From contig CAKOPK010000003.1 of the NCBI GenBank assembly GCA_934099115.1, positions 24,409 through 88,408 on the forward strand: 64,000 nucleotides of DNA. Direction: 5' to 3'. Shown one piece after another: positions 1 through 64,000 of the stretch. This DNA comes from an uncultured Bacilli bacterium. Its GTDB lineage: Bacteria > Bacillota_I > Bacilli_A > RF39 > UBA660. The first letter of the stretch is position 1; each line of letters opens with the position of its first letter. Made by a program: the position numbers and the translations under genes. The notes below the pieces were generated by a model. The model was not told where the DNA came from. It searched no databases and worked only from the letters and a program-made list of their open reading frames with translations.

Positions 1-246
1 ATTTCTTAAAGCATCTTCTATAGGAACACTCTCACTTGCAATATCTTCTCTTAAAGTATAAACAAAATCATCTAAAGCATGTGTCATAGGATCTACATCT
101 GAAATACCATCTATTTGATTAATTAAATCAATATTTTTATCAATAATTTCAAATTCATCTAAAACCATTTTGTTTTCTTCTTCCGTTAATCCAATTAATA
201 ATTTATCAGCATAATCATCAACCATTTCTTTTGTAAATTTACTCAT
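1..246 (-). CDS. gatC: Asp-tRNA(Asn)/Glu-tRNA(Gln) amidotransferase subunit C, 5' portion (gene runs off the left edge)
   Basis: Not in ORF track. Reverse complement of 1-246 reads MSKFTKEMVDDYADKLLIGLTEEENKMVLDEFEIIDKNIDLINQIDGISDVDPMTHALDDFVYTLREDIASESVPIEDALRN. AAGGAGGAAAAATA lies upstream of the ATG (246-244). Size and the LREDxxxxS...EDAL pattern are GatC-like. Confidence 0.7.
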   Translation of the reverse strand, partial: MSKFTKEMVDDYADKLLIGLTEEENKMVLDEFEIIDKNIDLINQIDGISDVDPMTHALDDFVYTLREDIASESVPIEDALRN

Positions 247-389
247 TATTTTTCCTCCTTATATATAGAAAAATCATCTTGTTTTCTTAAAAAAATAGAA
301 TTATTTTCACTTTCTTATTTTACTCTAAATAGCCTTAATTGTCAATTAACCCCTAAATACATATAAAAAGAAAAAGAATTTTCTTTTTC

Positions 390-1754
390 TTAATAATCAC
401 ATGATTTTGGAGTTCTAGGATAAGGAATAACATCACGAATATTATCAACTCCTGTTAGATAAATTAACAATCTTTCAAATCCCATTCCAAATCCTGAGTG
501 AATAGCTCCTCCATATTTTCTTAAATTCAAATACCAATCTAATTCACTCTTATCCATATTTAATTCATCCATACGTTTTACTAAAAGTTCATAATTTTCT
601 TCTCTTTGAGAACCACCCATTAATTCTCCAGCTCCAGGTACTTCAAGGTCAACAGCCGCTACTGTCTTACCATCAGGATTTTGCTTCATATAAAATGCTT
701 TAATATCTTTTGGCCAATTCTTAATAAATACTGGCCCATCAAAATATTCTGTAATATATTTTTCATGTTCTTTAGCAATATCTTCTCCATATTCCGGAAT
801 AAATTCCCATTTAACAGGAGCTTCTTTTAATATTCGAATTACTTCTTCATGATCAATTCTTGTAAACTTACTTTTAACTAGTTTTTCTAACTTATCTTTT
901 AATCCTTTTTCTACGAATTTATCAAAGAATTCTACTTCTGTAGAAGCATTATCTAATACATAAGAAACTACATATTTTAACATATCTTCCATAATATTCA
1001 TGTCTTCTTCTAAATCACAAAAGGCAATTTCTGGTTCAATCATCCAGAATTCAGAAGCATGAACCTTTGTATTGGAATTCTCTGCACGAAAAGTCGGACC
1101 AAAAGTATAAGTCTTTTTATAAGCCATAGCAAATGTTTCAGCTTCCAATTGTCCAGAAACAGTTAAACCAGCTCTTTTCCCAAAAAAATCTTTCGAAAAA
1201 TCTGGTTCTCCCTTTATTTTATCTAAAGGAAGTGTAGTAACTTGAAACATTTCTCCTGCTCCCTCACAATCACTAGCAGTTATGATAGGTGCATGAAAAT
1301 AGACATAACCCCTTTCTTGAAAATATTTGTGTATTGCATAAGCAGCAATACTTCTAACTCTAAAAACAGCTTGAAAAAGATTCGTTCTTGGTCTTAAATA
1401 AGCTACGTCTCTTAAAAATTCTCTAGTGTGTCTCTTAGGTTGAATAGGATAATCTTCTGGGCAAGCACCTAAAAGAATTATCTTACTAGCTCTTAATTCA
1501 TAATCTTGATTACCACTTGAAGGAACAATACTACCTTCTACCGAAATCGCAGAGCCTACTAATAATTTTTTAATCTCATTAAAATTTTCTAATTCTTCAT
1601 CATAAACAATTTGTAAGTGTTCTTGACAAGTACCATCACTAAAATCAATAAATCCAAAAGTCTTTTGGTCTCTATGATTACGAATCCAACCATTAATCTT
1701 GATAGTCTTACCTTGAAAACTTTCAATATCTTTTAATATATCTCTTAAATCCAT
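390..1754 (-). CDS. asnS: asparaginyl-tRNA synthetase
   Basis: 454-aa ORF. Class IIb aaRS with FRAENSNTKVHASEFWMIEPE and GGSQRE motifs, N-terminal OB-fold region, AsnRS-like length. Confidence 0.9.
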   Translation of the reverse strand: MDLRDILKDIESFQGKTIKINGWIRNHRDQKTFGFIDFSDGTCQEHLQIVYDEELENFNEIKKLLVGSAISVEGSIVPSSGNQDYELRASKIILLGACPEDYPIQPKRHTREFLRDVAYLRPRTNLFQAVFRVRSIAAYAIHKYFQERGYVYFHAPIITASDCEGAGEMFQVTTLPLDKIKGEPDFSKDFFGKRAGLTVSGQLEAETFAMAYKKTYTFGPTFRAENSNTKVHASEFWMIEPEIAFCDLEEDMNIMEDMLKYVVSYVLDNASTEVEFFDKFVEKGLKDKLEKLVKSKFTRIDHEEVIRILKEAPVKWEFIPEYGEDIAKEHEKYITEYFDGPVFIKNWPKDIKAFYMKQNPDGKTVAAVDLEVPGAGELMGGSQREENYELLVKRMDELNMDKSELDWYLNLRKYGGAIHSGFGMGFERLLIYLTGVDNIRDVIPYPRTPKSCDY

Positions 1755-1767
1755 TTTTATATCCTTT

Positions 1768-3057
1768 CTATGGGGTTAATCTTGAAGGGCCTCTAAATAA
1801 AAACATAGTTTCTTTTAAACTTGGCAATCCCAATAATAACATAGTTAATCGGTCAATTCCAATTGCAAATCCCCCATGTGGAGGGCATCCATATTTAAAG
1901 AATTGTAAATAAAACTCTACGTCTTTACCTAACCCTTTTTCTAAAGCTTGTTCTCTTAATATTGGATAGCGATGTTCTCTTTGAGCCCCAGTTGTAATCT
2001 CTGTACCCTTCCAAATTAAATCATATCCTTGTGGAATATCATCTTTACGCATATGATAAAACGCTCTTTTTGTCTTAGCAAAATCAGTAACAAAAATAAA
2101 TTCATGGCCATATTCTTCCATCGCATATCTACTTGTTAACTTTTCTGCTTCAGCATTCATATCCCCAATATCATGTTCTGGTATAACATATTGATATCTT
2201 TTATTTAATTCTTGATATAAATCCTGTAATTTAATGCGTGGGAATGGACGAGTTGGCACAACAACATCTACTCCAAATAATTCTTTAATTTTGTCTCCAT
2301 ATAATTCTTTTACTCTTGTGATTCCACTTACTAATACAGCTTCTTCCATATCCATAACATCCTGATAAGAATCTATATAAGCAAATTCTAAATCAAAAGA
2401 AGTAAATTCTGTAGCATGACGATTCGTATTTGAATTCTCTGCCCGAAAAGCAGGAGCAATTTCAAAAATTCTTTCTAAACCACTAGCCATTGCCATCTGT
2501 TTATAAAACTGAGGGCTTTGAGCCAAATAAGCAGGATGATTAAAATAATTAACTTCAAATACTTCACTGCCAGACTCAGAAGCTGTAGCAATTATCTTTG
2601 GTGTGTGAATCTCCGTAAAATCATTTTCTAATAAATAACTACGCATACCATCTACAAAAGCTGTTTGAGCTTCATAGATTAAATGACTTTTTTCATTTCT
2701 TAAATCTATCCAACGATAGTCTAATCTAGTATCAATATTAGCACTTTCCTCTAAAGGACTAGCTTCTGCCATACTTAATACTTGTATATTAGAAGGAATA
2801 AATTCCTTTCCTCCTTGTTTTACATATTCACTCTTATGCATTACTCCCGAAATAGAAAGAACACTATTTGCAAGTACTCCATCTAAAGCATTTACACACT
2901 CTAAATTAGATGCTTTATCAATAGAAACTTGAATAGAACCACTTCTATCTTTTAAAACAAGAAAAATCATATATTTAGTATTTCTTATTTTTTCTATCCA
3001 TCCTCTTATATTACATTCTTTTTCTTCTTCTAGATTATTTATTAATACTCTCTTCAT
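1768..3057 (-). CDS. aspS: aspartyl-tRNA synthetase, short (archaeal/type-2-like) form
   Basis: 429-aa ORF with FRAENSNTNRHATEF and PPHGGFAIGIDRL class II motifs. About 430 aa, so it lacks the large bacterial insertion domain. Immediately follows hisS as in the Firmicutes hisS-aspS operon. Confidence 0.85.
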   Translation of the reverse strand: MKRVLINNLEEEKECNIRGWIEKIRNTKYMIFLVLKDRSGSIQVSIDKASNLECVNALDGVLANSVLSISGVMHKSEYVKQGGKEFIPSNIQVLSMAEASPLEESANIDTRLDYRWIDLRNEKSHLIYEAQTAFVDGMRSYLLENDFTEIHTPKIIATASESGSEVFEVNYFNHPAYLAQSPQFYKQMAMASGLERIFEIAPAFRAENSNTNRHATEFTSFDLEFAYIDSYQDVMDMEEAVLVSGITRVKELYGDKIKELFGVDVVVPTRPFPRIKLQDLYQELNKRYQYVIPEHDIGDMNAEAEKLTSRYAMEEYGHEFIFVTDFAKTKRAFYHMRKDDIPQGYDLIWKGTEITTGAQREHRYPILREQALEKGLGKDVEFYLQFFKYGCPPHGGFAIGIDRLTMLLLGLPSLKETMFLFRGPSRLTP

Positions 3058-3065
3058 AAATCCTC

Positions 3066-4331
3066 CTATTGATGACTGATAATATAATCAATAATTTCTG
3101 CTTCATCAACTTTTTCTTCTTCATGTGTTAAATTATCTTTAACAGTAATAATTCCATGGCTTAAATCTTCATCATTTAATAAAATAAGTGTTCTAGCTTT
3201 TAAACGGTCAGCTTGTTTAAATTGCGCCTTAAGCCCTCTATTTATAGTATCATACTCACATTTAATTTCACTCCAACGTAAATCTTGAGCGATTCTAGCA
3301 GCATTTAATCTTTCTTCTTTAGAAACACCTAAAATATAAACATCAATACCAGAATCCATATCACGATTCTCATCTAATTCTTTAAGCATCATCATAAATC
3401 TATCGATACCACAAGCCCAGCCAACACAAGCAGTTTCAGGTCCATCTAAAACTTCAACTAATTTATTGTAGCGACCTCCACCACCAAGAGTATTAGCAGA
3501 ACCAAATTTTTCTAAATTTGTTTGAAATTCAAATACAGTATGATTGTAATAATCAAGACCTCTTACAACACTTGTATCTATTTCATAGTCTACATCTAAT
3601 ACTCTTAAATATTCTAAAACTTCTTCAAATCTTTTTTTACTTTCAAGATTTAAATAATCAGTAATAACTGGTGCATTCTTTAATATTGGATTTTCTGCGT
3701 CTACTTTACAATCTAAAATACGTAAAGGATTTTTGTGTAATCGCTTATTACAATCAGGACATAATTCATGAATATGTGGTTCTAAATAATTAACAAGAGC
3801 ATTCTTATAATTTTCTCTAGATTCATTATCTCCAAGAGTATTAATCTTAACTACTACATCAGATATCCCAAGTTCTTCTAAAACTCTATAAGCAAGACTA
3901 ATTACTTCAGCATCTTGACTAGCTTCATCACTTCCAAGAACTTCTACTCCAAATTGAGTTAATTCACGATATCTTCCTGCTTGTGGTCTTTCATAACGAT
4001 ACATAGTACCTTCATAATATAATTTAATAGGTTGATTAGCGAATCCATACATCTTATTCTCGATATAAGAGCGAACTACTGCAGCAGTTCCCTCAGGTCT
4101 TAAAGTCATACTTCTTCCACCACGGTCTACAAAATCATAAGTCTCTTTAGATACGATATCTGTAGTTTCTCCAACACCACGATGAAATACTTCACTAGCC
4201 TCAAATATAGGGGTACGAATAAAATTATAATTATAATATTCACATACAGTAGAGAATACCCCTCTAATATAATTATAATACTTGGCATCAGTTCCAAAAA
4301 TGTCATAAGTTCCTTTTGGTTTAGTTATCAT
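3066..4331 (-). CDS. hisS: histidyl-tRNA synthetase
   Basis: 421-aa ORF with MTLRPEGTA, RYERPQAGRYRE and GGGGRY motifs. GGAGAGAGG SD upstream. Confidence 0.95.
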   Translation of the reverse strand: MITKPKGTYDIFGTDAKYYNYIRGVFSTVCEYYNYNFIRTPIFEASEVFHRGVGETTDIVSKETYDFVDRGGRSMTLRPEGTAAVVRSYIENKMYGFANQPIKLYYEGTMYRYERPQAGRYRELTQFGVEVLGSDEASQDAEVISLAYRVLEELGISDVVVKINTLGDNESRENYKNALVNYLEPHIHELCPDCNKRLHKNPLRILDCKVDAENPILKNAPVITDYLNLESKKRFEEVLEYLRVLDVDYEIDTSVVRGLDYYNHTVFEFQTNLEKFGSANTLGGGGRYNKLVEVLDGPETACVGWACGIDRFMMMLKELDENRDMDSGIDVYILGVSKEERLNAARIAQDLRWSEIKCEYDTINRGLKAQFKQADRLKARTLILLNDEDLSHGIITVKDNLTHEEEKVDEAEIIDYIISHQ

Positions 4332-4560
4332 ATTTTCCTCTCTCCTTCTTTAAACAAAAAAGTACCTAGTAAATAAGGGCAAGTATATACCTGCGGTGCC
4401 AACCTTATTTTACTAAGTACTATTTGTTGTTATCACGGGTTAACCGCGTTTTCCTAATATGGAAAGCTGTCTTCATATAAAGAATATTTAAGCATTTCCA
4501 GCTTCTAGCTCTCTCTATAAAATATTTCTTTATTTACTTTTCTTCCCTAGAAAAATGTAT
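4332..4560 (-). promoter_or_regulatory. T-box leader RNA of the hisS-aspS-asnS operon
   Basis: Minus strand shows AGUA, an AGAGAG bulge, a GCUGGAAA distal loop, the T-box sequence AAUAAGGUUGGCACCGCAG (plus-strand ctgcggtgccaacc at 4391-4404), and a long hairpin AGTACTTAGTAAAATAAGG / CCTTATTTACTAGGTACT followed by TTTTTT just before the SD. Confidence 0.8.
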
Positions 4561-4566
4561 AGTCTT

Positions 4567-4595
4567 ATTTTAGTATAAAAATTAGTGATAGTCAA
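4567..4595 (-). promoter_or_regulatory. sigma-A-type promoter for the hisS leader
   Basis: Minus strand TTGACT (4595-4590), 17-nt spacer, TAAAAT (4572-4567). Confidence 0.55.
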
Positions 4596-4612
4596 GAAAA
4601 TATTTTTATTTT

Positions 4613-4640
4613 AATCGAAAAAACAGATATGACTATCTGT
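4613..4640 (-). terminator. intrinsic terminator after the 202-aa ORF
   Basis: Minus strand AACAGAT-AGTCAT-ATCTGTT followed by TTTTTT. Overlaps the ORF stop. Confidence 0.5.
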
Positions 4641-5248
4641 TATCTTGCAGAACGTAATCTTACTTGATTATTTGTTTTAATCTCTGCTCTAGGTTCATCA
4701 GTATAACTTAAAATATTATCATTTACCATTTCAAAAACAACTTTACCTTCACCATTTGTTTTACTAGCTACATTTTCTAGAACTGCTTGATATAACTTAC
4801 TTACTAGTGTATTTTGTAAAACAACATTTTTAGCATCATTAAGTGCATTTTTATCATTTGTCATAAGAGCATAATCAAAGACATTTTGGCCATTATATTG
4901 TTCTTGAGCATTCATAAAACTTATAATAGTACCATTTTGATCAATATATGCTGCATTACCATCTTTTAATTTAATTGTAGCATAAGAATAAAATTTTAAG
5001 ATACTTTTTTCAAAATCACTAAATTTTTCAAAGTCATCTGTTGTAAATCTAAGCGACATTAAGTCTTTATCTAAATCATAAAGATAAGTTTTAATTCCAT
5101 GTAAACTAGCTTTTGCAATAAATGTATCTCCTAATTTATTAATTAACATTCTTAAAAGTAATTCATCATTATCTAAAGCTAAATAACGGTTGTAAAACTC
5201 AATAAACTCTTCTCTTTTACTTAATTTTTTTGCTGAAACTTTAATCAT
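4640..5248 (-). CDS. hypothetical protein (202 aa)
   Basis: Long ORF with AAGGAGGAAATTTT SD before the ATG and its own terminator. No family recognised. Confidence 0.5.
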   Translation of the reverse strand: MIKVSAKKLSKREEFIEFYNRYLALDNDELLLRMLINKLGDTFIAKASLHGIKTYLYDLDKDLMSLRFTTDDFEKFSDFEKSILKFYSYATIKLKDGNAAYIDQNGTIISFMNAQEQYNGQNVFDYALMTNDKNALNDAKNVVLQNTLVSKLYQAVLENVASKTNGEGKVVFEMVNDNILSYTDEPRAEIKTNNQVRLRSAR

Positions 5249-5399
5249 AAAATTTCCTCCTTTTTTTCCTTTTTAAGGGTAATTTAGATTATAGCAAAAA
5301 ACATTTTAAAAGTAAAGAAAAACGTTCTTAAATGTCTAAAAACCCCAATTTCACGCTTAAAACTGAGGTTTTTACTACATTTTTCTTTTATATGTATAC

Positions 5400-5849
5400 T
5401 TAAGACATTTTATTTTCAATTTCTAACATAATAGTAATAGGCCCATCATTTAATATATTTACCTGCATGTCACTTCCAAAAACTCCTGTCTCTGTCGAAA
5501 TTCTTTTTCTTAATAATTGAACCCACTTTTCATATAGTACACTAGCTTCCCTTCCATTTAAAGCTCTAATATAAGAAGGCCTATTCCCTTTTAAAGTATT
5601 CGCATATAAAGTAAATTGACTAATAGATAAAATACGACCTTCTACATCTAAAATAGACTTATTCATGACTCCAGCATCATCATCAAAAATCCTTAATTTT
5701 AGGACTTTATCTAGCATTTTTTCTAATACTTCTTCGTTATCTCCAGCAGTAAACCCTACTAAAAGAACTAATCCAAAATCAATTTCTCCAACTAATTTTT
5801 CTTCTATAGAAACACTACTATGTTTACTTCTTTGTACTAATACTCTCAT
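5400..5849 (-). CDS. dtd: D-aminoacyl-tRNA deacylase
   Basis: 149 aa with MRVLVQR..., SQFTLYA and NDGPITI motifs. Overlaps the relA stop, as in the relA-dtd pair of Bacillus. Confidence 0.9.
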   Translation of the reverse strand: MRVLVQRSKHSSVSIEEKLVGEIDFGLVLLVGFTAGDNEEVLEKMLDKVLKLRIFDDDAGVMNKSILDVEGRILSISQFTLYANTLKGNRPSYIRALNGREASVLYEKWVQLLRKRISTETGVFGSDMQVNILNDGPITIMLEIENKMS

Positions 5850-8002
5850 TACTTACTCCTTTTTACACTAACAACAAAAGGAAGCATATCTAAATCTAAT
5901 ATAATACGGTCTATTTCTTCTTTATTCTTCACCTTTAAAGTCATTTCATATTGATATGCATCTTTAAATTCTTTAGTCTTAAAAGCATCTATATATAAAT
6001 TTCTCTTAGTAAAAGCTGCAATAATATCTGTTAAATAATTCTTATCATTAAAGGTTTCTATATATAAATCTGTTAAATAGGTAGTCTCATTTTCTAAATT
6101 CCAAGAAACATCTATCATTCTCTCTTCTTTGCCAGCTATATTAGAACAAAACTTCTTATGAACTGTAATACCTTGCCCTTTCGTTATAAAGCCAACAATA
6201 GCATCTCCCTTAACAGGTTTACAACATTTCGCAATATTAACTAATACATCTCCAATACCAGCAACTATAATATCATTTTTATAGCTTTTCTCTTCTCTTG
6301 GATGATTATTTACTTTTTCAATTAAAACATCTTCTACTGTATCTTTTTCAAGTTTTGTAAGAGATATCATATATCCTGCTGTATATCTTAAAGTACCAAT
6401 CGATAAATAAATTTCTTCTATATCTTTTAATTTCAAATCTTTTAATATTTTCTTAACATTTTCTTCTGACATGACATCATTAAAAGCAAGTTTTCTTTTT
6501 CTTACTTCTTTTTCTAGAATATCTTTTCCTTTTTCAATCATAAATATTCTTTCTTGTTTACTAAAGTAAGATTTAATTTTATTCTTTGCTTGGCTCGTTT
6601 TAACAAAATTTAACCAATCTTTATTAGGAGTACTAGCACTATTAGTCTTAATCTTAACAATGTCATTATTATCTAATTCATGATTAAGAGGAACAATTAC
6701 ATCATTCACAATCGCTCCAACAGTCTTATCTCCCACATCAGAATGGATGCGATAAGCAAAATCTATTGGTGTTGCTCCTCTAGGTAATTCCACAACGTCC
6801 CCTTTAGGTGTAAAAACATAAATCATTTCTGCTAAAATATCACTAGTAACATTATTTTCAAAAGTAACATCGTCTGCCTCTTCACTAGTTTCAATCAAAT
6901 TTCGGAACATCTCTAACTTTTGTTCCATTAAATTTTGAACTTTTTTAGTTCCATGTTCTTTATATGACCAATGTGAAGCCATACCTTTTTCAGCAAATTC
7001 ATCCATTTCAAATGTTCGAAATTGAACTTCAAATAAATGACCATCTACTCCAAAAACAGTAGTATGTAAACTCTGATACATATTCGCTTTTGGCATAGCA
7101 ATATAATCTTTAAATCTTTTAGGAATAGGACGATACTTAGAATGAACTAAACCAACTGCCATATAGCAATCACTTACTTGATCTAATATAACTCTAAGAG
7201 CTAATATATCATAAATCTCATTCCATTTCTTACCATTAGCTAATTTATTATAAATAGAATGTACACTCTTAACTCGTCCTTTAATTTTAAACTTTAAACC
7301 TTGTTCTGTTAAAATATTAGTAATACTTTCTTTCATTTCATTTAAAGAATCATTTAATTCTTCTCTAGATTCATCTAATTTATCTAGTATATCTTGATAT
7401 ACATCTGGTTTTGTATAATATAAACATAAATCTTCTAATTCGCTCTTAATAGAATTAATTCCTAGACGATGTGCAATAGGTATTAAAACAGCCTGTGTTT
7501 CATAAGCCTTTTGCTTTTGCTTCTTAGGATTAATCGCATAATTAGTACGCATATTATGCAAACGGTCTGCTAACTTAATAAATAAAACACGTACATCAGT
7601 AGCTAACCCTACTAAAACTTTTCTTAAATAAATAGCACTAGACTCACTATCATCTACTAACTCTAATTTATTAATCTTTGTAATAGAATCTACTATCGTA
7701 GCAACCGTTTCCCCAAATTTTTCGGCAATCTCCGTATAAGAAATATCTCCATTATTCATAACTTCGTGTAATAAAGCTCCTATTATAGTAGTTGCATCTA
7801 CATTTAAATCATTAACAATCTCTGCTACATGTAAAGGATGGGTAATAAAATCTTCCCCATTTAAACGTTTCATACCTTTATGAGCATTAAAAGCAAATTG
7901 ATAAGCCTCTTTTATTTTCATTAATTCTTCTGTATCTTGAATATTACTCTTTATTTTTTCATATACACTATCAAATGTAATTATTTCTTCTTTTGTATTC
8001 AT
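5849..8002 (-). CDS. relA: bifunctional (p)ppGpp synthetase/hydrolase, RelA/SpoT family
   Basis: 717 aa. HD hydrolase region (HPLHVAEI), synthetase region, and TGS and ACT-like C-terminus by pattern. Confidence 0.95.
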   Translation of the reverse strand: MNTKEEIITFDSVYEKIKSNIQDTEELMKIKEAYQFAFNAHKGMKRLNGEDFITHPLHVAEIVNDLNVDATTIIGALLHEVMNNGDISYTEIAEKFGETVATIVDSITKINKLELVDDSESSAIYLRKVLVGLATDVRVLFIKLADRLHNMRTNYAINPKKQKQKAYETQAVLIPIAHRLGINSIKSELEDLCLYYTKPDVYQDILDKLDESREELNDSLNEMKESITNILTEQGLKFKIKGRVKSVHSIYNKLANGKKWNEIYDILALRVILDQVSDCYMAVGLVHSKYRPIPKRFKDYIAMPKANMYQSLHTTVFGVDGHLFEVQFRTFEMDEFAEKGMASHWSYKEHGTKKVQNLMEQKLEMFRNLIETSEEADDVTFENNVTSDILAEMIYVFTPKGDVVELPRGATPIDFAYRIHSDVGDKTVGAIVNDVIVPLNHELDNNDIVKIKTNSASTPNKDWLNFVKTSQAKNKIKSYFSKQERIFMIEKGKDILEKEVRKRKLAFNDVMSEENVKKILKDLKLKDIEEIYLSIGTLRYTAGYMISLTKLEKDTVEDVLIEKVNNHPREEKSYKNDIIVAGIGDVLVNIAKCCKPVKGDAIVGFITKGQGITVHKKFCSNIAGKEERMIDVSWNLENETTYLTDLYIETFNDKNYLTDIIAAFTKRNLYIDAFKTKEFKDAYQYEMTLKVKNKEEIDRIILDLDMLPFVVSVKRSK

Positions 8003-8019
8003 CTTTCTCTCTCTTTCAA

Positions 8020-8313
8020 TTAATTTAAATATATATTTTCTTCATGATTAATATTTCTTCTACTCTTTTTAATTTCATCTTTAACATATTCATTAATCTC
8101 TAGTTCATTCAAATTAAAAATATCATTAACCATACTTCCTAAATCTAAATCATAAGAACGTGACCATTTATATTCTTTTAAATAATTCCATATATCTTCT
8201 TCATATATATAATTCATACCCTTTTTATGTAATTCTCTTGCTTTACTCTTTAATGCTGGTTTAATATGATTATATAAATCCGTAACACTTTTAAACTTAA
8301 TTTCATTATTCAT
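8020..8313 (-). CDS. post-transcriptional regulator ComN/YrzD-like protein
   Basis: 97 aa. The pattern IKPALKSKA...EEDIWNYLKEYKW...MVNDI resembles B. subtilis ComN. It is divergent from a spoVB-like gene and close to relA, as in Bacillus. Confidence 0.5.
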   Translation of the reverse strand: MNNEIKFKSVTDLYNHIKPALKSKARELHKKGMNYIYEEDIWNYLKEYKWSRSYDLDLGSMVNDIFNLNELEINEYVKDEIKKSRRNINHEENIYLN

Positions 8314-8391
8314 TCAATCACTCATTTCTAAAAAGGTATCTGCTTTCATATATTTATTATATACCATTTTATTCTATTTTTAAAGAGGAGA

Positions 8392-9687
8392 TTGCTTTTG
8401 AAAAATAACAAATTTTTAACTGCGACATTTATATTAATGTTAGGTGGTTTTATAACAAAAATACTTGGTTTTATTATTAAGATTATATATACCAGAATGG
8501 TAGGAAATGAAGCAATAAGTTTATATGCTTTAGTAATGCCTACTTATTCTTTAATGCTTACTATTGCAACTCTTTCTCTACCAATAGTTATATCTAAAAT
8601 TATAAGTGAAGAAAAACATAAAAGTATAACCGTCTTAAGTTCTGCTTTCTTCATTACTTTTGCTTTAAATATAGCAATGGTTTTAATCATTTATCTCACA
8701 AAAGATTTTATTGCCAATAATCTTCTTCATGATAATAGATGTAGTAGTTTAATACTAGCAATGGCTCTTACATTTCCTTTTGTTTCTATATCTAGTATTT
8801 TAAAAGGTTATTTTTATGGTAAACAAAAAATGCTACCTCACACAATATCTAATATTATTGAACAAATCATTAGATTAGCTTGTATTTATATATTTATTCC
8901 AACTTTAATTAAAAAAGGTATTACAGATGCCGTTATTGGTTTGATTTTAATTAGCATTATATCTGAATTAGCATCCATTTTTACATTCTTATTCTTTTTA
9001 CCTAAAAATTTTACAATAAGAAAAAATGAATTAAAACCAGATATTGGTACTACTAAAGAAATACTTAATTTATCTTTACCTACAGTATCTGGAAGATTAA
9101 TTGGTAATATTGGTTTCTTTTTTGAGCCTATTATTTTAACTAATATTCTTCTAGCTATTGGATATTCCAATCATTTTATCTTAACAGAATATGGTGCTTA
9201 TAATGCTTATTCAATAAGTCTTCTGGCTATGCCCAGTTTCTTTGTTCAGGCAATATCCTCTTCTCTCTTACCAGAAATATCTAAATTCTACAGTCAAAAA
9301 AATATGTCTATGGTTAAAAGAAGATATAAACAAGCTTTTATCTTATCATTTATTGTCGGTGTCTTCTTCTCTACTATCATTTATATCTTTAGAGATAATC
9401 TTTTACAAGCATTATATAATACCACAAATGGTTCCAATTACATTGCTATTTTAGCTCCATTTTTTGTTTTATTCTACTTAGAAGGACCTATGCAAAGTGT
9501 CTTACAAGCTATTGGTAAAGCAAAAACTTGTATGTTTATTACTCTAATTGCTATTCTTATAAAACTTCTTTCTATGACAGTTTTATCTTTCCTTCATATT
9601 GGTATGTATTCTTTAGTTATCGCTGAAATTATAGATATTTTTATTGTAGTATTATTATGTATAAAAACAATAAATAAAGCTATATAA
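8392..9687 (+). CDS. MOP-superfamily flippase, SpoVB (stage V sporulation protein B)/MurJ-like
   Basis: 431 aa, polytopic. The N-terminus FILMLGGFITKILGFIIKIIYTRMVGNEAISLYALVMP...LPIVISKIISE and SILKGYFYGKQKM...IIEQIIR closely follow the SpoVB pattern. Shorter than the roughly 518-aa Bacillus SpoVB. Confidence 0.7.
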   Translation: MLLKNNKFLTATFILMLGGFITKILGFIIKIIYTRMVGNEAISLYALVMPTYSLMLTIATLSLPIVISKIISEEKHKSITVLSSAFFITFALNIAMVLIIYLTKDFIANNLLHDNRCSSLILAMALTFPFVSISSILKGYFYGKQKMLPHTISNIIEQIIRLACIYIFIPTLIKKGITDAVIGLILISIISELASIFTFLFFLPKNFTIRKNELKPDIGTTKEILNLSLPTVSGRLIGNIGFFFEPIILTNILLAIGYSNHFILTEYGAYNAYSISLLAMPSFFVQAISSSLLPEISKFYSQKNMSMVKRRYKQAFILSFIVGVFFSTIIYIFRDNLLQALYNTTNGSNYIAILAPFFVLFYLEGPMQSVLQAIGKAKTCMFITLIAILIKLLSMTVLSFLHIGMYSLVIAEIIDIFIVVLLCIKTINKAI

Positions 9688-9700
9688 AAAGAACTATAGA

Positions 9701-10858
9701 TTATAAACCCGCTAGTTCTCTTTTATTTTTAATCGTTTTATTTTCGATAGAAACTCTTTGCACAACAAATAGCATTAATACCACATTCATTGTAAATGAC
9801 CCTCCATAACTAAGTAAAGGAAGAGGTACTCCTGTTAAAGGTATTAAAGCCAAAATACCAAGTAAATTAATCATAATATGCATCAATAAATATAAAAATA
9901 CCCCATATGCTAAAATACTTAATCGCAAATTTTCTGCTTGTTTTGCTATTCTTAAAATACGATATAACATTATCATATAACCAATAATTACAAATGCACC
10001 TACTATAGCTCCCCATTCTTCAACAATAATAGGAAAAATAAAGTCAGTATGACTCTCTGGTAAATATAAATACTTTTGACTAGAATTACCAAGTCCAACT
10101 CCAAATAATCCTCCATTATGAATAGCTATAAATCCATTACATACTTGATATCCAGTATCTTCTGTATATCTACTACAAGGATTTTTAAAATTAAATCTTT
10201 GTAATTGCCTAGAATTTAATAAATCAGTCCCACTATATAAGACAGCTCCTACTAATATTATAATAGCTATCGCTCCTATTTTAATAACCTTTAATAACTC
10301 TTTTTGAACATAAGGAACACTTATAAATATAAAGAAAATAATACCACAAATAATAGCAAATGTTCCAAAATCTGGTTGTAATGCTATTAAAACAGCCACA
10401 AATAAAGAGATAGCTACCGGTACAAAATAAAAAATAATTTTCGTTACTTTTCTTTTTTCTAATCTACTATAAGAAACAGCTAAAAATATAATAATAATAG
10501 ATTTAGCAAATTCACTAGGTTGTAAAGCAAAAGGCCCTATATCATACCAACTTCTAGCATTATTAGTAATTCTACCATATACAAATAAACCAATTAAAGC
10601 TACAGTAATGCCTAAGATTGCAAAAGGAGTAAAATATTTATACTTACTAGTAGGAAATCTAACTACTATTAAAAAACCTATAAAAAATGATGCTAATAAG
10701 AATATAGCTTGTCTTATAAAGAAATGATACTGAGGTACATTATATCTTAAAACAGTAGATACACTAGATGCTGAAAAAATCATAATTAACCCAAAAACGC
10801 TATAAACGAGCATTAATATTAATAATGGTACATCCATCTTTCCAAATATTTTTTTCAA
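9701..10858 (-). CDS. SEDS-family peptidoglycan glycosyltransferase (FtsW/RodA/SpoVE)
   Basis: 385 aa, about 10 TM segments, QPSEFAK and PLPLLSYGGS motifs. Confidence 0.85.
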   Translation of the reverse strand: MKKIFGKMDVPLLILMLVYSVFGLIMIFSASSVSTVLRYNVPQYHFFIRQAIFLLASFFIGFLIVVRFPTSKYKYFTPFAILGITVALIGLFVYGRITNNARSWYDIGPFALQPSEFAKSIIIIFLAVSYSRLEKRKVTKIIFYFVPVAISLFVAVLIALQPDFGTFAIICGIIFFIFISVPYVQKELLKVIKIGAIAIIILVGAVLYSGTDLLNSRQLQRFNFKNPCSRYTEDTGYQVCNGFIAIHNGGLFGVGLGNSSQKYLYLPESHTDFIFPIIVEEWGAIVGAFVIIGYMIMLYRILRIAKQAENLRLSILAYGVFLYLLMHIMINLLGILALIPLTGVPLPLLSYGGSFTMNVVLMLFVVQRVSIENKTIKNKRELAGL

Positions 10859-10990
10859 AGTATCAACTCCTAATCTAATTTTAACATAAAGTTAAAAGCT
10901 TTAAAAGAATTTTTAAAAATTAGGCTTTTTTAATGTCAAAAAGATGCATACATGAGTAAACTATAATAGATACATAAAGGAGGTATATAT

Positions 10991-11170
10991 ATGTATTACT
11001 ATGGAAATAACGGCTATTACGGTGGCGGTTATGGTGGATATCAACCTTGTGGTACTGGATATGCAGGATATACAAGTGGATATGGTATTGGAGCAGCTAT
11101 TTGGATCGTATTATTTATCTTACTTGTAATCATAATTGGTGCTGGTTGGAACTGGTCAAGTAATAATTAG
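10991..11170 (+). CDS. YjcZ-like tiny Gly/Tyr-rich membrane (sporulation) protein, 59 aa
   Basis: Not in ORF track. AAAGGAGG SD 8 nt upstream of the ATG. Translates to MYYYGNNGYYGGGYGGYQPCGTGYAGYTSGYGIGAAIWIVLFILLVIIIGAGWNWSSNN. The G/Y-rich head plus IVLFILLVII tail is the YjcZ-family pattern. Followed by hairpin GGAAGTA-ataaatc-TACTTCC and a T-run. Confidence 0.6.
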   Translation: MYYYGNNGYYGGGYGGYQPCGTGYAGYTSGYGIGAAIWIVLFILLVIIIGAGWNWSSNN

Positions 11171-11182
11171 GAAGTAATAAAT

Positions 11183-11632
11183 CTACTTCCTTTTTCTTAC
11201 TCTAATAAGTTTTTCTCCATAAATAGTCTTATATTTAGAAGCATCTAGCTCTTCTGTAAAAAAATCTTCATAATCTAAACTATCCAATAATAAATCTACT
11301 TGTTTTAAATATTCTATCTTCATAAATTCACTCTTTATAGCAAACTCTAAAACTTGTTCTTGATGATGAAAATTTATATAATCAAGATAAGTACCAAGCC
11401 CTACTGTCTTATCTAAAATAGCCTTTGGTATATCATAAGTACAAATACATCTATCTTTAGAAGCACTCATATAAAGAATATCTCTCTTATTTAAGAAAAA
11501 ATGCATATACAAGTAATCTTTTTCATAATGGTGAGTATTTCCTGCAAAAAATAAACCCCCAACAAATAAAAAATTTTGGTTGTTTAATATATATTCTACT
11601 TCATCTTTATTACAAACTCTATAAACTAGCAT
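11183..11632 (-). CDS. hypothetical protein (149 aa)
   Basis: ORF only. No recognisable motif. Confidence 0.45.
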   Translation of the reverse strand: MLVYRVCNKDEVEYILNNQNFLFVGGLFFAGNTHHYEKDYLYMHFFLNKRDILYMSASKDRCICTYDIPKAILDKTVGLGTYLDYINFHHQEQVLEFAIKSEFMKIEYLKQVDLLLDSLDYEDFFTEELDASKYKTIYGEKLIRVRKRK

Positions 11633-11728
11633 AAAATCATTCCCTTTTAATAGCTTTTTATCTTAGCATAAAGAATTGAAAAAGTAAACGTTTTATGGTA
11701 AAATAAGTCTGATTTAGGAGTGATTAGA

Positions 11729-12280
11729 ATGAAATTACCAAATATAACTATCTTAGATGAAGTAGACCATCGTCTAAGAGAAACAAGTAAAGAAGTTACT
11801 TTCCCTCTATCAAAAGAAGATAAGAAAAATATTGAAGACATGATTTTATATCTTAAAATGAGTCAAATAAAAGAATATGAAGAAAAATATAAACTAAGGC
11901 CAGGCATGGGACTTGCTTATATTCAAATAGGTATTCCCAAAAGAATTTTCGTTATTGTAGAAGAACTTGAAGATGGTTCTTTTAAAGATTATATTGTTAT
12001 TAACCCTAAAATTATTACTCATAGTGAAGAAAAGATTTATGTTGGTGAAGGAGAAGGCTGTTTAAGTATTAATCGTGAAGTAGAAGGCATTGTTCCTAGA
12101 TATGCTCGTGTTACAATAAAAGCTCAAGATATAGATGGCAATCCTTATCAAATTCGTGTTAGAGAAGACATTAGTATTGCTTTCCAGCATGAAATTGACC
12201 ATTTAAATGGAATTTTATTTATAGACCATATAGACTCTAAAAACCCATTTAAAGATGCTGAAATATATAGAGAAATTTAA
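11729..12280 (+). CDS. def: peptide deformylase
   Basis: GMGLAYIQIG, EGCLS and HEIDHLNG motifs. The ORF track starts at GTG 11720, but AGGAG (11716-11720) is 8 nt before ATG 11729. Confidence 0.95.
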   Translation: MKLPNITILDEVDHRLRETSKEVTFPLSKEDKKNIEDMILYLKMSQIKEYEEKYKLRPGMGLAYIQIGIPKRIFVIVEELEDGSFKDYIVINPKIITHSEEKIYVGEGEGCLSINREVEGIVPRYARVTIKAQDIDGNPYQIRVREDISIAFQHEIDHLNGILFIDHIDSKNPFKDAEIYREI

Positions 12281-12304
12281 ATACCGTAAAGGTATTTTTT
12301 TTAA
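12279..12304 (+). terminator. intrinsic terminator of def
   Basis: AATACC-gtaaa-GGTATT followed by TTTTTTT. Confidence 0.6.
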
Positions 12305-12326
12305 ACAAAAAAGCCAAAAATTGGCT
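12305..12326 (-). terminator. intrinsic terminator of smc
   Basis: Minus strand AGCCAA-TTT-TTGGCT followed by TTTTTTG. Overlaps the smc stop. Confidence 0.5.
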
Positions 12327-15270
12327 ATTTCTCTAATTCTTCTAAATTAACACTAACGATTTTACTTACACCACTTTCTTGCATAGTAATACCATATAAT
12401 ACATCTGCATACTCCATAGTTCTCTTTTTATGAGTAATTAAAATAAATTGACTTTTTTCTTTCTTTTCTTGTAAATATTTTCCAAATGTATCTACGTTTG
12501 CCTCATCTAATGCTGCTTCAACTTCATCTAAAATACAAAAAGGACTAGGTTTAACATTTAAAATAGCAAATAAAACAGCGATAGCAGTTAACGTCTTTTC
12601 TCCTCCAGACAATAAAACAATAGAATTTAATTTCTTTCCAGGAGGTTCTGCTTCAATTTCAATTCCTGTATTTAATATATCTTCAGGGTTTGTTAATTTT
12701 AAAGAACCTCTACCACCTTTAAATAATTTACGAAAAACTTCATTAAATTCTTTACTAATCTTATTAAAACTATCTTTAAACTTATCAATCATAATCTTAT
12801 CCATCTCATCAATAATATTTGTTAACTCATTACTAGATGTTTCCAAATCATTACTCTGACTAGTTAAGAAATTATATCTTTCACTTACCCTTTCATATTC
12901 TGCGATAGAACCCGTATTAACATCTCCTAATTTAGCTATTTCTTTCTTTATAGCATCTACTTTTTCTCTAGCATCCTGAAAAGGCATATCAAGTTCATAA
13001 TTAGCACATGCATATTCATAAGTAATCGAATAATTCATAGATAATTCTACTAATAAATTATCTAATTGCACATCATATTTTCCTAATTTTACTTCTTTTT
13101 CTTTTAATTCATTTTGAATACGATTATATTCTGTATTTGCTTTATGATATTTATTTTCAATTTCATTAATTAAAAGAGCCAAATCTGATTTTTGTTTCTT
13201 TAGTTTATCTAATTCATTAAATGTAATTTCTTTTTCACTAGATACAGAACTAGCTTCTTCTAAAATACTGATGAGCTTTTTATCTAATTTATTATCACTC
13301 ATATCACTATTACCTTTAATTTCCATTTCTTTTTTGCTTATTGCATCTTCAAGGCTTCTCATTTTATTTGTTCTAGTATTTAAAATCTCATTTAAATTAA
13401 TTAAACTTTTAGATATTTCATTCCCTTTATTTTCTAATATTTCAAAATTAGAATTTACTCTATCATATTCTTTATTCAAATTTTCAACTTCTAATTTACT
13501 AATCTCAATTTTCTCTATTAATTCATTTAATCTTAATTTATCATTTAAAATTGCGCCCTTTCTACTAGAACCACCCGTAACAGAACCCCCAGAATAAAGA
13601 ATATCTCCTTCTAAAGTAACAATACGATATTTATATTCTAAAATATTACCCAATCTATTTAAAGTATCCATATCATTAACTACTAAAACATTCCCTAATT
13701 GATTTTTCATAATATTGTCATACATCTTATCGTATTCTATTAAAGAACTAGCCACATTTATAAATCCTGGTTCATTCTTAATCTTATTTAAATCACTTTC
13801 TGGAATACTTCTTTCTTTTATAATATCTAAAGGGAAAAATGTCGCTCTTCCTAAATGATTATTTTTTAAAAAATCAATGCACTCCTTAGCTCCATTTAAA
13901 TCATCTACTACTAAAAAGTTATTAGCATTTGCCATAACTGTTTCTATAGCAACTTCATATATCTTATTAGTTTTTATTAAATTACCAATTGTATTATGAA
14001 CTTTTGTTAATCGCATATTATTTAATACACTTCGAACTGCATTTGGCATTTTACTATTATTTTCAATATTACTCTCTAATATTTCTTTTTTATTTTGTAA
14101 AATTAATATTTCTTTATTTAAATTATTAATTTTTGCCATTAATTGATTACGTTCTACTTTACCCGTTATAATCTTATTATCCAGCTCATCTTTTTCAATA
14201 GACTTTTCTTTAATATCACTAATAATATCATCTAATTTAGCTCTCTCTGTTTTCATTTCATTCTTTAAACTTAATTGTTCTTCTTTAAGTTTAATAAGAG
14301 CTTCTTCTATCTTATCTTTATCCGTATCATATTTCTGACGTTCTAAAGTAACCAATTTTTCTGCTTCTAAACTAGCTAAATTTTCTGTTAATTTAACATA
14401 TTCATTATTTTTCTCTGTTATCTGTTCTTCTAATTTTAAATTATCTAATTTTAATTTTTCTAATTTAGAATTATCCTCACAATTTAATTTAGATACTTCT
14501 GCCAGTGTTTTTTCTAAACATTCAACTTCATTCTTAATTTTTTTATAGTCAACATTAATTTTTGCTATATCGCCTGCAATTAAAGCAATCTCTATATTTT
14601 TTAATTCTTCTTTTAGCTCTAAATATTTATGAGCAATTTCACTTTGCTTTTTTAAAGGTTTTACTGTGTTTTCTAACTCATCAATAACCAGTTTTATTCT
14701 AGCTAAATTTTCTTTAGTTTTTTCTAATTTTTTTAAACTTATTTCTTTTCTTTTCTTATATTTTAATACACCAGCTGCATCTTCAAAAATAGTTCTTCTA
14801 GCTTCCGGTTTACTATTAATAATATCTGAAACGCTTCCTTGAGAAATAATATTAAACGAATCATTACCTGCTCCTGTATCTAAAAACAAATCAGTGACAT
14901 CTTTTAATCTTACTTTACTATTATTAATATAATATTCATTTTCTCCAGTATTATATATAACTCTTTTAACCTCAATACTAGTAAAATCACTATTTAAATA
15001 ATGGTCTGTATTATCAAACGTTAAAGCAACATATGCTCTAGTTTGTGGCCCTCTAGTCTTAGAACCAGAAAATATGACATCACTCATAGTATCACTACCA
15101 CGTAGTGATTTTACAGATTGTTCTCCTAAAACCCAACGTACAGCATCTACAATATTACTTTTGCCACTTCCATTGGGACCAACAATCGCTGTTATTCCAT
15201 CCTTTATTTCCAAATCTATCTTATCTGCAAATGATTTAAAACCAAATGCACGTATACTCTTTAAATGCAC
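12325..15270 (-). CDS. smc: chromosome segregation protein SMC
   Basis: 981 aa. N-terminal Walker A GPNGSGKSN, long coiled coils, hinge, C-terminal LSGGEK and ILDEVEAALD. Directly downstream of rnc as in Bacillus. Confidence 0.95.
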   Translation of the reverse strand: MHLKSIRAFGFKSFADKIDLEIKDGITAIVGPNGSGKSNIVDAVRWVLGEQSVKSLRGSDTMSDVIFSGSKTRGPQTRAYVALTFDNTDHYLNSDFTSIEVKRVIYNTGENEYYINNSKVRLKDVTDLFLDTGAGNDSFNIISQGSVSDIINSKPEARRTIFEDAAGVLKYKKRKEISLKKLEKTKENLARIKLVIDELENTVKPLKKQSEIAHKYLELKEELKNIEIALIAGDIAKINVDYKKIKNEVECLEKTLAEVSKLNCEDNSKLEKLKLDNLKLEEQITEKNNEYVKLTENLASLEAEKLVTLERQKYDTDKDKIEEALIKLKEEQLSLKNEMKTERAKLDDIISDIKEKSIEKDELDNKIITGKVERNQLMAKINNLNKEILILQNKKEILESNIENNSKMPNAVRSVLNNMRLTKVHNTIGNLIKTNKIYEVAIETVMANANNFLVVDDLNGAKECIDFLKNNHLGRATFFPLDIIKERSIPESDLNKIKNEPGFINVASSLIEYDKMYDNIMKNQLGNVLVVNDMDTLNRLGNILEYKYRIVTLEGDILYSGGSVTGGSSRKGAILNDKLRLNELIEKIEISKLEVENLNKEYDRVNSNFEILENKGNEISKSLINLNEILNTRTNKMRSLEDAISKKEMEIKGNSDMSDNKLDKKLISILEEASSVSSEKEITFNELDKLKKQKSDLALLINEIENKYHKANTEYNRIQNELKEKEVKLGKYDVQLDNLLVELSMNYSITYEYACANYELDMPFQDAREKVDAIKKEIAKLGDVNTGSIAEYERVSERYNFLTSQSNDLETSSNELTNIIDEMDKIMIDKFKDSFNKISKEFNEVFRKLFKGGRGSLKLTNPEDILNTGIEIEAEPPGKKLNSIVLLSGGEKTLTAIAVLFAILNVKPSPFCILDEVEAALDEANVDTFGKYLQEKKEKSQFILITHKKRTMEYADVLYGITMQESGVSKIVSVNLEELEK

Positions 15271-15286
15271 AACATATCATCCTTTA

Positions 15287-15949
15287 CTATCTCTTTTTTG
15301 CACACTTTTTTAGTGCATCCTCTGCTGCCTTTTGTTCTGCTTCCTTTTTACTCTTACCAACACCAGACCCATAAACAATTCCATCAATAATAACTTCAAA
15401 TTTAAAAGTTTTATCATGACTAGGGCCTATCTCAGAAACTAAACGATATTCCAAAGATTTTTTATCAGTTTGAACCATTTCTTGCAACCTAGATTTAAAA
15501 TCGCCTAAAAATACATGATGTTCTTTAATATATGGCTTTAAAATAGTTAATGCATAATCCTTAGCCACTTGAAAACCTTTATCTAAATAGATAGCTCCTA
15601 AAACGCTTTCAAAACAATCTGCAATAATAGTATCATTAATATTTTTTATTTGACCATTTCCAACTCTAATATGTTTATCAATACCTATATCCTTAGAATA
15701 TTGAGCTAAAGCACTCTCACAAACAAAACTAGCACGTATCTTAGATAGTTCTCCTTCTCCTACATCTAAATGCTTATAAAAATATTCGCTTGAAATTAAT
15801 TGTAATACAGCATCTCCTAAAAATTCTAATCTTTCATAATTAGAACCACCATGCTCATTAGAATAACTACTATGAGTTAAAGCAAGCTCTAATAAATCTT
15901 TATTTTCTATTTTTATATTATACTTTTCTAAAAAATTCATGAATATCAC
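15287..15949 (-). CDS. rnc: ribonuclease III
   Basis: ERLEFLGDAVL signature and a C-terminal dsRBD (GPSHDKTF...GVGKSKKEAEQKAA). Start may be ATG 15940 rather than GTG 15949. Confidence 0.9.
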   Translation of the reverse strand: MIFMNFLEKYNIKIENKDLLELALTHSSYSNEHGGSNYERLEFLGDAVLQLISSEYFYKHLDVGEGELSKIRASFVCESALAQYSKDIGIDKHIRVGNGQIKNINDTIIADCFESVLGAIYLDKGFQVAKDYALTILKPYIKEHHVFLGDFKSRLQEMVQTDKKSLEYRLVSEIGPSHDKTFKFEVIIDGIVYGSGVGKSKKEAEQKAAEDALKKCAKKR

Positions 15950-16016
15950 TCGTTTCTATTCTGTCTTTCTAATTATATCAAATTAACTAAAAAAAATAAA
16001 CACGTTTGTGTCTATT

Positions 16017-16385
16017 TTATATCCATCTTGAAATATATATCTTTCTTGTAGCTCCCTCTTCATATCTTTTAAAGATTCCAATAATGCTTTCTACAATTGA
16101 CCTTAAAATATCTGTTGCACATTTCTTTATCTTTATATTAACTATCTCTTCTTGAAGAGTTTTACGAAAAAAATAATCATCTACATATTTTCCCATAGTT
16201 TTATCTAATTCTTGAGCTCTTAGAGTATCTTCTAAAGAATCAACATTAATCTTAAAAATAAAATCTCTATATATCCTTACTAATTGAATAGATAAAGAAT
16301 CTCCTTCTAAAAATGTAGCATTAGTTATTTTATCAAAATTAGGGCAAAAACTTAATCTTATTTTATTTATTTGCATTTGTTTCAT
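16017..16385 (-). CDS. hypothetical protein (122 aa)
   Basis: ORF only. Confidence 0.4.
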   Translation of the reverse strand: MKQMQINKIRLSFCPNFDKITNATFLEGDSLSIQLVRIYRDFIFKINVDSLEDTLRAQELDKTMGKYVDDYFFRKTLQEEIVNIKIKKCATDILRSIVESIIGIFKRYEEGATRKIYISRWI

Positions 16386-16477
16386 CCTTTACTATTTACT
16401 TTACAATTCCATATTACAACGGATAATTTCATTTGTCAAATACAAATTTAATAAGTATAATAGAAATAGGTGATACA

Positions 16478-17434
16478 ATGAAAAAAACAAAACTTAAAGT
16501 AAGAAAACAAGTCTGGATTGTCTTAGCAACCTTTATCTTAATTATTATTCTAGTTAATGTATTTAATAATATTCATAAGAATAATCTTTATAAGAAAACC
16601 AATGAATATCGTTTAATGCAAGTTGGTTATACTAAAGAAGAAATAAAAGTTTTAGAACAAAATACGAACCAACAATTTATTGATACTCTCTTTGATAATC
16701 ATAAAAATGAAAATATTATCTCATTAATCCAAAACGAATATTATATAAAAGATAATCTTAATCGCTATATAGATTTTCTAAATAAAAACAATACCTCAGC
16801 ACAGGAAGTAATAGCTAGCGTAAACACAAATAATGATTATAATTATTATGAACACAATCTAGACACCGATACATCTCTTGATTGCTTAATGCTAGTGAAT
16901 AAATACTATCATTTAAGCGAAAACTACGAGCCTAATGATTTAGTAAATATTAATAATAAATATTATTATGGAACAGGTCATAAAGTAAGAAAACCAGCAT
17001 ATGAAGCTTTTATAGATTTATGGAATGCTGCAAACCAAGAAGGAATTTATTTAATCATTAATTCTAGTTATAGAGATTATGCTTCCCAATCAAGTGTCTA
17101 CGACAGTTTTAAAAATCAAAAAGGAACAACTTATGCTGATAGTATTGCTGCTCGTCCTGGATATTCTGAACATCAAACCGGATTAGCGATTGATATATTT
17201 AGTAAGGAAAATACAACTTCCAATAACTTTAAAGGTTCAACCGCCCATGTATGGTTACAAAATAATGCTTACAAATATGGCTTTATAGAAAGATATCAAG
17301 AAGGGAAAGAAAAAATAACAGGCTTTGAAGCAGAATCCTGGCATTGGCGTTATGTTGGAGTAGAAACCGCTACTTATATTTACAATCATAACATCACTTT
17401 TGATGAATATTATGCTTACTTTATCGCAAAGTAA
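16478..17434 (+). CDS. D-alanyl-D-alanine carboxypeptidase, VanY/M15B family, membrane anchored
   Basis: SSYRDYASQ, SEHQTGLAIDI and ESWHWRYVG motifs. N-terminal TM. AGGTGA SD precedes ATG 16478 (ORF track starts earlier, at 16433). Confidence 0.8.
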   Translation: MKKTKLKVRKQVWIVLATFILIIILVNVFNNIHKNNLYKKTNEYRLMQVGYTKEEIKVLEQNTNQQFIDTLFDNHKNENIISLIQNEYYIKDNLNRYIDFLNKNNTSAQEVIASVNTNNDYNYYEHNLDTDTSLDCLMLVNKYYHLSENYEPNDLVNINNKYYYGTGHKVRKPAYEAFIDLWNAANQEGIYLIINSSYRDYASQSSVYDSFKNQKGTTYADSIAARPGYSEHQTGLAIDIFSKENTTSNNFKGSTAHVWLQNNAYKYGFIERYQEGKEKITGFEAESWHWRYVGVETATYIYNHNITFDEYYAYFIAK

Positions 17435-17471
17435 GCTTTTTATTTTCTAAAGTCCCCCACTTAATTTTAAC

Positions 17472-17496
17472 AAAAGAAAAAACTCCCAAAGGAGTT
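17472..17496 (-). terminator. intrinsic terminator of the tRNA Lys-Ile-Glu cluster
   Basis: Minus strand AACTCC-TTTG-GGAGTT followed by TTTTCTTTT. Confidence 0.6.
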
Positions 17497-17506
17497 AAAT
17501 ACAATT

Positions 17507-17583
17507 TGGTGACCAGTATGGAATTCGAATCCATGAATGCTGCCGTGAAAGGGCAGTGTGTTAAGCCGCTTCACCAACTGGCC
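17507..17583 (-). tRNA. tRNA-Glu (anticodon UUC)
   Basis: Minus strand GGCCAGTTGGTGAAGCGGCTTAACACACTGCCCTTTCACGGCAGCATTCATGGATTCGAATTCCATACTGGTCACCA. Anticodon loop CUUUCAC. Encoded CCA. Confidence 0.9.
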
Positions 17584-17586
17584 AAA

Positions 17587-17663
<77 letters not shown>

Positions 17664-17677
17664 ATTAAACAAAAAAC

Positions 17678-17753
17678 TGGTGTCCCCTTAGGGATTCGAA
17701 CCCTAGACCCACTGATTAAGAGTCAGTTGCTCTACCAGCTGAGCTAAGGAGAC
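17678..17753 (-). tRNA. tRNA-Lys (anticodon CUU)
   Basis: Minus strand GTCTCCTTAGCTCAGCTGGTAGAGCAACTGACTCTTAATCAGTGGGTCTAGGGTTCGAATCCCTAAGGGGACACCA. Anticodon loop CUCUUAA. Confidence 0.9.
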
Positions 17754-17777
17754 ATCTTTCTTTCAAATTGCTCTTTA

Positions 17778-17805
17778 ATTATAACATAAAAATATGAAAA
17801 GGCAA
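17778..17805 (-). promoter_or_regulatory. promoter of the tRNA cluster
   Basis: Minus strand TTGCCT (17805-17800), 16-nt spacer, TGTTATAAT extended -10 (TATAAT 17783-17778), about 25 nt before the tRNA-Lys 5' end. Confidence 0.6.
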
Positions 17806-17907
17806 TACCCAAATTTCATTTTTTTCCTTTTTTTGCAAATTTTCTTTTAAAGTCCCCTATTTTCATTTTAAATATATAAGAATATATGGTAAAATATTAA
17901 ACATGAG

Positions 17908-18219
17908 GTGAAACAAATGAAAAAATATTATCATTCATTAAATAAAGAACAAAAAAAAGAAATAAAAAAGAAATATCAAGCAAAATATAAAAATACTGAA
18001 TTAAATACTCGTTTAATCCGTCTTATCATACTAGCTATAATTGGCTACATAACTTCTGTTTATCTAATCATCGACTCACTAATAAACGAAACAAATCATA
18101 TAGGAAGTTTTATAATAGCAATCACTCTTATTATTGCATCTACTCTATTCTTAATAGGAAGTATTATAATTAAAATAAACGTTCTAAATAAAATTGCTTT
18201 AAAAGAATATAAAAATTAA
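17908..18219 (+). CDS. hypothetical small membrane protein
   Basis: Lys-rich N-terminus then two TM segments. Start may be ATG 17917. Followed by hairpin AAGCCA-tt-TGGCTT. Confidence 0.45.
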   Translation: MKQMKKYYHSLNKEQKKEIKKKYQAKYKNTELNTRLIRLIILAIIGYITSVYLIIDSLINETNHIGSFIIAITLIIASTLFLIGSIIIKINVLNKIALKEYKN

Positions 18220-18265
18220 AAGCCATTTGGCTTTTTATTTTACAAAAAAAGAAGAGATTAATCTC

Positions 18266-18559
18266 CTACTTTACATGAGAGATTATCTCTTCTATTTCTT
18301 CTTTATTTCTAAAACCAATTACTTTATTTTTTAACTCCCCATTTAGGAAGAAACATATAGTTGGAATACTCATTACCCCAAACTCTCTAGCTAAATCTTC
18401 ATGCATATCAACATTAATTTTTAGAGTATTAGAATGAATGCTCTCTAATACTGGCCCTAACATTTTACAAGGTCCACACCAATCAGCATAAAAATCAACA
18501 ATCCATAACCCATCTTTAATAACTTCGTTAAAATTCTCATCTTCTAAATATTTAATCAT
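18266..18559 (-). CDS. trxA: thioredoxin
   Basis: 97 aa with the WCGPCK active site. Confidence 0.9.
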   Translation of the reverse strand: MIKYLEDENFNEVIKDGLWIVDFYADWCGPCKMLGPVLESIHSNTLKINVDMHEDLAREFGVMSIPTICFFLNGELKNKVIGFRNKEEIEEIISHVK

Positions 18560-19289
18560 TTTGATTATTCTCCTTAAAACTATCTAAAATATTCTGAGCA
18601 CCTGCAAAAGTTAACTTTTTATCATTTATTAACTTTTGAGTACTATCTGTTGTAATAACTTCATACTCTAACATTATACTTAATATTTCCCCATTATATG
18701 CATCTTTATTCATATTTTTAGCATATTTATCTTTTAAAGCATTAATATCTTGTATAGCTTGATAGGTATTATTAACCATCGTTCCAATAATTGGTGTTTT
18801 ATCTACAATGCTATTTGCTAAACTAGATTCACTTACCATCTCACTAGTAGTATTAAACTGTAATAAAACAAATAAAATAATAAAACTTAAAACTATAGCT
18901 TCTAAAAAGCCTAATACTGCTCCTATAATTTTAGAAGGTATTCCAAGAATAATTGTCGCAGCTAAAACACGTTCCATAATTCCTGATATTTTAACAATCA
19001 AAGACAAAATACTAGATAATACTGTAAATACTAAAATATAAGCAATTCCTTCATATAATAAGATATTCATAGTTTGTAACCCATCCCAAGAGCCTTTAAA
19101 ATTTACAAAAGGTGCATACTTAAAGAAAATCTCTGCAACTGGATTTTTTAAATAATAAGATATTACTACTAAAGCTATTAATCCAACTAATGCTACTAAA
19201 CTTCTTATTGCTCCTTTTTTAAAGCCTAATACTGCTCCTGCTAATAAAAATAATATTAAAACAGAATCTACAATCGTCAAATTTATCAT
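18552..19289 (-). CDS. CvpA-family membrane protein
   Basis: The N-terminal pattern IVDSVLILFLLAGAVLGFKKGAIRSLVALVG is typical of CvpA. 4-5 TM segments plus a soluble C-terminal tail. Confidence 0.65.
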   Translation of the reverse strand: MINLTIVDSVLILFLLAGAVLGFKKGAIRSLVALVGLIALVVISYYLKNPVAEIFFKYAPFVNFKGSWDGLQTMNILLYEGIAYILVFTVLSSILSLIVKISGIMERVLAATIILGIPSKIIGAVLGFLEAIVLSFIILFVLLQFNTTSEMVSESSLANSIVDKTPIIGTMVNNTYQAIQDINALKDKYAKNMNKDAYNGEILSIMLEYEVITTDSTQKLINDKKLTFAGAQNILDSFKENNQND

Positions 19290-19358
19290 CTCCTTTTATA
19301 ATTATATACTAAAGTTTTTGAAAAATAAAGTAATATATGTTATTATAAATAAAAAGAG

Positions 19359-20297
19359 GTGTCAAGAATGACTATAGTATATAAAGTAAGTGATAATATA
19401 AAACCATTAATGATAAATTTTTATCAAGATAGATTTGTAGCTAATCCCCCTATGTATTCCGTATTTCAAGTAAAAGACTATGACTGCGTAATTACATTAT
19501 ATGAGTCTGGCAAAGTCATGTTTCAAGGTATTGGAGCAGACATAGAAGCAAGCTACTGGCTAGAAGAAGAAAGAATCAAGAATAATCGTATTATCGACAT
19601 AACTGGTAAAGAGAAGCCAAAAAAAGAAGAGAAAAAAGTATTTATTAACACAAGTTCAATTGGTTCTGATGAAGTTGGTACAGGAGATTTTTTTGGTCCT
19701 ATTGTAGTAACAGCCACTTTTGTATCGAAAGAAAATATAGATTTTTTAATAGATTTAGGAGTTCGAGACTCAAAAAAATTAACAGACATAAAAATTAAAA
19801 CAATAGCCCCAGAAATCATGAAAAAAATCCCCTATTCTACTTATATTCTAACTAATACTAGTTACAATAAAAATTGGAGTGAAGACTTAAATATGAATAA
19901 AATTAAAGCCATTCTTCACAATAAAGTATTAGTAAATATGAAAAATAAGGGTTATCCATATGATAAGATTGTAGTCGATCAATTTGTTTATCCTAAAAAA
20001 TATTTCGAACATATAAGTAAAGCAACTGAAAAAGTAACAAATATTACATTCATGACGAAAGCTGAGGACCAATGCCTAAGCGTAGCAGCTGCATCCATTA
20101 TATCCCGCTATATATTTTTAGGCGAAATGAAAAAATTAAGCGAAGAACTAGGTAGAGAAATACCAAAAGGAGCAGGCCCTAACGTAGACCAAGTTGGTGC
20201 TCAAATTGTTAAAGAATATGGCTTTTCAAAGTTAACAGAAATTGCTAAACTTAACTTTAAAAACAAAGACAAAATTAATGAACTATGTAAAAATTAA
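19359..20297 (+). CDS. rnhC: ribonuclease HIII
   Basis: 312 aa. N-terminal TBP-like domain followed by the RNase H fold IGSDEVGTGDFFGPIVV. Start may be ATG 19368. Confidence 0.85.
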   Translation: MSRMTIVYKVSDNIKPLMINFYQDRFVANPPMYSVFQVKDYDCVITLYESGKVMFQGIGADIEASYWLEEERIKNNRIIDITGKEKPKKEEKKVFINTSSIGSDEVGTGDFFGPIVVTATFVSKENIDFLIDLGVRDSKKLTDIKIKTIAPEIMKKIPYSTYILTNTSYNKNWSEDLNMNKIKAILHNKVLVNMKNKGYPYDKIVVDQFVYPKKYFEHISKATEKVTNITFMTKAEDQCLSVAAASIISRYIFLGEMKKLSEELGREIPKGAGPNVDQVGAQIVKEYGFSKLTEIAKLNFKNKDKINELCKN

Positions 20298-20330
20298 GAG
20301 TATCTAAATGCTCTTTTTATTTTAAAAAAT

Positions 20331-20356
20331 AAAAAAGACTGCTCGAAAGCAATCTC
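20331..20356 (-). terminator. intrinsic terminator of pyk
   Basis: Minus strand GATTGCT-TTCG-AGCAGTC followed by TTTTTTATTTTTT. Confidence 0.6.
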
Positions 20357-20361
20357 TAAAA

Positions 20362-21768
20362 CTAATTTACTTCTTCTATTTTTAAGAAATTAGTTAAGCG
20401 AACAACATTATTTACCATAGGTAATCCACCAGTTATTACAATTTTGTCTTCTTTCTTCAAATTAAAGTATTGAATAGCCTTTGTTTTTACTAATTCTACT
20501 AATTTATCAGTATCATCCATAAGAGGAACAATAGTAGTATAAACTCCATAGTTAAGTGCTAAACTTCTCGCTACTTCTTTAGTAGTACATGTTGCAAGAA
20601 TTGGAGCAGTTGGTCTAAAGTTACTTACTATCTTAGTACTATAACCACTAATTGCTTCTACTACCAAAGCCTTAATGTCAACAACATAAGTCAATTCAAC
20701 TGCACTTTTAGCAATACATTCTGTTCTACCAATTTTTCCTAAATATTGAAAATGATTCATAGCATGATTTTCTGTTTCTTCTGCTATAGAAGCCATAAAA
20801 CTTACAGCTTCAACCGGATACATTCCCATCGTTGTTTCTCCACTTAACATAATAGCATCCGTACCATCTAAAACAGCATTCGCTACATCTGTAACTTCTG
20901 CTCTAGTTGGACGAGAATTCTTTTTCATGCTCTCTAGCATTTCTGTAGCAACAATACATACTTTTCCATGTTCTCTTGCTTTTTTAATAATTTTCTTTTG
21001 ATAAACTGGTAACAAAGAGATAGGGACTTCTTCTCCAAGGTCTCCTCTAGCAACCATAACACCATCACTTACACTTAAAATTTCATCTAAGTTATTAATA
21101 CCAGTCATACTTTCAATTTTAGATATAATCTTAATATTACTATGTTCTTTATCAATAATTTTTTTAGCTTCTAAAACATCCTCTTTGCTAGAAACAAATG
21201 ATAAAGCTAAAAAGTCTCCATCATGTTGACAAGCATAAGTAATATCTACTTTATCTGCATCACTTATAAATGGTATATTTAAATCTATTCCTGGTACAAA
21301 TAAACTTTTCTTATTGCCTAAAATTCCACCATTTCTAACAATACAAGTCACTCCGTCTTCTTCTTTAGAAATTACTTCAATTTTCATTAATCCATTTTCT
21401 AATTGAATAAAATCCCCAACTGATAAACAGTCCAAAGATTCTGGATGATTAACACTAAAGCGTTCTGCATTTCCAATAACATTTTCTTTAACAATTCTAA
21501 TAGTATTACCAGGTACTAAAGAAATACCGCCTTCTACTACTTCACCATTTCTAAATTCAGGTCCTTTTGTATCAAAAAGTAATGCTATATTTAAGTTTTC
21601 TTCATCATTAATTCTTTTAACTAAATCTATAACAGTATTCTTTTCTTCATCTGTTGCATGGCTAAAATTAACTCTAGCAACATTCATCCCAGCATGAGCC
21701 ATCTTTTTAAATACTTCATAATCATAACTAGATGGGCCAATACTACAAACTATTTTTGTTTTTTTCAT
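20362..21768 (-). CDS. pyk: pyruvate kinase
   Basis: MKKTKIVCSIGPSS..., MVARGDLG and other PK motifs. GGGGAG SD 7 nt before ATG 21768 (ORF track extends to 21786). Confidence 0.95.
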   Translation of the reverse strand: MKKTKIVCSIGPSSYDYEVFKKMAHAGMNVARVNFSHATDEEKNTVIDLVKRINDEENLNIALLFDTKGPEFRNGEVVEGGISLVPGNTIRIVKENVIGNAERFSVNHPESLDCLSVGDFIQLENGLMKIEVISKEEDGVTCIVRNGGILGNKKSLFVPGIDLNIPFISDADKVDITYACQHDGDFLALSFVSSKEDVLEAKKIIDKEHSNIKIISKIESMTGINNLDEILSVSDGVMVARGDLGEEVPISLLPVYQKKIIKKAREHGKVCIVATEMLESMKKNSRPTRAEVTDVANAVLDGTDAIMLSGETTMGMYPVEAVSFMASIAEETENHAMNHFQYLGKIGRTECIAKSAVELTYVVDIKALVVEAISGYSTKIVSNFRPTAPILATCTTKEVARSLALNYGVYTTIVPLMDDTDKLVELVKTKAIQYFNLKKEDKIVITGGLPMVNNVVRLTNFLKIEEVN

Positions 21769-21827
21769 CTTACTTCTCCCCTTCATAAAATAAATAATTG
21801 CAGATTTAAATAATACTACAAAATAAA

Positions 21828-21858
21828 GAAAAAATAAAGGTTTTTTCCTTTATTTTTT
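21828..21858 (-). terminator. intrinsic terminator of holA
   Basis: Minus strand ATAAAGG-AAAAAA-CCTTTAT followed by TTTTTC. Confidence 0.5.
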
Positions 21859-21890
21859 TATTAAAATGTAAATTTACTGTTTAAATTATT

Positions 21891-22844
21891 CTAATTATCA
21901 CATATATCCAAAATAAATAACTCTAAAGCCATATTTTTATCTATTTTTCCACTCTTTATATTTAAGTCTAGCTTTGTCAATTTTATTAAAATACTCTCTA
22001 ACTCTTTTTCTTTATAAGGAAAAATCTTTTTCAAATATTTTTCAAACTGCCAATCTAACAATCCAAGTTCATTCATTATCGCATATTCTCTTTTATTTTG
22101 TTCTAATAATTGCTTAATTTGTAACATAATTCGAAAATCTCTAGCTAATAAAGATACAAGAATTGTTGGCTCAACTTTCAGTACTTTTAAATCACTTAAT
22201 AATTCTAAACTTTTTTCAATATCATTGTCTACTACTGCATCTACAAAAAGAAAATTATTAGAATTAATAGGCCTAGAAATAATATTTTTGGCATCTTCCA
22301 TTGTTATATTACAAGGTTCTTTATAATATAGTAATAACTTATTAAATTCACTAATTGCAATATCATAATTATTTAAACTAGAAGCTACTATATATTTAGC
22401 AACTTCATTATTCATGTTAAAGCCTCTTTGTTTTACTAAACTCATGACTTTATTTTCTATTTCATAATATTTCAAATTAGGAATTGATATAATCTCATAC
22501 TGTTCCTTTATAGCCTTAGTAACTTTTTTTCGCATATCCAATTTAGAATTACAAATAAATATCAAAACCGAATTTTCATTTGGTTCCTTTAAATAATTAA
22601 GCAACAACTCAGTATCTTTTTCTTTACCTTTATCTGTCCCAAAAAAATTGGCATTCTTTACTATTATGTATTTTTTTTCTGCAAACATAGAAAAATATCC
22701 TGCTTCTAATATGGCATCTTCTAGTTCATTTACAGTTAAATCAAAGATAGTAATATTCTTACTATCTTTAATAATTTCATCTATTTTTTCATTAATTAAT
22801 AAATAACTTTCACCACTTAATAAATATATCTTCATAACTACCAC
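21891..22844 (-). CDS. holA: DNA polymerase III delta subunit
   Basis: 317 aa with the IYLLSGESYLL N-terminal pattern. Sits directly after comEC as in Bacillus. Confidence 0.75.
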   Translation of the reverse strand: MVVMKIYLLSGESYLLINEKIDEIIKDSKNITIFDLTVNELEDAILEAGYFSMFAEKKYIIVKNANFFGTDKGKEKDTELLLNYLKEPNENSVLIFICNSKLDMRKKVTKAIKEQYEIISIPNLKYYEIENKVMSLVKQRGFNMNNEVAKYIVASSLNNYDIAISEFNKLLLYYKEPCNITMEDAKNIISRPINSNNFLFVDAVVDNDIEKSLELLSDLKVLKVEPTILVSLLARDFRIMLQIKQLLEQNKREYAIMNELGLLDWQFEKYLKKIFPYKEKELESILIKLTKLDLNIKSGKIDKNMALELFILDICDN

Positions 22845-22879
22845 ATCTCTATTATAACATTAAACTTTCAAGAAATATA

Positions 22880-24940
22880 CTATAAAGGCTCATAAAATAT
22901 AAATTTTTCATTTGTTTTTTTAATAATCATATGAATCGTTCCCTTTTCCTGTGTATTATAAACTTTTATTTTATTGGCATTTAAAACTTTCAAAGTTTCT
23001 TTAGCCGGATGATTATAGCGATTATTTCGACCTGCGGATATAATAGCATACTTAGGCTTTATTGCCTTTATAAAATCATTATCTGTACTTGTTTTAGAGC
23101 CATGATGTCCTACTTTAATAACATCTACTTTTGGAAGCTTTTTCTCTACTATTTTTTCTATACTTTTTGGTGCATCTCCCATAAAAAGCCAATTTTTATT
23201 TAAAAAAGTTACTAATAAAACCAATGAGCTTTCATTTTCATCAGCGCTTGTTCTTAAATTTAAGTTCTTAATTACTATTTTTTTCCCTAGATAATTATTT
23301 TTTATATGTTTATCTATTTTCTTAGATAATTTATATTCCTCTTGATTTAATCTGTTATTATTAAGCATAATACTTTTAAATTTAAGTTTTTCTACTAACT
23401 TTTTACTATAACCTATATGGTCTGTATCCCCATGTGTAACAATTAGCAAATCTATCTTAGTTATTCCTAAACTCTTAAAAAATTGCACTAAAGTATCCCC
23501 TAAATCATAATTTGCATTTTTCTTTTGCCAATCTTCTTTACTGTATTCTATTTTCCCTCCAGTATCAATCATTATAGTATCCTTTTGATAAGGACTAACT
23601 ATAAAAGAAGCATCACCTTGACCGACATCTAAATAATATATGTGATAAGAATTATCAAGTAGTGGTACTATCTTTTGCCAGATTATAAAAGCTATCAATA
23701 AATAAAGCATTTTGAAGCCATATTTATAATAACAATAAAAGATAAAATAATAAATAATCATAAATAGTAAATTACCTTTAGGAACTACAAGATTAATTGC
23801 CAGTGTATTTAATATAAAATTAAGTTTTTCTAATACTAAAAAGCCTAAATTTAAAGCAGGTTCTAAAAAAGAAAATACAAACGTTAACAAAGTAAAAGGA
23901 AACAAAATTAAACTAACAAATGGCACTATAATTAAATTATTAAAAACCGTCAATAAATTAATTTCATAAAAATTCATTAAAGTCACAGGAGCACTTGCTA
24001 AAAAAGCTATAAAGCTTGTTTTTAATAGCTTTTTAAAATAATTACCAGTTATCTTATTAGAATATATAATTAAGCTAAAAGAAGTCAAAAAAGAATATAA
24101 AAAACCTAAATCTTCTATATAAAAAGGATTTAATAAAATAAGAGAGAAAAACAAATAATAAACTACTAAGAGATTATTAATGTTTAGCTTACTCTTTTTA
24201 TTAAAATAAAGTACAATATAAAATAGACTAGCTCTTACAACTGAAGCACTAAAGCCAATCAAAAACATATAGAAAATCAAGAATACAATTATAATTCCTT
24301 TGTTTTTAATACCTATTTTTTTTAAAATATTATCGAATATCATAATTAAAAAACTTATATGCATTCCCGAAACTGCAAACAAATGAGTAATTCCATTCGC
24401 CTGATAAACTTTATAAACATTGCTATCGATATAACTATTCTTTCCTAAAATAAATGCATAAAAATAATCTGGTTTTTTAAAAGCATTTACTCTCCTTACC
24501 AATTTGTTTTTAATAATATATAGAATAGAAGTACTTTTCTTTGTTATTTCCATTTTAGTAGCATTCATAACCCAATATATCTTTTTTCCATATAAATATT
24601 TTTGATAATTAAAAGTATTAGGTATAGTATTTTTAAGTGGTCTTTGAAGGGTTCCATCTATTTTTATAGTATCTCCTAATTCTAAACAATAGTCATTCTT
24701 TTCTTTTTCTGTTTTAAAATAATAATTTACCATTATCTTTTCTTTGTTCTTAAGCATCAAGGATAATTTATCTCCATCAATTTTATAATCAATAATAACT
24801 CCCTCAATAGAACTTGATTCCTCACTCCAAATGGAAGTATACTTAACAATTTTTAGATTATAAAAAACATAACAAATTAAGCAAAAAAGACTAATAATTA
24901 TAAAAATCTTAGACTGTAATAAACTCTTTAATTTTTTCAA
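22880..24940 (-). CDS. comEC: DNA internalization competence protein ComEC/Rec2
   Basis: 686 aa. Polytopic competence domain plus a C-terminal metallo-beta-lactamase domain (VTHGDTDHIG, VGHHGS). Confidence 0.9.
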   Translation of the reverse strand: MKKLKSLLQSKIFIIISLFCLICYVFYNLKIVKYTSIWSEESSSIEGVIIDYKIDGDKLSLMLKNKEKIMVNYYFKTEKEKNDYCLELGDTIKIDGTLQRPLKNTIPNTFNYQKYLYGKKIYWVMNATKMEITKKSTSILYIIKNKLVRRVNAFKKPDYFYAFILGKNSYIDSNVYKVYQANGITHLFAVSGMHISFLIMIFDNILKKIGIKNKGIIIVFLIFYMFLIGFSASVVRASLFYIVLYFNKKSKLNINNLLVVYYLFFSLILLNPFYIEDLGFLYSFLTSFSLIIYSNKITGNYFKKLLKTSFIAFLASAPVTLMNFYEINLLTVFNNLIIVPFVSLILFPFTLLTFVFSFLEPALNLGFLVLEKLNFILNTLAINLVVPKGNLLFMIIYYFIFYCYYKYGFKMLYLLIAFIIWQKIVPLLDNSYHIYYLDVGQGDASFIVSPYQKDTIMIDTGGKIEYSKEDWQKKNANYDLGDTLVQFFKSLGITKIDLLIVTHGDTDHIGYSKKLVEKLKFKSIMLNNNRLNQEEYKLSKKIDKHIKNNYLGKKIVIKNLNLRTSADENESSLVLLVTFLNKNWLFMGDAPKSIEKIVEKKLPKVDVIKVGHHGSKTSTDNDFIKAIKPKYAIISAGRNNRYNHPAKETLKVLNANKIKVYNTQEKGTIHMIIKKTNEKFIFYEPL

Positions 24941-25604
24941 AAAGTGCTTCTCCTATGCCACTCACATTTAACAAATCTTTAATATTACTAAAACTTCCAT
25001 TATTATTGCGATATTCAATAATTGCCTTTGCCTTAGAAGAACCAATCCCTGAAACAGTAGTTAATTCACTCTCTGATGCCGTATTAATATTAACCAATTG
25101 ATTATCACTAGAAGTTGTTTTTTCTTCTGTATTAGTATTAGTCCCTGTTTCAATAACACTAACTTTTTCATTAGTACAATCAGAAATATCTACTGTATCC
25201 GTTTTGCAAACTGTTTGTTTTTTATCATCTTTCACTTCATTTTTGCTATAAACATAAATAACCATTTCATCGCTGACTTTTTTGCTTAAATTAATATTAT
25301 TTGCATAAGCATTTTTAGTAAAACCGCCCGCTAAAGCTATAACATCATTAATAATAGTGCCTTCTTTTACTTGATAAACCCCAGGCTTTTTCACATTTCC
25401 TTTAATATCTACCGCTACATATATATCTGTCTTTTCTTCACTATCACCATTATCTGCAACAGCAATAATCTCGTCTTTTATTGCTTTAGGTTCCAATTTT
25501 TGTAAATAAATACTATAGCCAGACATAACACAAGCAAAAAGTATTAAAATAAGTAAAACTCCTGATAACCAATATTTTTTAATAATAAAGAAAATATTTT
25601 GCAT
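24909..25604 (-). CDS. comEA: competence protein ComEA (DNA receptor)
   Basis: N-terminal TM, SLBB-like region (VDIKGNVKKPGVYQV) and C-terminal helix-hairpin-helix (INTASESELTTVSGIGSSKAKAIIEYR). Confidence 0.85.
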   Translation of the reverse strand: MQNIFFIIKKYWLSGVLLILILFACVMSGYSIYLQKLEPKAIKDEIIAVADNGDSEEKTDIYVAVDIKGNVKKPGVYQVKEGTIINDVIALAGGFTKNAYANNINLSKKVSDEMVIYVYSKNEVKDDKKQTVCKTDTVDISDCTNEKVSVIETGTNTNTEEKTTSSDNQLVNINTASESELTTVSGIGSSKAKAIIEYRNNNGSFSNIKDLLNVSGIGEALFEKIKEFITV

Positions 25605-25753
25605 AATGTCCTCCTTTCTAGGTGCATTGTAACAAAATATTTTCTAAATTCCAAATTACAATTTTCTATAATCTCTAACTAATTTATTAAAATCTGTTAA
25701 CAAATAATTCTTTATTATCAATAAATTTAGATATTTTTCTTACAAATTTACTA

Positions 25754-26170
25754 TTATCTGTATTTTTTCTTCTTTTTAAATAAAAGTGTAAAGAATAGTA
25801 AAATAAGAAGAAAACAACTTACAGAAATTATAGGTACTGCATATTTCGGCACTTCTTTTTGGGTAGAAGACTCTAATCTTTTTACTAAATGGTCATAATA
25901 GCTAACATCTTGGCTCTCTTCTTTATAAACAGTTATATAATAGGTATAACTTTCATCATCATTAAATACTTTAACTAAAATTTCTGTTTTATCATTATTT
26001 AAATTATTATTTAGAATTTCAATTTGAGCATCTTCTTTTAGTTCATACTGAAATTCTAAAGATGTAACTGAAGAATCTGTTAAACTAACTGTATAATGCA
26101 TATTATACGGATTAAATGGTATTGATAATTCACCATTTATTACTTTTAAATCTTGAAGTAAAGTATTCAT
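25754..26170 (-). CDS. hypothetical C-terminally membrane-anchored protein (beta-sandwich-like ectodomain)
   Basis: 138 aa with a C-terminal TM plus KKKKKYR. The N-terminal part resembles cadherin-like beta-sandwich repeats (weak, by eye). Confidence 0.4.
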   Translation of the reverse strand: MNTLLQDLKVINGELSIPFNPYNMHYTVSLTDSSVTSLEFQYELKEDAQIEILNNNLNNDKTEILVKVFNDDESYTYYITVYKEESQDVSYYDHLVKRLESSTQKEVPKYAVPIISVSCFLLILLFFTLLFKKKKKYR

Positions 26171-26197
26171 TATAATCTCTCCCTTTTTATTCTAAAC

Positions 26198-26220
26198 CAA
26201 AAAAAGGAGTTTATACTCCT
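26198..26220 (-). terminator. intrinsic terminator of hemW
   Basis: Minus strand AGGAGT-ATAA-ACTCCT followed by TTTTTTT. Confidence 0.6.
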
Positions 26221-27312
26221 CTAGATTAGTTTTATTAAGATTTCATTCATAACATATAACTTTTTCGGATTTATATAAACTCTGCCATCTTTATATATTA
26301 AATCTCCACTCTTAATTAAAGGCTTAATAGGAAAAATATTTTGCATATTTTCTTCAAATTTATCAAAAAAATGTTCTAATTGAATCCCCTCTAACTTTCG
26401 AAAACCTAAAATAAGTTCATTTTCCATATTATCAACTTTACTCATTAAACTTTTAGAACTAACAAAATTTCCTTTTAAATACTCTGTTAAACTCTTTGTA
26501 TTTTCATAACGAATAGCCGCGACATAACCACTAGCACCACATCCGAAACCATAATATTCTTCATTATTCCAATAAGTTAAATTATGCTTCGATTCATAAC
26601 CTTTTTTAGCAAAATTCGACACTTCATAATGCTGATAACCATTCTTTTTTAATGTTTTACAAATTTTATCATACATCTTAGAGTCTCGTTCTTCTTCTAT
26701 TGGTTTTACTTTATTAAAGCCAACTAAGGTATTCTTTTCTATAATTAAACTATAAGTACTTATATGTTCAGGTTTTAATTTAATAATTTTATCTAAATCT
26801 TGTTTTAATACAGCAATAGACTCATCTGGTATTGCATACATCAAATCAACATTAATATTTTTAAAACCAATTTTTCTAGCTAAAGCTATTTTTTCTTTCG
26901 CTATCTTAAAATTAGCTTCTCGGTTCATAAATTTAAGCTTTTCTTTATTAAAACTTTCTATCCCTATACTTAAACGATTTACCCCATTTTTATATAAAAA
27001 GCTTAATAATTCACTATTTAAATCATTAATATTAGCTTCTATAGTAAACTCTATATTTGAACTTTTCTTAAATATTTTAAGTACTTCAAATAAACTTTCT
27101 AATTCTGGAAGCGAAAGACAAGTAGGAGTTCCTCCCCCAATATATAAAGTCTCTATTTCTTCTCCCAAGTAAGAATTGTCTATTTCCTCTTTTAATCTTT
27201 TCAAATAAGGCAAAACCCAATCATGATTATAAACTACTTTGCAAAAATCACAATAAGAGCAAATACTACTACAAAAAGGGATATGAATATAAACTGATTT
27301 TATCTTTTCCAT
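26221..27312 (-). CDS. hemW: radical SAM heme chaperone HemW (HemN-like)
   Basis: 363 aa with the CSSICSYC radical-SAM cluster motif near the N-terminus. Downstream of lepA as in Bacillus. Confidence 0.85.
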   Translation of the reverse strand: MEKIKSVYIHIPFCSSICSYCDFCKVVYNHDWVLPYLKRLKEEIDNSYLGEEIETLYIGGGTPTCLSLPELESLFEVLKIFKKSSNIEFTIEANINDLNSELLSFLYKNGVNRLSIGIESFNKEKLKFMNREANFKIAKEKIALARKIGFKNINVDLMYAIPDESIAVLKQDLDKIIKLKPEHISTYSLIIEKNTLVGFNKVKPIEEERDSKMYDKICKTLKKNGYQHYEVSNFAKKGYESKHNLTYWNNEEYYGFGCGASGYVAAIRYENTKSLTEYLKGNFVSSKSLMSKVDNMENELILGFRKLEGIQLEHFFDKFEENMQNIFPIKPLIKSGDLIYKDGRVYINPKKLYVMNEILIKLI

Positions 27313-27758
27313 TGTTCTTTCTGTACCTTATCTATAATACCAACTTCTTTAAATTGAATACTATTATCAATTCTATCTTGTAATTCTTTATCATCAATAC
27401 CCCGAATCATATCAAATAAAGTTGATTTTGGAATTTTACTTAAATCTGCTAATTCTTGAAGAGAAAAACCACTTTGAATATAAGCATCTGCATACATTCT
27501 AGCAGTAAAGTCTTCATATGATTTGCCTCTTTTACCAGTTTTTCCACCAGTTTTGTGTCCTTCTAAAGCAATTTTAGCTTGTGATAACTCTATCCGTTCT
27601 TTTAATATTTTATTATAGTATTCACTCTCTGGATTACGAACTTTAGCAAGATAAAGTTGAATTGTTCTTTCTTTTTTACCAAATTTATCTGCTGTTTCTT
27701 TAATTGTATGTCCATCAGCTACAAATTCTGCAACTTGTGTAATATAATCTCTATCCAT
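27300..27758 (-). CDS. SpoIIID-like HTH DNA-binding protein with a second C-terminal HTH
   Basis: 152 aa. Residues 1-80 (VAEFVADGHTIKETADKFGKKERTIQLYL...ALEGHKTGGKTGKRG) follow the SpoIIID layout: an HTH, then a basic GH-GG tail. The C-terminal half has a second HTH (FSLQELADLSKIPKSTLFDMI). Confidence 0.45.
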   Translation of the reverse strand: MDRDYITQVAEFVADGHTIKETADKFGKKERTIQLYLAKVRNPESEYYNKILKERIELSQAKIALEGHKTGGKTGKRGKSYEDFTARMYADAYIQSGFSLQELADLSKIPKSTLFDMIRGIDDKELQDRIDNSIQFKEVGIIDKVQKEQWKR

Positions 27759-27761
27759 TCT

Positions 27762-29567
27762 TTATTCCTCCCCACTTAATACTTCTAAGAAAACTTCACT
27801 TGGAATTTCTACATTTCCAATCATTTTCATTCTCTTTTTACCTTCTTTTTGTTTTTCTAATAATTTTCTTTTACGTGTAATATCTCCCCCATAACACTTT
27901 GCTAAAACATTTTTTTTCATAGCACTGATGTTTTCTCTAGCAATTACTTTAGAGCCAACACTCGCTTGTATAGGAAGTTCAAACATTTGTCTTGGTATTA
28001 ATTCTCTTAATTTTTTAACAACACTTCTTCCTCTTGAATAAGCAAAATCTTTATGAACAATTACACTCAAGGCATCTACCGGTTTTCCATTCAATAAGAT
28101 ATCCATTTTTACTAAATTAGACTCCTTATAACCACATATTTCATAATCAAATGATGCATATCCTTTAGTATAACTCTTTAACTTATCAAAAAAATCATAA
28201 ACAATCTCCGATAAAGGTATTTCATAATGAATATTTACTCTAACTTCATCAATATATTCCATACTCTTATAGGTTCCCCTTTTATCCTGGCATAATTCCA
28301 TAATTGGTCCAATATATTCACTAGGAACAATAATATTGGTATAAATATAAGGTTCTTTTATAGATGCAATCATTGTTTTCTCAGGCATTTTATTAGGGCT
28401 ATCTATCTTTAAAATGTCCCCATTAGATAAATATACTTCATAAATAACACTTGGACTAGTAGCAATAATATCAATATTAAACTCTCTTTGAATACGTGTC
28501 ATAATAACATCCATATGTAATAAGCCTAGAAATCCAGTTCGAAATCCAAACCCTAAAGCATCACTTGTTTCTGCCTCAAATGTTAATGCCGCATCATTAA
28601 GTTTCAATTTATATAAAGCCTCTTTTAAATCTTCAAAACGATTAGGTTCTACTGGAAATAACCCTGAATATACCATAGGCTTCATAGGTTGATATCCTTT
28701 AATTGGAGTAGTTGCAGGGTCACTTTTTAAAGTAATGGTATCTCCTACACTAACTTTATCAATCTCTTTAATACTAGCACATACAAAGCCAACTTCACCT
28801 GCAACTAATTTTTCTCTCTTTACTTCTTTAGGAGTATTTACCCCTAATTCCACAATTTCAAAATCAGCATCTGTAGCCATTAAATGAATTTTATCTTTTA
28901 CCCTTAATTCGCCACTCTCTACTTTTACTAAAGCAATAACACCTCGGTAAGCATCAAATTTACTATCAAAAATTAAAGCTTTTGTTTTTTCATTCGGTAT
29001 AATTTTCGGTGCCGGTACGCGTTTAATAATTTCTTCAATTAAAGTTGGAACACCTACTCCAGTTTTACCACTACATAAAACTATTTCTTCTTCTTTGAAT
29101 CCAAAAACTCTTTTTAATTCTTCTGTTACTTTAGGAACATTCGCATTGGGTAAATCTATCTTATTAATAACTGGTATAATCGTTAAATCATTATTTAAAG
29201 CTAAATAAAGATTAGCTATTGTCTGTGCTTCTATTCCTTGCGCAGCATCTACTACTAAAATAGCTCCTTCACAAGCTGCTAAACTCCTAGATACTTCATA
29301 AGAAAAATCTACATGGCCTGGGGTATCTATTAAATTTAAAATATATTCTTCGCCTTGATAATCTGTACGAAGTTCTACAGCATTTAACTTAATAGTAATA
29401 CCTCTTTCTCTTTCTAAATCCATGTTATCTAACATTTGGTCTTTCATTTCTCTAGAATCTATCGCATGCGTGCATTCTAAAATTCGATCAGCAAGAGTAC
29501 TCTTTCCATGATCAATATGCGCTATAATTGAAAAATTTCTTATATTTTTGGTTTCCATAAACATCAC
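27762..29567 (-). CDS. lepA: translation elongation factor 4 (LepA)
   Basis: [15 protein letters not shown] and DTPGHVDF GTPase motifs, and the LepA C-terminal domain. Confidence 0.95.
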
Positions 29568-29612
29568 TATTCTATTATAACTTAAAAACTAAAAAGATAA
29601 AAGCCTAAACTT

Positions 29613-30398
29613 TTATCTTTCATTCTTACTATTATTTTTTAAACTTTTTAAATGTTCTTTCGCATTAAGCCTTAATTCCTTACGTCTTTTCTTTTCTTGT
29701 TCACGATAACTTTTCATTTTTTCAAAACTAGTATGATATGTTTTCTCTAAATCTGGGAAAGCCTTTAATAAACGATTGGGAAATGCTTTAAAGTTAGCAG
29801 TTAACTCTTTCAACTTTTTATCAAATAATACTGGTATTTTCGCCAATTTTTCGTTCTTTAACTCTTCTACAATAATTATTCTATTACGTAAATTATAAGC
29901 AATAATGATAGAATAAACTGTATCTAATGCTACAAAAATAAATAAAATAAGTGCTAATATTGACCAAAACTTAAAGGAAGCTAAACTAAACAATAACCCT
30001 AATAAAGGAGTTACAAAATAAATAACTACTAAAGCTAAAACTCCAAAAGCAATAGAATTTCTAAGACATATACGTCCATTTAAATTAAATCTTATACTAG
30101 AGTAATCCCACCATTTATTATGAAATATTTTTTCTAATAAGAAAGAAGCAAAATACTCTAAAGCACTTGTAATAATAACACCAAATACAAATACAACTAC
30201 TGGGTCATCATAATATCTTAATAAGCAAAATAAAATTAATACTGCTCCCCATCCATATATAGGAATAATAGGGCCACATAAAAAACCTCTATTTACCCAT
30301 TTATGAGTTCCTAAAAACACCCAAAATACTTCCATAAAATACCCAATAAAGGAACAAATAAAGAAAATTAAAAAACCATAAACTAATATCTCTTGCAT
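29613..30398 (-). CDS. polytopic membrane protein with a basic coiled C-terminal tail (resembles the putative type-IV ABC-transporter/DUF1113-like family)
   Basis: 261 aa with about 6 TM segments. N-terminal pattern FICSFIGYFMEVFWVFL...RGFLCGPIIPIYGWGAV. Confidence 0.45.
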   Translation of the reverse strand: MQEILVYGFLIFFICSFIGYFMEVFWVFLGTHKWVNRGFLCGPIIPIYGWGAVLILFCLLRYYDDPVVVFVFGVIITSALEYFASFLLEKIFHNKWWDYSSIRFNLNGRICLRNSIAFGVLALVVIYFVTPLLGLLFSLASFKFWSILALILFIFVALDTVYSIIIAYNLRNRIIIVEELKNEKLAKIPVLFDKKLKELTANFKAFPNRLLKAFPDLEKTYHTSFEKMKSYREQEKKRRKELRLNAKEHLKSLKNNSKNER

Positions 30399-30462
30399 TA
30401 ATAAACATCCTTTTCTTTAATTATTATATCATTAACTCTAAAATAGTGCTATAGTTTTAAAC

Positions 30463-30488
30463 ATATTTTTTATTTTAAGACATATAAT
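30463..30488 (+). promoter_or_regulatory. possible mother-cell (SigE-like) promoter upstream of the spoIIIAH-like gene
   Basis: ATATT (30463-30467), 13-nt spacer, CATATAAT (30481-30488). Resembles the ATATT ... CATACA-T pattern recalled for B. subtilis SigE promoters. AT-rich background, so weak. Confidence 0.3.
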
Positions 30489-30517
30489 CTACTAAGCTTT
30501 AGAGAAAGGAAATAATT

Positions 30518-31009
30518 ATGATTAACAAACAAAACTTATGGTTTATTACGCTTTTTTCATTAATAATGGTTTTAAGCATTTATTATTTAACTATGAGTGA
30601 AGATTCACTTTCTACTTTAAATGTCAGCAAAAATGAGAACAATACAAGTGATGTAGTTATCTCTCAAAACGAAACTTTAGTAGCACTTAAAGTTGCAAAT
30701 GAAGAAGCTTTAGTTTTAAAAATAGAAGAACTGCAAAATACGCTCTTAAATAATGGAGCAACCATTCAAGAAAAGAATAAAGCTTATGAAGAATTACAAA
30801 ATATCAATAAAATTGAAAGCGAAAAAGAAACTATCGAAAAATTAATGAAAGACAGTTTTAAACTAGATTCCGTCGTTAGTATTGATGGTAATAAAATCCT
30901 AGTCACAATTGCTAGTAGTACTCATGATTCTACTCTTGCAAATAACATTATTAGAAGCGTTCAAGCTCTATATAGTAATACCAAATATATAACTGTTAAA
31001 TTCAGTTAA
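30518..31009 (+). CDS. SpoIIIAH-like protein
   Basis: 163 aa. MINKQNLWFITLFSLIMVLSIYYL mirrors the SpoIIIAH N-terminus (KKQTVWLLTMLSLVVVLSVYY). The C-terminal ...KILVTIASS...ITVKFS mirrors the SpoIIIAH YscJ-like end. Confidence 0.65.
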   Translation: MINKQNLWFITLFSLIMVLSIYYLTMSEDSLSTLNVSKNENNTSDVVISQNETLVALKVANEEALVLKIEELQNTLLNNGATIQEKNKAYEELQNINKIESEKETIEKLMKDSFKLDSVVSIDGNKILVTIASSTHDSTLANNIIRSVQALYSNTKYITVKFS

Positions 31010-31072
31010 CTAGGCAAACATATTTAACTTTTTTATCTTCTTTTCATAAAATACACTAGAAGACTTTACAAT

Positions 31073-31297
31073 ATGAAAGGAAGATATCAAGTGAAAAGAG
31101 GTATTTTAACAAAACGAGAACAAGAAATATTTACTCTACTAGTAGAAACAAAGACAACAAAAGAAATTGCAGCACTACTTGGCATTAGTGAAAAAACAGT
31201 TCGCAATCATATTTCTAACGCCATGCAAAAATTAGAAGTAAAAGGACGTTCTGGAGCTTTGATTGAATTACTTAAATTAGGTGAAATTACATTATAA
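31073..31297 (+). CDS. gerE: LuxR-type HTH sporulation regulator GerE
   Basis: 74 aa. LTKREQEIFTLLVETKTTKEIAALLGISEKTVRNHISNAMQKLEVKGRSGALIELLKLGEI is nearly collinear with B. subtilis GerE as I recall it. Confidence 0.8.
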   Translation: MKGRYQVKRGILTKREQEIFTLLVETKTTKEIAALLGISEKTVRNHISNAMQKLEVKGRSGALIELLKLGEITL

Positions 31298-31300
31298 GTT

Positions 31301-31324
31301 AATCTCCTTAATGGAGATTTTTTA
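31301..31324 (+). terminator. intrinsic terminator of gerE
   Basis: AATCTCC-ttaat-GGAGATT followed by TTTT. Confidence 0.6.
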
Positions 31325-31372
31325 ATTCTATTTTTTTATCTTCTTAAGTATACTTTTAATAGGTGATTATTT

Positions 31373-32311
31373 ATGCTAAAAAAAAGTGCTATAAGAAGAA
31401 TTACAACAGCTTCCATCGCTTTAATTATCGCTTCTATTCTTTATTTTTTTCCCAGTAATGAAACAATGATTACACCAAATAAAACCCATTATATAGATGT
31501 ATTGAAAACTCCCATATATTTGTTAAATAAAGAAGAACTCGTCGTAAGAACAGATATTGCAATAGAAAATAATGATACTCTCAATAAGATTAAAGAATTA
31601 ATCACAGCTTTAACAATAAATAGTGAGAAAAAAGAATATATATTAAAAAATTTTAAGCAAATTATTCCAGAGCAAACTAAAGTATTAGATATTTCTTTAA
31701 CAGATGGTTTATTAAAAGTTAACTTTTCTAAAGAGTTTTTAACCATCGAAAAAGATAAAGAAGAAGCATTAATAGAAGCATTAATCTATACTTTAACAGA
31801 TATAGAAGAAGTAAAAGAAATAATGATTTTTATAGATGGTGAAAAATTAAATATTCTTCCTCAATCTAAAATAATTTTACCAAATACTTTAGATAGAAAC
31901 TATGGAATTAATAAAATCTACGATTTAAATGATTTAAAGAATAGTTCTAAAACTACAGTCTATTTTCTAGGAAAAGAAGATGATGTAACTTATTATATAC
32001 CAGTAACTAAAATCAATAATACTGAAAAAAATAAAATCGAAGTCATCATCGAAGAATTAAAAAGCTCTCCTATCTATGAAACCAATTTAATTAGTTATTT
32101 AGCATCCAGTGCTGAGCTGTTAAATTATCAAATCTTAGAAAATCAAGTAAACTTATCTTTTAACAATTATATATTTGATGACTTAAATGAAAAAAATATT
32201 CTAGAAGAAGTAAAGTATTCTATTTCTCTTTCTTTAAAAGATTCTATTGGTGCAAAACAAGTAAATTTCATTGTAGACGAAGAAGTAATAGACACAATTG
32301 ATGTTCCTTAA
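31373..32311 (+). CDS. GerM-like (two GerMN-type domains) membrane-anchored germination/sporulation protein
   Basis: 312 aa. N-terminal TM, then two repeats of the (V/I)Y(F/L)L...(I/V)PV pattern and LKVNFSKEF, typical of GerMN domains. Confidence 0.55.
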   Translation: MLKKSAIRRITTASIALIIASILYFFPSNETMITPNKTHYIDVLKTPIYLLNKEELVVRTDIAIENNDTLNKIKELITALTINSEKKEYILKNFKQIIPEQTKVLDISLTDGLLKVNFSKEFLTIEKDKEEALIEALIYTLTDIEEVKEIMIFIDGEKLNILPQSKIILPNTLDRNYGINKIYDLNDLKNSSKTTVYFLGKEDDVTYYIPVTKINNTEKNKIEVIIEELKSSPIYETNLISYLASSAELLNYQILENQVNLSFNNYIFDDLNEKNILEEVKYSISLSLKDSIGAKQVNFIVDEEVIDTIDVP

Positions 32312-32426
32312 AAATATATATTTAAGAATTAGAAAATGTAACTAATTTATTAAATAATTTATAAAAAAAGTGTTTGAAATAATAAAGCAAGAAAAAAAGC
32401 CTTATTTAAAGACTTTATTTACGAAA

Positions 32427-32503
32427 TGGTGACTCCGGAGTGATTCGAACACTCGACCGATCGCTTAGAAGGCGATTGCTCTATCCAGCTGAGCTACGGA
32501 GTC
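32427..32503 (-). tRNA. tRNA-Arg (anticodon UCU)
   Basis: Minus strand GACTCCGTAGCTCAGCTGGATAGAGCAATCGCCTTCTAAGCGATCGGTCGAGTGTTCGAATCACTCCGGAGTCACCA. Anticodon loop CUUCUAA. Confidence 0.9.
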
Positions 32504-32524
32504 ATAATTACTCGCTGTAATTTC

Positions 32525-32553
32525 ATTATAAACCATTTTTTCGGATTTTTCAA
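32525..32553 (-). promoter_or_regulatory. consensus-like sigma-A promoter of tRNA-Arg
   Basis: Minus strand TTGAAA (32553-32548), 17-nt spacer, TATAAT (32530-32525). Confidence 0.6.
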
Positions 32554-32560
32554 GAGAAAA

Positions 32561-33019
32561 TTAACGACTTTTACTTTTCTCTTTCTCACCCATAGTATTT
32601 CCCAATTCTTGTTCTTTTATAAGTCTAAAATCTATAATTTTACTTCTAATTTCATTTTCTAAAATTTTTAACTTTTTTAAACACTTTTCTCTTTTCTTTT
32701 TCGACAAAATCAAATTATATTTTGCAATTAAAATATTACGCAACCTAGCAATATCATCTAGTGCAATCAAAAAACCAGTATCTGTTGGATTATCCTCATC
32801 ATCTTGTAAAAAATTTAAATAAGTCTCTAATATTTTTTTATATTTCTTATCAAAATAATAAGTTATTAAAGAATCTATAATTTGAGGATTAACAATAATA
32901 ATTTCTTTAACCTTATTATTCTTTAACTTATAATGAAAACCTTCAATTGGCGTTTCTAGTTCCATAATTTCTAAATCTGATTTTAAATTCTTAATTGCAA
33001 AATTTAACACATGCTTCAC
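32561..33019 (-). CDS. hypothetical protein (152 aa, C-terminal basic coiled region)
   Basis: ORF abutting the trmD stop. No family recognised. Confidence 0.45.
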   Translation of the reverse strand: MKHVLNFAIKNLKSDLEIMELETPIEGFHYKLKNNKVKEIIIVNPQIIDSLITYYFDKKYKKILETYLNFLQDDEDNPTDTGFLIALDDIARLRNILIAKYNLILSKKKREKCLKKLKILENEIRSKIIDFRLIKEQELGNTMGEKEKSKSR

Positions 33020-33685
33020 CTACTTTAATAAATCTGGTCTTTTTTCTTTTGTTATTCTTATTTGCTCTTCTAATCGATATTGAGTTATCTTTTTATGATC
33101 CCCACTTAATAACACATCCGGTACTAAATAACCCCTAAAATCCCTCGGTTTCGTATAAACTGGATAATCTAATAAATTATTCTTAAAAGACTCATTCTGA
33201 AAAGAATCTTTTGCTATAACCCCAGGAATAAATCTTGATAAAGTATCTAAAATAACCAAAGACGGAAGTTCTCCTCCAGTTAAAACATAATCTCCAATGC
33301 TTATTTCGCCATCTACAAAATTCTTAATTCTCTCATCAAAACCCTCGTAATGTCCACAAACAAGAATTAAATGTTTTGTACTAAAAACTAAAGTAGAAGC
33401 AAAACTATCACTTAATAATGTCCCACCTGGAGACATCAGATAAACTTTGGAATCATCAGTCTTGACGGCTTCTATAGCTCTAACAACAGGTTCACACATC
33501 AAAACCATTCCAGAGCCTCCCCCATAAGGAGTATCATCTACTTGATTATTATTATATAATGTATAATCTCTAATATTAATAATCTCTACTTCTATTAATT
33601 CTTTTTCTATAGCTCTTTTTATAATGCTTTCCTTTATATAACTTTCAATAATATTAGGAAATAAAGTTAAAATGGTAAATTTCAT
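33020..33685 (-). CDS. trmD: tRNA (guanine37-N1)-methyltransferase
   Basis: 221 aa with [18 protein letters not shown] and [12 protein letters not shown] motifs. Confidence 0.95.
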
Positions 33686-34164
33686 ATTATCAAATCCTCT
33701 ATATTTACTACTTCTATTTGTTTTTTATCTAAATCTACATGTTTTATATAGTCCCCATGATAAGGTATATAATACTTCTTATTAACTTCTAATAAAGTAT
33801 TGCCATTATTATCATAAATATTACTAATAGTTCCATAAGATTTATGATTACAAACTACTTCTAAATATAACAAGTCATCTAATATATACTCATCCTTTTT
33901 TAAATTTAAAACATCTCTATCTACATACACTTTTTCTCCCTTAAATTTTAAAACATCATTAATATTACAAAATTGGTCTATAGTAATCATATCAAAATTT
34001 TTATGTTTGCGATAAGTCCTTATTTGATGTTTTTCTTTATTTTTACCTATATATATAAATGTATTTTCTCTAAAAACTTGTTCTTTTTTTTCTATATTGC
34101 TTAATATACGTAGTTCCCCTTTAATACCATGCGTATTTACAATCTTTCCTACATAAACATTCAC
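33682..34164 (-). CDS. rimM: 16S rRNA processing protein RimM
   Basis: 160 aa with [15 protein letters not shown] and a PRC-barrel-like C-terminus. Overlaps the trmD start. Confidence 0.85.
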
Positions 34165-34165
34165 G

Positions 34166-34468
34166 CTATCTTCCCCTTTTATCTGTTCTATCTAAATAAT
34201 CAATTATATATACTATATCATCATTTACAATAATAGGAAGTATTTCTGGCTCCTGATAATTCATTTTTTCTAACTCATACTTTAACAATGCTAAATATAA
34301 AGAATGTTTTAAAGGTTTATTCTTTCTAACACCATTTATCGTTAAAAAGCAAAATATTTCTCCATTCATAACTTCACTAGTTATTTCCGTTTTACCACTT
34401 ACAAAATCACTAATAGCAGAACTTGCTAACTTATTAGTAACACTTCTTAATAAATTCATTGTTTTCAT
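34166..34468 (-). CDS. hypothetical protein (100 aa)
   Basis: ORF tightly packed upstream of rimM. No motif recognised. Confidence 0.4.
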   Translation of the reverse strand: MKTMNLLRSVTNKLASSAISDFVSGKTEITSEVMNGEIFCFLTINGVRKNKPLKHSLYLALLKYELEKMNYQEPEILPIIVNDDIVYIIDYLDRTDKRGR

Positions 34469-34482
34469 AATTTTTTCCTTTC

Positions 34483-35211
34483 TTATTTCTTACTTATCTC
34501 ATAAAAAATAATACTTGCACTGACTCCAGCATTTAAGCTTTCACAGGAACTAGCAATAGGGATATTTATCAAATAATCACACTTTTCTTTTAATGTAATG
34601 CTCATTCCTTGACCTTCATTTCCAATAATAACAGCATTCTTTTTAGAAAACGGAATATCATTTAAAGAAGTTCCCTTTACCACATCTGTTCCATAAATAG
34701 TATAACCTAGTTTTTTTAATTTGTCTATTTCTTTCCTTAAATCTCCTTTTATATAATTTAGAGAAAATAACATACCTTCTGTAGCTCGAATAGTCTTTTC
34801 ATTATATAAATCTACAGTATCAGGACTCATTAGAATAGTCTCAAATTGAAAAGCAACTGCACTACGAATAATAGTTCCTAAATTTCCTGGGTCTTGAATA
34901 TGATCTAAAATACAAACATTTCCGGCTACTTCCTTTTGTTCTAATTTCTCTACAATAGCCATAACAGGACTGATACTAACTTGACTAGATATTTTCTTTA
35001 AAATAGCCTCCGTAACTTGATAAAATGGTATCCCCGGTACTTCCCATGAATCATCTAAAGCTATAATTGCTTTTATTTTTCCATGTATTTTTGCTAATTC
35101 TAAAAGATGATCTCCTTCAATTAAAAATTCATTTCTTAAATCTCTATATTTTTTTTCTTTTAATTTCATCCATTCTTTTACCTTAAGATTATTTATCGAT
35201 TCTATTTTCAT
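34483..35211 (-). CDS. TrmH/SpoU-family RNA 2'-O-methyltransferase
   Basis: 242 aa with DHIQDPGNLGTIIRSA, IIGNEGQGM and SLNAGVSASI motifs. Confidence 0.8.
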   Translation of the reverse strand: MKIESINNLKVKEWMKLKEKKYRDLRNEFLIEGDHLLELAKIHGKIKAIIALDDSWEVPGIPFYQVTEAILKKISSQVSISPVMAIVEKLEQKEVAGNVCILDHIQDPGNLGTIIRSAVAFQFETILMSPDTVDLYNEKTIRATEGMLFSLNYIKGDLRKEIDKLKKLGYTIYGTDVVKGTSLNDIPFSKKNAVIIGNEGQGMSITLKEKCDYLINIPIASSCESLNAGVSASIIFYEISKK

Positions 35212-35837
35212 TCTTTTAAATCCTTTCTTGCTTCTTTATAATTAGTATCATAAATACTCACCATTTTCCAAAATTCTTTACCATGATTATGATGAAAAAA
35301 ATGACACATTTCATGAACAATAACATATCTTAAATCTTCTATTCTATATCGTATTAATTCACTATTTAAAGTAATTGTATTTAATTTATAATTACATACG
35401 CCCCATCTAGTCTTCATCTTTCTAATTTTTAAACAAAATTCTGGAGGGTGAATTATTTGTTTCAGCTTTTCTGATTCTTCTTTAAAAATTTCTAAAGTTT
35501 TCTTCTTTACATAAGCATCTAACATATCTTGATTTTTTACATAAATATATTCTCCATTTATTTCTACTTCTGTTCTATTAATATCATAAACTACTATATA
35601 TTTAACTCCCAAATACCAGAACTCATTATTTTTTTCTAACTTTTTTTCCTTTGCATCATACATTTTTATTAAATCTTTTTCTTTTAATTGTATTAATTTC
35701 AATAATTCTTTATCACTTATTCTATATGGAACACTTATATTTAATACTTGATTATCATCAATGCGAAAATAAATATTCTTTATTTTTTTACGTATAACAT
35801 GAACCATTACTGTTTTATCTTTTAATTGAATTTCCAT
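35208..35837 (-). CDS. YgjP-like (DUF45/M48-type) metal-dependent hydrolase
   Basis: 209 aa with RWGVCN and the HEMCHFFHHNHGKEFW zinc motif. ATGA overlap with the downstream methyltransferase. Confidence 0.75.
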   Translation of the reverse strand: MEIQLKDKTVMVHVIRKKIKNIYFRIDDNQVLNISVPYRISDKELLKLIQLKEKDLIKMYDAKEKKLEKNNEFWYLGVKYIVVYDINRTEVEINGEYIYVKNQDMLDAYVKKKTLEIFKEESEKLKQIIHPPEFCLKIRKMKTRWGVCNYKLNTITLNSELIRYRIEDLRYVIVHEMCHFFHHNHGKEFWKMVSIYDTNYKEARKDLKE

Positions 35838-35893
35838 AAAACCACCTATTAAATATTATATATTAGAAATCTTAAAGAAAAAAGAGTTTTATT

Positions 35894-36244
35894 TTAAATT
35901 AGCTCTTTTTCTATCCATTTCATAATTAAACCTACAATATAATCTACTTCTTTCTTTGTTAATGCTCTATCTTTAGGAATATGGTACCATTTATATAAAC
36001 AGCCTCGACAACAAGTAGCAGTTCCATGTTCAGCAATAAAAACAGGATGTCCCTTATAAGGGGTTTGTTTCCCATCATGAATAGTAGGATAAATAGCAAG
36101 TCTTTTTTCTATAAAAGAATAAGCATGTTCTCTTATCTTATCTACTCCTACTCTTTTAATATAAGCCTTATCCGTATCTTTTAAATGAAATTTACTCCTA
36201 AAGTTTGATTTTTGTAATTTCTCTAGAATAAAATCATAATTCAT
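35894..36244 (-). CDS. DUF4186-like protein
   Basis: 116 aa with HGTATCCRGCLYKWYHIP, typical of DUF4186 as I recall it. Confidence 0.55.
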   Translation of the reverse strand: MNYDFILEKLQKSNFRSKFHLKDTDKAYIKRVGVDKIREHAYSFIEKRLAIYPTIHDGKQTPYKGHPVFIAEHGTATCCRGCLYKWYHIPKDRALTKKEVDYIVGLIMKWIEKELI

Positions 36245-36245
36245 A

Positions 36246-37535
36246 TTAATTCTTTTTAGGCTTTAATATTTCTACTCCACCCATATATGGCCTTAAAGCT
36301 TCTGGAACTTTTATACTTCCATCTTCTTGATAATTATTTTCTAAAAAAGCAATTAATCCTCTAGGTGTTGCAAGAACAGTATTATTTAATGTTGTCACAT
36401 AATAATTTCCTTTTTCTCCCTTAGCACGTATTCCTAAACGTCTAGCTTGTGCTTCTCCCAAAATAGAACAAGACCCAACTTCAAAATACTTTTGTTGTCT
36501 TGGACTCCAAGCTTCTACATCACATGATTTAACTTTTAAATCCGCTAAATCTCCACTACAACATTCTAAGGTACGAACTGGAATATCTAAACTTCTAAAG
36601 AATTCTACAGTATAACTCCACATCTTATTATACCAATCCATTCCCTCTTCTGATCTACATAATACTACCATTTCTTGTTTTTCAAATTGATGAACACGAT
36701 ATAATCCTCTTTCCTCAATACCATGAGCACCTACTTCTTTTCTAAAACAAGGAGAATAACTAGTTAATGTTATAGGAAGTTCACTTTCTTTAACAATTTG
36801 GTCTTTAAATTTTCCAATCATAGAATGTTCACTAGTACCAATTAAAAATAAATCTTCTCCTTCAATCTTATACATCATTGCATCCATTTCTGCAAAAGAC
36901 ATAACCCCTGTTACAACATCACTTCTAATCATAAACGGTGGGACACAATAAATAAAACCTTTATTAATCATAAAATCTCTCGCATAACTTAACATAGCGC
37001 TATGAAGTCTAGCTATATCCCCCATTAAATAATAAAAGCCATTTCCACTGGTTCTCCCAGCACTATCTTTATCTAATCCGTTAAAATTCTCACAAATAAG
37101 TGCATGATAAGGAATTTCATAATTAGGAACCACTGGTTCTCCAAACTTTTCTATTTCTACATTTTCACTATCATCTTTACCAATAGGAACAGAATCATCA
37201 ATAATTTGAGGAATAATCATCATTTTTTCCTTAATTTCTTCCTCTAATTTAACTTCTTCTTGCTCTAAATTATTTATTTCTTCTGCATAATTAGCAACTT
37301 TATTTTTAGCTTCTTTAGCTTCTTCTATTCTCTTTTCTCTCATAAGTGCTCCAATTTCATCACTTATTTTATTTTTTTCACTTCTTAATTTATCTGCCTT
37401 TGCTTTTCTATCACGATATTCTATATCTAATTGATAGACCTCATCTACTAAAGAAAGCTTTTCATCTTGAAATTTCTTTCTAATATTTTCTTTTACTAAT
37501 TCTTTGTTTTCTCTTATTAATTTAATATCGATCAT
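36246..37535 (-). CDS. serS: seryl-tRNA synthetase
   Basis: 429 aa. N-terminal coiled-coil arm and class II core (FRKEVGAHG, RVHQFEKQE, TLNNTVLATPR). Confidence 0.95.
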   Translation of the reverse strand: MIDIKLIRENKELVKENIRKKFQDEKLSLVDEVYQLDIEYRDRKAKADKLRSEKNKISDEIGALMREKRIEEAKEAKNKVANYAEEINNLEQEEVKLEEEIKEKMMIIPQIIDDSVPIGKDDSENVEIEKFGEPVVPNYEIPYHALICENFNGLDKDSAGRTSGNGFYYLMGDIARLHSAMLSYARDFMINKGFIYCVPPFMIRSDVVTGVMSFAEMDAMMYKIEGEDLFLIGTSEHSMIGKFKDQIVKESELPITLTSYSPCFRKEVGAHGIEERGLYRVHQFEKQEMVVLCRSEEGMDWYNKMWSYTVEFFRSLDIPVRTLECCSGDLADLKVKSCDVEAWSPRQQKYFEVGSCSILGEAQARRLGIRAKGEKGNYYVTTLNNTVLATPRGLIAFLENNYQEDGSIKVPEALRPYMGGVEILKPKKN

Positions 37536-37539
37536 AATT

Positions 37540-37740
37540 CTTCATCCTTTCTTTTAAAATAAAAAAATACCCAAAACATCTAGGAGCAATGTCTTGCGGT
37601 ACCATCCTTTATTTTACTTAATTATGATAACGGTTTTACCCGGGGAAGATTAATCCCACTAAAGAAGTAGATTTCATATATTCTTTTTATTCGTTCTCAC
37701 CAACCACGAATTCTCTTCTTAAAAAGTAATATACTACTTA
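37540..37740 (-). promoter_or_regulatory. T-box leader RNA of serS (specifier UCU)
   Basis: Minus strand shows the stem I base AAGAAG...CTTCTT, AGAGA, the distal loop GGUUGGUGAGAA, the specifier context GAAA-UCU-A just before stem closure (UCU = 37671-37669), the T-box AAAGGAUGGUACCGCAAG (plus 37594-37607), and the terminator ACCGCAAGACAT / ATGTTTTGGGT followed by TTTTTTT. Confidence 0.8.
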
Positions 37741-37776
37741 TCTCCTTTTTTGCTTTCATATATAATATAACACAAA

Positions 37777-38376
37777 TTATACCCTTTGAGCAAGTTTTTT
37801 CTCTTCTTTTTCAAGTTCATATAGCAAATATGCTTCTTCTATTTTTCTTTCTTCTTTCCAAAATCTTAAATTAATATAAAAATCTATAAATTTAAGCATT
37901 TCTTTATCTATATAATCTTTAATCCTTCTATTTAAATAAACTGTCTTTTTATTTTTTAAATAAATAGATATAAAAGAAGAGTTATCTTTTCTTAATATAT
38001 TTAATAAATCTTTTTCTATAAAAGAATGAAATAATAAATAAATTCTATAAAATTCTTCTTTGCTAACTGTAGAATAAATCTCTATTTCTTGCATAATTTT
38101 CTTTTGCTTTTCTCTTAAAGCTTTTACTCTCTTATTTCTTATTTCTTTTTCTTTTTTAACACTAGAATAAATTGTTTTTAAATTTTGAGACATCAAGTCT
38201 CCAAAAGTAAAATAATCCATATAATCTAAACAAATATCAATATATTTATTTTCAATAGAATTACTAAAAGCTCTTTCCACCAATTCTCCTTCATACTTAC
38301 TAATTAAATATAAATCTTCCCTCTCTAGTTTTAATTCTCTTCTAATGTTTTCTAAACAATCAAATATATCCCACAT
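37777..38376 (-). CDS. hypothetical protein (199 aa)
   Basis: ORF only. Sits where sufB would be expected, after sufU, but shows no SufB-like sequence. Confidence 0.45.
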   Translation of the reverse strand: MWDIFDCLENIRRELKLEREDLYLISKYEGELVERAFSNSIENKYIDICLDYMDYFTFGDLMSQNLKTIYSSVKKEKEIRNKRVKALREKQKKIMQEIEIYSTVSKEEFYRIYLLFHSFIEKDLLNILRKDNSSFISIYLKNKKTVYLNRRIKDYIDKEMLKFIDFYINLRFWKEERKIEEAYLLYELEKEEKKLAQRV

Positions 38377-38435
38377 AAAACCAGTCCTTTACGAGGCTTA
38401 TTATAATCAAATAATATTCTTTTTGCAAGAAAAAA

Positions 38436-38858
38436 CTATTTATTTTCTAAAATAGCCTTTTCTAAACCTCTAAATGGTAGAGTAGCACACGTTTTTCTAT
38501 TACCTTGCTTATATATATCACTATAAGCATTTCCTTCTTTTAATAAATCACTTTGATATTCTTTTCCCTCAGTCATTTTATAAAATTCATGAATATACTC
38601 TAAAGCTTCTTCTTTTGTTTTTCCAATTAAATTATTAATCATAACAGATGTAGCTGATATCGAAATAGCACAAGCTTCTCCATCAAATGTAATGTCTGTT
38701 ATCTTATTATCTTCAAATTTAATATAGATATCTATGTTATCAATACAAGAAGCATTATTTGTATTTACTTTAACATAATCTTCATTAGTAACACGATAAC
38801 GATTAGTGGGATGACTATAATTCTCCATAATAATTTCTCTTTTTAGTTCTGCATCCAT
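38436..38858 (-). CDS. sufU: Fe-S cluster assembly sulfur-transfer protein SufU
   Basis: 140 aa NifU-N/IscU-like protein with conserved Cys positions (NASCID, GEACAIS, RKTCATL). Directly after sufS. Confidence 0.85.
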   Translation of the reverse strand: MDAELKREIIMENYSHPTNRYRVTNEDYVKVNTNNASCIDNIDIYIKFEDNKITDITFDGEACAISISATSVMINNLIGKTKEEALEYIHEFYKMTEGKEYQSDLLKEGNAYSDIYKQGNRKTCATLPFRGLEKAILENK

Positions 38859-40057
38859 TATATCATCTCTTTCTCTATTTTATTATAATCACTTAATAAT
38901 TCTACTAAATTATCTATTTCTTCATAAGTATTATAAAAATATAAACTTACTCTAACAGTATTAGTAACTCCTACACTGGATTTTAATATCTTAGCACAAT
39001 GGTTACCCGCTCTAACACAAATATTATATTTGTTTAAATAGTATGCGACATCTTGACTAAAAATATGATTAACATTAAAAGCTACTATTCCACTATCACT
39101 TTCTAAATTAATGATATCTATATGTTTAATTGGTATTAACTTTTCAATTAAATACTTTCTTAATTCTTGTTCATATTTTTCTATTTTTTCCATGCCTACA
39201 CTATTTAAATATTTAATAGCTTCTCCAAGGCCTATAACCCCAGCTATATTTTGGGTACCAGCTTCTAAACGAGTAGGAAGTTGTTTTAAAAATACTTCAT
39301 CTGGATTATCAAAAGATTCATTCATACCGCCACCTAAATTAATTGGTTCTAAATTTTCTAATAATTCTTTTTTTCCATATAATACCCCAATACCTGTAGG
39401 TCCACACATTTTATGTCCAGAGAATGTTAAAAAATCAATATCTAAATCTCTTACATCAACTTTTTCATGTGGAACCATTTGTGCTCCATCGACAACCATA
39501 AATATGTTATTTTCATGAGCTAACTTAGCTATTTCTTTAATTGGGCGTTTATCACCAATTACATTAGTAATCCCAGCTAGACTAATTACCTTTGTTTTAG
39601 AAGTAATTGCTTTTCTTACATTTTCTATGGTTACATAATGATAACTATCTAAAGGAATATAATTTACTTTAATACCTAACTTTTTAACAAGTCTAAACCA
39701 AGGTAATACATTAGAAGCATGTTCACTAGTGGTAATTAATACTTCGTCCCCTTCTTCTAAAAGGTTAGCAAAAAAACCATTTACAATCATATTTAACCCT
39801 TCAGTAGCACCATTCGTAAATATAATCTCTTCTATATCTTCTGCATTTATAAATTCTCGAACTAATTCTCTAGCATTTTCATATTCTTGGTCTACACGAA
39901 AAGATAAATCATAATCCCCCCGATGAGCATTAGCAGAATAGTTAGTATAATAATCATTCATTTTATCAATAACACATTGAGGTTTTAAACTAGTTGCACT
40001 ATTATCTAAATAAATAATATCATTCTTTAAAAGAGGAAAATCTTCTCTATTCATCAC
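38858..40057 (-). CDS. sufS: cysteine desulfurase SufS
   Basis: 399 aa. PLP lysine context FSGHKMCGPTGIG and catalytic Cys context RAGNHCA. Confidence 0.9.
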   Translation of the reverse strand: MMNREDFPLLKNDIIYLDNSATSLKPQCVIDKMNDYYTNYSANAHRGDYDLSFRVDQEYENARELVREFINAEDIEEIIFTNGATEGLNMIVNGFFANLLEEGDEVLITTSEHASNVLPWFRLVKKLGIKVNYIPLDSYHYVTIENVRKAITSKTKVISLAGITNVIGDKRPIKEIAKLAHENNIFMVVDGAQMVPHEKVDVRDLDIDFLTFSGHKMCGPTGIGVLYGKKELLENLEPINLGGGMNESFDNPDEVFLKQLPTRLEAGTQNIAGVIGLGEAIKYLNSVGMEKIEKYEQELRKYLIEKLIPIKHIDIINLESDSGIVAFNVNHIFSQDVAYYLNKYNICVRAGNHCAKILKSSVGVTNTVRVSLYFYNTYEEIDNLVELLSDYNKIEKEMI

Positions 40058-40688
40058 TATTCACCTCCTTGTTCCATATATTTTTTAATTCTTCACTTAA
40101 AATACTTTCCATAAATGCTTTTTTTATCAATTTACGAGCTAATTCTTCACTTAATCCTTTACTCATTAAATAAAACAATTCTTCTTCACTAATTGGTCCA
40201 ATAGTAACAAAATGATTAGCCATCACTTCACTTGTATTAACAATCATATTAGGACTTATCTTAATAGTATCTTCATTTAAAATTAAGCCTTTTAAATCTT
40301 CAATTAATTCAGTATCAATAGTACCATCTTTAATAATTCCATCGCAAACTAAATTTAATTTACTTTCTTTTGTTTCATTAATACCTCTTATTTTTAAGAA
40401 CGACTTACAATTATTGCCTAATAAAGAAACAGTAACATCTATTTTATTATCACCCGTATTTAATAATAATTGGTTCCAGTAGAGTTTACTATTATGTGCT
40501 AAATTTATATTTATTTTTAAATCTTTTTTTAAAACATTTATCATATCAATCCTAAATACAACGTTTTCATCTATTGTAACAGTTATATTATTTTCATCTG
40601 TTATATAAGCATGAGCTTTTGTGTTTTCTGTTATTCTAGCATTATTTAAATTATCTAATTTACCCTCTACCACTAATAGTTTATTCAT
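40047..40688 (-). CDS. sufD: short SufB/SufD-family protein (about 214 aa)
   Basis: Sits between sufC and sufS, with beta-helix-like repeats and C-terminal EEELFYLMSKGLSEELARKLI typical of SufB/D. ATG 40688 overlaps the sufC stop (ATGAATAA). The ORF-track start at 40748 would overlap sufC by 68 nt. Confidence 0.6.
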   Translation of the reverse strand: MNKLLVVEGKLDNLNNARITENTKAHAYITDENNITVTIDENVVFRIDMINVLKKDLKININLAHNSKLYWNQLLLNTGDNKIDVTVSLLGNNCKSFLKIRGINETKESKLNLVCDGIIKDGTIDTELIEDLKGLILNEDTIKISPNMIVNTSEVMANHFVTIGPISEEELFYLMSKGLSEELARKLIKKAFMESILSEELKNIWNKEVNSDE

Positions 40689-41454
40689 TTGCCTCATCAC
40701 CACTAATTGCATTTGCCTTATTTTTTTCTTTTTCTTGTTGAAAACCATACTTTTCTATTTTTTGAATTAAGTCTTTTTTACCGTTTTCCACAATATGACC
40801 TTGTTCTAAAACATGGACAATATAATCATCAAAATACTTTAAAATATCAGCATGATGTGTAATAATTAAAATAGAAGGATGATATAATTCATAATACTTT
40901 TTTAAAGAATTTCCCACTACTTTTATAGCATCTATATCAAGTCCGGAATCTATTTCATCTAAAATAATAAACTTAGGTTCTAACATAAATAGTTGTAATA
41001 ACTCATTTTTTTTCTTTTCTCCCCCACTCATATTAAAATTAATATCTCTATGAACATAAGGCTTTGGTAAATCAATAATCTCGCAAACTTGATTTAATTT
41101 TTTATTAAACTCAAAAATATCTATTTTCTTTCCTTCTCTTTCGCTTAAAGCATTTCTAAGCATTTCTGCATTACTAATTCCTTCTATTTCTGTAGGATTT
41201 TGGGAAAGTAAAAATACTCCAGCTCGTCCAATCTCTGTAGTTGTCATATTAGATAAAGATAATCCATTCCAATTAACATCACCTTTTATAATCTGATAAT
41301 CAGGATGTTTTAATAATACTTTACAAATAGTACTTTTTCCAACTCCATTAGGACCCATTAAAACATGAATTTCTCCATCATTTATTGTTAAATTAAAATC
41401 TTTTAAGATTTCTTTATTAGCAGCTTTCACTGTTATATTATTAATTTGTAACAT
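40681..41454 (-). CDS. sufC: Fe-S cluster assembly ATPase SufC
   Basis: Walker A GPNGVGKST, signature MSGGEKKK, Walker B IILDEIDSGLD. Confidence 0.9.
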   Translation of the reverse strand: MLQINNITVKAANKEILKDFNLTINDGEIHVLMGPNGVGKSTICKVLLKHPDYQIIKGDVNWNGLSLSNMTTTEIGRAGVFLLSQNPTEIEGISNAEMLRNALSEREGKKIDIFEFNKKLNQVCEIIDLPKPYVHRDINFNMSGGEKKKNELLQLFMLEPKFIILDEIDSGLDIDAIKVVGNSLKKYYELYHPSILIITHHADILKYFDDYIVHVLEQGHIVENGKKDLIQKIEKYGFQQEKEKNKANAISGDEANE

Positions 41455-41471
41455 TTTTCTTCACCGTCCTT

Positions 41472-41500
41472 ATTTTAGCACAATATAATTTTGTTTACAA
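41472..41500 (-). promoter_or_regulatory. promoter of the suf operon
   Basis: Minus strand TTGTAA (41500-41495), 17-nt spacer, TAAAAT (41477-41472). The palindrome ACAAT-AAA-ATTGT (41497-41509) overlaps the -35. Confidence 0.45.
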
Positions 41501-41544
41501 TAAAATTGTTATGTTCCTTTCACCTGTTAAGACAAAATAAAAAA

Positions 41545-42351
41545 CTACAATATTTTATGTAGTCTTCTTTGTAATTTTTTTATCTCCATATTTAAATCTA
41601 GTCCATCTGTTAAATTTTTAATCGTATATTCTCCATTTTTTAGTGAAAGAATAGTACCATTTAATATGGTATTTATCTCATAACTAGTAATTTTACCATC
41701 CTCTAATTCCACTTGGTCCATTAAAATATTTTTATCCATAATTTGAATACAAGTTTTACACTTTTTTTTATCATATTCTGACTGTTTAGGATAAAGTATT
41801 TTTCTATAAAAACGAATTAATTCTATCATCGAAGCAGATTTTTTTATAGATTGAAATATAAATGGTTCTAAATCTTCATCTAAATCTATAGGAACTTTAA
41901 AAATAAATTTTCGCTCAGGATAAAATACAAATTCTAAAACCATTTCATGAGAATAAAACTTCTCTATAATTCCTCTAGTATCATTTCTATAAGTAATTTC
42001 GTACATATTAACATGATAATTATGATTATCCCAAACAGGTTCTATCATCAATCCTACAACTAAATACTCACTTTCTAATACTATATAATCATGCACCATT
42101 TTTAATAAATATTTTTTATTATTATAAGTAATTTCAAAATAATTAATAGAGTCTACTTGCTTCAAAAAGCGAATATAAAAACAGGGAATAGAGAGAACTT
42201 TATATAAAAAATGTTTTAAAATAATCATATTTTCTTGATAAGAAAAAATTTTACTACTTGTTTCCAAATCATTTTTATAAAGCTTTAATTTACTCATTCT
42301 AGCATTATCGTTTTTTTTAAATTCATAACTTTTATTCATAAGTATTCCCAC
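41545..42351 (-). CDS. hypothetical protein (268 aa)
   Basis: ORF only. No motif recognised. Confidence 0.45.
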   Translation of the reverse strand: MGILMNKSYEFKKNDNARMSKLKLYKNDLETSSKIFSYQENMIILKHFLYKVLSIPCFYIRFLKQVDSINYFEITYNNKKYLLKMVHDYIVLESEYLVVGLMIEPVWDNHNYHVNMYEITYRNDTRGIIEKFYSHEMVLEFVFYPERKFIFKVPIDLDEDLEPFIFQSIKKSASMIELIRFYRKILYPKQSEYDKKKCKTCIQIMDKNILMDQVELEDGKITSYEINTILNGTILSLKNGEYTIKNLTDGLDLNMEIKKLQRRLHKIL

Positions 42352-42426
42352 TTCTTTTTGCTCTATAGTTTATCACAAGAACTTTAAATAGTCAATTTTC
42401 TTTCAACAAAAAAAATTACAAAACAA

Positions 42427-42849
42427 TTACTTATTGCTTTGTAACATATTTAATAAATCAATTTTAAATTTGTCTTTTGATGCATTTGCTTTAGAAATCA
42501 TAATTCCTTTATAAGTAGTAAGTTCACTCATATGTCCTTCTAAAAGAATCTCTGTAGGTGTTATTGTTTCTAACATTACAGTTCCTTCATTTTTATATAC
42601 TGTATAATAAAGTTTTACTTCACCATGAACAGCAGCAAACATCTTATCACTTGGTAAACGAAGTTCATATTTTTCTGTGTTATTTTGTTTATTAGAACTA
42701 ACTAATTCTCCTACAAAACTACCATTTCTTAAAGCTGGATAATAATCAAAGTTAAGCTTTTTAAAAGCTAACATATTATACTTTTTTAAAGCTCTTTCTA
42801 ATTTTTTAAATTCATTTTCGTTAATATAATCTAAAACGTATCCTTTCAT
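42427..42849 (-). CDS. hypothetical protein (140 aa)
   Basis: AGGGGG SD 7 nt before ATG 42849 (ORF track extends to 42891). No family recognised. Confidence 0.45.
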   Translation of the reverse strand: MKGYVLDYINENEFKKLERALKKYNMLAFKKLNFDYYPALRNGSFVGELVSSNKQNNTEKYELRLPSDKMFAAVHGEVKLYYTVYKNEGTVMLETITPTEILLEGHMSELTTYKGIMISKANASKDKFKIDLLNMLQSNK

Positions 42850-43071
42850 AATATAACCCCCTATTTCAATTACAATTAGATTATAGCACATTTTTAATAA
42901 ATTGTCAAATTGAGGATCTTTATGTTATCTACTTCTATTGTCATATCAAAATGAATACCTAATACTTTATATATCTCTTCAACTTCTTTATTTTTTTCTA
43001 CTAAATCTATTAAAAAAGATAAAACTTTTACTCTAGATATATCAAATTTTTATCTTCAAAATTATAGTAAC

Positions 43072-43332
43072 TTAAACCACCCAAGTTTTAATTTTTAATT
43101 TTACAATAGTCTCCCCTGGATTCCAAATATTAACGCGAAAAGAATCCACATTTTTATTAGCTTTTAACAACTCATGCACTCTATTTCTTAAAATATTAGA
43201 ACTTCTTCCATGAATGACTGCAATAAATTCATTCCCTAATTTTACATTATCCCTGATAAAGTCTTCTAAAGGGAATACTACCGTATCCCTAGTTTCACCA
43301 TGCAAATTAATTGTTGGATAACCATGAGGCAT
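43072..43332 (-). CDS. stand-alone Smr-domain protein
   Basis: 86 aa. INLHGETRD...AVIHGRSSNILRNRVHELL fits the Smr (MutS2 C-terminal) LDLHG...HGKG pattern. Its ATG directly abuts the upstream kinase stop (TAAATG). Confidence 0.7.
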   Translation of the reverse strand: MPHGYPTINLHGETRDTVVFPLEDFIRDNVKLGNEFIAVIHGRSSNILRNRVHELLKANKNVDSFRVNIWNPGETIVKLKIKTWVV

Positions 43333-44409
43333 TTATTTATTATCTCCATTTACATTGGGAATAGAAGCCCCACCAATTTGAAAGAAACTCTCTCCTAGAT
43401 TTTCTTCTTTTACTGGCATCTTAAACGTTGCAGCATCTGGAATATCTGGTAAAGCATCTACTGGTTTTACTTCCACCTTTTTTTCGGGTTCAGGTTCTGG
43501 AATATTAAAACGAGAATTATAATAACTAATAACTTCTTTTATAGTTGGAATAGATGTTCTTCCTCCCATATGACCTACAGATAAACCTGCAGCAATATTA
43601 GCATAAGTAATTGCTTTCTCAATATCAAATTTATTAGCTATTGCATATACAAAAGCTCCATGAAAGATATCTCCAGCACAACTTGGGTCTACAACCTTAG
43701 TTTTAATACCAGGCATGACTCTTATTTCACCATTTATAGTATATAAAGCTCCCATATCTTCTAAAGTTACAATAATTTCATTATTAGGATATTTATCATT
43801 TAATTTTTTATATAAATTAACAACACTTAAAGAATTATTAAAATCAAACTTCATTCCACTTACTGCTTCTGCGAATCCTTTAGAACAAACAATATATTTT
43901 ACATATTTACATAACTCTAATAAATCTCTATTTACTCTTCCTGCATCTACTATACTAATAGCATTAGGATATTTATTTAAAGCATTTATAGTAGCACTAT
44001 ATTCTTTTCCATCCGAAAATATAATATCAGGTGTAATATTATACTCATACTTTTTTAAGTTAGGTTGACTAGAACCCACAACATCAAATCTTGTTCTAGT
44101 ACCATTCTTCTTATTAACTAAAATAACAGATATTGGAGTTCCTACTTCGTAAGAATATTCCATAAATTCTGTTTTTACCATTGCTTGTTCTAATTCTTTT
44201 TTACATTTACTTCCATAATCATCAGAGCCAACTACACCAGCAAAATAAGAAATTTCTCCCCATTTGCTTAATAAATATGCAACGTTAGCAGCGGTTCCTC
44301 CTCCGGATTCTATTTTATCATTAAGTAAGTATTTAGTCCCCTCAACTGGATATTCTTCAACTGGACAAGTTATATCAAAACTAGTTCTACCAATATTTAA
44401 TACTGTCAT
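43333..44409 (-). CDS. PfkB-family carbohydrate/nucleoside kinase with a Pro/Glu-rich C-terminal extension
   Basis: GGGTAANVA near the N-terminus and DPSCAGDIFHGAF (the PfkB DTxGAGD-type motif). About 60 extra residues follow (PEPEPEKKVEVKPVDALPDIP...). Confidence 0.8.
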   Translation of the reverse strand: MTVLNIGRTSFDITCPVEEYPVEGTKYLLNDKIESGGGTAANVAYLLSKWGEISYFAGVVGSDDYGSKCKKELEQAMVKTEFMEYSYEVGTPISVILVNKKNGTRTRFDVVGSSQPNLKKYEYNITPDIIFSDGKEYSATINALNKYPNAISIVDAGRVNRDLLELCKYVKYIVCSKGFAEAVSGMKFDFNNSLSVVNLYKKLNDKYPNNEIIVTLEDMGALYTINGEIRVMPGIKTKVVDPSCAGDIFHGAFVYAIANKFDIEKAITYANIAAGLSVGHMGGRTSIPTIKEVISYYNSRFNIPEPEPEKKVEVKPVDALPDIPDAATFKMPVKEENLGESFFQIGGASIPNVNGDNK

Positions 44410-44449
44410 ATGAATTCACCTTATTCTTTCTAATTTATAATATCATATT

Positions 44450-44486
44450 TTTTAATAAAAATAAAGACTATTCTAAGATAGCCTTT
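44450..44486 (-). terminator. intrinsic terminator of alaS
   Basis: Minus strand ATAAAGGCTAT-CTTAGA-ATAGTCTTTAT followed by TTTTATT. Overlaps the alaS stop. Confidence 0.55.
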
Positions 44487-46219
44487 ATTCTTCTTACTCC
44501 GGCACTACTTGCTTCTTCTTTTATAATTTTAAATGTTCCTAAAAGAGCAGTATTGGTAACATGAGGGCCACCACAAATTTCTTTTGACACAGTTCCAATA
44601 CTATACACATTTACAATATCAGCATATTTTTCAATAAACATAGCTTCTGCTCCACTCTTAATTGCCTCTTCTTTACTCATAGTCTCCATAGTAACAGGTA
44701 AATCTTCTTTTATCCATTGATTTACTAAATCTTCCACTTGCTGTTTTTCCAACTCTGTTAATTTGTGGTCACAAGAGAAATCAAAGCGCATACGTTCACT
44801 AGTAATATTACTTCCTTTTTGATGCACAGTAGATCCAATAACAACTTTTAAAGCTGCATTTAATAAATGAGTTGCCGTATGATATTTTATTTCCATTTCT
44901 CCTTGAGAAGCTAAACCTCCCTTAAATTTACCTGCACTAGCAGTTCTCGATAATTCTTGATGAGCTTTAAATTTTTCTTTAAATCCATCCACATCAACTG
45001 TCATATTATGCTCTAAAGCCATTTCCTCAGTAAGTTCTATTGGGAAACCATACGTATCATATAATTTAAATGCTTGATCTTTATTAATTCTACCATCTTC
45101 TACATGATTTAATAATTTATCAAATTCTTTTAATCCTTTTAAAAGAGTACGATTAAATTTAATATTTTCATTCTTTAATACTTCTAAAACTACTTCTTTG
45201 TTTTCTTTTATTTCTGGATAATAATTTTCATATTTTTGAATAACTTTCTTAGCAACATCAAGCATCCAATCGCTATCTGTATTAATATCTAATTTTTTAG
45301 CATGGCGAATTGCTCTTCGAATTAATCTTCTTAAAATATATCCTTGATCTGTATTACTTGGTTTAATACCTGCAGGATCTGCACTTATAAAAACACTTGT
45401 TCTAATATGGTCAGCAATAATACGCATACTTTTTTCATTACCCTGATATTTCTTACCACTAACATTCTCAATTTCTTCTAAAATTTCTTTCCAAATAGAC
45501 GTTAAATAGTTATCCTCTACACCTTCTAAAACTGCAACAATTCTTTCAAGGCCCATACCAGTGTCAACATTTTTTCTTGGTAATTCACTAATTTTTCCAT
45601 CAGCATCTTTAAAAAACTCCATAAAAACATTATTCCAAATTTCTACCCAGCGTTCATCTTTTGGGTCAAACACTTCTGGTATTTCATCATTACTTCTAAA
45701 ATAAAATATTTCTGTATCTCCTCCACAAGGTCCAGATTCACCTGCTATCCAAAAATTATCCTCTACACCTAAATAAGCAATTCTAGATTCTTTAATACCT
45801 AATTCTTTCCAACGATTAGCAGCAGTCTCATCTCTTGGAATATCTTCTGTTCCTTCAAAAACTGTAACCGCTAATCTCTCAACTGGAATATTTAATACTT
45901 TAGTTAAAAATTCAAAACTAAAGCCAATACTCTCTTTTTTAAAGTAATCTCCTAAACTCCAATTGCCTAACATTTCAAAGAATGTATGATGAGTTTTATC
46001 GCCAATTTCATCTAAATCTGTTAAACGAACGCATTTTTGATAATCACACAATCTTTTTCCCTCTGGATGGGGTTTTCCTAATAAATATGGAATTAAAGGT
46101 TGCATTCCTGCTGTATTAAATAATACAGATGGGTCATTCTCTGGTATTAAAGGAGCACTAGGTATTTGCACATGACCATGTTCTACAAAATATTTTATAA
46201 ATTCATCTTTTAAATTCAT
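44468..46219 (-). CDS. alaS: alanyl-tRNA synthetase, compact form (583 aa)
   Basis: HHTFFEMLGNWSLGDYFK, DTGMGLERI, and the editing-domain zinc motifs HTATHLL and CGGPHV. Ends right after the editing domain. Confidence 0.9.
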   Translation of the reverse strand: MNLKDEFIKYFVEHGHVQIPSAPLIPENDPSVLFNTAGMQPLIPYLLGKPHPEGKRLCDYQKCVRLTDLDEIGDKTHHTFFEMLGNWSLGDYFKKESIGFSFEFLTKVLNIPVERLAVTVFEGTEDIPRDETAANRWKELGIKESRIAYLGVEDNFWIAGESGPCGGDTEIFYFRSNDEIPEVFDPKDERWVEIWNNVFMEFFKDADGKISELPRKNVDTGMGLERIVAVLEGVEDNYLTSIWKEILEEIENVSGKKYQGNEKSMRIIADHIRTSVFISADPAGIKPSNTDQGYILRRLIRRAIRHAKKLDINTDSDWMLDVAKKVIQKYENYYPEIKENKEVVLEVLKNENIKFNRTLLKGLKEFDKLLNHVEDGRINKDQAFKLYDTYGFPIELTEEMALEHNMTVDVDGFKEKFKAHQELSRTASAGKFKGGLASQGEMEIKYHTATHLLNAALKVVIGSTVHQKGSNITSERMRFDFSCDHKLTELEKQQVEDLVNQWIKEDLPVTMETMSKEEAIKSGAEAMFIEKYADIVNVYSIGTVSKEICGGPHVTNTALLGTFKIIKEEASSAGVRRIKAILE

Positions 46220-46749
46220 TACTTCTCACTCTTTTCTATAAATTCAACAACGCGGTTATCTAAAACATTTAAATTATCATTTGTTATAGTAACATCAAAA
46301 TAAGGATAATTTTCCAATGCTGTCTCAGTCGGATGCATTTGTTCTTGAAGAGTTAATGGACTTTTACCAAATTGATTAATGATATACATTGTATGAACAT
46401 CCGAAAAGTTTTTCTTAATTTCTTCTATTTCAATTGGCAAACGCACATCATTTATAACAACTACATCAAAATATAAACGATATATTTGTAAATCTTCTAT
46501 CATTCGATTAATTAAAAATAATGGTTTTTCCATATTATCGCGAATAGTAACACCTAAATCTTGTAAAAACTTCCTTGGTTTAGGATTAGACCCATCCCAA
46601 TCTAATACTTCACAAGCATATAATTTTAAATACTTACTAAATTCTGTAATAATAACTTTCTTATTATTAGATAAATAATATTCTTTGATTATTTTGGCAA
46701 CTTCTCCCTTGCCACTTCCTGCTTTCCCAGCGACTAAATAAATTTTCAA
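46219..46749 (-). CDS. P-loop NTPase (nucleotide-kinase-like)
   Basis: 176 aa with Walker A AGKAGSGKG. Its stop overlaps the alaS start (TAATG). Confidence 0.5.
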   Translation of the reverse strand: MKIYLVAGKAGSGKGEVAKIIKEYYLSNNKKVIITEFSKYLKLYACEVLDWDGSNPKPRKFLQDLGVTIRDNMEKPLFLINRMIEDLQIYRLYFDVVVINDVRLPIEIEEIKKNFSDVHTMYIINQFGKSPLTLQEQMHPTETALENYPYFDVTITNDNLNVLDNRVVEFIEKSEK

Positions 46750-46789
46750 AATCCATCACCTAAGAAAGATTATACCATTATTATTGTTA

Positions 46790-46812
46790 AAAAAAAAGAA
46801 GGAAACCTTCTA
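46790..46812 (-). terminator. intrinsic terminator of htpG
   Basis: Minus strand AGAAGG-TTT-CCTTCT followed by TTTTTTTTT. Confidence 0.6.
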
Positions 46813-48687
46813 TTTTGCTAAGTATTTGCAAATTAAATTACTAATTAAAGTTGGGTCTGGAATATCTAAGCCTTCAATTAAACAAGCTTCTGCATATAAA
46901 ACCTTTGTATAATCTTGTAATTCTTCTAAATTCGTTTCATATAAAAGTTTTAATTTATCTGCGATTGGATGATTCTCATTGATTTCTAAAACTTTTTCTG
47001 CTTTTAAGCTATTATCACCAGGAATTTGTTTAAAAGCCTTCTCCATCTCTAAAGTAATACTTCCTGTACTAGATAAACATACTGGATGATTTTTTAATTC
47101 ATCTGTAAATTTTATTTCTTTAACATCAGGAATATATTCTAACATTTTAGCAAACATATCTTTAGCTTCTTCGTTTTTCTTTTTTAATTCTTCTGTTTCT
47201 GTATTAGAATTAGCTTCTGCATTAATATTTGTTATAGCATATCCTTCATATTCATTTAACATTTTAAGGGTAAATTCATCAATTTGATCCACACAGAATA
47301 AAATTTCATATTTATCTTTTAAAGCTTCTACTTTAGGCATGGTGCTTATCTTAGAAATAGACTCACCGCAAGCATAATAAATAGACTTTTGTTCATCTTT
47401 CATACGACTTACATATTCTTTTAAAGTAGTATATTTTCCATCATTAGAAGAATAAAACATAACAAGCTCTTGTAATTTTTCTTTATTCATTCCATAATTT
47501 TCATACATACCATATTTTAATTGTAAACCGAATGCTTGAAAGAATTTTTCATAATCCTCTCTTTTATTATCTCTTAGTTCTTCCAATTCTTTCTTAATTC
47601 TTGTCTCTAAAGATTTAGCAATGGTCTTTAAAACCCTATCTTGTTGTAAAGTTTCACGAGAAATATTTAATGATAAATCAGGACTATCAACTACACCCTT
47701 AACAAAAGAATAATAGTCTGGCAAAAGTTCACTGCATTTATCCATAATTAAAACTCCATTAGAATATAATTGTAAACCTTTTTCATACTCTTTTGTATAA
47801 TAATCATAAGGTGCTTGAGATGGAATATATAATAGCGAATTGTAACTTATTGCGCCCTCTACAGCATTATGTATATGAGCCATAGGAGTATCATAAAGAG
47901 AAAACTTATCTTGATAAAAAGTATTATATTCTTCTTCTGTTATTTTAGATTTATTACGTTTCCAAATGGGTACTAAACTATTAATAGTTTCTGTTTCTCT
48001 TACGGTTTCATATTCATCTTTATCATTTTCATTCTTTTTATCTTTTAAATGAGTATGTTCCACTTCCATTTTAATTGGATAAGTAATATAATCGCTATAT
48101 TTGCGAATTAACTCTTGAATTGTATAACTATCTAAGAAACGATCAAAATTCTCTTCAACATCTTCTTTAATAGTTAAAATAACATCCGTACCATAAGACT
48201 CTTTTTTAGCCTCACTTACAGTATAACCATCAACTCCAGTTGAAGTCCATTTATAGGCAACATCACTACCATATTTTTTAGATAAAACTTCTACTTTACT
48301 AGCTACCATAAATGATGAATAAAATCCAACTCCAAATTGTCCAATAATATCTATATCTTTTTTATATTCAAATTCTTTTTTAAAATCTTGAGAGCCACTT
48401 TTAGCAATAGTTCCTAAGTTATTTTCCAATTCTTCTTTAGACATACCGATACCATTATCGCTAACGGTTAAAGTACGATTTTCTTTATCAATACTTATAG
48501 AAATAGCAAATTCTTTTTTATTAACTTTGATATTTGCATCCGTTAAAGAATTGTAATGTAATTTATCAATTGCATCACTAGCATTTGAAATTAACTCCCT
48601 TAAAAATATTTCTTTATTCGTATAAATAGAATTAATCATTAAATCCATCAATTTCTTAGATTCTGCTTTAAATTCCTTTTTCTTCAT
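46810..48687 (-). CDS. htpG: molecular chaperone HtpG (Hsp90)
   Basis: 625 aa with the ELISNASDA and GQFGVGFYS GHKL ATPase motifs. Confidence 0.95.
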   Translation of the reverse strand: MKKKEFKAESKKLMDLMINSIYTNKEIFLRELISNASDAIDKLHYNSLTDANIKVNKKEFAISISIDKENRTLTVSDNGIGMSKEELENNLGTIAKSGSQDFKKEFEYKKDIDIIGQFGVGFYSSFMVASKVEVLSKKYGSDVAYKWTSTGVDGYTVSEAKKESYGTDVILTIKEDVEENFDRFLDSYTIQELIRKYSDYITYPIKMEVEHTHLKDKKNENDKDEYETVRETETINSLVPIWKRNKSKITEEEYNTFYQDKFSLYDTPMAHIHNAVEGAISYNSLLYIPSQAPYDYYTKEYEKGLQLYSNGVLIMDKCSELLPDYYSFVKGVVDSPDLSLNISRETLQQDRVLKTIAKSLETRIKKELEELRDNKREDYEKFFQAFGLQLKYGMYENYGMNKEKLQELVMFYSSNDGKYTTLKEYVSRMKDEQKSIYYACGESISKISTMPKVEALKDKYEILFCVDQIDEFTLKMLNEYEGYAITNINAEANSNTETEELKKKNEEAKDMFAKMLEYIPDVKEIKFTDELKNHPVCLSSTGSITLEMEKAFKQIPGDNSLKAEKVLEINENHPIADKLKLLYETNLEELQDYTKVLYAEACLIEGLDIPDPTLISNLICKYLAK

Positions 48688-48734
48688 TATATGATCACTC
48701 TTTCTAGCAGCTTCATTCTATAACTGCTAAATAT

Positions 48735-48763
48735 AATATAACTCTAAAAATAGCACTTGTCAA
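48735..48763 (-). promoter_or_regulatory. sigma-A-type promoter of htpG
   Basis: Minus strand TTGACA (48763-48758), 17-nt spacer, TATATT (48740-48735). Confidence 0.5.
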
Positions 48764-48776
48764 CAGTAAGTGCTAA
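48750..48776 (-). promoter_or_regulatory. CIRCE-like inverted repeat (putative HrcA operator) overlapping the htpG -35
   Basis: Minus strand TTAGCACTT-ACTGTTGAC-AAGTGCTAT versus the CIRCE consensus TTAGCACTC-N9-GAGTGCTAA, with an exact 9-nt spacer. Confidence 0.55.
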
Positions 48777-48787
48777 AAAATAACAAA

Positions 48788-48810
48788 TTAAAAATAGTCC
48801 GAAGACTATT
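48788..48810 (-). terminator. intrinsic terminator of infC-rpmI-rplT
   Basis: Minus strand AATAGTC-TTCG-GACTATT followed by TTTAATTT. Overlaps the rplT stop. Confidence 0.55.
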
Positions 48811-48925
48811 TTAAATTACCGATTAATTCATCTTTTTTCATTGTAGAATAACCCTTAACGCCTTGTTCTTTAGCAATAGCTTTAAGTTCTGTTAAAGTCA
48901 TTTTACTATAATCTTTTTCTTCTTT
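48806..48925 (-). repeat. copy A of the shared rplT/rpsB 3'-end module
   Basis: A 96-nt core (about 48827-48922) differs at 4 positions from about 57953-58048. Confidence 0.85.
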
Positions 48926-49342
48926 TTTAGCAGTTTCTTTTTTTTCTACTTTTACTTCTTTTTTAACTTCAGTTTTAACAGTTTTTCCATCTAAAGCAGC
49001 TTTTGAAACAACTACTAATTCTGTAAATGCAGCTGGATTATCAATTGCAAGTTCACTTAACATCTTACGATTAATTTCAATACCAGCTTTAGATAAACCA
49101 TTCATAAATTTAGAATAACTGATCTCATTTGCTCTACAAGCAGCATTAATTCTTGTTATCCATAATTTTCTGAAGTTTCTCTTATTTGCTTTTCTATCTC
49201 TATAAGCATAAGCTCCACTATGGAATAATTGTTCTTGAGCTGTCTTATATAATCTATGTTTACTACCAAAGTAACCTTTAGCTTCTTTTAATACTTTTCT
49301 GCGACGATTTTTAGACACAGAACCACCTTTAACTCTTGTCAT
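48806..49342 (-). CDS. rplT: 50S ribosomal protein L20 with a roughly 60-aa C-terminal extension
   Basis: L20 core ([26 protein letters not shown]...) followed by a K/E-rich linker and ...[36 protein letters not shown]. Confidence 0.9.
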
Positions 49343-49357
49343 ATTCTAACCTCCTTA

Positions 49358-49552
49358 TTAGATAACAGATTTTAGTCTGCTAGCTTCTCCTTTTCCTAAA
49401 ATTCCTTTATTTCTTCTTTGGCGTACTTGTTTTGAAGAATCTTTATTAGTTTTATGGTTACCATTTCCTTTTTTGTAAGTAATAGTCCCATTTTTCTTTT
49501 TTGTTAAAACCTTGCTACTTGCTTTATGAGTTTTTTGTTTGCACTTTGCCAT
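49358..49552 (-). CDS. rpmI: 50S ribosomal protein L35
   Basis: 64-aa highly basic ORF between infC and rplT. Confidence 0.85.
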   Translation of the reverse strand: MAKCKQKTHKASSKVLTKKKNGTITYKKGNGNHKTNKDSSKQVRQRRNKGILGKGEASRLKSVI

Positions 49553-49569
49553 AATACTTTCCTCCTACT

Positions 49570-50094
49570 TTACTTTTTTGGTGCTAATAGCATAAACATT
49601 TGGCGACCTTCCATTTTAGGATCAGCTTCAATAGTTGATACTTCACTTAAGCTTTCTGCGAAACGCATTAAAACATCTTTTCCTAATTCTGGTCTAGCCA
49701 TTTGGCGGCCTTTAAAACGAATAAATGCTTTAATTCTATGCCCTTTTACTAAATAATCCTTAGCATTTCTCACTCTAGTTTCAAAATCATGAATATCAAT
49801 AGTTGTAGATAAACGATATTCTTTTAATTCTTTATTCGTTTCTCTTTGCTTCTTTTGCTGTTCTTTCAATCTCTTTTGTCTTTCATAACGATACTTATTA
49901 TAATCCATAATTTTTGCTACGGCCATATTGCCATTTTCATTCATTAGAACTAAATCTAAGCCCGCATATCTAGCTAAAGTTAGAGCATCTGCTAATTTTT
50001 TTTGACCCATTTGTTCTCCATTTGGACCAATAACCATCATTTCGCTTACTCTAATTTGCTCATTGATAGGTAACTCTTTATTCACACTTGCTAT
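49570..50094 (-). CDS. infC: translation initiation factor IF-3
   Basis: IF-3 N and C domains (INEQIRVSEMMVIGPNGEQMG...). The ORF track starts at GTG 50085. In-frame ATA 50094 (9 nt after GGAGG) or ATT 50100 are plausible non-canonical starts, as is usual for infC. Confidence 0.9.
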   Translation of the reverse strand: MASVNKELPINEQIRVSEMMVIGPNGEQMGQKKLADALTLARYAGLDLVLMNENGNMAVAKIMDYNKYRYERQKRLKEQQKKQRETNKELKEYRLSTTIDIHDFETRVRNAKDYLVKGHRIKAFIRFKGRQMARPELGKDVLMRFAESLSEVSTIEADPKMEGRQMFMLLAPKK

Positions 50095-50100
50095 ATCAAT

Positions 50101-50235
50101 GCACCTCCATAATTAAAAAGGTAGAATACTTCTATTCCACCTAAACCTTATATTTTTTATTCATATATTTGGCTTTTTACCTATAGATATTCTCTATCAG
50201 GTGGAATAAAATTCGCTTTCCTTTTTCAATTTCTT
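50101..50235 (-). promoter_or_regulatory. L20-leader-type attenuator upstream of infC
   Basis: Minus strand terminator GGTGGAATA-GAAG-TATTCTACC followed by TTTTT (50141-50113). The upstream segment TATTCCACCT (50208-50199) can pair with AGGTGGAATA as an alternative helix. Confidence 0.6.
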
Positions 50236-50239
50236 TATC

Positions 50240-50268
50240 ATTATATAATTAATATATGTATTTGTCAA
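50240..50268 (-). promoter_or_regulatory. consensus sigma-A promoter of the infC operon
   Basis: Minus strand TTGACA (50268-50263), 17-nt spacer, TATAAT (50245-50240). Confidence 0.7.
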
Positions 50269-50299
50269 GAATATAATGTCAAAAAAGCAAAAAAGAGAC

Positions 50300-50731
50300 T
50301 TAATTTAATCTCTCTTTTACTAATTTACTAACTAAGCTCATATCTGCATTTGTTATTTTAGTATTAACTACTTTCATAACATTTCCCATATCTTTCATAG
50401 AAGAAGGCTTTAATTCTGTAAATACTTCATCAATAACTTTTACAATCTCTTCTTCTGTCATTTCTTCAGGTAAATAATTACTTAATACAGATATTTCTTG
50501 ATTTAATTTTAATACTTCCTCTTCTTTATTATATTTTTGATATTCTGCAATACTATCTTTACGACTTTTTACTTGTCTTTTAATAACAGCAATTACATCA
50601 TCATCTGTTAATTCTTGTTTTTTATTAATACTTTCTAATTGCATAGCACTCTTTAACATTCTTAATACTGATAAAGTAAATTTGTCGCCAGACTTCATTG
50701 CATTTTTTAAATCAATTGCTATTTTTTCATT
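50300..50731 (-). CDS. GatB/YqeY-domain protein
   Basis: MNEKIAIDLKNAMKSGDKFTLSVLRMLKSAMQ... matches the YqeY pattern. Follows rpsU as in Bacillus. The ORF-track N-terminal extension overlaps rpsU and is rejected. Confidence 0.8.
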   Translation of the reverse strand, partial: NEKIAIDLKNAMKSGDKFTLSVLRMLKSAMQLESINKKQELTDDDVIAVIKRQVKSRKDSIAEYQKYNKEEEVLKLNQEISVLSNYLPEEMTEEEIVKVIDEVFTELKPSSMKDMGNVMKVVNTKITNADMSLVSKLVKERLN

Positions 50732-50747
50732 CATTATGATTTCCCTC

Positions 50748-50933
50748 TTAATAATTTTTATGCTTTCTAGCATTTCTAATTTGTTCTTTTTTTTCATTTC
50801 TACGTCTTACGCCTGGTTTTTCATAATGTTTTCTTTTCTTTAACTCAGAAGGGACACCGCTTCTAGCAACTTTAGCTTTAAATTTCTTTAATGCTCCATC
50901 AACGTTTCCATTTTGAACTACTACTTTAGTCAT
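50748..50933 (-). CDS. rpsU: 30S ribosomal protein S21
   Basis: 61-aa basic ORF with the ...GALKKFKAKVARSGV...KRKHYEKPG... S21 pattern. Confidence 0.9.
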   Translation of the reverse strand: MTKVVVQNGNVDGALKKFKAKVARSGVPSELKKRKHYEKPGVRRRNEKKEQIRNARKHKNY

Positions 50934-50967
50934 ATAATAATCCCTCCCTTCCGTTTTTTCAATTTAT

Positions 50968-50996
50968 AGTATAACACCAAACATTTTGTATATCAA
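50968..50996 (-). promoter_or_regulatory. promoter of rpsU-yqeY
   Basis: Minus strand TTGATA (50996-50991), 17-nt spacer, TGTTATACT extended -10 (50973-50968). Confidence 0.6.
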
Positions 50997-51009
50997 GTTA
51001 TTTTAGGCT

Positions 51010-51204
51010 TTATTCTACAATTTCTTCACTATAAATAGGCTTTTTTTCTAATTCTTTTTGATACAACTCTTCTTTAATATCATTTTTAAGTGCATTTAAA
51101 AATGTTTGTTTGTAATTATTAATCATCAATACTGATAACATCATAACAATAAATACTAAAAAGAAAGAATATACCAAATACATGGATGCAAACCCTTTTT
51201 TCAT
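51010..51204 (-). CDS. hypothetical 64-aa single-pass membrane protein
   Basis: MKKGFASMYLVYSFFLVFIVMMLSVLMINNY then an acidic/basic tail. GGTGAGG SD. Own promoter-like TGATATAAT at 51230-51222. Confidence 0.45.
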   Translation of the reverse strand: MKKGFASMYLVYSFFLVFIVMMLSVLMINNYKQTFLNALKNDIKEELYQKELEKKPIYSEEIVE

Positions 51205-51221
51205 TTTGCCTCACCAAATCA

Positions 51222-51230
51222 ATTATATCA
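51222..51230 (-). promoter_or_regulatory. extended -10 element upstream of the 64-aa ORF
   Basis: Minus strand TGATATAAT. No good -35. Confidence 0.35.
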
Positions 51231-51255
51231 GAAAAAAAGAGCTTGGGGAACTCTT
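51231..51255 (-). terminator. intrinsic terminator of the peptide/exporter operon
   Basis: Minus strand AGAGTT-CCCC-AA(G)CTCT followed by TTTTTTT, starting 2 nt after the P3 stop. Confidence 0.55.
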
Positions 51256-51256
51256 T

Positions 51257-51412
51257 TTAACAATATTTTTTCTTTGAAAATAATCTTCGAATAGAAGAAC
51301 CTACCATTTTACCTACACTTATTGTAAGAGAAAGAAATCTAGAAACAGAATTTAACATATTACTTGACATTCCTCCTTTGATTTCTAGTAGGGTTATATT
51401 ATTTAGTTGCAT
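51257..51412 (-). CDS. double-glycine-leader peptide P3 (51 aa)
   Basis: Not in ORF track. MQLNNITLLEIKGG | MSSNMLNSVSRFLSLTISVGKMVGSSIRRLFSKKKYC. ATG 51412 is 9 nt after the P2 stop, with AGGA 7 nt upstream. Confidence 0.6.
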   Translation of the reverse strand: MQLNNITLLEIKGGMSSNMLNSVSRFLSLTISVGKMVGSSIRRLFSKKKYC

Positions 51413-51421
51413 ACTTAAATC

Positions 51422-51553
51422 CTAACATTTGTCTGGATAGATTATTCCATATATAACGGAAGCTACAAACACAGTTGCTACTCCAATTAATCCCCAAATA
51501 GTACTTTTAAATCCTCCAGATATTGTTAACAATTCTTCTTGCTTTAGTACCAT
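51422..51553 (-). CDS. double-glycine-leader peptide P2 (43 aa)
   Basis: Not in ORF track. MVLKQEELLTISGG | FKSTIWGLIGVATVFVASVIYGIIYPDKC. AAAAGGAGA SD lies 6 nt before the ATG. Confidence 0.65.
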   Translation of the reverse strand: MVLKQEELLTISGGFKSTIWGLIGVATVFVASVIYGIIYPDKC

Positions 51554-51657
51554 AAGCGTCTCCTTTTTACTAATCTGCCTAATAAACTAATAAAGCTTAG
51601 CCATATAGAGCAACCACCTTCTATTTCTAGAAGTTTCAAATTACTTAATTTTTCCAT
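51544..51657 (-). CDS. double-glycine-leader peptide P1 (37 aa; alternative start 51675 adds MKGKRR)
   Basis: Not in ORF track. MEKLSNLKLLEIEGG | CSIWLSFISLLGRLVKRRRLWY. Its 3' end overlaps the P2 start by 10 nt. Confidence 0.6.
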   Translation of the reverse strand: MEKLSNLKLLEIEGGCSIWLSFISLLGRLVKRRRLWY

Positions 51658-51792
51658 TCTTCTCTTCCCTTTCATCAAAATGCTCTTATTATCTTTAAAC
51701 CAATATAAATTTCTAATAATAAAATAATTAAAATAAATAGTAGTCTACTAAGATAAAATTTTGGTCTTTGTTTTAGAAAAGCTATCTTATTG

Positions 51793-53847
51793 TTATATAC
51801 TTGAAACATTTTCTCCTCCTAGCTCAAATATTTTATCAAACTCACTGGATACATCTTTGTGCGATACATAAATTAAAGTTTTATCCGAAAAATATTTTTT
51901 AACATTTTTAATAATAGTTTTCTCCATTTCAATATTTACCTCGCTTAAAGCTTCATCTAAAATCAAAATTTTGCAATTCTTTAATAATGCTCTTGCTAAG
52001 ATTATTCGTTGTTTTTCTCCTCCACTCAAGTTATTAATGGAAGCATTAATATACGTTTGATATCTATTTTTCTTCTTAGATATGATGTTTTCTAATTCAC
52101 AAATTTTAGCAACTTTTAAAAATTCTATTTCATCAATATTTCTATCGCATATTATGTTTTCTAATATAGTTCCAGAAAATATTTTTTCATTTTGGCTTAC
52201 ATATGTAATATTATTTCTAATTGAATTTAAGCTATAATCTTGTTCACTCGTACTGCCTATTCTTATTATTCCTCTATAATTATTTTCTTGATAGCTTATT
52301 AACTTACATATAGTTGATTTACCGGTACCACTAGGGCCCATTAATAAAACCTTTTCTTGACTATTAATTTTCAAATTTAAATCTTCTAAAATATTATTAA
52401 AATGATTATAGGAAAAAGTTAAGTTTTCTATGAGTATGGAGTTATTTTCTATTTGGTCTAAGCCAGTGTTTAAATCTTCTCTAGGAATATTTATAAAATC
52501 TTTAAGTTTATTAAAAGACGCCTTTAAATAATCAATTCTTGGTAATAAATCAAGAAGTTCTTTGATAGGATTTATTAAATATAATAAAACGCTATTAAAG
52601 GTAATCAAACTTAATAAATCAAGTTTATTAATAGATACTAGATAAATTCCTGCACTAGTTATTAAAAAAGTTCCTATTTCATAAATAACATTTTTTACAC
52701 ATTCTAAATTTTCAATCATAATATTTAATTTTAAATTGCTCTTCAACATGAGAATTAATTTATTTTCAATTCTATTAAGAAAATTATCAGTTAAGCCTAA
52801 ATTTTTAATACTTGTATTCATTTCTATAGTCTCTATTAAGCCAGTATTAAAATCTGTAGAAGTTTCAATGTTTTCTTTTATTTTTCTTTTTAAGAATATA
52901 TTGATTATTAAGTTGTATGAAATAAGAAAAATAATCATGAGTAGAAGCACTAAAAATAATTTGTTGCTTATCCAAAATAAAACCAAACTAGAGCCAATAA
53001 TCAAAATCGAATTTAGAATAATTGTTGTGAATATTTCTCCAATAAGATTTTTTATCTCATTAAGCTCATTAATTCTTGAAACAATTTCTCCTGTCGAACG
53101 ATTCTGAATAAAATTTAAAGGAAGACTTAATATATGAGCTAAAAATTCTGAAAATATCGTTACATCTATATTTTTATTTAAATAAATTAAATTATAGTTC
53201 TTAAGATGAACAAATAAAACTTTTAAAATCATCAAGCCTAGAAAGAATAATATTATGTTTTTTAAAATTGAACTTTGTATTTTCATTAAAGCAACTTGGA
53301 AATAAAAACTTGAAAATATAGTGATGAATGTAATAAAAATATTCATCCAACATATTTGAAAAAATTGTTTTTTGTTTTTTGTTATAAGTTCTAAGAGTAA
53401 AGTAAGTATATTTATATTATTTTCATAAAAAGGTATTTTAGTTACTGGTGTGAATATTAGTATGATATTATCCCAAGCTTCACAAAATTCTTTTTTAGAA
53501 ACTTTTATTTTCCCTCTAGCTGGGTCCATAATCCAAACATATTTCTTAGTTATTTTATATACAACTACAAAATGATTAAGACCATTTTTTAAAACTACAT
53601 GCGCGATTGCTGGTAAGTATATGTTTTCATCATCTATGCTATCTGCTTTCATTCCTATAGCTTCAAAGCCATAATTTTTAGCAGCATTTATTAAATGAAA
53701 TGCAGTTGTTCCAAAATTGGTTGTATTGGTGTCTTCTCTTATTTTTTCAAGCGGAACATAACCTCCATAATATTTAATAATGCATAGTAGAGAACAAGCT
53801 CCACAATCTTTTAAATCTTGTTGTAAAACATTTTCTATTTTTGCCAT
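51793..53847 (-). CDS. peptidase-C39-domain ABC transporter (bacteriocin/peptide-pheromone exporter type)
   Basis: 684 aa. N-terminal C39 domain (QQDLKDCGACSL catalytic Cys context; NHFVVVY...MDPARG His/Asp context), 6-TM domain, Walker A GPSGTGKST, LSGGEKQR, ILILDEA. GGGAGG SD. Confidence 0.9.
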   Translation of the reverse strand: MAKIENVLQQDLKDCGACSLLCIIKYYGGYVPLEKIREDTNTTNFGTTAFHLINAAKNYGFEAIGMKADSIDDENIYLPAIAHVVLKNGLNHFVVVYKITKKYVWIMDPARGKIKVSKKEFCEAWDNIILIFTPVTKIPFYENNINILTLLLELITKNKKQFFQICWMNIFITFITIFSSFYFQVALMKIQSSILKNIILFFLGLMILKVLFVHLKNYNLIYLNKNIDVTIFSEFLAHILSLPLNFIQNRSTGEIVSRINELNEIKNLIGEIFTTIILNSILIIGSSLVLFWISNKLFLVLLLMIIFLISYNLIINIFLKRKIKENIETSTDFNTGLIETIEMNTSIKNLGLTDNFLNRIENKLILMLKSNLKLNIMIENLECVKNVIYEIGTFLITSAGIYLVSINKLDLLSLITFNSVLLYLINPIKELLDLLPRIDYLKASFNKLKDFINIPREDLNTGLDQIENNSILIENLTFSYNHFNNILEDLNLKINSQEKVLLMGPSGTGKSTICKLISYQENNYRGIIRIGSTSEQDYSLNSIRNNITYVSQNEKIFSGTILENIICDRNIDEIEFLKVAKICELENIISKKKNRYQTYINASINNLSGGEKQRIILARALLKNCKILILDEALSEVNIEMEKTIIKNVKKYFSDKTLIYVSHKDVSSEFDKIFELGGENVSSI

Positions 53848-53968
53848 CTATTATGCCTCCCTTCGTTATAATTAATACATATTTTTTAGCGAAAGTCCAG
53901 GGATTTGGCCGCTTTGGTTAATATCTTATTTATGGAAGACATACATCGACAAATTTTGCACTTTTTTT

Positions 53969-54457
53969 ATGTATAATAGCCAATCAAAAAGAAAGGAAGA
54001 GATAAATTTGACAGGACTTGAAATAGCTACTAAAAGAATCAATTCTAACTTAACTATAAAAGAAATGGCCAGAATTTTAAATATTAGTATAAGTAAATAT
54101 AAAATGGTAGAAAGCAAAAATATGCCTTTAAAGCTAGACGAAATAAATTCTTTTTGTAATACTTTTAATATTTCTCTAGATACATTTTTTGGTTTAAATA
54201 AAAAGAAAAAACAAGATAATATTTATCAAAATATAAATTATTCTTATCTAAAATTTAGTTTAAAATATTATAGAAAGATGGCTCGAATTAGTCAAAAAGG
54301 CTTAGCAAATATCCTCGGATTCTCTGTATCTACAATTTCTTTATACGAAAGAAATGCCCATAAAGCAAGCAGTATATATATATATTTATTTGCTAATTAC
54401 TTTCATGTTTCTATAGATTATATGTGTGGCAAAAGTTTACAAAAATTTTTATATTAA
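53969..54457 (+). CDS. transcriptional regulator with two tandem XRE-type HTH domains
   Basis: HTH 1 is LTIKEMARILNISISKYKMVESKN and HTH 2 is ISQKGLANILGFSVSTISLYERNA. Each is followed by a ...SLDTFFG / SIDYMCG helix. The real start may be TTG 54008 (GGAAGAG SD), with TATAAT at 53972-53977 acting as the -10. Confidence 0.75.
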   Translation: MYNSQSKRKEEINLTGLEIATKRINSNLTIKEMARILNISISKYKMVESKNMPLKLDEINSFCNTFNISLDTFFGLNKKKKQDNIYQNINYSYLKFSLKYYRKMARISQKGLANILGFSVSTISLYERNAHKASSIYIYLFANYFHVSIDYMCGKSLQKFLY

Positions 54458-54466
54458 AAAAGAAGT

Positions 54467-55630
54467 TTAATTATCTTCTAAAACCTCTTTTATAAAAATT
54501 TCATCATCTTTAAATAAATCATATTTTTTTACAATAAACTTAAATATTACTTTCATAAGAGCTATACAAGGAGTCGCAATAACCATACCAAGTATTCCAA
54601 AATAGTGAGCAAATACTAATAAACCAATCATAATTGTTACTGGATGTAAATGGGTTGTTTTACTCATAACAATTGGTTGTAATATATAGTTTTCTACTAA
54701 CTGAACAACTACACATACAATTAATACAGCAATGCCTGTTATGGAACCTTGACTAAAGCCAACTATTACTGCAGCAGCTCCTCCAATATATGGTCCTATA
54801 TAGGGAATTAAATCTGTTAAACCACAGAATACTCCAAATAATAATGGTGCATTTAAGCCAACAATAGCAAACCCTATCGTATCACAAACAAATACCATAA
54901 ATGCTACTAAAAGAGTTCCACTAATTGTTTTTCTTACTTCTTTGCCAATATCAGTCAATAATACTTCCATCTCATATTTATTCTTATTAGGAACTAATTT
55001 AAGAAAATGTTTAGCAATCGCATCAAAATCAAATAGCATATATAAACCAACTACTAAACTAATTAAAATAGTACCTATACCAGAAAATAAATTTCCTAAA
55101 ATATCAATTAATGATGTTGGAAGTGAATTTGTAAACTTTAATAAATATTCTCCTACTCCCGAAAATAAATTATCTTTTAATCCTGATACATCTAAGCCAC
55201 TAATAGCAACTTGGTCTAAAAAATCATTCATTACAACTTTAAATTTATCTAATATTGCCGGCAAAGTTATGATTAATTCATTAATTTGATTATATAAAGT
55301 TGGGATTAATATTCTTAAAAATATATAAATAAATATTAAAAATATTGCATATACAAGTAAACTACCCCATATTCTCGGTAATCCTTTTTGATTTAATTTC
55401 TTTACAATTGGATTTAACAACCAAGCAATAACAAAACCTATAAATAATGGTGATAAAACTTTAAGGAAAGTAAGTAAAATATGCCATACATTTAAATTTT
55501 TTAAAATAATTGTTCCACATAATATAATGGCTACAATCATAACGATATACAATAGCTTTAATATTTTCTTAGTTAAAGATACTACCTCATTTACTTCTTC
55601 GTTATTTATTTCCTTAAATTTTTTATTCAT
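54467..55630 (-). CDS. AI-2E family (PerM/UPF0118) transporter
   Basis: 387 aa, about 8 TM segments, with the LIPYIGPYIGG and NYILQPIVMS patterns typical of the family. Confidence 0.8.
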   Translation of the reverse strand: MNKKFKEINNEEVNEVVSLTKKILKLLYIVMIVAIILCGTIILKNLNVWHILLTFLKVLSPLFIGFVIAWLLNPIVKKLNQKGLPRIWGSLLVYAIFLIFIYIFLRILIPTLYNQINELIITLPAILDKFKVVMNDFLDQVAISGLDVSGLKDNLFSGVGEYLLKFTNSLPTSLIDILGNLFSGIGTILISLVVGLYMLFDFDAIAKHFLKLVPNKNKYEMEVLLTDIGKEVRKTISGTLLVAFMVFVCDTIGFAIVGLNAPLLFGVFCGLTDLIPYIGPYIGGAAAVIVGFSQGSITGIAVLIVCVVVQLVENYILQPIVMSKTTHLHPVTIMIGLLVFAHYFGILGMVIATPCIALMKVIFKFIVKKYDLFKDDEIFIKEVLEDN

Positions 55631-55631
55631 A

Positions 55632-56162
55632 CTAAACCCTCATTAACTCGATTTCTTTTTCCTTAAAGATTTCGTCTATCTTTTTATTATATGTATTAAT
55701 ATTTTCTTGTATATCTTCTAAATATAATTTTTCTTCATCCTCTGGCAATTCCATTTTTTTAATATCATTATTAGCGTCTTGGCGAATATTTCTTAATGCT
55801 ACTCTTGCTTCTTCACATATCATTTTAGCTTGGCGAACATAATCTTTTCTTTTTTCTTCCGTAAGTTCAGGTACTGTTAAAATGATTAATTCTCCATTAT
55901 TTGTTGGCGTAATACCAATATTAGCCTCATTAATAGCTCTTTCTATTTCTTTTAAGGCTCCACGATCAAATGGTTTAATCATTAAGCTTCTTGCTTCTGG
56001 CACAGTTATATTTGCTAAACTTTGAATAGGAGTTGGTACCCCATAATAATTAGCCATAATTCCATTTAACATAGCCGGATTAGCTCTACCAGCTCTTATA
56101 TTTAAAAGCCTTGCTTCTAAATTTTCTATTGCTTTTTGCATTTTTGTTTCTACTTCATCCAT
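55632..56162 (-). CDS. frr: ribosome recycling factor
   Basis: 176 aa with the LNIRAGRANPAML, ITVPEARSLMIKPFD and RNIRQDANN patterns. Confidence 0.9.
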   Translation of the reverse strand: MDEVETKMQKAIENLEARLLNIRAGRANPAMLNGIMANYYGVPTPIQSLANITVPEARSLMIKPFDRGALKEIERAINEANIGITPTNNGELIILTVPELTEEKRKDYVRQAKMICEEARVALRNIRQDANNDIKKMELPEDEEKLYLEDIQENINTYNKKIDEIFKEKEIELMRV

Positions 56163-56199
56163 ATTCTATTATTCCTCCTTAATTGAATATTATAACATC

Positions 56200-56228
56200 A
56201 TTATATCCAAAATTACCCAATTTTACAA
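56200..56228 (-). promoter_or_regulatory. promoter of frr
   Basis: Minus strand TTGTAA (56228-56223), 17-nt spacer, TATAAT (56205-56200). Confidence 0.6.
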
Positions 56229-56274
56229 GCTTCTAACTACTTATATTAATATATATGGCAATTTTTTCATCTTA

Positions 56275-56865
56275 TTAATTACTACTTAAATAATTAGTAA
56301 ACATCGTTTTAAAATTATTAAGTTTTATTCCTTTTCGATAATCAGTCCAATAATCCTCTGGAGTTAAATTACCAATCATAATAGCAGTTTCATTATCATA
56401 ATAAAGAATCTCCCCTTTTTTTACAATAATTAGCGTCGGGGCATTTATATTTTGTACGCCAACATCATTTGTAAGAACATAATTCTTTAATTTTAAAACA
56501 ATACTCTGATAAGTCCCATTTTTATTTTGTCTATCTTCATAAAAATTATAATACAAGACTTCTTTAATTCCTGTTTCTTTTGCGGCTTCATTTATAATAT
56601 TTGCATAATATCCACTCCATACATTTTCTGGAAATCCCATAAAAATAATAGCACTTCCATTTTTCATAATAGAATAAATATCTGTAGCATTCGAATAAAC
56701 AAAAACATTGTCTTTATTAACATTGGCATACTCAGAATCAAATTTTTCATTATCAACATTTATTTTATGACTAAAATCTCTAGTGCCTATATAAATAAAC
56801 GCTGCTATAATAAAAATAAATAATAAACCTTGTAATATTTTAATTGCCTTCTTATTCATAATCAT
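56275..56865 (-). CDS. hypothetical membrane-anchored protein, possibly a thioredoxin-like fold without CxxC
   Basis: 196 aa. N-terminal TM. AIIFMGFPENVWSGYYANIINEAAKE ... APTLIIVKKGEILYY resembles thioredoxin-fold topology, with NVWSG where WCxxC would be. Confidence 0.4.
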   Translation of the reverse strand: MIMNKKAIKILQGLLFIFIIAAFIYIGTRDFSHKINVDNEKFDSEYANVNKDNVFVYSNATDIYSIMKNGSAIIFMGFPENVWSGYYANIINEAAKETGIKEVLYYNFYEDRQNKNGTYQSIVLKLKNYVLTNDVGVQNINAPTLIIVKKGEILYYDNETAIMIGNLTPEDYWTDYRKGIKLNNFKTMFTNYLSSN

Positions 56866-57018
56866 TCACCACTTATTAGTATTATAACATCTTAAAACAT
56901 TTATATTAAATGAAAACCACTAAATTATGTTAAATAAGTGTCGAATATTGTTTTTTTCATAAAAAAAATTAAAAATTGGATGTTTTTATTTTTAGTTTAT
57001 ATGAACTTTCCTATAAGA

Positions 57019-57046
57019 TAAAAAAAGGAAACTCTGTTAGTTTCCT
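57019..57046 (-). terminator. intrinsic terminator of rpsB-tsf
   Basis: Minus strand AGGAAAC-TAACAGA-GTTTCCT followed by TTTTTTT. The tsf stop lies in the loop. Confidence 0.6.
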
Positions 57047-57915
57047 TTGATTTGATTCATTACTTCTTCAGCAAAGTTTTCATTTCTTTTTTCAATTCCT
57101 TCGCCTACTTCAAAACGAATCATACTCTTAATCTCACCATTATTATTTTTTACATAAGTTGAAACACTTATATCGCCATCTTTAATAAATGGTTGTTCTG
57201 CTAAACAAATTTCTTTATAGTATTTTTTAATACGTCCTTCTACCATTTTTTCAGCGATATCTGCAGGTTTTCCTTCAGAAACAGCTAATTCTTTTTGAAC
57301 AGCACGTTCACGTTCTACTACCTCTGCTGGAACATCACTTGTAAATACGTAAGCTGGTTTCATAGCAGCAGCTTGCATTGCAACATCTCTAGCTACTTCC
57401 TCATTTGCTCCTTTTAATACAGTTAAAACAGCAATTTTACCACCCATATGTAAATAAGAACCAAATACTTCATCATCTTGTTTTTCTACAATTCCTACTC
57501 TTCTTAGAGATAGCTTTTCTCCAATTTTAGCAGTCTTTGCAATAATTAAATCTGCAATAGTTCCATCTTCATATGGTAAAGCTAAAGAACTATCTAAATC
57601 AGTAGCATCACTATTTAAAATAATATTACCGATTGTATCAATCATTTCTGTAAATTCTTCATTTTTACTTACAAAATCTGTTTCACTATTTACTTCTAAA
57701 ATAACTGCACGATTACCATTAACATAAATATTTGCTAACCCTTCTGCAGCAATACGTGATTCTTTCTTAGCACTTTTAGCAATACCTTTTTCTCTTAGCC
57801 AATCTGTAGCTTCTGCCATATTACCATTGCATTCAGCTAATGCTTTTTTGCAATCCATCATGCCAGCACCAGTTTGCTCACGTAATTCTTTTACCATACT
57901 TGCAGTAACTTCCAT
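57037..57915 (-). CDS. tsf: elongation factor Ts
   Basis: 292 aa with an N-terminal UBA-like MVKELREQTGAGMMDCKKAL. Confidence 0.95.
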   Translation of the reverse strand: MEVTASMVKELREQTGAGMMDCKKALAECNGNMAEATDWLREKGIAKSAKKESRIAAEGLANIYVNGNRAVILEVNSETDFVSKNEEFTEMIDTIGNIILNSDATDLDSSLALPYEDGTIADLIIAKTAKIGEKLSLRRVGIVEKQDDEVFGSYLHMGGKIAVLTVLKGANEEVARDVAMQAAAMKPAYVFTSDVPAEVVERERAVQKELAVSEGKPADIAEKMVEGRIKKYYKEICLAEQPFIKDGDISVSTYVKNNNGEIKSMIRFEVGEGIEKRNENFAEEVMNQIKGN

Positions 57916-57931
57916 AATCTATCCTCCTATA

Positions 57932-58050
57932 TTACTTTAAATTTGTAATAATTTCATCTTTTTTCATTGTAGAATAACCTTTAACTCCTTGTTCCTTAGC
58001 AATAGTTTTAAGTTCTGTTAAAGTCATTTTACTATAATCTTTTTCTTCTA
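57932..58050 (-). repeat. copy B of the shared rplT/rpsB 3'-end module
   Basis: See copy A. 92 of 96 nt are identical by eye. Confidence 0.85.
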
Positions 58051-58903
58051 CTTTTTCTTCTTTTTCTACAACTTTTAGAGTCTCTTTTCTTTCTCCACGT
58101 TTATCATTTTTCTTAAATGATTTTCTTTCAGTTTTCTCAGTTTTATCAACGATAGGTTCTTTAATTACTTCATCCATAGTTTTTACTTTTTTATCTTCTT
58201 CAGTAACATAATCAACCATCTCTAATCCATGAGCTTCACAAATAGCATTATTTAAAACACCTAATAATACTTTAACGCTTCTTACTGCATCATCATTTCC
58301 TGGAATAACAAAATCAACATCATCAGGGTCACAATTTGTATCAACTACTCCAAATACTGGAATATTTAATCTTCTTGCTTCTCTAATAGCATTAATTTCT
58401 TTCTTAGGATCAACAATAATTAAAGCATTAGGTAATTTGTTCATTTCTCGAATACCTGATAAAATCTTATTTAATTTTTCATATTCTTTCTTTAAACCAA
58501 TTACTTCTTTTTTAGGTAAAACATCAAATTTACCATCTTTTTCCATATTTTCAATTTCTTCAAGTCTCTTAACTCTTCTTCTGATTGTACGGAAATTAGT
58601 TAAAGTTCCACCTAACCAACGTTCAGTAACGTAGTAAGAATTACTTCTTTCAGCTTCTTCTCTAGCAGCTTCTCCTGCTTGTTTTTTAGTCCCTACAAAT
58701 AAGAAAGTTCCACCATTATCAGCAATAGCTTTTACCTCAGCGTAAGCTTCCTCTAATTTTTTTGTAGTTTTTTCAAGATCGATAATATAAATATCTTCTC
58801 TAGTACCAAAAATGTACTCTTTCATTTTAGGATTCCATCTTTTAGTTTGATGTCCAAAATGAACTCCTGCTTCTAATAAATAACTCATAGAAACAACGGC
58901 CAT
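57932..58903 (-). CDS. rpsB: 30S ribosomal protein S2 with a roughly 85-aa C-terminal extension
   Basis: S2 core ([19 protein letters not shown]...) then a K/E-rich linker and ...[36 protein letters not shown]. Confidence 0.95.
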
Positions 58904-59116
58904 AAATCATCCCATCCTTTCGTTTTTTACCTCTTAATACTTCATCATCTTTATCCACTACTTATAGTAGCACTCGGACAAAAACTCCATATTAATGCGT
59001 ATTTGCAATTTATTTGCCAATAGTATTATATTATAAATTAGTAAAATAAACAAGATAAAGTTGCATATTTAATAGAAAATATCTAGGAAATATGCTAAAA
59101 TAGACTTGTGATTGCA

Positions 59117-59368
59117 ATGAAAAATATTCTTATTAAATTAATACATTTTTATCAAGCATTACCTTTATCTAGCCATTCTAAATGTCGATTTTATCCTTCA
59201 TGTTCTAATTATGCCATAACCGCTATTAAAGAATATGGAGCATTCCATGGTTCTATCATGGCTATAAAAAGAATTCTTCGCTGTAACCCTTTTAATAAAA
59301 GCTGCGGTATTGATTTTGTCCCTCCTAAAAAAGAAAAACAAGAAATTACTTCTTGTTCGCACAAATAA
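59117..59368 (+). CDS. yidD: membrane protein insertion efficiency factor YidD
   Basis: The [11 protein letters not shown] motif. ORF track starts at GTG 59108, and ATG 59117 is more likely. The 3' end overlaps the convergent ORF by 23 nt. Confidence 0.85.
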
Positions 59369-60086
59369 TACCTTTATCAGATATAAACTTAGAAGCCGTT
59401 ATAACACCAGTTTGTTTCTTAGTAAATTTACCATTTTTTAAAGTATAAGTATAATAAGCTTCTACTACTTCATTATCTTTAGCATTACAAATAGATACAC
59501 CTTTATAATTAATATCTTCTACTACTCTTGTAGCATATATCTTTATAGTATTATTATCATAACTAATAAAGTCTGTATAATCTTTAATACGCATATCTTC
59601 TTTATCAATATCATATTCTTCTAATACAATATTTCCTTCAGTATCTATCGCATATAAAGTAGTTGTTCTACCATTTGTTCCATCTGTTAAAGTAAAGATA
59701 ATATAATTATCCATGACTTGAAAATTTAAGAAAATTTTATAATCAATACTTCCCTGTTCTTCAATATTTAAACCATCTTTTTTATAAAACTCATGACCAT
59801 TAATAGTTGCCACTACTGTATTTGGATATCCATTTTCTTTAAAATTTTTAAAATCAAATACTAATTTTTGATCTTTTCCCCTTACTTTTAAAGTTTTTTC
59901 ACAGTGAGTTACTGTCGCTGTTCCTTCATCACAATCGGCAACCAATAATGCATTTTCACCTACTCTAACACGTATTCCTTCTACTCTTAAATGATTATCT
60001 CGGAATGTATGTGTGCTGGAATAAATTAGAAGTCCAACTAGTAATCCTACTCCTAAAATAACTCCTACTATTTTAATTCTCTTCAT
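59346..60086 (-). CDS. hypothetical membrane-anchored protein (246 aa)
   Basis: N-terminal TM ([17 protein letters not shown]), then a beta-rich ectodomain. No family recognised. Confidence 0.45.
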
Positions 60087-60139
60087 TTCATTTACCTCCC
60101 TATATATTGATTATAAGTAAGAAAAGTAAAAATAACAAG

Positions 60140-61045
60140 CTATTTTTGCATTTTTTGTCTAGGATGAGCTTTCTTATAAACACTTTTTAATCGTTCTGAT
60201 GTAACATGAGTATAAATTTGTGTAGTACTAAGGCTACTATGTCCTAATAATTCTCCTACAGAACGTATATCTGCTCCATTATTTAATAAATCCGTCGCAT
60301 AAGTATGGCGAAACGTATGTGGTGTCACTTTGCTCTTAACTCCATGCTTTTCTGCAAGTTTCTTTACAATATTTTCTACACTCCTAGTCGTTAAAGGATT
60401 CCCACTCTTACTTATAAATAAATATTCACTAGTTATTCCACTTAATATTGCTAATCGGTGAACTTGCAAATATTCTTCTAATAATTTAGTATCACAAGCT
60501 TTATAATAAATCGTTCTCTCTTTATTTCCTTTTCCCAAAACTTTTAAAGAGCCATCTTGTCTTAAATCATTAACTTTAATATTTACAAGTTCACTAACAC
60601 GAACCCCAGTAGTATATATAAATTCAATAATAAGCCTGTTACGAAATTCTAAATCATTTTCTTTGGAGTTACTTGTAAGTATAGCCTCTATTTCATTATT
60701 ATTTAAAAAATTAGGTAACTTTCTAGCTATTTTCGGGTTTTTTAAATTCATAAAAGGATTCCCCACTAGCATTTTTATTTCTAGTAAATAATTATAAAAA
60801 CTTCTTACTGCACTTAAATGAAGAGAAGTAGTTTTATTTTCATATCCTTTAGCAATCAAATATGCTTTATAAGTATTCGCTTCTTCCCTCGTAACACCAA
60901 AAAAAGAAAGATGCTTTTTTTCTAAATAGTTTTTATATTCTTCTAAAACCTCTTTATAAGTTTCTTTTGTCTTTATAGAATAATTTAATTCCAAAATAAT
61001 ATATTCTAAATAACTATCTATATAGCTTTCCATACTATTTTTCAT
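60140..61045 (-). CDS. tyrosine recombinase XerC/XerD family
   Basis: 301 aa. N-terminal SAM-like core-binding domain and the catalytic residues R (TGVRVSE), HTFRHTYAT, LGHSSLSTTQIYTHV. Confidence 0.8.
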   Translation of the reverse strand: MKNSMESYIDSYLEYIILELNYSIKTKETYKEVLEEYKNYLEKKHLSFFGVTREEANTYKAYLIAKGYENKTTSLHLSAVRSFYNYLLEIKMLVGNPFMNLKNPKIARKLPNFLNNNEIEAILTSNSKENDLEFRNRLIIEFIYTTGVRVSELVNIKVNDLRQDGSLKVLGKGNKERTIYYKACDTKLLEEYLQVHRLAILSGITSEYLFISKSGNPLTTRSVENIVKKLAEKHGVKSKVTPHTFRHTYATDLLNNGADIRSVGELLGHSSLSTTQIYTHVTSERLKSVYKKAHPRQKMQK

Positions 61046-61502
61046 ATAAATAAAAATATAACTTTCTTTCTATAAAATATGGTAAAGCATTAATAGCCTT
61101 TATTAATTCTTCTGGAGTACTGCTCATCTTTATTTGTTGTAACTCTTTTTCTGTAACTTTATTATTTAAAAAATTAACAACTTTATTTAAATATATTTTG
61201 TTGTACTTTTTCTTAATATCTTCCCATAAATTAAATTTTAAATCTTTGGTCATTACATCTACTTTTCGAAATCTGCTTTTCTCATTATATATAACTACTA
61301 AAGACATATCATCCCTCATAGTTAAAAGATTAGCTTCTTTAATCGCATCTTTTAGCTCTTTTTCTGTATATTTTAAAGTATAGCTATCTAACTCTTCTAT
61401 TTTAGTTATTACACGATTTGGCGATATTTGCAAATCTAATAAATTAATTGGAAAATAATTTTTAGGTTTGATTTCAACCGCCAGAAAACATTTATTTTCC
61501 AT
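61035..61502 (-). CDS. hypothetical protein (155 aa)
   Basis: ORF overlapping the recombinase start by 11 nt. No family recognised. Confidence 0.4.
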   Translation of the reverse strand: MENKCFLAVEIKPKNYFPINLLDLQISPNRVITKIEELDSYTLKYTEKELKDAIKEANLLTMRDDMSLVVIYNEKSRFRKVDVMTKDLKFNLWEDIKKKYNKIYLNKVVNFLNNKVTEKELQQIKMSSTPEELIKAINALPYFIERKLYFYLYEK

Positions 61503-61568
61503 TTAAATCAACTCCTTATATAAAATTATAACATATTTTAACTAAAATAACACTTAATTTAAGCAATT

Positions 61569-61588
61569 AAAAAACCTGTAAAAACAGG
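61569..61588 (-). terminator. intrinsic terminator of the tRNA CAU-Leu pair
   Basis: Minus strand CCTGT-TTTT-ACAGG followed by TTTTTT. Confidence 0.6.
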
Positions 61589-61600
61589 ATTATTTCAAAG

Positions 61601-61685
61601 TGGTGCGCGTGAAGGGACTTGAACCCCCATGGAATTATCCGCTAGATCCTAAGTCTAGTGCGTCTACCAATTCCGCCACACGCGC
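61601..61685 (-). tRNA. tRNA-Leu (anticodon UAG)
   Basis: Minus strand GCGCGTGTGGCGGAATTGGTAGACGCACTAGACTTAGGATCTAGCGGATAATTCCATGGGGGTTCAAGTCCCTTCACGCGCACCA. Long variable arm. Anticodon loop CUUAGGA. Confidence 0.9.
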
Positions 61686-61692
61686 ATATTTA

Positions 61693-61769
61693 TGGTGGAC
61701 CTCGTAGGGCTCGAACCTACGACCGCCCGGTTATGAGCCGGATGCTCTAACCAACTGAGCTAGAGGTCC
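61693..61769 (-). tRNA. tRNA with CAU anticodon (Met, or lysidine-modified Ile2)
   Basis: Minus strand GGACCTCTAGCTCAGTTGGTTAGAGCATCCGGCTCATAACCGGGCGGTCGTAGGTTCGAGCCCTACGAGGTCCACCA. Anticodon loop CUCAUAA. The body resembles Ile-type tRNAs. Confidence 0.85.
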
Positions 61770-61780
61770 ATTGCTAATTA

Positions 61781-61809
61781 ATCATAACATAAAGCTGATT
61801 GAGTTTCAA
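61781..61809 (-). promoter_or_regulatory. promoter of the tRNA CAU-Leu pair
   Basis: Minus strand TTGAAA (61809-61804), 17-nt spacer, TATGAT (61786-61781) preceded by TGT. Confidence 0.6.
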
Positions 61810-61847
61810 GTAGTTAACGAAAAAATTTTAATTTTTTTGCATTCTAT

Positions 61848-61876
61848 TTGCAATATCTTCAACTATTTTGTATAAT
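61848..61876 (+). promoter_or_regulatory. promoter of the ttcA-like gene
   Basis: TTGCAA (61848-61853), 17-nt spacer, TATAAT (61871-61876) preceded by TG. Confidence 0.6.
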
Positions 61877-61893
61877 AAATCCATAAATGAGGA

Positions 61894-62727
61894 ATGCATA
61901 TGGAACAATATCAAGAGATTGAACGCTCTATTATCAAAAAATATCGTAAAGAAATATGGTGTAAATTTACAAAAGCCATTCGAGATTATCATTTAATCAA
62001 TGATAACGATAAAATAATGGTATGCATCAGTGGTGGTAAAGATTCTTTTCTAATGGCTAAATGTTTTCAAGAAATTCATCGTCATGGTAAGATTCACTTT
62101 GAAACTGTTTTTGTTGTCATGAACCCAGGTTACACAGAAAAACACTTAAATGAAATTAAAGAAAATGCTTCTAGATTAAATATTCCAGTTGAGATATTTA
62201 CCAGTGACATTTTTGCTGCTGTAGACTCCATTCCTTTTAAAAATCCATGTTATATGTGTGCTAGAATGAGACGTGGACACTTATACAATAAAGCCCAAGA
62301 ACTAGGCTGTAACAAAATAGCTTTAGGCCATCATTTTGACGATGTGATTGAAACAAATCTTTTAAGTATGTTTTATGGTTCTGAGATTAAAACAATGTTG
62401 CCAAAACTCCATAGTGAGCATTATGAAGAAATGGAACTTATTCGTCCTTTATATTATGTCCGTGAAAAAGACATAATATCTTGGGCAAAAAACAATCAAC
62501 TATCATTTTTAAATTGTGCCTGTAAAATGACAATTGAAAGTAGTATTCATGAAGAAAAAAGTAAAAGAAAAGAAATTAAAAATTTAATAAAAGAACTAGA
62601 AGCCAAAAATCCCTATATTATTTATAATATATTTAAAAGTATGGAGAATATTAATTTAACTCAAATATTAGGCTATAAAGATGATTCTGGGAAACATAGT
62701 TTTCTAGATAATTATGATGAAAGCTAG
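61894..62727 (+). CDS. PP-loop ATPase, TtcA-like tRNA 2-thiocytidine biosynthesis family
   Basis: The SGGKDS PP-loop, and CYMCARMRRG and NCAC Cys motifs. Start is more likely ATG 61900 (6 nt after GAGGA). Confidence 0.7.
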   Translation: MHMEQYQEIERSIIKKYRKEIWCKFTKAIRDYHLINDNDKIMVCISGGKDSFLMAKCFQEIHRHGKIHFETVFVVMNPGYTEKHLNEIKENASRLNIPVEIFTSDIFAAVDSIPFKNPCYMCARMRRGHLYNKAQELGCNKIALGHHFDDVIETNLLSMFYGSEIKTMLPKLHSEHYEEMELIRPLYYVREKDIISWAKNNQLSFLNCACKMTIESSIHEEKSKRKEIKNLIKELEAKNPYIIYNIFKSMENINLTQILGYKDDSGKHSFLDNYDES

Positions 62728-62731
62728 AGAA

Positions 62732-63751
62732 TTAAAGTTTCTCTAGCTTTTCTAATACTTCTTGAAAAGTACTTGCACTTATTATTTTAATATCATAATT
62801 TCTCTCTTTAGCAACCTTTTTAGCTTCTTCATAGTTCTCTAATGGACAAATAAATATTTCCGCTTTATTTTTTACTGCACCAATTAATTTATATTTTACT
62901 CCCCCAATTTCACCAACATTACCATCAATATCAATAGTACCAGTACCCACTATTTTTTTACCTCTAGTAATATCTTTATCCGTAAGTTTGTTATAAATAG
63001 TTAAGCTCATCATAAGTCCCCCACTGGATCCAGCTTCACTAGCCTTTGATTTCACTGTAATTTTAGGGTCTGAATCATATTCATAATTAGTAATTAAACT
63101 AACTCCTATTTTTAAGCCATCACTAGTCTTATAAACTTTCGCAGATGCTTCTTTTTCTTTATTATTTCTTTTTATCTTTATTTTTACAACATCATTTTCC
63201 ACGAAGGTATTTACTTTATTTTTTAAATCTTGTAAAGAAGAAATAGATTCTCCATTAACACTAATAATTTGATCCCCTATTTTTAAATCTGTAGAAGCAT
63301 CTTCCGCAATATAAGATACCTTATGAATAGTATTTGTAATAGTTAACTTTTTACCAGCTTCTTTATAAGCATTAATAATCGCTGCATCAATAGATTCTTG
63401 CATATAAAGTTTTTCTCTAGCAAGCATATCATCCATATTCTCTCCTTCTATAGTAATATTATCTTTCTTAACAATATCCCAATCTGGTATAATATAAGAT
63501 AATAATAAAAAAGGAGTAGAGCCTTTAACCATAGAAACATAAGCCATATTAAAAGAGCCTGTACTAGATGAACCATCTTCAACCATAATTCTCTCATTTA
63601 AGTCTACAGCTCCTCCAGGAGTATAAATAGAATAAGGAAGTTCTATCATAAATAAAAGGAATATAACGATTAAAGCAATTAAACTCTTATAATTGTCTTT
63701 CATAAAATCTTTAATTCCTACATATATTTTATTAATCATTTTTATTATCAC
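62732..63751 (-). CDS. PDZ-domain Lon-like (S16) protease YlbL/SepM type
   Basis: 339 aa. N-terminal TM, a PDZ domain (GDQIISVNGESISS) and a Lon-protease-like C-terminal domain (GSSGGLMMSL...GTGTIDIDGNVGEIGGV). Confidence 0.75.
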   Translation of the reverse strand: MIIKMINKIYVGIKDFMKDNYKSLIALIVIFLLFMIELPYSIYTPGGAVDLNERIMVEDGSSSTGSFNMAYVSMVKGSTPFLLLSYIIPDWDIVKKDNITIEGENMDDMLAREKLYMQESIDAAIINAYKEAGKKLTITNTIHKVSYIAEDASTDLKIGDQIISVNGESISSLQDLKNKVNTFVENDVVKIKIKRNNKEKEASAKVYKTSDGLKIGVSLITNYEYDSDPKITVKSKASEAGSSGGLMMSLTIYNKLTDKDITRGKKIVGTGTIDIDGNVGEIGGVKYKLIGAVKNKAEIFICPLENYEEAKKVAKERNYDIKIISASTFQEVLEKLEKL

Positions 63752-63782
63752 CTAATAAATTATATCAGATAATGAGGTTTTT

Positions 63783-64000
63783 ATGAAGGAAAAAATACTT
63801 AATTTTACTTTTTGTTTCTTTTGCTTTTTTGCTCTTTACATTATCTTTAATCAAAATAAAGAAATAGCCAGCCTAATTACATCAGGACTTAACCTCTTCT
63901 TTAAAAGAGTATTTCCTTCTTTATTTCCCATGTTTATTTTAAATGACATTTTTATTTATGCTAGAATACCTCTAATATTTTATTATTTATTTCGTAATTT
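63783..64000 (+). CDS. YlbJ-like sporulation integral membrane protein, 5' part (runs off the right edge)
   Basis: Not in ORF track. MKEKILNFTFCFFCFFALYIIFNQNKEIASLITSGLNLFFKRVFPSLFPMFILNDIF... The VFPSLFP(F/M)FIL pattern and divergent placement next to ylbL match Bacillus ylbJ. Confidence 0.55.
   Translation, partial: MKEKILNFTFCFFCFFALYIIFNQNKEIASLITSGLNLFFKRVFPSLFPMFILNDIFIYARIPLIFYYLFRN

Follow-up and report, generated by a model that had tools for sequence, protein, structure and literature searches.

The ribosomal proteins bL20 and uS2 encoded in the window (the whole stretch of 64,000 nucleotides that was analysed) both end in a small domain of the Rho_N/SAP/HeH clan, held on a charged, low-complexity linker, and this architecture recurs across a large branch of the Bacilli, where a folded domain that probably binds nucleic acid is attached by long tethers to both ribosomal subunits and is also carried by FtsH. 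That bL20 and uS2 are genuinely fused to a domain of this fold class we regard as close to certain, and the conservation of the domain, its distribution, and its homogenisation at the DNA level are likewise shown. The fuller account proposed here, in which the tails would act as tethered low-specificity nucleic-acid-binding modules, with a conserved domain, a drifting linker, and gene conversion between the copies, is given a probability of about 0.5.

The anatomy of the two proteins and the positions of neighbouring elements are listed in Table 1. Both proteins match their own ribosomal families over the full length of the profile, with the core of L20 matching Pfam Ribosomal_L20 (PF00453; 155.8 bits) over residues 3–109 (profile positions 1–107 of 107), and the core of S2 matching Ribosomal_S2 (PF00318; 322.5 bits) over residues 9–223 (profile positions 1–215 of 216). 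The gene orders are the usual ones, with rplT downstream of infC and rpmI (infC-rpmI-rplT) and rpsB upstream of tsf (rpsB-tsf). The interval 48806–48990 comprises the rplT stop codon and the L20 extension beyond about residue 118. The original prediction described both proteins as lengthened by a linker and a terminal domain, and the ORF list and Pfam matches bear out the lengths (178 aa for L20 and 323 aa for S2) as well as the anatomy. Its further claim, that a near-identical tail sits on one large-subunit and one small-subunit protein, also holds, with 33 of the 36 residues identical between the L20 and S2 tails. In a six-frame regular-expression scan of the whole 1.07-Mb assembly (a metagenome-type draft of 27% G+C in 35 contigs, with 91% completeness), the tail motif is found in two genes only, rplT and rpsB.

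Table 1. Positions of the tail-bearing genes, their linkers and terminal domains, and nearby regulatory elements in the window.
Feature	Position	Strand	Basis
rplT, ribosomal protein bL20, 178 aa	48806..49342	-	ORF list; stop codon TAG at 48806-48808
L20 linker, residues 120-142, disordered, K/E-rich (23 residues of K/E/V/T)	48917..48985	-	AlphaFold pLDDT <50 at residues 124-142
L20 Rho_N/HeH tail, residues 143-178	48809..48916	-	Pfam Rho_N 42.1 bits at residues 146-174
rpsB, ribosomal protein uS2, 323 aa	57932..58903	-	ORF list
S2 linker, residues 229-287, ~59 residues, mixed-charge, low-complexity, 14 K and 13 E	58043..58219	-	Sequence and composition
S2 Rho_N/HeH tail, residues 288-323	57935..58042	-	Pfam Rho_N 37.3 bits at residues 291-320
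Hairpin AATAGTC-TTCG-GACTATT with a T run behind it, resembling an intrinsic terminator and overlapping the stop codon of rplT	48790..48810	-	Read from the sequence
Weak full-length match to the L20 leader (RF00558)	50107..50224	-	24.1 bits against a gathering threshold of 58.7; model positions 1-127 of 127

The surroundings of rplT contain several candidate regulatory elements. The terminator-like hairpin at the end of the gene receives no call in a consensus scan owing to its short stem. The match to the L20 leader (E = 0.0094 in a search of 281 bases) sits between a perfect sigma-70-type promoter, TTGACA-17-TATAAT (50240–50268), and infC, and ends in a terminator-like hairpin (50119–50142); at gathering thresholds Rfam returns tRNAs only in the window, with the L20 leader appearing solely as this weak match. 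The element is probably a divergent L20-responsive attenuator. On the other side of rplT, a CIRCE-like inverted repeat (TTAGCACTT-N9-AAGTGCTA; 48751–48776, minus strand) lies just upstream of htpG (46810–48687) and over a TTGACA-17-TATATT promoter (48735–48763, minus strand), which suggests that htpG is under HrcA control.

Both ribosomal tails exceed the Pfam gathering cut-off for Rho_N (PF07498; 24.9 bits) with the scores given in Table 1, whilst SAP (PF02037; cut-off 23.9 bits) and HeH/LEM (PF12949; cut-off 28.9 bits) are weaker matches of the same clan. The SAP profile yields 18.7 and 14.6 bits for the full-length L20 and S2 proteins, and 24.6 and 21.3 bits for the respective isolated tails. 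The L20 tail of this genome reaches 13.0 bits with HeH/LEM, under the threshold, which is passed by the tails of relatives, among them Culicoidibacter L20 (33.7 bits) and a trigger factor (29.9 bits). When PDB sequences are searched with a profile of 31 tails, the best match is the SAP domain of Ku70 (7.6e-8), with the N-terminus of Mycobacterium tuberculosis Rho (3e-7) and the Rho N-termini of two further species also matched. In a related genome that possesses Rho as well as a tailed L20, the tail shares 62% identity with the N-terminus of Rho over 26 residues.

The predicted structures are consistent with these profile matches. AlphaFold places helices at residues 150–160 and 170–177 of L20 with a pLDDT of about 90, and the L20 tail modelled alone forms a helix-loop-helix with a pLDDT of 83.6, so that the predicted fold has the succession of helix, extended loop, and helix that characterises Rho_N. 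Foldseek ranks the N-terminal domain of E. coli Rho first (TM 0.76, rmsd 1.5–1.7 Å over 36 columns, with a non-significant E-value of at least 0.8), and the SAP domains of Tho1, FAN1, and 3'hExo next, again with E-values that are not significant, the query domain being so short. The Rho_N/HeH relationship originally proposed is upheld by the Pfam scores above cut-off, the PDB profile matches to Rho and the Ku70 SAP domain, and the top Foldseek ranks. Judged by profile and by model, the tail is a true Rho_N-type helix-extended-helix domain of the Rho_N/SAP/HeH clan and, by sequence, homologous to the N-terminal subdomain of Bacillota Rho.

When the whole assembly is scanned with Rho_N, three proteins match: L20, S2, and, at its C-terminus, FtsH, which is encoded on contig C1. 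The tail of FtsH contains MNLTELRETAKEKGIKGYTKMTKEELEEKL and scores 25.8 bits, barely above the Pfam threshold, with the domain placed almost directly after the protease domain and no long linker between them. None of these tails is Rho, as all three are the C-terminal ends of L20, S2, and FtsH, with neither an OB fold nor a RecA-type ATPase following. Rho itself is absent, with Rho_RNA_bind (PF07497) giving no above-threshold match in the whole genome (best 13.6 bits), and no multi-domain ribosomal protein S1 was found in the assembly at its 91% completeness. The S1-domain matches that are present (contigs C6, C8, C9, and C16 of this genome, G000) comprise frames of 714, 735, and 730 aa, a 120-aa single-domain protein, and NusA, the last of which accounts for the 378-aa match.

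The comparison within the order rests on the best 80 related loci, which come from uncultured gut "Bacilli" or "Tenericutes" MAGs, include Mycoplasma sp. CAG:776 and CAG:956, Firmicutes bacterium CAG:582, and Candidatus Ventrenecus, and belong to what we take to be the GTDB order RF39. The tail is present on 78 of the 81 L20 genes of these loci, and in the remaining three the HeH domain is replaced by a KKTTAKK-type, histone-H1-like basic tail. These three loci (L072, L075, and L084, Mycoplasma sp. CAG:956 being among their sources) carry a KKTTAKK/KKTATK repeat. All 120 best database matches combine PF07498 with PF00453; one 293-aa L20 relative, 56% identical (P0005), is annotated with PF12452 in addition to these two. 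Across the 78 related L20 proteins the linker measures 0–38 aa, with a median of 22, and consists of 33% K and 22% E.

At the level of whole genomes, the domain is found in 150 of the 151 members of the order, in open frames of three size classes corresponding to L20 (about 170–210 aa), S2 (300–390 aa), and FtsH (620–675 aa). Three copies are present in 83 genomes, two in 44, and one in 18, with the single remaining copy, where its carrier is identifiable, being that of S2. A fourth carrier in the order was considered and rejected, the five genomes with four Rho_N matches having a fourth that is below threshold. In one genome (G002) L20 is 126 aa long and has lost the tail, and the existence of lineages without it shows the tail to be dispensable on L20.

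In genome searches, alignment coverage underestimates tails that lie behind long linkers, as with an Acholeplasma L20 whose alignment stopped at residue 147 although the tail is present, and a tail-profile search was therefore used for the census of the class. In a class sample of 200 genomes the profile matches 108, with all or nearly all sampled members positive in families f1, f4, f6, f9, f11, f13, f14, f16, f17, f20, and f24, and zero matches in families f12, f15, f18, and f23. Exact-sequence look-ups identify Acholeplasma laidlawii uS2 (ABX81756.1, 342 aa) and Candidatus Izimaplasma HR1 bL20 as named carriers, and bL20 of Haloplasma contractile and of Culicoidibacter larvae are further ones. 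The bL20 of Acholeplasma hippikon (rplT at L095, G267; 271 aa) has two tandem HeH-like modules after a long PAK-rich linker. With regard to genome reduction, genomes of 3.4–3.6 Mb are found among the carriers. The narrow lineage specificity that had been predicted does not stand, as many families of Bacilli carry the tail, cultured Acholeplasma included.

Matches of the class search that had no explanation were retrieved and scanned with Pfam for other carriers. In relatives the C-terminal tail is also found on an S1 homologue with four S1 domains (L197, G207), on trigger factor (L204, G312), on an EAL-domain membrane protein (L198, G282), on proteins of ~106 aa that start with MSFWSKLFGKKKK, an amphipathic basic N-terminus, and continue with an acidic linker (L199, L201, and L203), on polytopic membrane proteins with a coiled-coil spacer (L200, L206, and L207), on an N-terminally anchored protein (L205), and on S2 of a TGA-recoded small-genome family. 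The carriers are of two kinds, ribosome-bound proteins and membrane-anchored proteins with a cytoplasmic C-terminus. The idea of a lineage-specific ribosome decoration consequently survives in part: the tail does decorate L20 and S2, but with FtsH and, in relatives, S1, trigger factor, and membrane proteins among its carriers it is not restricted to the ribosome. The suggested role in hibernation or sporulation finds no support here. A wider tail-profile search, of 1.84 billion representative proteins, returned 12,081 matches, the best 150 of which are mostly multi-copy repeat proteins and gene fragments, and give no usable census of architectures.

The similarity of the two ribosomal tails extends to their DNA. 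For 34 tail codons each from L20 and S2 of 29 genomes of the order, DNA identity between the two tails is 0.783 within genomes compared with 0.706 in shuffled pairings, and none of 5000 shuffles reaches 0.783, a figure that is not a probability, as the genomes are related to one another and the permutation test overstates their independence. Codon identity at identical residues is likewise 0.76 within genomes and 0.67 between genomes. The effect is episodic, with nine of the 29 genomes, from several genera, at a tail DNA identity of at least 0.84 and others at background. In the present genome the S2 and L20 tails are about 90% identical in DNA (0.90 over 34 codons), and the S2 tail is closer to the L20 tails of relatives (0.84) than to their S2 tails (0.79), which suggests that the transfer ran from L20 into S2. 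Gene conversion, by these sequence comparisons, homogenises the tails of L20 and S2 from time to time. No homogenisation is seen in two Acholeplasma genomes, in which the tails follow their own genes.

Several genomes of the order have rplT on the strand of rpsB and ~1 kb away from it (G016:C5, G047:C13, G036:C13, G077:C13, G097:C28, G105:C21, G106:C3, and others), whilst in the present genome the two are 9 kb apart. Homogenised tails occur in four of seven genomes with adjacent rplT and rpsB, compared with five of 22 in which the genes are apart or on different contigs, numbers that are too small to support a conclusion.

The most likely function of the tail is that of a low-specificity nucleic-acid binder on a flexible tether, with RNA a more likely ligand than DNA; that RNA is the main ligand is put forward tentatively, at a little under even odds. 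RNA binding is favoured by data on RHON1 of Arabidopsis, the 40-aa C-terminal Rho-N motif of which, taken alone, shifts RNAs in gel assays, fragments of 16S and 23S rRNA among them (PMC3458557). It is favoured, furthermore, by the basic character of the tails (mean net charge of about +3) with a nearly invariant M-K-K before helix 2, by the replacement of the HeH domain with a histone-H1-like polycationic tail in some L20 proteins, and by the presence of S1 and trigger factor among the carriers. In Rho, however, RNA is contacted mainly through the OB fold and not the N-terminal subdomain, which counts against an RNA ligand. The usual ligand of SAP and HeH relatives is double-stranded DNA, and that of LEM is a protein, BAF, so that membership of the clan does not in itself fix the ligand.

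The positions of the two ribosomal anchors suggest where such binders could act. The uS2 protein lies on the solvent face of the 30S subunit, adjoining the mRNA exit and the docking site of S1, and the C-terminal domain of bL20 is surface-exposed on the 50S subunit. On tethers of 23 and 59 residues, the domains of L20 and S2 would sample several nanometres around their anchor points, and the two tails could not meet on one ribosome. The domain borne by S2 would thus sweep the region beside the mRNA exit, the domain borne by L20 the surface of the 50S subunit, and the domains of the membrane-borne carriers, FtsH among them, the membrane's inner face, so that mRNA, rRNA, or ribosomes (or else nucleoid DNA) would become locally enriched in each place. 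The domain is kept by purifying selection, and the linker varies freely in length and sequence, as seen in its variation from the short forms of the order's L20 proteins to the far longer, PAK-rich forms found elsewhere.

A different ligand would be double-stranded, AT-rich nucleoid DNA, in which case the tails would tether ribosomes and membrane to the chromosome as a bacterial counterpart of the LEM/HeH tethers of the inner nuclear membrane. The Ku70 SAP domain as the best PDB sequence match of the tail profile, the position of the isolated L20 tail just over the SAP threshold (24.6 against 23.9 bits), and the passing of the HeH/LEM threshold by the Culicoidibacter L20 (33.7 bits) and trigger factor (29.9 bits) tails of relatives are all consistent with this, as are the many carriers that are membrane proteins with cytoplasmic C-termini (FtsH, the polytopic proteins, and the 106-aa proteins with an amphipathic basic N-terminus) and the 27% G+C of the genome. 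We nevertheless consider it unlikely, as S1 and trigger factor fit an RNA or ribosome ligand better than DNA, and in the sole experimental work on a C-terminal Rho-N motif the ligand was single-stranded RNA (PMC3458557).

Protein-protein docking is less probable again, whether the tails dock on one common partner, such as RNA polymerase or NusA, in the manner of the Rho N-terminal domain and the transcription complex, or bind each other and so cluster ribosomes or dock them on FtsH. A domain shared by both subunits, FtsH, trigger factor, and S1 would suit a common address tag, the clan member LEM does bind a protein, and the similarity of tails within a genome may partly reflect co-evolution with one partner. 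However, synonymous codons likewise agree more often within genomes (0.76 against 0.67), which points to exchange of DNA and not to selection on the protein, and in Acholeplasma the L20 and S2 tails have diverged from each other, each following its own gene. The histone-H1-like basic replacement tails also fit a polyanion ligand better than protein docking, and no candidate partner protein for the tail was found.

The membrane-anchored carriers make a nucleoid- or ribosome-tethering network attractive, if unproven. In its strongest form, which is speculative and in our estimation improbable, the tail would serve as the shared handle of a tethering system that extends through the whole cell in Bacilli of the Acholeplasma, Izimaplasma, and RF39 types, with the copies on the ribosome (bL20, uS2, bS1, and trigger factor) and those at the membrane (FtsH, the polytopic proteins, and the small amphipathic anchor protein) all gripping one polymer. 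Were this true, ribosomes, membrane, and chromosome would be physically coupled via mRNA and rRNA or via nucleoid DNA, in a bacterial analogue of the LEM/HeH tethers of the nuclear envelope or of the ribosome receptors of the ER.

It is very unlikely that the tail compensates for a lost factor, either as the relic of a decayed rho gene or as a mini-S1 that captures mRNA on S2. Neither Rho nor an S1 homologue is found in this genome, or in any of the 20 sampled genomes of its family, and S2 is the textbook docking site of S1 beside the mRNA exit. In family f4, however, Rho coexists with a tailed L20 and a tailed S1, an S1 homologue occurs together with a tailed S2 in Acholeplasma (Acholeplasmataceae, 15 of 15) and in an Izimaplasma-like family (13 of 13), and many families have neither Rho nor the tail. 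Compensation for the loss of Rho was rejected, as Rho is rare in the class sample (Rho_RNA_bind in seven of 200 genomes, four of the seven belonging to f4) and yet the Rho-bearing f4 is also tailed. Replacement of S1 as the origin of the tail was rejected on the coexistence of S1 with tailed S2, and on the one lineage that tails S1 itself. As the tail coexists with Rho or S1, and is absent from many Rho-less families, it predates both losses and does not track them, and the loss of Rho or S1 does not account for its distribution. In a weaker version, the S2 tail may have gained importance after S1 was lost.

Although the source assembly, in 35 contigs and 91% complete, is a draft of metagenome type, it is extremely improbable that the extensions are artefacts of a misread stop codon or a chimeric assembly, or neutral appendages, given that the architecture is shared by hundreds of independent assemblies, closed genomes of cultured species included, that the domain is conserved whereas the linker is not, and that the sequencing error at the stop codons envisaged in the original prediction is ruled out by conservation of the tail, which is present in 150 of the order's 151 genomes, on 78 of the 81 related L20 genes, and in all 120 best database matches.

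The domain family is already known, the architecture is annotated automatically in databases, and lineage-specific extensions of ribosomal proteins are a known kind of feature; in a literature search, no paper describing Rho_N tails on bL20, uS2, or FtsH was found. What is new here are the negative tests on the loss of Rho and S1, the named culturable carriers, the wider set of carriers, the histone-H1-like replacements, and the quantified test of gene conversion. The tail domain lies outside every current model of the bacterial ribosome, and the same architecture in the culturable Acholeplasma laidlawii makes the question of its function directly testable. Should the tails tether mRNA, ribosomes, or DNA, they would have implications for the spatial organisation of translation in small cells without Rho or S1, and if they have no measurable effect, they would provide a clean example of a mobile protein module that has spread, and been homogenised, among essential genes.

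Of the closest known systems, the N-terminal helical subdomain of Rho (PF07498; for instance PDB 1a8v, 1pv4, and 7oqh) belongs to the same family by profile and predicted fold. In contrast to its counterpart in Rho, the tail described here occupies the C-terminus of ribosomal proteins and FtsH, where it stands by itself behind a disordered linker, with neither the OB-fold RNA-binding domain nor the ATPase, in a genome that has no Rho. The SAP domains of Ku70, Tho1, and FAN1, and the HeH/LEM domains found on proteins of the inner nuclear membrane, share the clan and the two-helix fold, and are often terminal on flexible linkers as nucleic-acid or chromatin tethers, membrane proteins included; these domains are, however, eukaryotic and mostly bind dsDNA or BAF, whereas the tails here score best on Rho_N. 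Xue and colleagues are said to have seen, in 2022, lineage-specific ribosomal-protein extensions in Mycoplasma pneumoniae ribosomes in situ. Like the present tails, these are long, in part disordered, and placed at the ends of ribosomal proteins in lineages related to Mollicutes; no folded domain common to the two subunits has been reported among them, however, and L20 is mostly tailless in the Mycoplasma-like families sampled here. RHON1 of Arabidopsis similarly carries a C-terminal Rho-N motif after a charged region on an otherwise unrelated protein (PMC3458557), although it is a chloroplast partner of RNase E in plants and not a ribosomal protein, and is likened to the tails by its motif. 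The homogenisation of the tails resembles conversion of the tufA/tufB type, in which two dispersed copies in a genome are episodically homogenised, visibly so at synonymous sites; in contrast to that type, a module of ~110 bases alone is exchanged here, inside two otherwise unrelated essential genes.

Follow-up and report, generated by a model that had tools for sequence, protein, structure and literature searches.

The window, the whole 64 kb stretch of DNA analysed (27% G+C), contains a chromosomal operon in which a PCAT exporter gene and three small double-glycine (GG) leader peptide genes, P1, P2 and P3, form a single transcription unit. On balance, we think that the operon probably encodes a new, putative two-peptide bacteriocin of class IIb-like type together with a third peptide. 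That P1, P2 and P3 are true genes for exported GG peptides is very probable. The features of the locus are:

54008 to 54457, plus strand: XRE-type regulator gene, 149 aa (Pfam HTH_3 and HTH_19 matches)
53848 to 54007, minus strand: intergenic control region (conserved blocks in an eight-locus alignment)
51793 to 53847, minus strand: PCAT exporter gene, 684 aa (Pfam domains; alignment with PCAT1 and ComA)
51675 to 51809, minus strand: 44-aa single-pass membrane ORF (aligned to membrane proteins of ~136 aa)
51544 to 51657, minus strand: P1 prepeptide, 37 aa (ORF plus orthologues in 10 close lineages)
51422 to 51553, minus strand: P2 prepeptide, 43 aa (ORF plus orthologues in all cassettes examined)
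51257 to 51412, minus strand: P3 prepeptide, 51 aa (ORF plus orthologues in all cassettes)
51231 to 51258, minus strand: A/U-rich hairpin with U-tract, probable terminator (RNA fold)
51010 to 51204, minus strand: 64-aa single-pass membrane protein gene (present after P3 in all close lineages)

An earlier, sequence-only reading of this DNA had proposed three tandem small ORFs with double-glycine leaders, downstream of an exporter with a C39 peptidase domain. All three ORFs were recovered with the coordinates and sequences given there. The tight packing was recovered too: P1 and P2 overlap by 10 nt, P3 begins 9 nt after the P2 stop, and the strong Shine-Dalgarno of P2, AAAGGAG, does sit within P1. 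The ORFs had also been called unannotated, which holds for the 37-aa P1, absent from the collection, but not for P2 and P3, both of which public gene predictors had called, without a name. The 44-aa and 64-aa ORFs had been called as well, always nameless. The same reading overlooked the 44-aa ORF, which runs across the exporter stop (51809-51675), and the conserved 64-aa membrane protein beyond the terminator (51204-51010). The mechanical ORF for P1 begins at TTG 51678; because the P1 orthologues all begin MEK/MQR..., translation probably starts at ATG 51657. An Rfam scan found no RNA element within or near the operon.

More than 12 diverged loci of uncultured Bacillota share the cassette gene order and preserve its reading frames, GG sites and stops; conservation of frame and GG motif in orthologous loci was the check on the genes that had been proposed, and the three ORFs pass it. 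Differences among the loci are most frequent at third codon positions, then first, then second, and synonymous changes exceed nonsynonymous ones in close pairs for P1 (5:1), P2 (9:2) and P3 (13:1). The three genes are conserved and under purifying selection. Leaders of the double-glycine class are 14-25 aa long and end in GG (or GA/GS), with hydrophobic residues at -4, -7 and -12. The leaders of P1, P2 and P3, of 15, 14 and 14 aa, share I at -4 and L at both -7 and -12 relative to the GG, as read from the sequence. A regular expression for such leaders, written after the peptides were known and applied to all ATG-initiated ORFs of 30-80 aa in six frames, matched exactly three times in the window, to P1, P2 and P3, against a mean of 0.04 over 50 shuffles. 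The double-glycine assignment made earlier is upheld by the hydrophobic residues at -4, -7 and -12 and by the uniqueness of the pattern. With the TIGR01847 (bacteriocin_sig) model, three P2 orthologues score above the 15.7-bit cut-off (16.7-21.7 bits) and none of the window's P1, P2 and P3 reaches it.

The exporter consists of a C39 peptidase domain, a six-helix ABC membrane domain and an ATPase domain (Pfam Peptidase_C39, 1.3e-36; ABC_membrane, 1.1e-27; ABC_tran, 2.2e-28), and has full-length matches to PCAT1 (4RY2; 3.7e-97) and ComA (7.8e-84). Its Gln9, Cys15, His92 and Asp108 line up with those residues of PCAT1 that we take to be the oxyanion Gln and the catalytic Cys, His and Asp. The ABC motifs are intact (Walker A, residue 504; signature motif, 607; Walker B, 627; H-loop His, 663). 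The C39 domain claimed for the adjacent exporter is present with its Cys15, His92 and Asp108. With both C39 and ABC domains, the exporter is by sequence assigned to the PCAT/AMS type, and it is most likely the transporter that cuts and exports P1, P2 and P3, as predicted. The PCAT1/CtA system of Clostridium thermocellum and the ComA/ComC system of Streptococcus share the three-domain architecture and the conserved Cys/His/Asp and oxyanion Gln. They differ in that the place of a ComB/HlyD-type partner is taken here by a ~136-aa single-pass protein of no known family. When the P3 profile is compared with the PDB, the CtA leader peptide comes out first, at an E value of 0.66 that is not significant. 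Among NCBIfam equivalog and subfamily models, the exporter falls under every cut-off (TIGR01193, 372 vs 524 bits; the Mbov_0121 family, 311 vs 500 bits), and an exporter scan of the genome collection returned only distant ABC transporters with 21-30% identity.

The control region upstream of the exporter contains a -10-like element rich in A/T and, ahead of the exporter start, the Shine-Dalgarno GAAGGGAGG. In the eight-locus alignment a TTGTCGA block at about 53952-53946 is invariant, the ribosome-binding site GAAGGGAG is common to all loci, and the other strand has TATAATAG, directed towards the regulator gene. These conserved blocks suggest that the region acts as a promoter or operator. The regulator has two HTH domains (HTH_3 twice, E = 1.8e-14, and HTH_19) and begins at TTG 54008, giving 149 aa, or at an alternative ATG, 53969. 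It is present and divergently oriented in every close syntenic locus, with 38-44% identity between lineages, and we infer that it controls the cassette. At the other end, the hairpin at about 51258-51231 with its U-tract overlaps the P3 stop codon and folds with -10.4 kcal/mol (z = -3.64); one of 200 shuffles folds equally well. The intrinsic terminator proposed earlier is found by RNA folding but not by a consensus terminator scan, which called none because the hairpin has too few G-C pairs (fewer than three). We consider this A/U-rich hairpin the probable intrinsic terminator of the operon.

The bacteriocin reading builds on P2 and P3, two unlike peptides whose genes are neighbours within one operon, with GxxxG-type motifs in both (G34-x3-G38 in P3; S32-x3-G36 in P2), as in class IIb. 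P2 consists of a 14-aa GG leader and a 29-aa hydrophobic core that ends ...ASVIYGIIYPDKC with a single C-terminal Cys; its GRAVY value is 1.18. It is conserved in all cassettes examined, the distant ones included, and its SxxxG motif is invariant or nearly so. The TIGR03949 model (class IIb bacteriocin, lactobin A/cerein 7B family; curated cut-off 21.5 bits) scored 10 P2 orthologues at 18.1-28.5 bits, six of them at or above the cut-off (21.8-28.5 bits), with matches that span leader and core. The proposal of a multi-peptide class II bacteriocin is supported by these scores. The window's own P2 is below the same cut-off, at 15.9 bits, and reaches 15.3 bits with Pfam Bacteriocin_IIc (PF10439), under the 27.1-bit gathering threshold. 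Like lactobin A/cerein 7B family members, P2 combines a GG leader with a hydrophobic core that is small and rich in Gly/Ala/Ser, and is encoded beside a second, unlike GG peptide and a C39 ABC exporter. Its conserved tail, ...YGxIxP(N/D)(K/R)C, and its partner P3 are, however, foreign to that family, and this cassette has no recognisable immunity gene.

P3 has a 14-aa GG leader and a 37-aa cationic amphipathic core (net charge +7) that contains VGKMVGSSIRR, with the GxxxG motif, and ends ...KYC. It too is conserved in every cassette found. An AlphaFold2 model (mean pLDDT 72) predicts a leader helix at 5-13 and a single long helix at 15-49. A profile search for the P3 family, gathered with a concatenated P2+P3 profile and clustered at 50% identity, gave 479 clusters, all nameless, at E <= 1e-3; 235 of them remain at E <= 1e-10. 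The family motif is G-x3-G-S-S-I-R-R...C, and G34, G38, R42 and C51 are invariant across 81 sequences. Many family members have sub-threshold, leader-level matches to class IIb, Bacteriocin_IIc and ComC models: TIGR03949 matches 37 of the 81 below threshold (best E = 5.4e-5) and Bacteriocin_IIc (PF10439) weakly matches 12 (best E = 0.0023). Neither P1 nor P3 has any match above threshold among curated family models, no similarity was found between mature P2 or P3 and solved bacteriocin structures, and a short-peptide query of viral sequences found no related locus. Literature searches on the P3 motif, disulfide-linked two-peptide bacteriocins and PCAT genome mining found no description of the P2/P3 family.

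Known two-peptide bacteriocins permeabilise target membranes, and helix-helix pairing in class IIb runs via GxxxG motifs. The P2/P3 pair resembles lactococcin G/enterocin 1071 and plantaricins EF and JK in its adjacent genes, unlike peptides, GxxxG-type motifs in both, one cationic amphipathic helix and GG leaders, and in sub-threshold matches to NF038034 and NF038035. It differs from the lactococcin G/plantaricin EF/JK type in that the mature parts are dissimilar, all matches being leader-driven and under cut-offs, and in that P2 and P3 each end in a single conserved Cys. Were the operon to work as such a bacteriocin, it would be transcribed from the conserved promoter facing the divergent two-HTH XRE regulator; the C39 domain would bind the leaders through the hydrophobic -4, -7 and -12 residues and cut after Gly15 of P1, Gly14 of P2 and Gly14 of P3; and the transporter would export the cores. 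P2, hydrophobic and with SxxxG, and P3, a cationic helix with GxxxG, would then cooperate by helix-helix packing in the target membrane, which would be permeabilised. P1 would be a third exported product, serving as an additional antimicrobial, a helper peptide or an inducer, and self-protection might be provided by either or both of two membrane proteins, the exporter-coupled one (44 aa here) and the 64-aa one downstream. Several points were counted against the bacteriocin reading: the window's P2 is under the TIGR03949 cut-off, P1 and P3 lack above-threshold matches to curated families, the exporter-coupled membrane protein is cut down here, the 64-aa protein lies beyond the terminator and is conserved more strongly than the peptides, the fixed position by rpsU is more what a core function would show than a strain-variable bacteriocin island, the joint cysteine loss stands for one or two events only, and there is no clear immunity gene.

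In every cassette found, even the most distant, P2 and P3 are neighbours; in two gene calls, P0175 and P0301, they are fused. The conserved core of the cassette is the exporter with P2 and P3, mostly plus the ~136-aa membrane protein. By sequence comparison, P2 and P3 are an ancient, conserved pair, and P1 and the 64-aa membrane protein are confined to this lineage. The C-terminal cysteines of P2 and P3 are both present in 13 lineages and both absent in L031 and L034/35, and in P0175 both are relocated into the small-xxx-small motifs. No discordant pair was seen among the lineages compared, and the co-loss represents one or two evolutionary events. Joint retention or loss hints at a disulfide-linked heterodimer, and P2 and P3 may be joined through these single cysteines. 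To our knowledge, known class IIb pairs associate non-covalently, and we know of no disulfide-linked form described for the class. The fuller proposal, of a bacteriocin that leaves the cell as, or later forms, a C-terminal-disulfide P2-P3 heterodimer, encoded by an ancient, rapidly diversifying cassette fixed by rpsU across a large clade of uncultured Bacillota and served by a new small membrane partner of the exporter where a ComB/HlyD-type protein would otherwise stand, is tentative, and we would sooner expect some part of it to fail than all of it to hold. The paired cysteines offer a simple, testable idea for locking two-peptide bacteriocins together.

The sequence-only reading had left the choice between a bacteriocin and a signalling-peptide set. 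That the peptides are secreted quorum-sensing pheromones, exported by the PCAT, sensed by the producers and driving an XRE-controlled response, is unlikely. P1, a 15-aa GG leader followed by the 22-aa cationic core CSIWLSFISLLGRLVKRRRLWY (net charge +5), has the size and charge of an induction peptide, and some family members weakly match ComC, BlpC, EntF-induction-factor and VP1 pheromone models. The rapid divergence at a fixed locus is also like pherotype diversification, and the lack of a clear immunity gene fits as well. The pheromone-model matches are, however, restricted to the leader, whereas the class IIb matches of P2 reach the core, and P2, hydrophobic and membrane-spanning, is unlike a pheromone. 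Within 6 kb to either side, the records show no HisKA, HATPase_c-kinase, Response_reg or LytTR domain. An RRNPP-type receptor (Rgg/PlcR/PrgX) would combine an HTH with a TPR-like domain; the regulator, 149-162 aa long, has two HTH_3/HTH_19 domains only and no TPR peptide-binding domain. The bacteriocin side of the earlier choice is strengthened by the TIGR03949 scores of the P2 orthologues, and the signalling side is left with no adjacent kinase, response regulator or RRNPP-type receptor. The plantaricin A and ABP-118 induction-peptide loci likewise encode a short cationic GG peptide, as P1 is, with a two-peptide pair; here the histidine kinase and response regulator are missing within 6 kb, and P1 is encoded after the exporter and before the structural genes rather than upstream of a kinase.

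It is similarly improbable that the P2/P3 pair has a physiological task in the producer itself, whether in development, biofilm, membrane or envelope. Even deeply separated lineages have the cassette at one site beside rpsU, vertically inherited upstream of rpsU-yqeY with exporters only 37-57% identical, which looks more like a core function than like a strain-variable bacteriocin island. The lineages include spore formers with yabP/yqfD nearby, minimal cassettes have no immunity gene, and there is precedent in non-antibiotic GG peptides: in PMC4997328, small proteins with a GG motif are reported to control biofilm formation in Synechococcus. Against such a role, evolution of the cassette far outpaces that of the neighbouring housekeeping genes, which is unusual for core physiology: identity is 53-57% for the exporter and 40-50% for the peptides, and the RRF and AI-2E genes on its flanks reach 80-84%. 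Because its divergence is so far above that of the flanking genes, the cassette is compatible with a competition locus. P2 also falls, at the family level, within a bacteriocin family, and GxxxG-type motifs with a cationic and a hydrophobic helix are typical of membrane-active two-peptide bacteriocins. The fixed rpsU site combined with fast evolution provides a natural series for following co-evolution of exporter, leader and cargo.

Less probable again is that the cassette is decaying and non-functional in the window's genome while functional in relatives, an explanation that turns on the membrane proteins and P1. The start of the 44-aa ORF overlaps the exporter stop, and its product aligns to residues 1-41 and the last residues of proteins of 135-139 aa; it is a remnant of the ~136-aa membrane protein, from which a ~92-aa extracytoplasmic domain has apparently been lost in frame. 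The ~136-aa protein is present in nearly all related cassettes, full-length in L017-L039, and as a query it led to four further loci. In 10 close lineages the P1 position is taken by orthologues of 40-43 aa, with a conserved leader and a variable core that is always hydrophobic with a basic C-terminus. The window's P1 core is shortened, at 22 aa vs 27-28 aa, and its leader has lost the Cys at -4 that most orthologues carry. The distant cassettes L028, L037, L039 and L041 lack P1, which is a fast-evolving addition specific to this lineage; the three peptides are not equivalent. Both the truncated membrane protein and the altered P1 could reflect decay. The exporter, P1, P2 and P3 are nevertheless intact, with starts, ribosome-binding sites and catalytic residues present; the membrane protein has been shortened without a frameshift and at an unchanged distance from P1; 18-23 contigs, drawn from several samples, carry P2 and P3 sequences identical to these; and L041, without the membrane protein, retains exporter, P2 and P3.

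The same membrane proteins are the immunity candidates of the putative bacteriocin: the exporter-coupled protein (44 aa here, ~136 aa elsewhere) and the 64-aa protein, of which L041 has neither. The minimal cassettes L028, L037, L039 and L041 have no recognisable immunity gene. The 64-aa protein (MKKGFASMY...NNYK..FL..LKNDIKE) is more conserved than the peptides, with second-codon-position differences of 0.15 vs 0.21-0.33, and is absent from the same four distant cassettes; it is a candidate immunity or associated protein whose tie to the cassette is uncertain. It has no family match, and the idea that it (KGFASMY...) is ComGG or pseudopilin-like was dropped. The full-length ~136-aa proteins have no Pfam or PDB profile match, and neither kind of profile supported them as miniature HlyD/ComB-type accessory proteins.

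The notion that the three ORFs are chance open frames can be dismissed: they are short, and AT-rich intergenic DNA of 27% G+C is full of short ORFs, but their retention across more than 12 diverged orthologous loci with a synonymous excess, the three leader matches where 0.04 were expected, and the size of the P3 family rule it out.

P3 alone adds a large unnamed family, its 479 clusters, to the repertoire of exported double-glycine peptides, and its members all come from uncultured Firmicutes, beyond the reach of culture-based screening. The P1, P2 and P3 sequences are synthesis-ready candidates. In reduced form their cores have predicted average masses of 2766.4, 3161.8 and 4157.0 Da, respectively, and a P2-P3 disulfide dimer would come to ~7316.8 Da.

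The sequence-only reading had proposed a set of double-glycine (GG) peptides, bacteriocin-like or signalling, beside a C39 exporter, and our analysis supports that interpretation; the finding is real. The three small ORFs were found on the minus strand at exactly the coordinates, and with the sequences, that had been claimed. A fourth small ORF precedes them, as follows.

51809-51675, minus strand: ORF of 44 aa that overlaps the stop codon of the exporter gene; what is left of a single-pass membrane protein of ~136 aa
51657-51544, minus strand: P1 prepeptide, leader/core MEKLSNLKLLEIEGG/CSIWLSFISLLGRLVKRRRLWY (ORF reading)
51553-51422, minus strand: P2 prepeptide, leader/core MVLKQEELLTISGG/FKSTIWGLIGVATVFVASVIYGIIYPDKC (ORF reading)
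51412-51257, minus strand: P3 prepeptide, leader/core MQLNNITLLEIKGG/MSSNMLNSVSRFLSLTISVGKMVGSSIRRLFSKKKYC (ORF reading)

The tight packing was confirmed: P1 shares 10 nt with P2, the P2 stop is 9 nt from the P3 start, and a strong P2 ribosome-binding site, AAAGGAG, lies within P1 as had been noted. C39 domains recognise the hydrophobic spacing -4/-7/-12 of double-glycine leaders, and the leader pattern was confirmed, with Ile at -4 and Leu at -7 and -12 relative to the GG in all three peptides. Among ATG-initiated ORFs of 30-80 aa in six frames of the 64 kb window, a leader regular expression matched P1, P2 and P3 only (mean of 0.04 in 50 shuffles); the expression was composed after the peptides were known, and the count measures uniqueness within the window and is not an independent test. 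Of the terminator proposed 3' of P3, the hairpin (-10.4 kcal/mol, z = -3.6) and following U-tract were recovered, but a consensus scan did not call it because it is too A/U-rich. The window, part of metagenome contig ENA ERZ27287262 k141_160784, has a P1 core of 22 aa versus 27-28 aa in relatives. Identical P2 and P3 sequences occur on 18-23 contigs, and the window's form is therefore established in the population.

The exporter, a C39 peptidase-containing ABC transporter (PCAT) of 684 aa (53847-51793), has Peptidase_C39, ABC_membrane and ABC_tran domains and aligned over its full length to the known exporters PCAT1 (3.7e-97) and ComA (7.8e-84). A catalytic C39 domain had been assumed, and Gln9, Cys15, His92 and Asp108 are indeed in register with the PCAT1 residues; the ATPase motifs are all intact. 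The protein scored under all NCBIfam subfamily cut-offs, the nearest being TIGR01193, NHLM_micro_ABC1 and the Mbov_0121 family, and its relatives at 50-62% identity, of which there are more than 100, all come from uncultured bacteria. In almost all relatives a ~136-aa membrane protein goes with the exporter (compare locus L018:6051-6461); in full-length form it matched nothing in Pfam or PDB. The 44-aa ORF aligns with the N-terminus, membrane helix and last residues of these proteins and, since both ends match, apparently arose by in-frame deletion of a ~92-aa outer domain, which left the spacing to P1 unchanged. A conserved C-x3-C pair, placed immediately beyond the membrane helix, is found in many of these ~136-aa proteins, as in GYVTCENVCYV (L022:6054-6461, L024:5630-6040, L026:5549-5959, L029:5551-5961, L031:4001-4411). 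The pair is missing from L018, L028, L037 and L039, and does not follow the presence or absence of peptide cysteines.

In close lineages the gene order is invariable: a divergent two-HTH regulator, the exporter, the ~136-aa membrane protein (its start overlapping the exporter stop), P1 (40-43 aa), P2 (43-47 aa), P3 (47-52 aa), a 59-70-aa membrane protein, rpsU and yqeY. Reading frames, stops and the GG motif, whose loss at orthologous loci would have counted against the earlier reading, are conserved despite peptide identity of just 30-55%. Across 11 loci, nucleotide differences in each peptide gene fall most often at third, then first, then second codon positions, and in the close pair L026/L030 synonymous:nonsynonymous codon changes are 5:1 (P1), 9:2 (P2) and 13:1 (P3). 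By these substitution patterns all three are evidently protein-coding genes under purifying selection. The window's member of the 59-70-aa group, a 64-aa membrane protein (51010-51204, minus strand), lies past the terminator of the operon, and a TATAAT precedes its start by ~15 nt. It is confined to close lineages, is conserved more than the peptides, and has a very conserved N-terminus (MKKGFASMY.VYS) and a motif NNYK..FL..LKNDIKE.

The window's P2 scored 15.9 bits on TIGR03949, the class IIb bacteriocin model of the lactobin A/cerein 7B family (cut-off 21.5), and six of 10 P2 orthologues scored above the cut-off (21.8-28.5 bits), the matches spanning leader and core. P3 belongs to no curated family; weak, leader-driven matches of its family were to TIGR03949 (37/81), lactococcin G-beta (33/81) and Bacteriocin_IIc (12/81). 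Searching 1.84 billion representative proteins with a P3 profile gave 479 clusters at E <= 1e-3, 235 of them at E <= 1e-10. No match from a word-indexed search was named beyond 'hypothetical protein', and the representative library carries no names. The P3 signature is GG, ~20 residues, G-[RKQ]-x-[IVL]-G-S-[SA]-I-R-R, 5-6 residues and [YIVF]-C, with a Cys C-terminal to the motif in 113 of 114 motif-bearing representatives. AlphaFold2 on 81 P3 sequences predicted a short leader helix and a single long core helix (mean pLDDT 72). P1 had no family match, solved structures included nothing similar to P2 or P3, the literature searched gave no account of the family, and the viral contig collection yielded no match. 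Two gene calls, P0175 (94 aa) and P0301 (101 aa), join P2-like and P3-like prepeptides in one ORF, each half with its GG site; they are putative fusions or missed stop codons.

Four distant cassettes (L028, L037, L039, L041), some of them from spore formers in which SpoIIIAH, YabP and YqfD genes lie close by, have exporters 37-50% identical to the window's. They keep exporter, P2 and P3, mostly alongside a ~137-aa membrane protein, which L041 lacks. P1 and the 64-70-aa protein are absent from all four, and P2 and P3 are thus an ancient pair. Downstream, rpsU persists in three of the four, directly so in L037 and L041 and beyond a pyruvate-kinase gene in L028, unlike L039, whose neighbour genes are different. 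In L041, P3 is separated from rpsU by a pair of soluble paralogues of ~150 aa that have no known family (4775-5757).

We lean towards a class IIb-type two-peptide bacteriocin, P2 plus P3, with P1 as a third exported peptide, all processed and secreted by their own PCAT. The main reservations are that no immunity gene could be recognised in the cassette and that its chromosomal position is core-like. They leave some weight to other roles: that the exported peptides signal seems unlikely to us, and a function in the producer's physiology is similarly improbable. No kinase, response regulator or RRNPP-type receptor was found near the cassette. Divergence is concentrated in the cassette, as follows.

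Identity between the window and close lineages
Flanking RRF and AI-2E permease: 80-84%
S21: 87-93%
Exporter: 53-57%
Regulator: 38-44%

Identity to the window peptides is 27-36% for P1, 42-53% for P2 and 38-50% for P3, and G+C is 24.5% in the cassette versus 27.8% in the flanks. Given its low identity relative to the flanks, the cassette is an island that evolves fast while its chromosomal site stays fixed. The pattern fits diversifying selection, as at bacteriocin or pherotype loci, and does not fit a horizontally mobile island. Such a two-peptide system would be of a kind already known; the new details, which deserve experiment, are the P3 family, the exporter's small partner and the pairing of the cysteines.

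Mature P2 and P3 normally have one Cys apiece, at or adjoining the C-terminus. Thirteen distinct lineages have both (the window, L018, L022, L024, L026/L030, L029, L032, L033, L028, L037, L039, L041, P0301), and both are absent from one clade, L031 and L034/35 (L031:4559-4841, L034:4392-4674), where P2 ends ...PKES or ...PKEG and P3, ending ...RLIK or ...RLIN, stops immediately past the SSIRR motif. Among the lineages compared, none has one Cys without the other. Such joint presence and absence would be expected of an intermolecular P2-P3 disulfide; as one or two evolutionary events underlie it, we count it as a lead, not as a finding. In P0175 both Cys are relocated, to the SxxxG-equivalent of P2 (GIFCG) and the GxxxG of P3 (IGCQIG), positions that, as a further lead, would set the two small-xxx-small motifs side by side.

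The intergenic region between exporter and regulator has a TTGTCGA block that is identical in all loci aligned, a -10-like element rich in A/T and a common ribosome-binding site, GAAGGGAG; a TATAAT-like box on the opposite strand faces the regulator gene. We infer divergent promoters under control of the XRE protein. In L037 (1085-1783) a sigma-70-family protein of 232 aa (Sigma70_r2/r4) takes the place of the two-HTH XRE protein as divergent regulator. One lineage (L021:1379-3843, L022:1356-3843) has an insertion that separates the cassette's own regulator from the AI-2E permease (or equivalent) and comprises a second two-HTH regulator and a 466-aa protein without Pfam match.

Elsewhere in the window, S2 (rpsB, 57932-58903, minus strand) and L20 (rplT, 48806-49342, minus strand) share a near-identical ~38-aa C-terminal tail, recorded as a Rho_N (SAP-like) domain, with an internal variable position [TA] and the ending [IL]I[TG]NLK. 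Both tail fusions are present in related lineages too.

Follow-up and report, generated by a model that had tools for sequence, protein, structure and literature searches.

The window, by which we mean the whole 64,000-nt stretch of DNA that was analysed, came from an uncultured member of the Bacilli (GCA_934099115.1, contig CAKOPK010000003.1, positions 24,409-88,408 of the forward strand) and had a G+C content of 27%. It held two genes for ribosomal proteins, rpsB (uS2) and rplT (bL20), whose features are collected in Table 1. The names given to both genes in a preliminary description of this DNA were right, as full-length Pfam matches were found to Ribosomal_S2 at residues 9-223 of the S2 protein (E 1.2e-96) and to Ribosomal_L20 at residues 3-109 of the L20 protein (E 4.6e-46). 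Both genes lay in conserved operons, rpsB-tsf and infC-rpmI-rplT, which in the window's clade followed one another in the order rpsB-tsf...infC-rpmI-rplT, with about 9-12 kb separating rpsB and rplT. The family profiles stopped well short of both protein ends, at residue 223 in S2 and residue 109 in L20. Beyond them, each protein continued into a charged, Lys/Glu-rich linker, of low complexity by composition and probably disordered, and then into a second Pfam match, to Rho_N, at residues 291-320 of S2 and 146-174 of L20. The two copies of this terminal module were direct repeats on one strand, 9.1 kb apart, and the genes separating them included tsf, frr, rpsU, infC and rpmI.

Table 1. Positions of the two genes, their parts and the compared tracts within the window
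Feature	Position	Strand	Remarks
rplT, ribosomal protein bL20	48806-49342	minus	178 aa; core, linker and Rho_N tail (ORF list, Pfam)
L20 conserved core, aa 1-118	48989-49342	minus	Pfam; AlphaFold helices 11-117
L20 linker, 24 aa	48917-48988	minus	92% Lys/Glu/Val/Thr; predicted disordered, pLDDT <50 at residues 123-141
L20 Rho_N module, 36 aa	48809-48916	minus	putative conversion donor
96-nt core in rplT (preliminary description)	48827-48922	minus	codon comparison
rpsB, ribosomal protein uS2	57932-58903	minus	323 aa; core, linker and Rho_N tail (ORF list, Pfam)
S2 conserved core, aa 1-235	58199-58903	minus	Pfam; 92% aa and 85% nt identity to the S2 core of relative O
S2 linker, 52 aa	58043-58198	minus	charged, low-complexity (codon comparison, composition)
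S2 Rho_N module, 36 aa	57935-58042	minus	putative conversion recipient
96-nt core in rpsB (preliminary description)	57953-58048	minus	4 differences from 48827-48922
Minimal conversion tract in rpsB (putative)	57971-58039	minus	Asp codon of DYSKM to Ser TCT of GYS
Maximal conversion tract in rpsB (putative)	about 57938-58048	minus	L20-diagnostic sites, W/O/U codon alignment

By its profile match, the tail peptide common to S2 and L20 is a Rho_N (PF07498) helix-extended-helix domain; the preliminary description had seen the common tail and had not identified it as such. The Rho_N score was 42.1 bits for L20 (E 8.2e-11) and 37.3 bits for S2 (E 2.7e-9), against a Pfam cut-off of 24.9, and phmmer aligned the module with solved Rho N-termini (8hsj_A, residues 21-49, E 0.0047; 7oqh_A, residues 58-88, E 0.011). 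A SAP domain (PF02037) was considered and rejected, as its scores of 18.7 and 14.6 bits fell below the cut-off of 23.9 and the matches covered profile positions 1-18 only. The OB RNA-binding and RecA-type ATPase domains of Rho were absent from both proteins by Pfam, and neither protein is Rho. Each module had a net charge of +3 by composition. The L20 protein was also modelled with AlphaFold2, using 39 homologues. In the model, the core was helical (residues 11-117), residues 123-141 were disordered (pLDDT <50), and the tail consisted of two helices, 150-160 and 170-177, joined by a 9-residue loop, with pLDDT of about 77-81. The L20 tail would in this model adopt the helix-extended-helix fold, which is predicted only.

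The surroundings of the two genes held some further features. An inverted repeat, AATAGTC-CGAAG-GACTATT, followed on the minus strand by a T-run, overlapped the rplT stop codon (48790-48815) and is a likely intrinsic terminator. Unlike this 3' end, that of rpsB was followed within at most 16 nt by the ribosome-binding site and start codon of tsf. Homology between the two loci stopped precisely at the stop codons. Between frr and rpsU, at about 50900-53847 on the minus strand, lay a gene for a 684-aa protein with Peptidase_C39 and ABC transporter domains (51793-53847), after which came four small ORFs of 43-64 aa, with a counterpart at 5496-8333 of locus L081. This group resembles a cluster for bacteriocin or peptide export and was retained in three of the relatives discussed below (A, B and C).

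Identity of the tails and codon bias

The near-identity of the tails reported in the preliminary description was reproduced by an exact codon-by-codon comparison, in which the two 96-nt cores differed at 4 of 96 nucleotides. Three of the differences were synonymous (AAG/AAA for Lys, GGC/GGA for Gly and AAA/AAG for Lys), and the fourth was an Ala/Thr change (GCT/ACT). The core had been called the last ~32 codons of each gene; its length of 32 codons was correct, and its place was not, as it comprised codons 8-39 counting back from the stop (stop = 1). Across the last six sense codons and the stop, rplT and rpsB differed at 8 of 21 nt, and upstream of 'EEK' their identity collapsed, the S2 and L20 linkers exhibiting no homogenisation in the codon comparison. 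A repeat finder extended the full repeat to 122 nt with 89% identity (48807-48928 and 57933-58054), and the longest present-day unbroken identity between the tails was 42 nt. No third copy of the module was found in the window by the repeat finder, by tblastn or by a broad module HMM run on six frames with filters off. A separate three-member repeat family of 73% identity (17584-17657, 32424-32497 and 61690-61763), ending in ...GCTGAGCTAC/G, looks like a set of minus-strand tRNA genes and no true repeat.

A structured RNA or regulatory element was considered as the cause of the nucleotide conservation and was rejected, as no Rfam family matched across 47000-60500 at E<=1. The contribution of codon bias was estimated in two ways. 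Under a codon-usage null drawn from 53 ORFs of the window, 19.3 of 31 codons were expected to be identical, and 28 were observed (P about 2e-4). An empirical null was drawn from module copies of different genomes, in which 66.7% of codons were common at same-residue positions. Under it, the 26 identical codons among 29 non-Met codons yielded P about 0.004 for a core that the preliminary description had chosen post hoc, and P about 0.03 was obtained over 35 codons. The synonymous identity exceeded codon bias to a moderate degree, significantly and, taken alone, not overwhelmingly. The argument from synonymous sites in the preliminary description pointed in the right direction and was weaker than stated (P 0.004-0.03), as two thirds of the codons would be expected to agree anyway. 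Since codon bias alone explained much of the synonymous identity, it is the comparative evidence that carries the case.

Comparison of the tails with those of related genomes

Two relatives, O (OLVR01000011, with L20 at locus L094 and S2 at L130) and U (ULRR01015294, with L20 at L099 and S2 at L157), carried both genes on one contig at a spacing of ~10 kb, like the window. Their S2 cores were 91-92% identical to that of the window in amino acids and 84-85% in nucleotides. Within each of these relatives, the S2 and L20 tails were distinct, with 25 differences in the 96-nt core in O and 33 in U, and their motifs read 'ALEDMTL...KERSIKGYS' on S2 and 'DYSKMTL...KEQGVKGYS' on L20. The S2 tails of O and U were separated from each other by 12 differences. 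The S2 tail of the window was separated from these S2 orthologs by 24-27 differences in 96 nt, from its own L20 tail by 4, and from the L20 tail of O by 8. The L20 tail of the window likewise had 8 differences from that of O in 96 nt, and such equal distances (8 and 8) would be expected if the window S2 tail had been copied from its own L20 after the split between the window genome and O.

Single codons and the module tree gave the same grouping. The Ser codon of GYS was TCT in the window S2 and in the L20 lineage and AGT in the S2 orthologs, and the Leu codon of ELK in the window S2 was CTT, as in the L20 lineage (12% of Leu codons here), against TTA in the S2 orthologs. When 47 distinct module DNAs were joined in a neighbour-joining tree, the window S2 tail fell within a clade that otherwise consisted entirely of L20 tails; 98.7% of codon bootstraps placed it nearer to the window L20 tail than to the S2 orthologs, and in 99.7% the ortholog clade excluded it. 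The module tree conflicted with the core, as the window S2 core grouped with the S2 of O and U. Gene conversion between rpsB and rplT, which the preliminary description had proposed, was supported by the position of the window S2 tail nearer to L20 tails than to S2 orthologs (bootstrap 0.99), and the comparisons supported a putative direction from L20 to S2 in the window's lineage. The donor may have been a third copy of the module elsewhere in the genome, in which case the donor changes and the process is the same. The converted tract appeared discrete: identity started in the linker (EEK) and stopped at or before the stop codon, and the upstream linkers and downstream DNA were unrelated. The diagnostic sites bounding it were DYSK versus ALED or NIED, Leu CTT versus TTA, EQGV versus ERSI or TRGI, and Ser TCT versus AGT.

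Very probably, these observations are best explained by old fusions of Rho_N to both genes, a non-reciprocal conversion of the rpsB tail by the rplT tail, and recurrent exchange in both directions elsewhere. The host lineage would be one of low-G+C, uncultured gut Bacilli of Acholeplasma/RF39-like affinity in which both fusions are old. A stretch of the rplT tail, about 70-115 nt long, would have overwritten the matching tract of rpsB by non-reciprocal homologous recombination, after the split from relatives that kept distinct S2-type and L20-type tails, and four substitutions would have followed since. By extension from the model for tufA/tufB (PMC5485169), the overwriting may have occurred by break repair or template switching with the other copy as template, and the ends of the tract may have been limited by the ends of the homology. 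A crossover between the direct repeats would delete essential genes and be lethal, so that only conversions would survive.

The age of the event was examined with three more near-clade genomes (A, B and C, with W denoting the window genome). The gene pairs of A, B and C were matched by inference from identical longest-contig records and not from single contigs, as the 10-kb flanks around the L20 relatives just missed rpsB. S2 carried an L20-type tail in W, A, B and C alike, and at least one conversion probably dates to their ancestor. A replacement of the S2 tail private to the window species, to which the 'EDLxxKT' S2 tails of the nearest GTDB representatives had pointed, was rejected because 67 of the 120 nearest S2 proteins had tails of the DYSxM type, and because of the six-genome matrix; an ancestral event followed by later ones agrees better with both.

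It could be asked whether a single older conversion from L20 to S2 in the W/A/B/C ancestor was sufficient, with the 4 differences in 96 nt reflecting slow divergence since. The L20-type S2 tail in all four genomes fits this account, as does the window pair, which had no window-specific shared amino-acid changes and whose codon identity (26/31) lay within the cross-genome range of 0.72-0.89. It predicts, however, that the two tails of W would be at least as far apart as the 10-16 differences in 96 nt found between the W tails and their orthologs in A, B and C; the 4 differences found (rough Poisson P about 0.004-0.03) were the minimum of the 12x12 difference matrix. The same-genome pair was the closest for W (4), A (8) and C (9), with B (13) as the exception. 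Among quartet-informative sites in W, A, B and C, those grouping by genome outnumbered those grouping by gene (42 to 17, with 9 cross), whereas between O and U the respective numbers were 1, 20 and 1. Private changes were also common to both tails in genome A (the linker VETKEEAK and private residues) and in genome C (T-DYSEM). A single ancestral event is unlikely as the whole explanation, and further lineage-specific homogenisation, in the window's lineage as well, probably took place. The case for a recent event private to the window comes down to 4 differences in 96 nt, against 8-10 or more.

A second alternative does without conversion and attributes the similarity to an old duplication or fusion, purifying selection and extreme A+T codon bias. 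The empirical null, with its 66.7% of same-residue codons common to unrelated genomes, gives this account some footing, and so does the rate at which the module evolved. Between the L20 genes of the window and O, the modules diverged by 8% of nucleotides and the cores by 18%, the module being the more conserved across species. Its slow evolution suggests unusually strong constraint, possibly at synonymous sites also, and explains the high identities of modules across genomes. The window L20 and the genome C S2 tails were 91% identical over 36 codons, and the window pair 90%; such identity across genomes and genes indicated that the resemblance may partly reflect purifying selection on top of the older conversion in the W/A/B/C ancestor. 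Against an account by selection and codon bias alone stand the distances of the window S2 tail, 24-27 from the S2 tails of O and U despite cores 85% identical and only 4-8 from L20 tails, its shared Ser TCT and rare Leu CTT, its tree placement with 0.99 bootstrap, and the genome-specific switching of module variants in the adjacent-gene clade described below. The comparison of W, O and U has largely refuted this account; we consider it very unlikely, and conversion from rplT to rpsB the better reading.

A collapsed or chimeric contig joining an L20 tail to rpsB is barely conceivable even for what was evidently a metagenome-type assembly, in which short repeats can mislead assemblers, as the copies differed at 4 sites within intact ORFs and unrelated flanks, the architecture recurred in hundreds of protein clusters, an independent assembly (L081) was nucleotide-identical to the window in rpsB and rplT, and a variant strain (L082) kept the L20-type S2 tail; the assembly artefact that the preliminary description had named as a possible refutation was thereby ruled out. 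The exact window L20 protein was found on eight contigs. Strain L082, 99.3% identical over 20 kb, retained both tails with private substitutions, two of them synonymous in S2 and one in L20. At a divergence of 0.7%, its two tails thus had 3 more differences between them than those of the window, which indicated that homogenisation is episodic, and not continuous on the timescale of strains. The preliminary description had spoken of ongoing conversion, which was right only in part. In the same strain, the genes for an AI-2E-family transporter and a cysteine desulfurase/aminotransferase (3732-4895 and 19289-20439 of L082) were each split into two ORFs, by either strain-specific pseudogenisation or assembly frameshifts.

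Distribution and recurrent exchange of the tails

An S2 protein scan with one genome per species found matches in uncultured gut Bacilli, 'Tenericutes' MAGs, Acholeplasma sp. CAG:878, Clostridium sp. CAG:1193 and Paracholeplasma vituli. The module was present on S2 in L001-L069 (about 65 sampled species, with the culturable Paracholeplasma vituli as L065), except for L043, whose contig stopped within the S2 match, and was absent from S2 in L070-L080, which included Streptococcus, Ruminococcus and Anaeroplasma. By precomputed assignments, the 120 nearest relatives of the L20 protein (76-100% identity) and the 120 nearest of the S2 protein carried PF07498 without exception. The tail type of the window L20 was kept in 118 of those 120 L20 relatives. 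A metagenome scan with the module yielded 41 S2 hosts, 33 L20 hosts and 8 others, mostly truncated S2 or L20 genes, and same-contig S2/L20 pairs numbered only 2 among 80 loci. Judged by this distribution, the Rho_N fusions are old on both genes. The recent duplication offered as one reading in the preliminary description was thereby ruled out, as the tails predate the event.

Exchange of the tails was also indicated in a separate clade, with cores 84-97% identical among themselves, in which rplT lay directly upstream of rpsB (infC-rpmI-rplT-rpsB-tsf; loci L024, L030, L033, L035, L038, L040, L042, L044, L045, L047-L050, L055, L057-L059 and L061). The module copies were direct repeats in this layout also. 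Two variants of the module occurred: variant A, 'G[IV]KGYSxMKKAEL', and variant B, 'KKINVTGMKKAEII', one residue shorter. S2 carried variant A in nearly all species sampled and the L20-type variant B ('VTG') only in L048, L050, L057 and L061, all of which fell in a clade whose L20 carries variant B. The reverse pattern was found in L030 and L024, whose L20 tails were their own S2's variant A with 96% and 85% nucleotide identity, respectively; the L030 pair was 96% identical, versus at most 82% to orthologs. The tails of the mixed relatives L033, L038, L042 and L049 were 57-62% identical, and those of L040, L044 and L045 looked mosaic. Other subclades had their own flavour on both genes, such as 'EDLSxKTL' or 'VDYSKMTV.ELKKLAKEKG.SGYS..ISSLN'. 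At least five or six independent exchanges between S2 and L20 tails, in both directions, would be needed to account for these patterns. With exchange recurrent in both directions, the tail would evolve in concert across two unrelated genes.

A protein search with the 40-aa module returned only fragments of 31-69 aa. Entries of 31 aa named 'Rho termination factor N-terminal domain-containing protein', starting at the Met of 'MTLTELK', were common (P0007, P0008, P0010-P0013 and P0017, among others), some of them from contigs as long as 50 kb. Such entries probably represent tails of S2 or L20 that were cut off by a frameshift within the A-rich linker or by the way genes are called where a contig ends, or they may be free-standing mini-genes. 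An exhaustive representative search was dominated by multi-copy Rho_N proteins with high summed scores, headed by P0276-P0297, which had 3-8 tandem Rho_N/HeH/SAP modules (e.g., 569 aa with at least 4 Rho_N matches).

Known systems and possible function

Among the closest precedents is the conversion between tufA and tufB in Salmonella and E. coli (PMC5485169), where, as here, dispersed copies of translation genes are kept alike, synonymous sites included, in contiguous tracts that stop where homology ends, and crossovers are selected against. A survey of concerted evolution in prokaryotes covers whole duplicated genes (PMC6053082). Unlike tufA/tufB and the cases of that survey, which involve entire paralogous genes of at least about 1.2 kb, uS2 and bL20 are non-homologous and belong to different subunits. 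Also unlike tufA/tufB, only a terminal domain of ~100-120 nt was exchanged, and in both directions in different lineages. Gene conversion, Rho_N and extensions of ribosomal proteins are each known already, and both domain combinations are auto-annotated in databases. What is new is the domain-restricted, recurrent and bidirectional conversion between two non-homologous essential genes; in the literature searched, no description of Rho_N tails on bacterial ribosomal proteins was found. The system is a clean natural case of concerted evolution of one domain in two otherwise non-homologous essential genes, over a homology island of ~100-120 nt, far shorter than in the classic bacterial cases. In these gut lineages, caution is warranted with phylogenies of ribosomal proteins and with markers for strain typing, which hold a segment of different history.

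The tail resembles the N-terminal helix bundle of Rho (PF07498) in its sequence match, predicted helix-extended-helix and net positive charge, and, unlike in Rho, it is C-terminal, on a disordered linker, attached to a ribosomal protein and without the OB and ATPase domains. Arabidopsis RHON1 (PMC3458557) also has a Rho-N domain of ~40 residues at the C-terminus of an unrelated protein. Unlike the bacterial tails, RHON1 is a non-ribosomal chloroplast protein that partners RNase E, and its RNA binding has been shown experimentally. SAP, HeH and LEM domains are likewise small helix-extended-helix units, and the weak SAP matches overlapped the first helix; the typical ligand of these domains, in chromatin proteins of eukaryotes, is double-stranded DNA. 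Mosquito RPS6 (PMC548281) likewise has a lineage-specific, charged, low-complexity C-terminal addition, which is histone H1-like, whereas the S2 and L20 extensions end in a folded domain that is exchanged between two genes.

In the ribosome, both uS2 and the globular domain of bL20 face the solvent, the former on the 30S subunit, close to where mRNA exits, and the latter on the 50S subunit. From these positions, two near-identical tethered modules would project from opposite faces of the ribosome. The strong conservation of the tails implies a function, and together with the tolerated swapping it suggests that the tails are interchangeable and may share a ligand. We think, by analogy, that the tail may be a tethered single-stranded-RNA-binding module, interchangeable between S2 and L20; such interchangeability would explain both the tolerated replacement and the strong conservation of the module. 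In plant RHON1, the one experimental precedent found for an isolated Rho-N domain, the last 40 aa, comprising that domain, suffice for binding of single-stranded RNA, including 16S and 23S rRNA fragments (PMC3458557). The N-terminal helix bundle of Rho is positively charged and helps RNA loading, and Rho itself is absent from all 100 surveyed Mycoplasmatota (PMC11347177).

Rho_N on flexible tethers is widespread on both subunits in a large clade that comprises uncultured Bacilli of the gut and Acholeplasma-like organisms. A bolder and rather doubtful proposal is that the tails are a lineage-specific addition to the ribosome, on both subunits, matched by conversion for one common ligand. If true, the tails would bind single-stranded RNA or contact RNA polymerase in a Mollicutes-related lineage, and the common ligand could, for instance, be mRNA, the transcription machinery or the nascent rRNA of an assembling ribosome. 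In the broader group to which this lineage belongs, cultured members lack Rho (PMC11347177). By maintaining the co-adaptation of the tails, gene conversion would then be no neutral by-product of recombination.

Possible further hosts of near-identical modules in related metagenomic DNA, and other tails on the two ribosomal proteins, were also encountered. A Pfam spot-check of further Rho_N hosts found an SRP54-type GTPase fragment with Rho_N (P0386) and HTH_3 with Rho_N (P0419), architectures without relevance to the window. In L093 (436-1128), an N-terminal FtsA-like fragment was joined to the module on a 1.2-kb contig that may be chimeric, and L105 (350-1207) encoded a 285-aa protein with a C-terminal module, thioredoxin-like with a signal peptide as judged by eye. 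In rplT of L035, L047 and L058 and in rpsB of L071 and L073, the module was missing, and the tail was a long Lys/Ala/Thr-rich, histone-H1-like sequence of low complexity (e.g., ...AKKTTTKKATAKTEEKPVKKTTTKKTTKKEDK). The S2 and L20 tails are evolutionarily labile, and different basic tails may substitute for each other.
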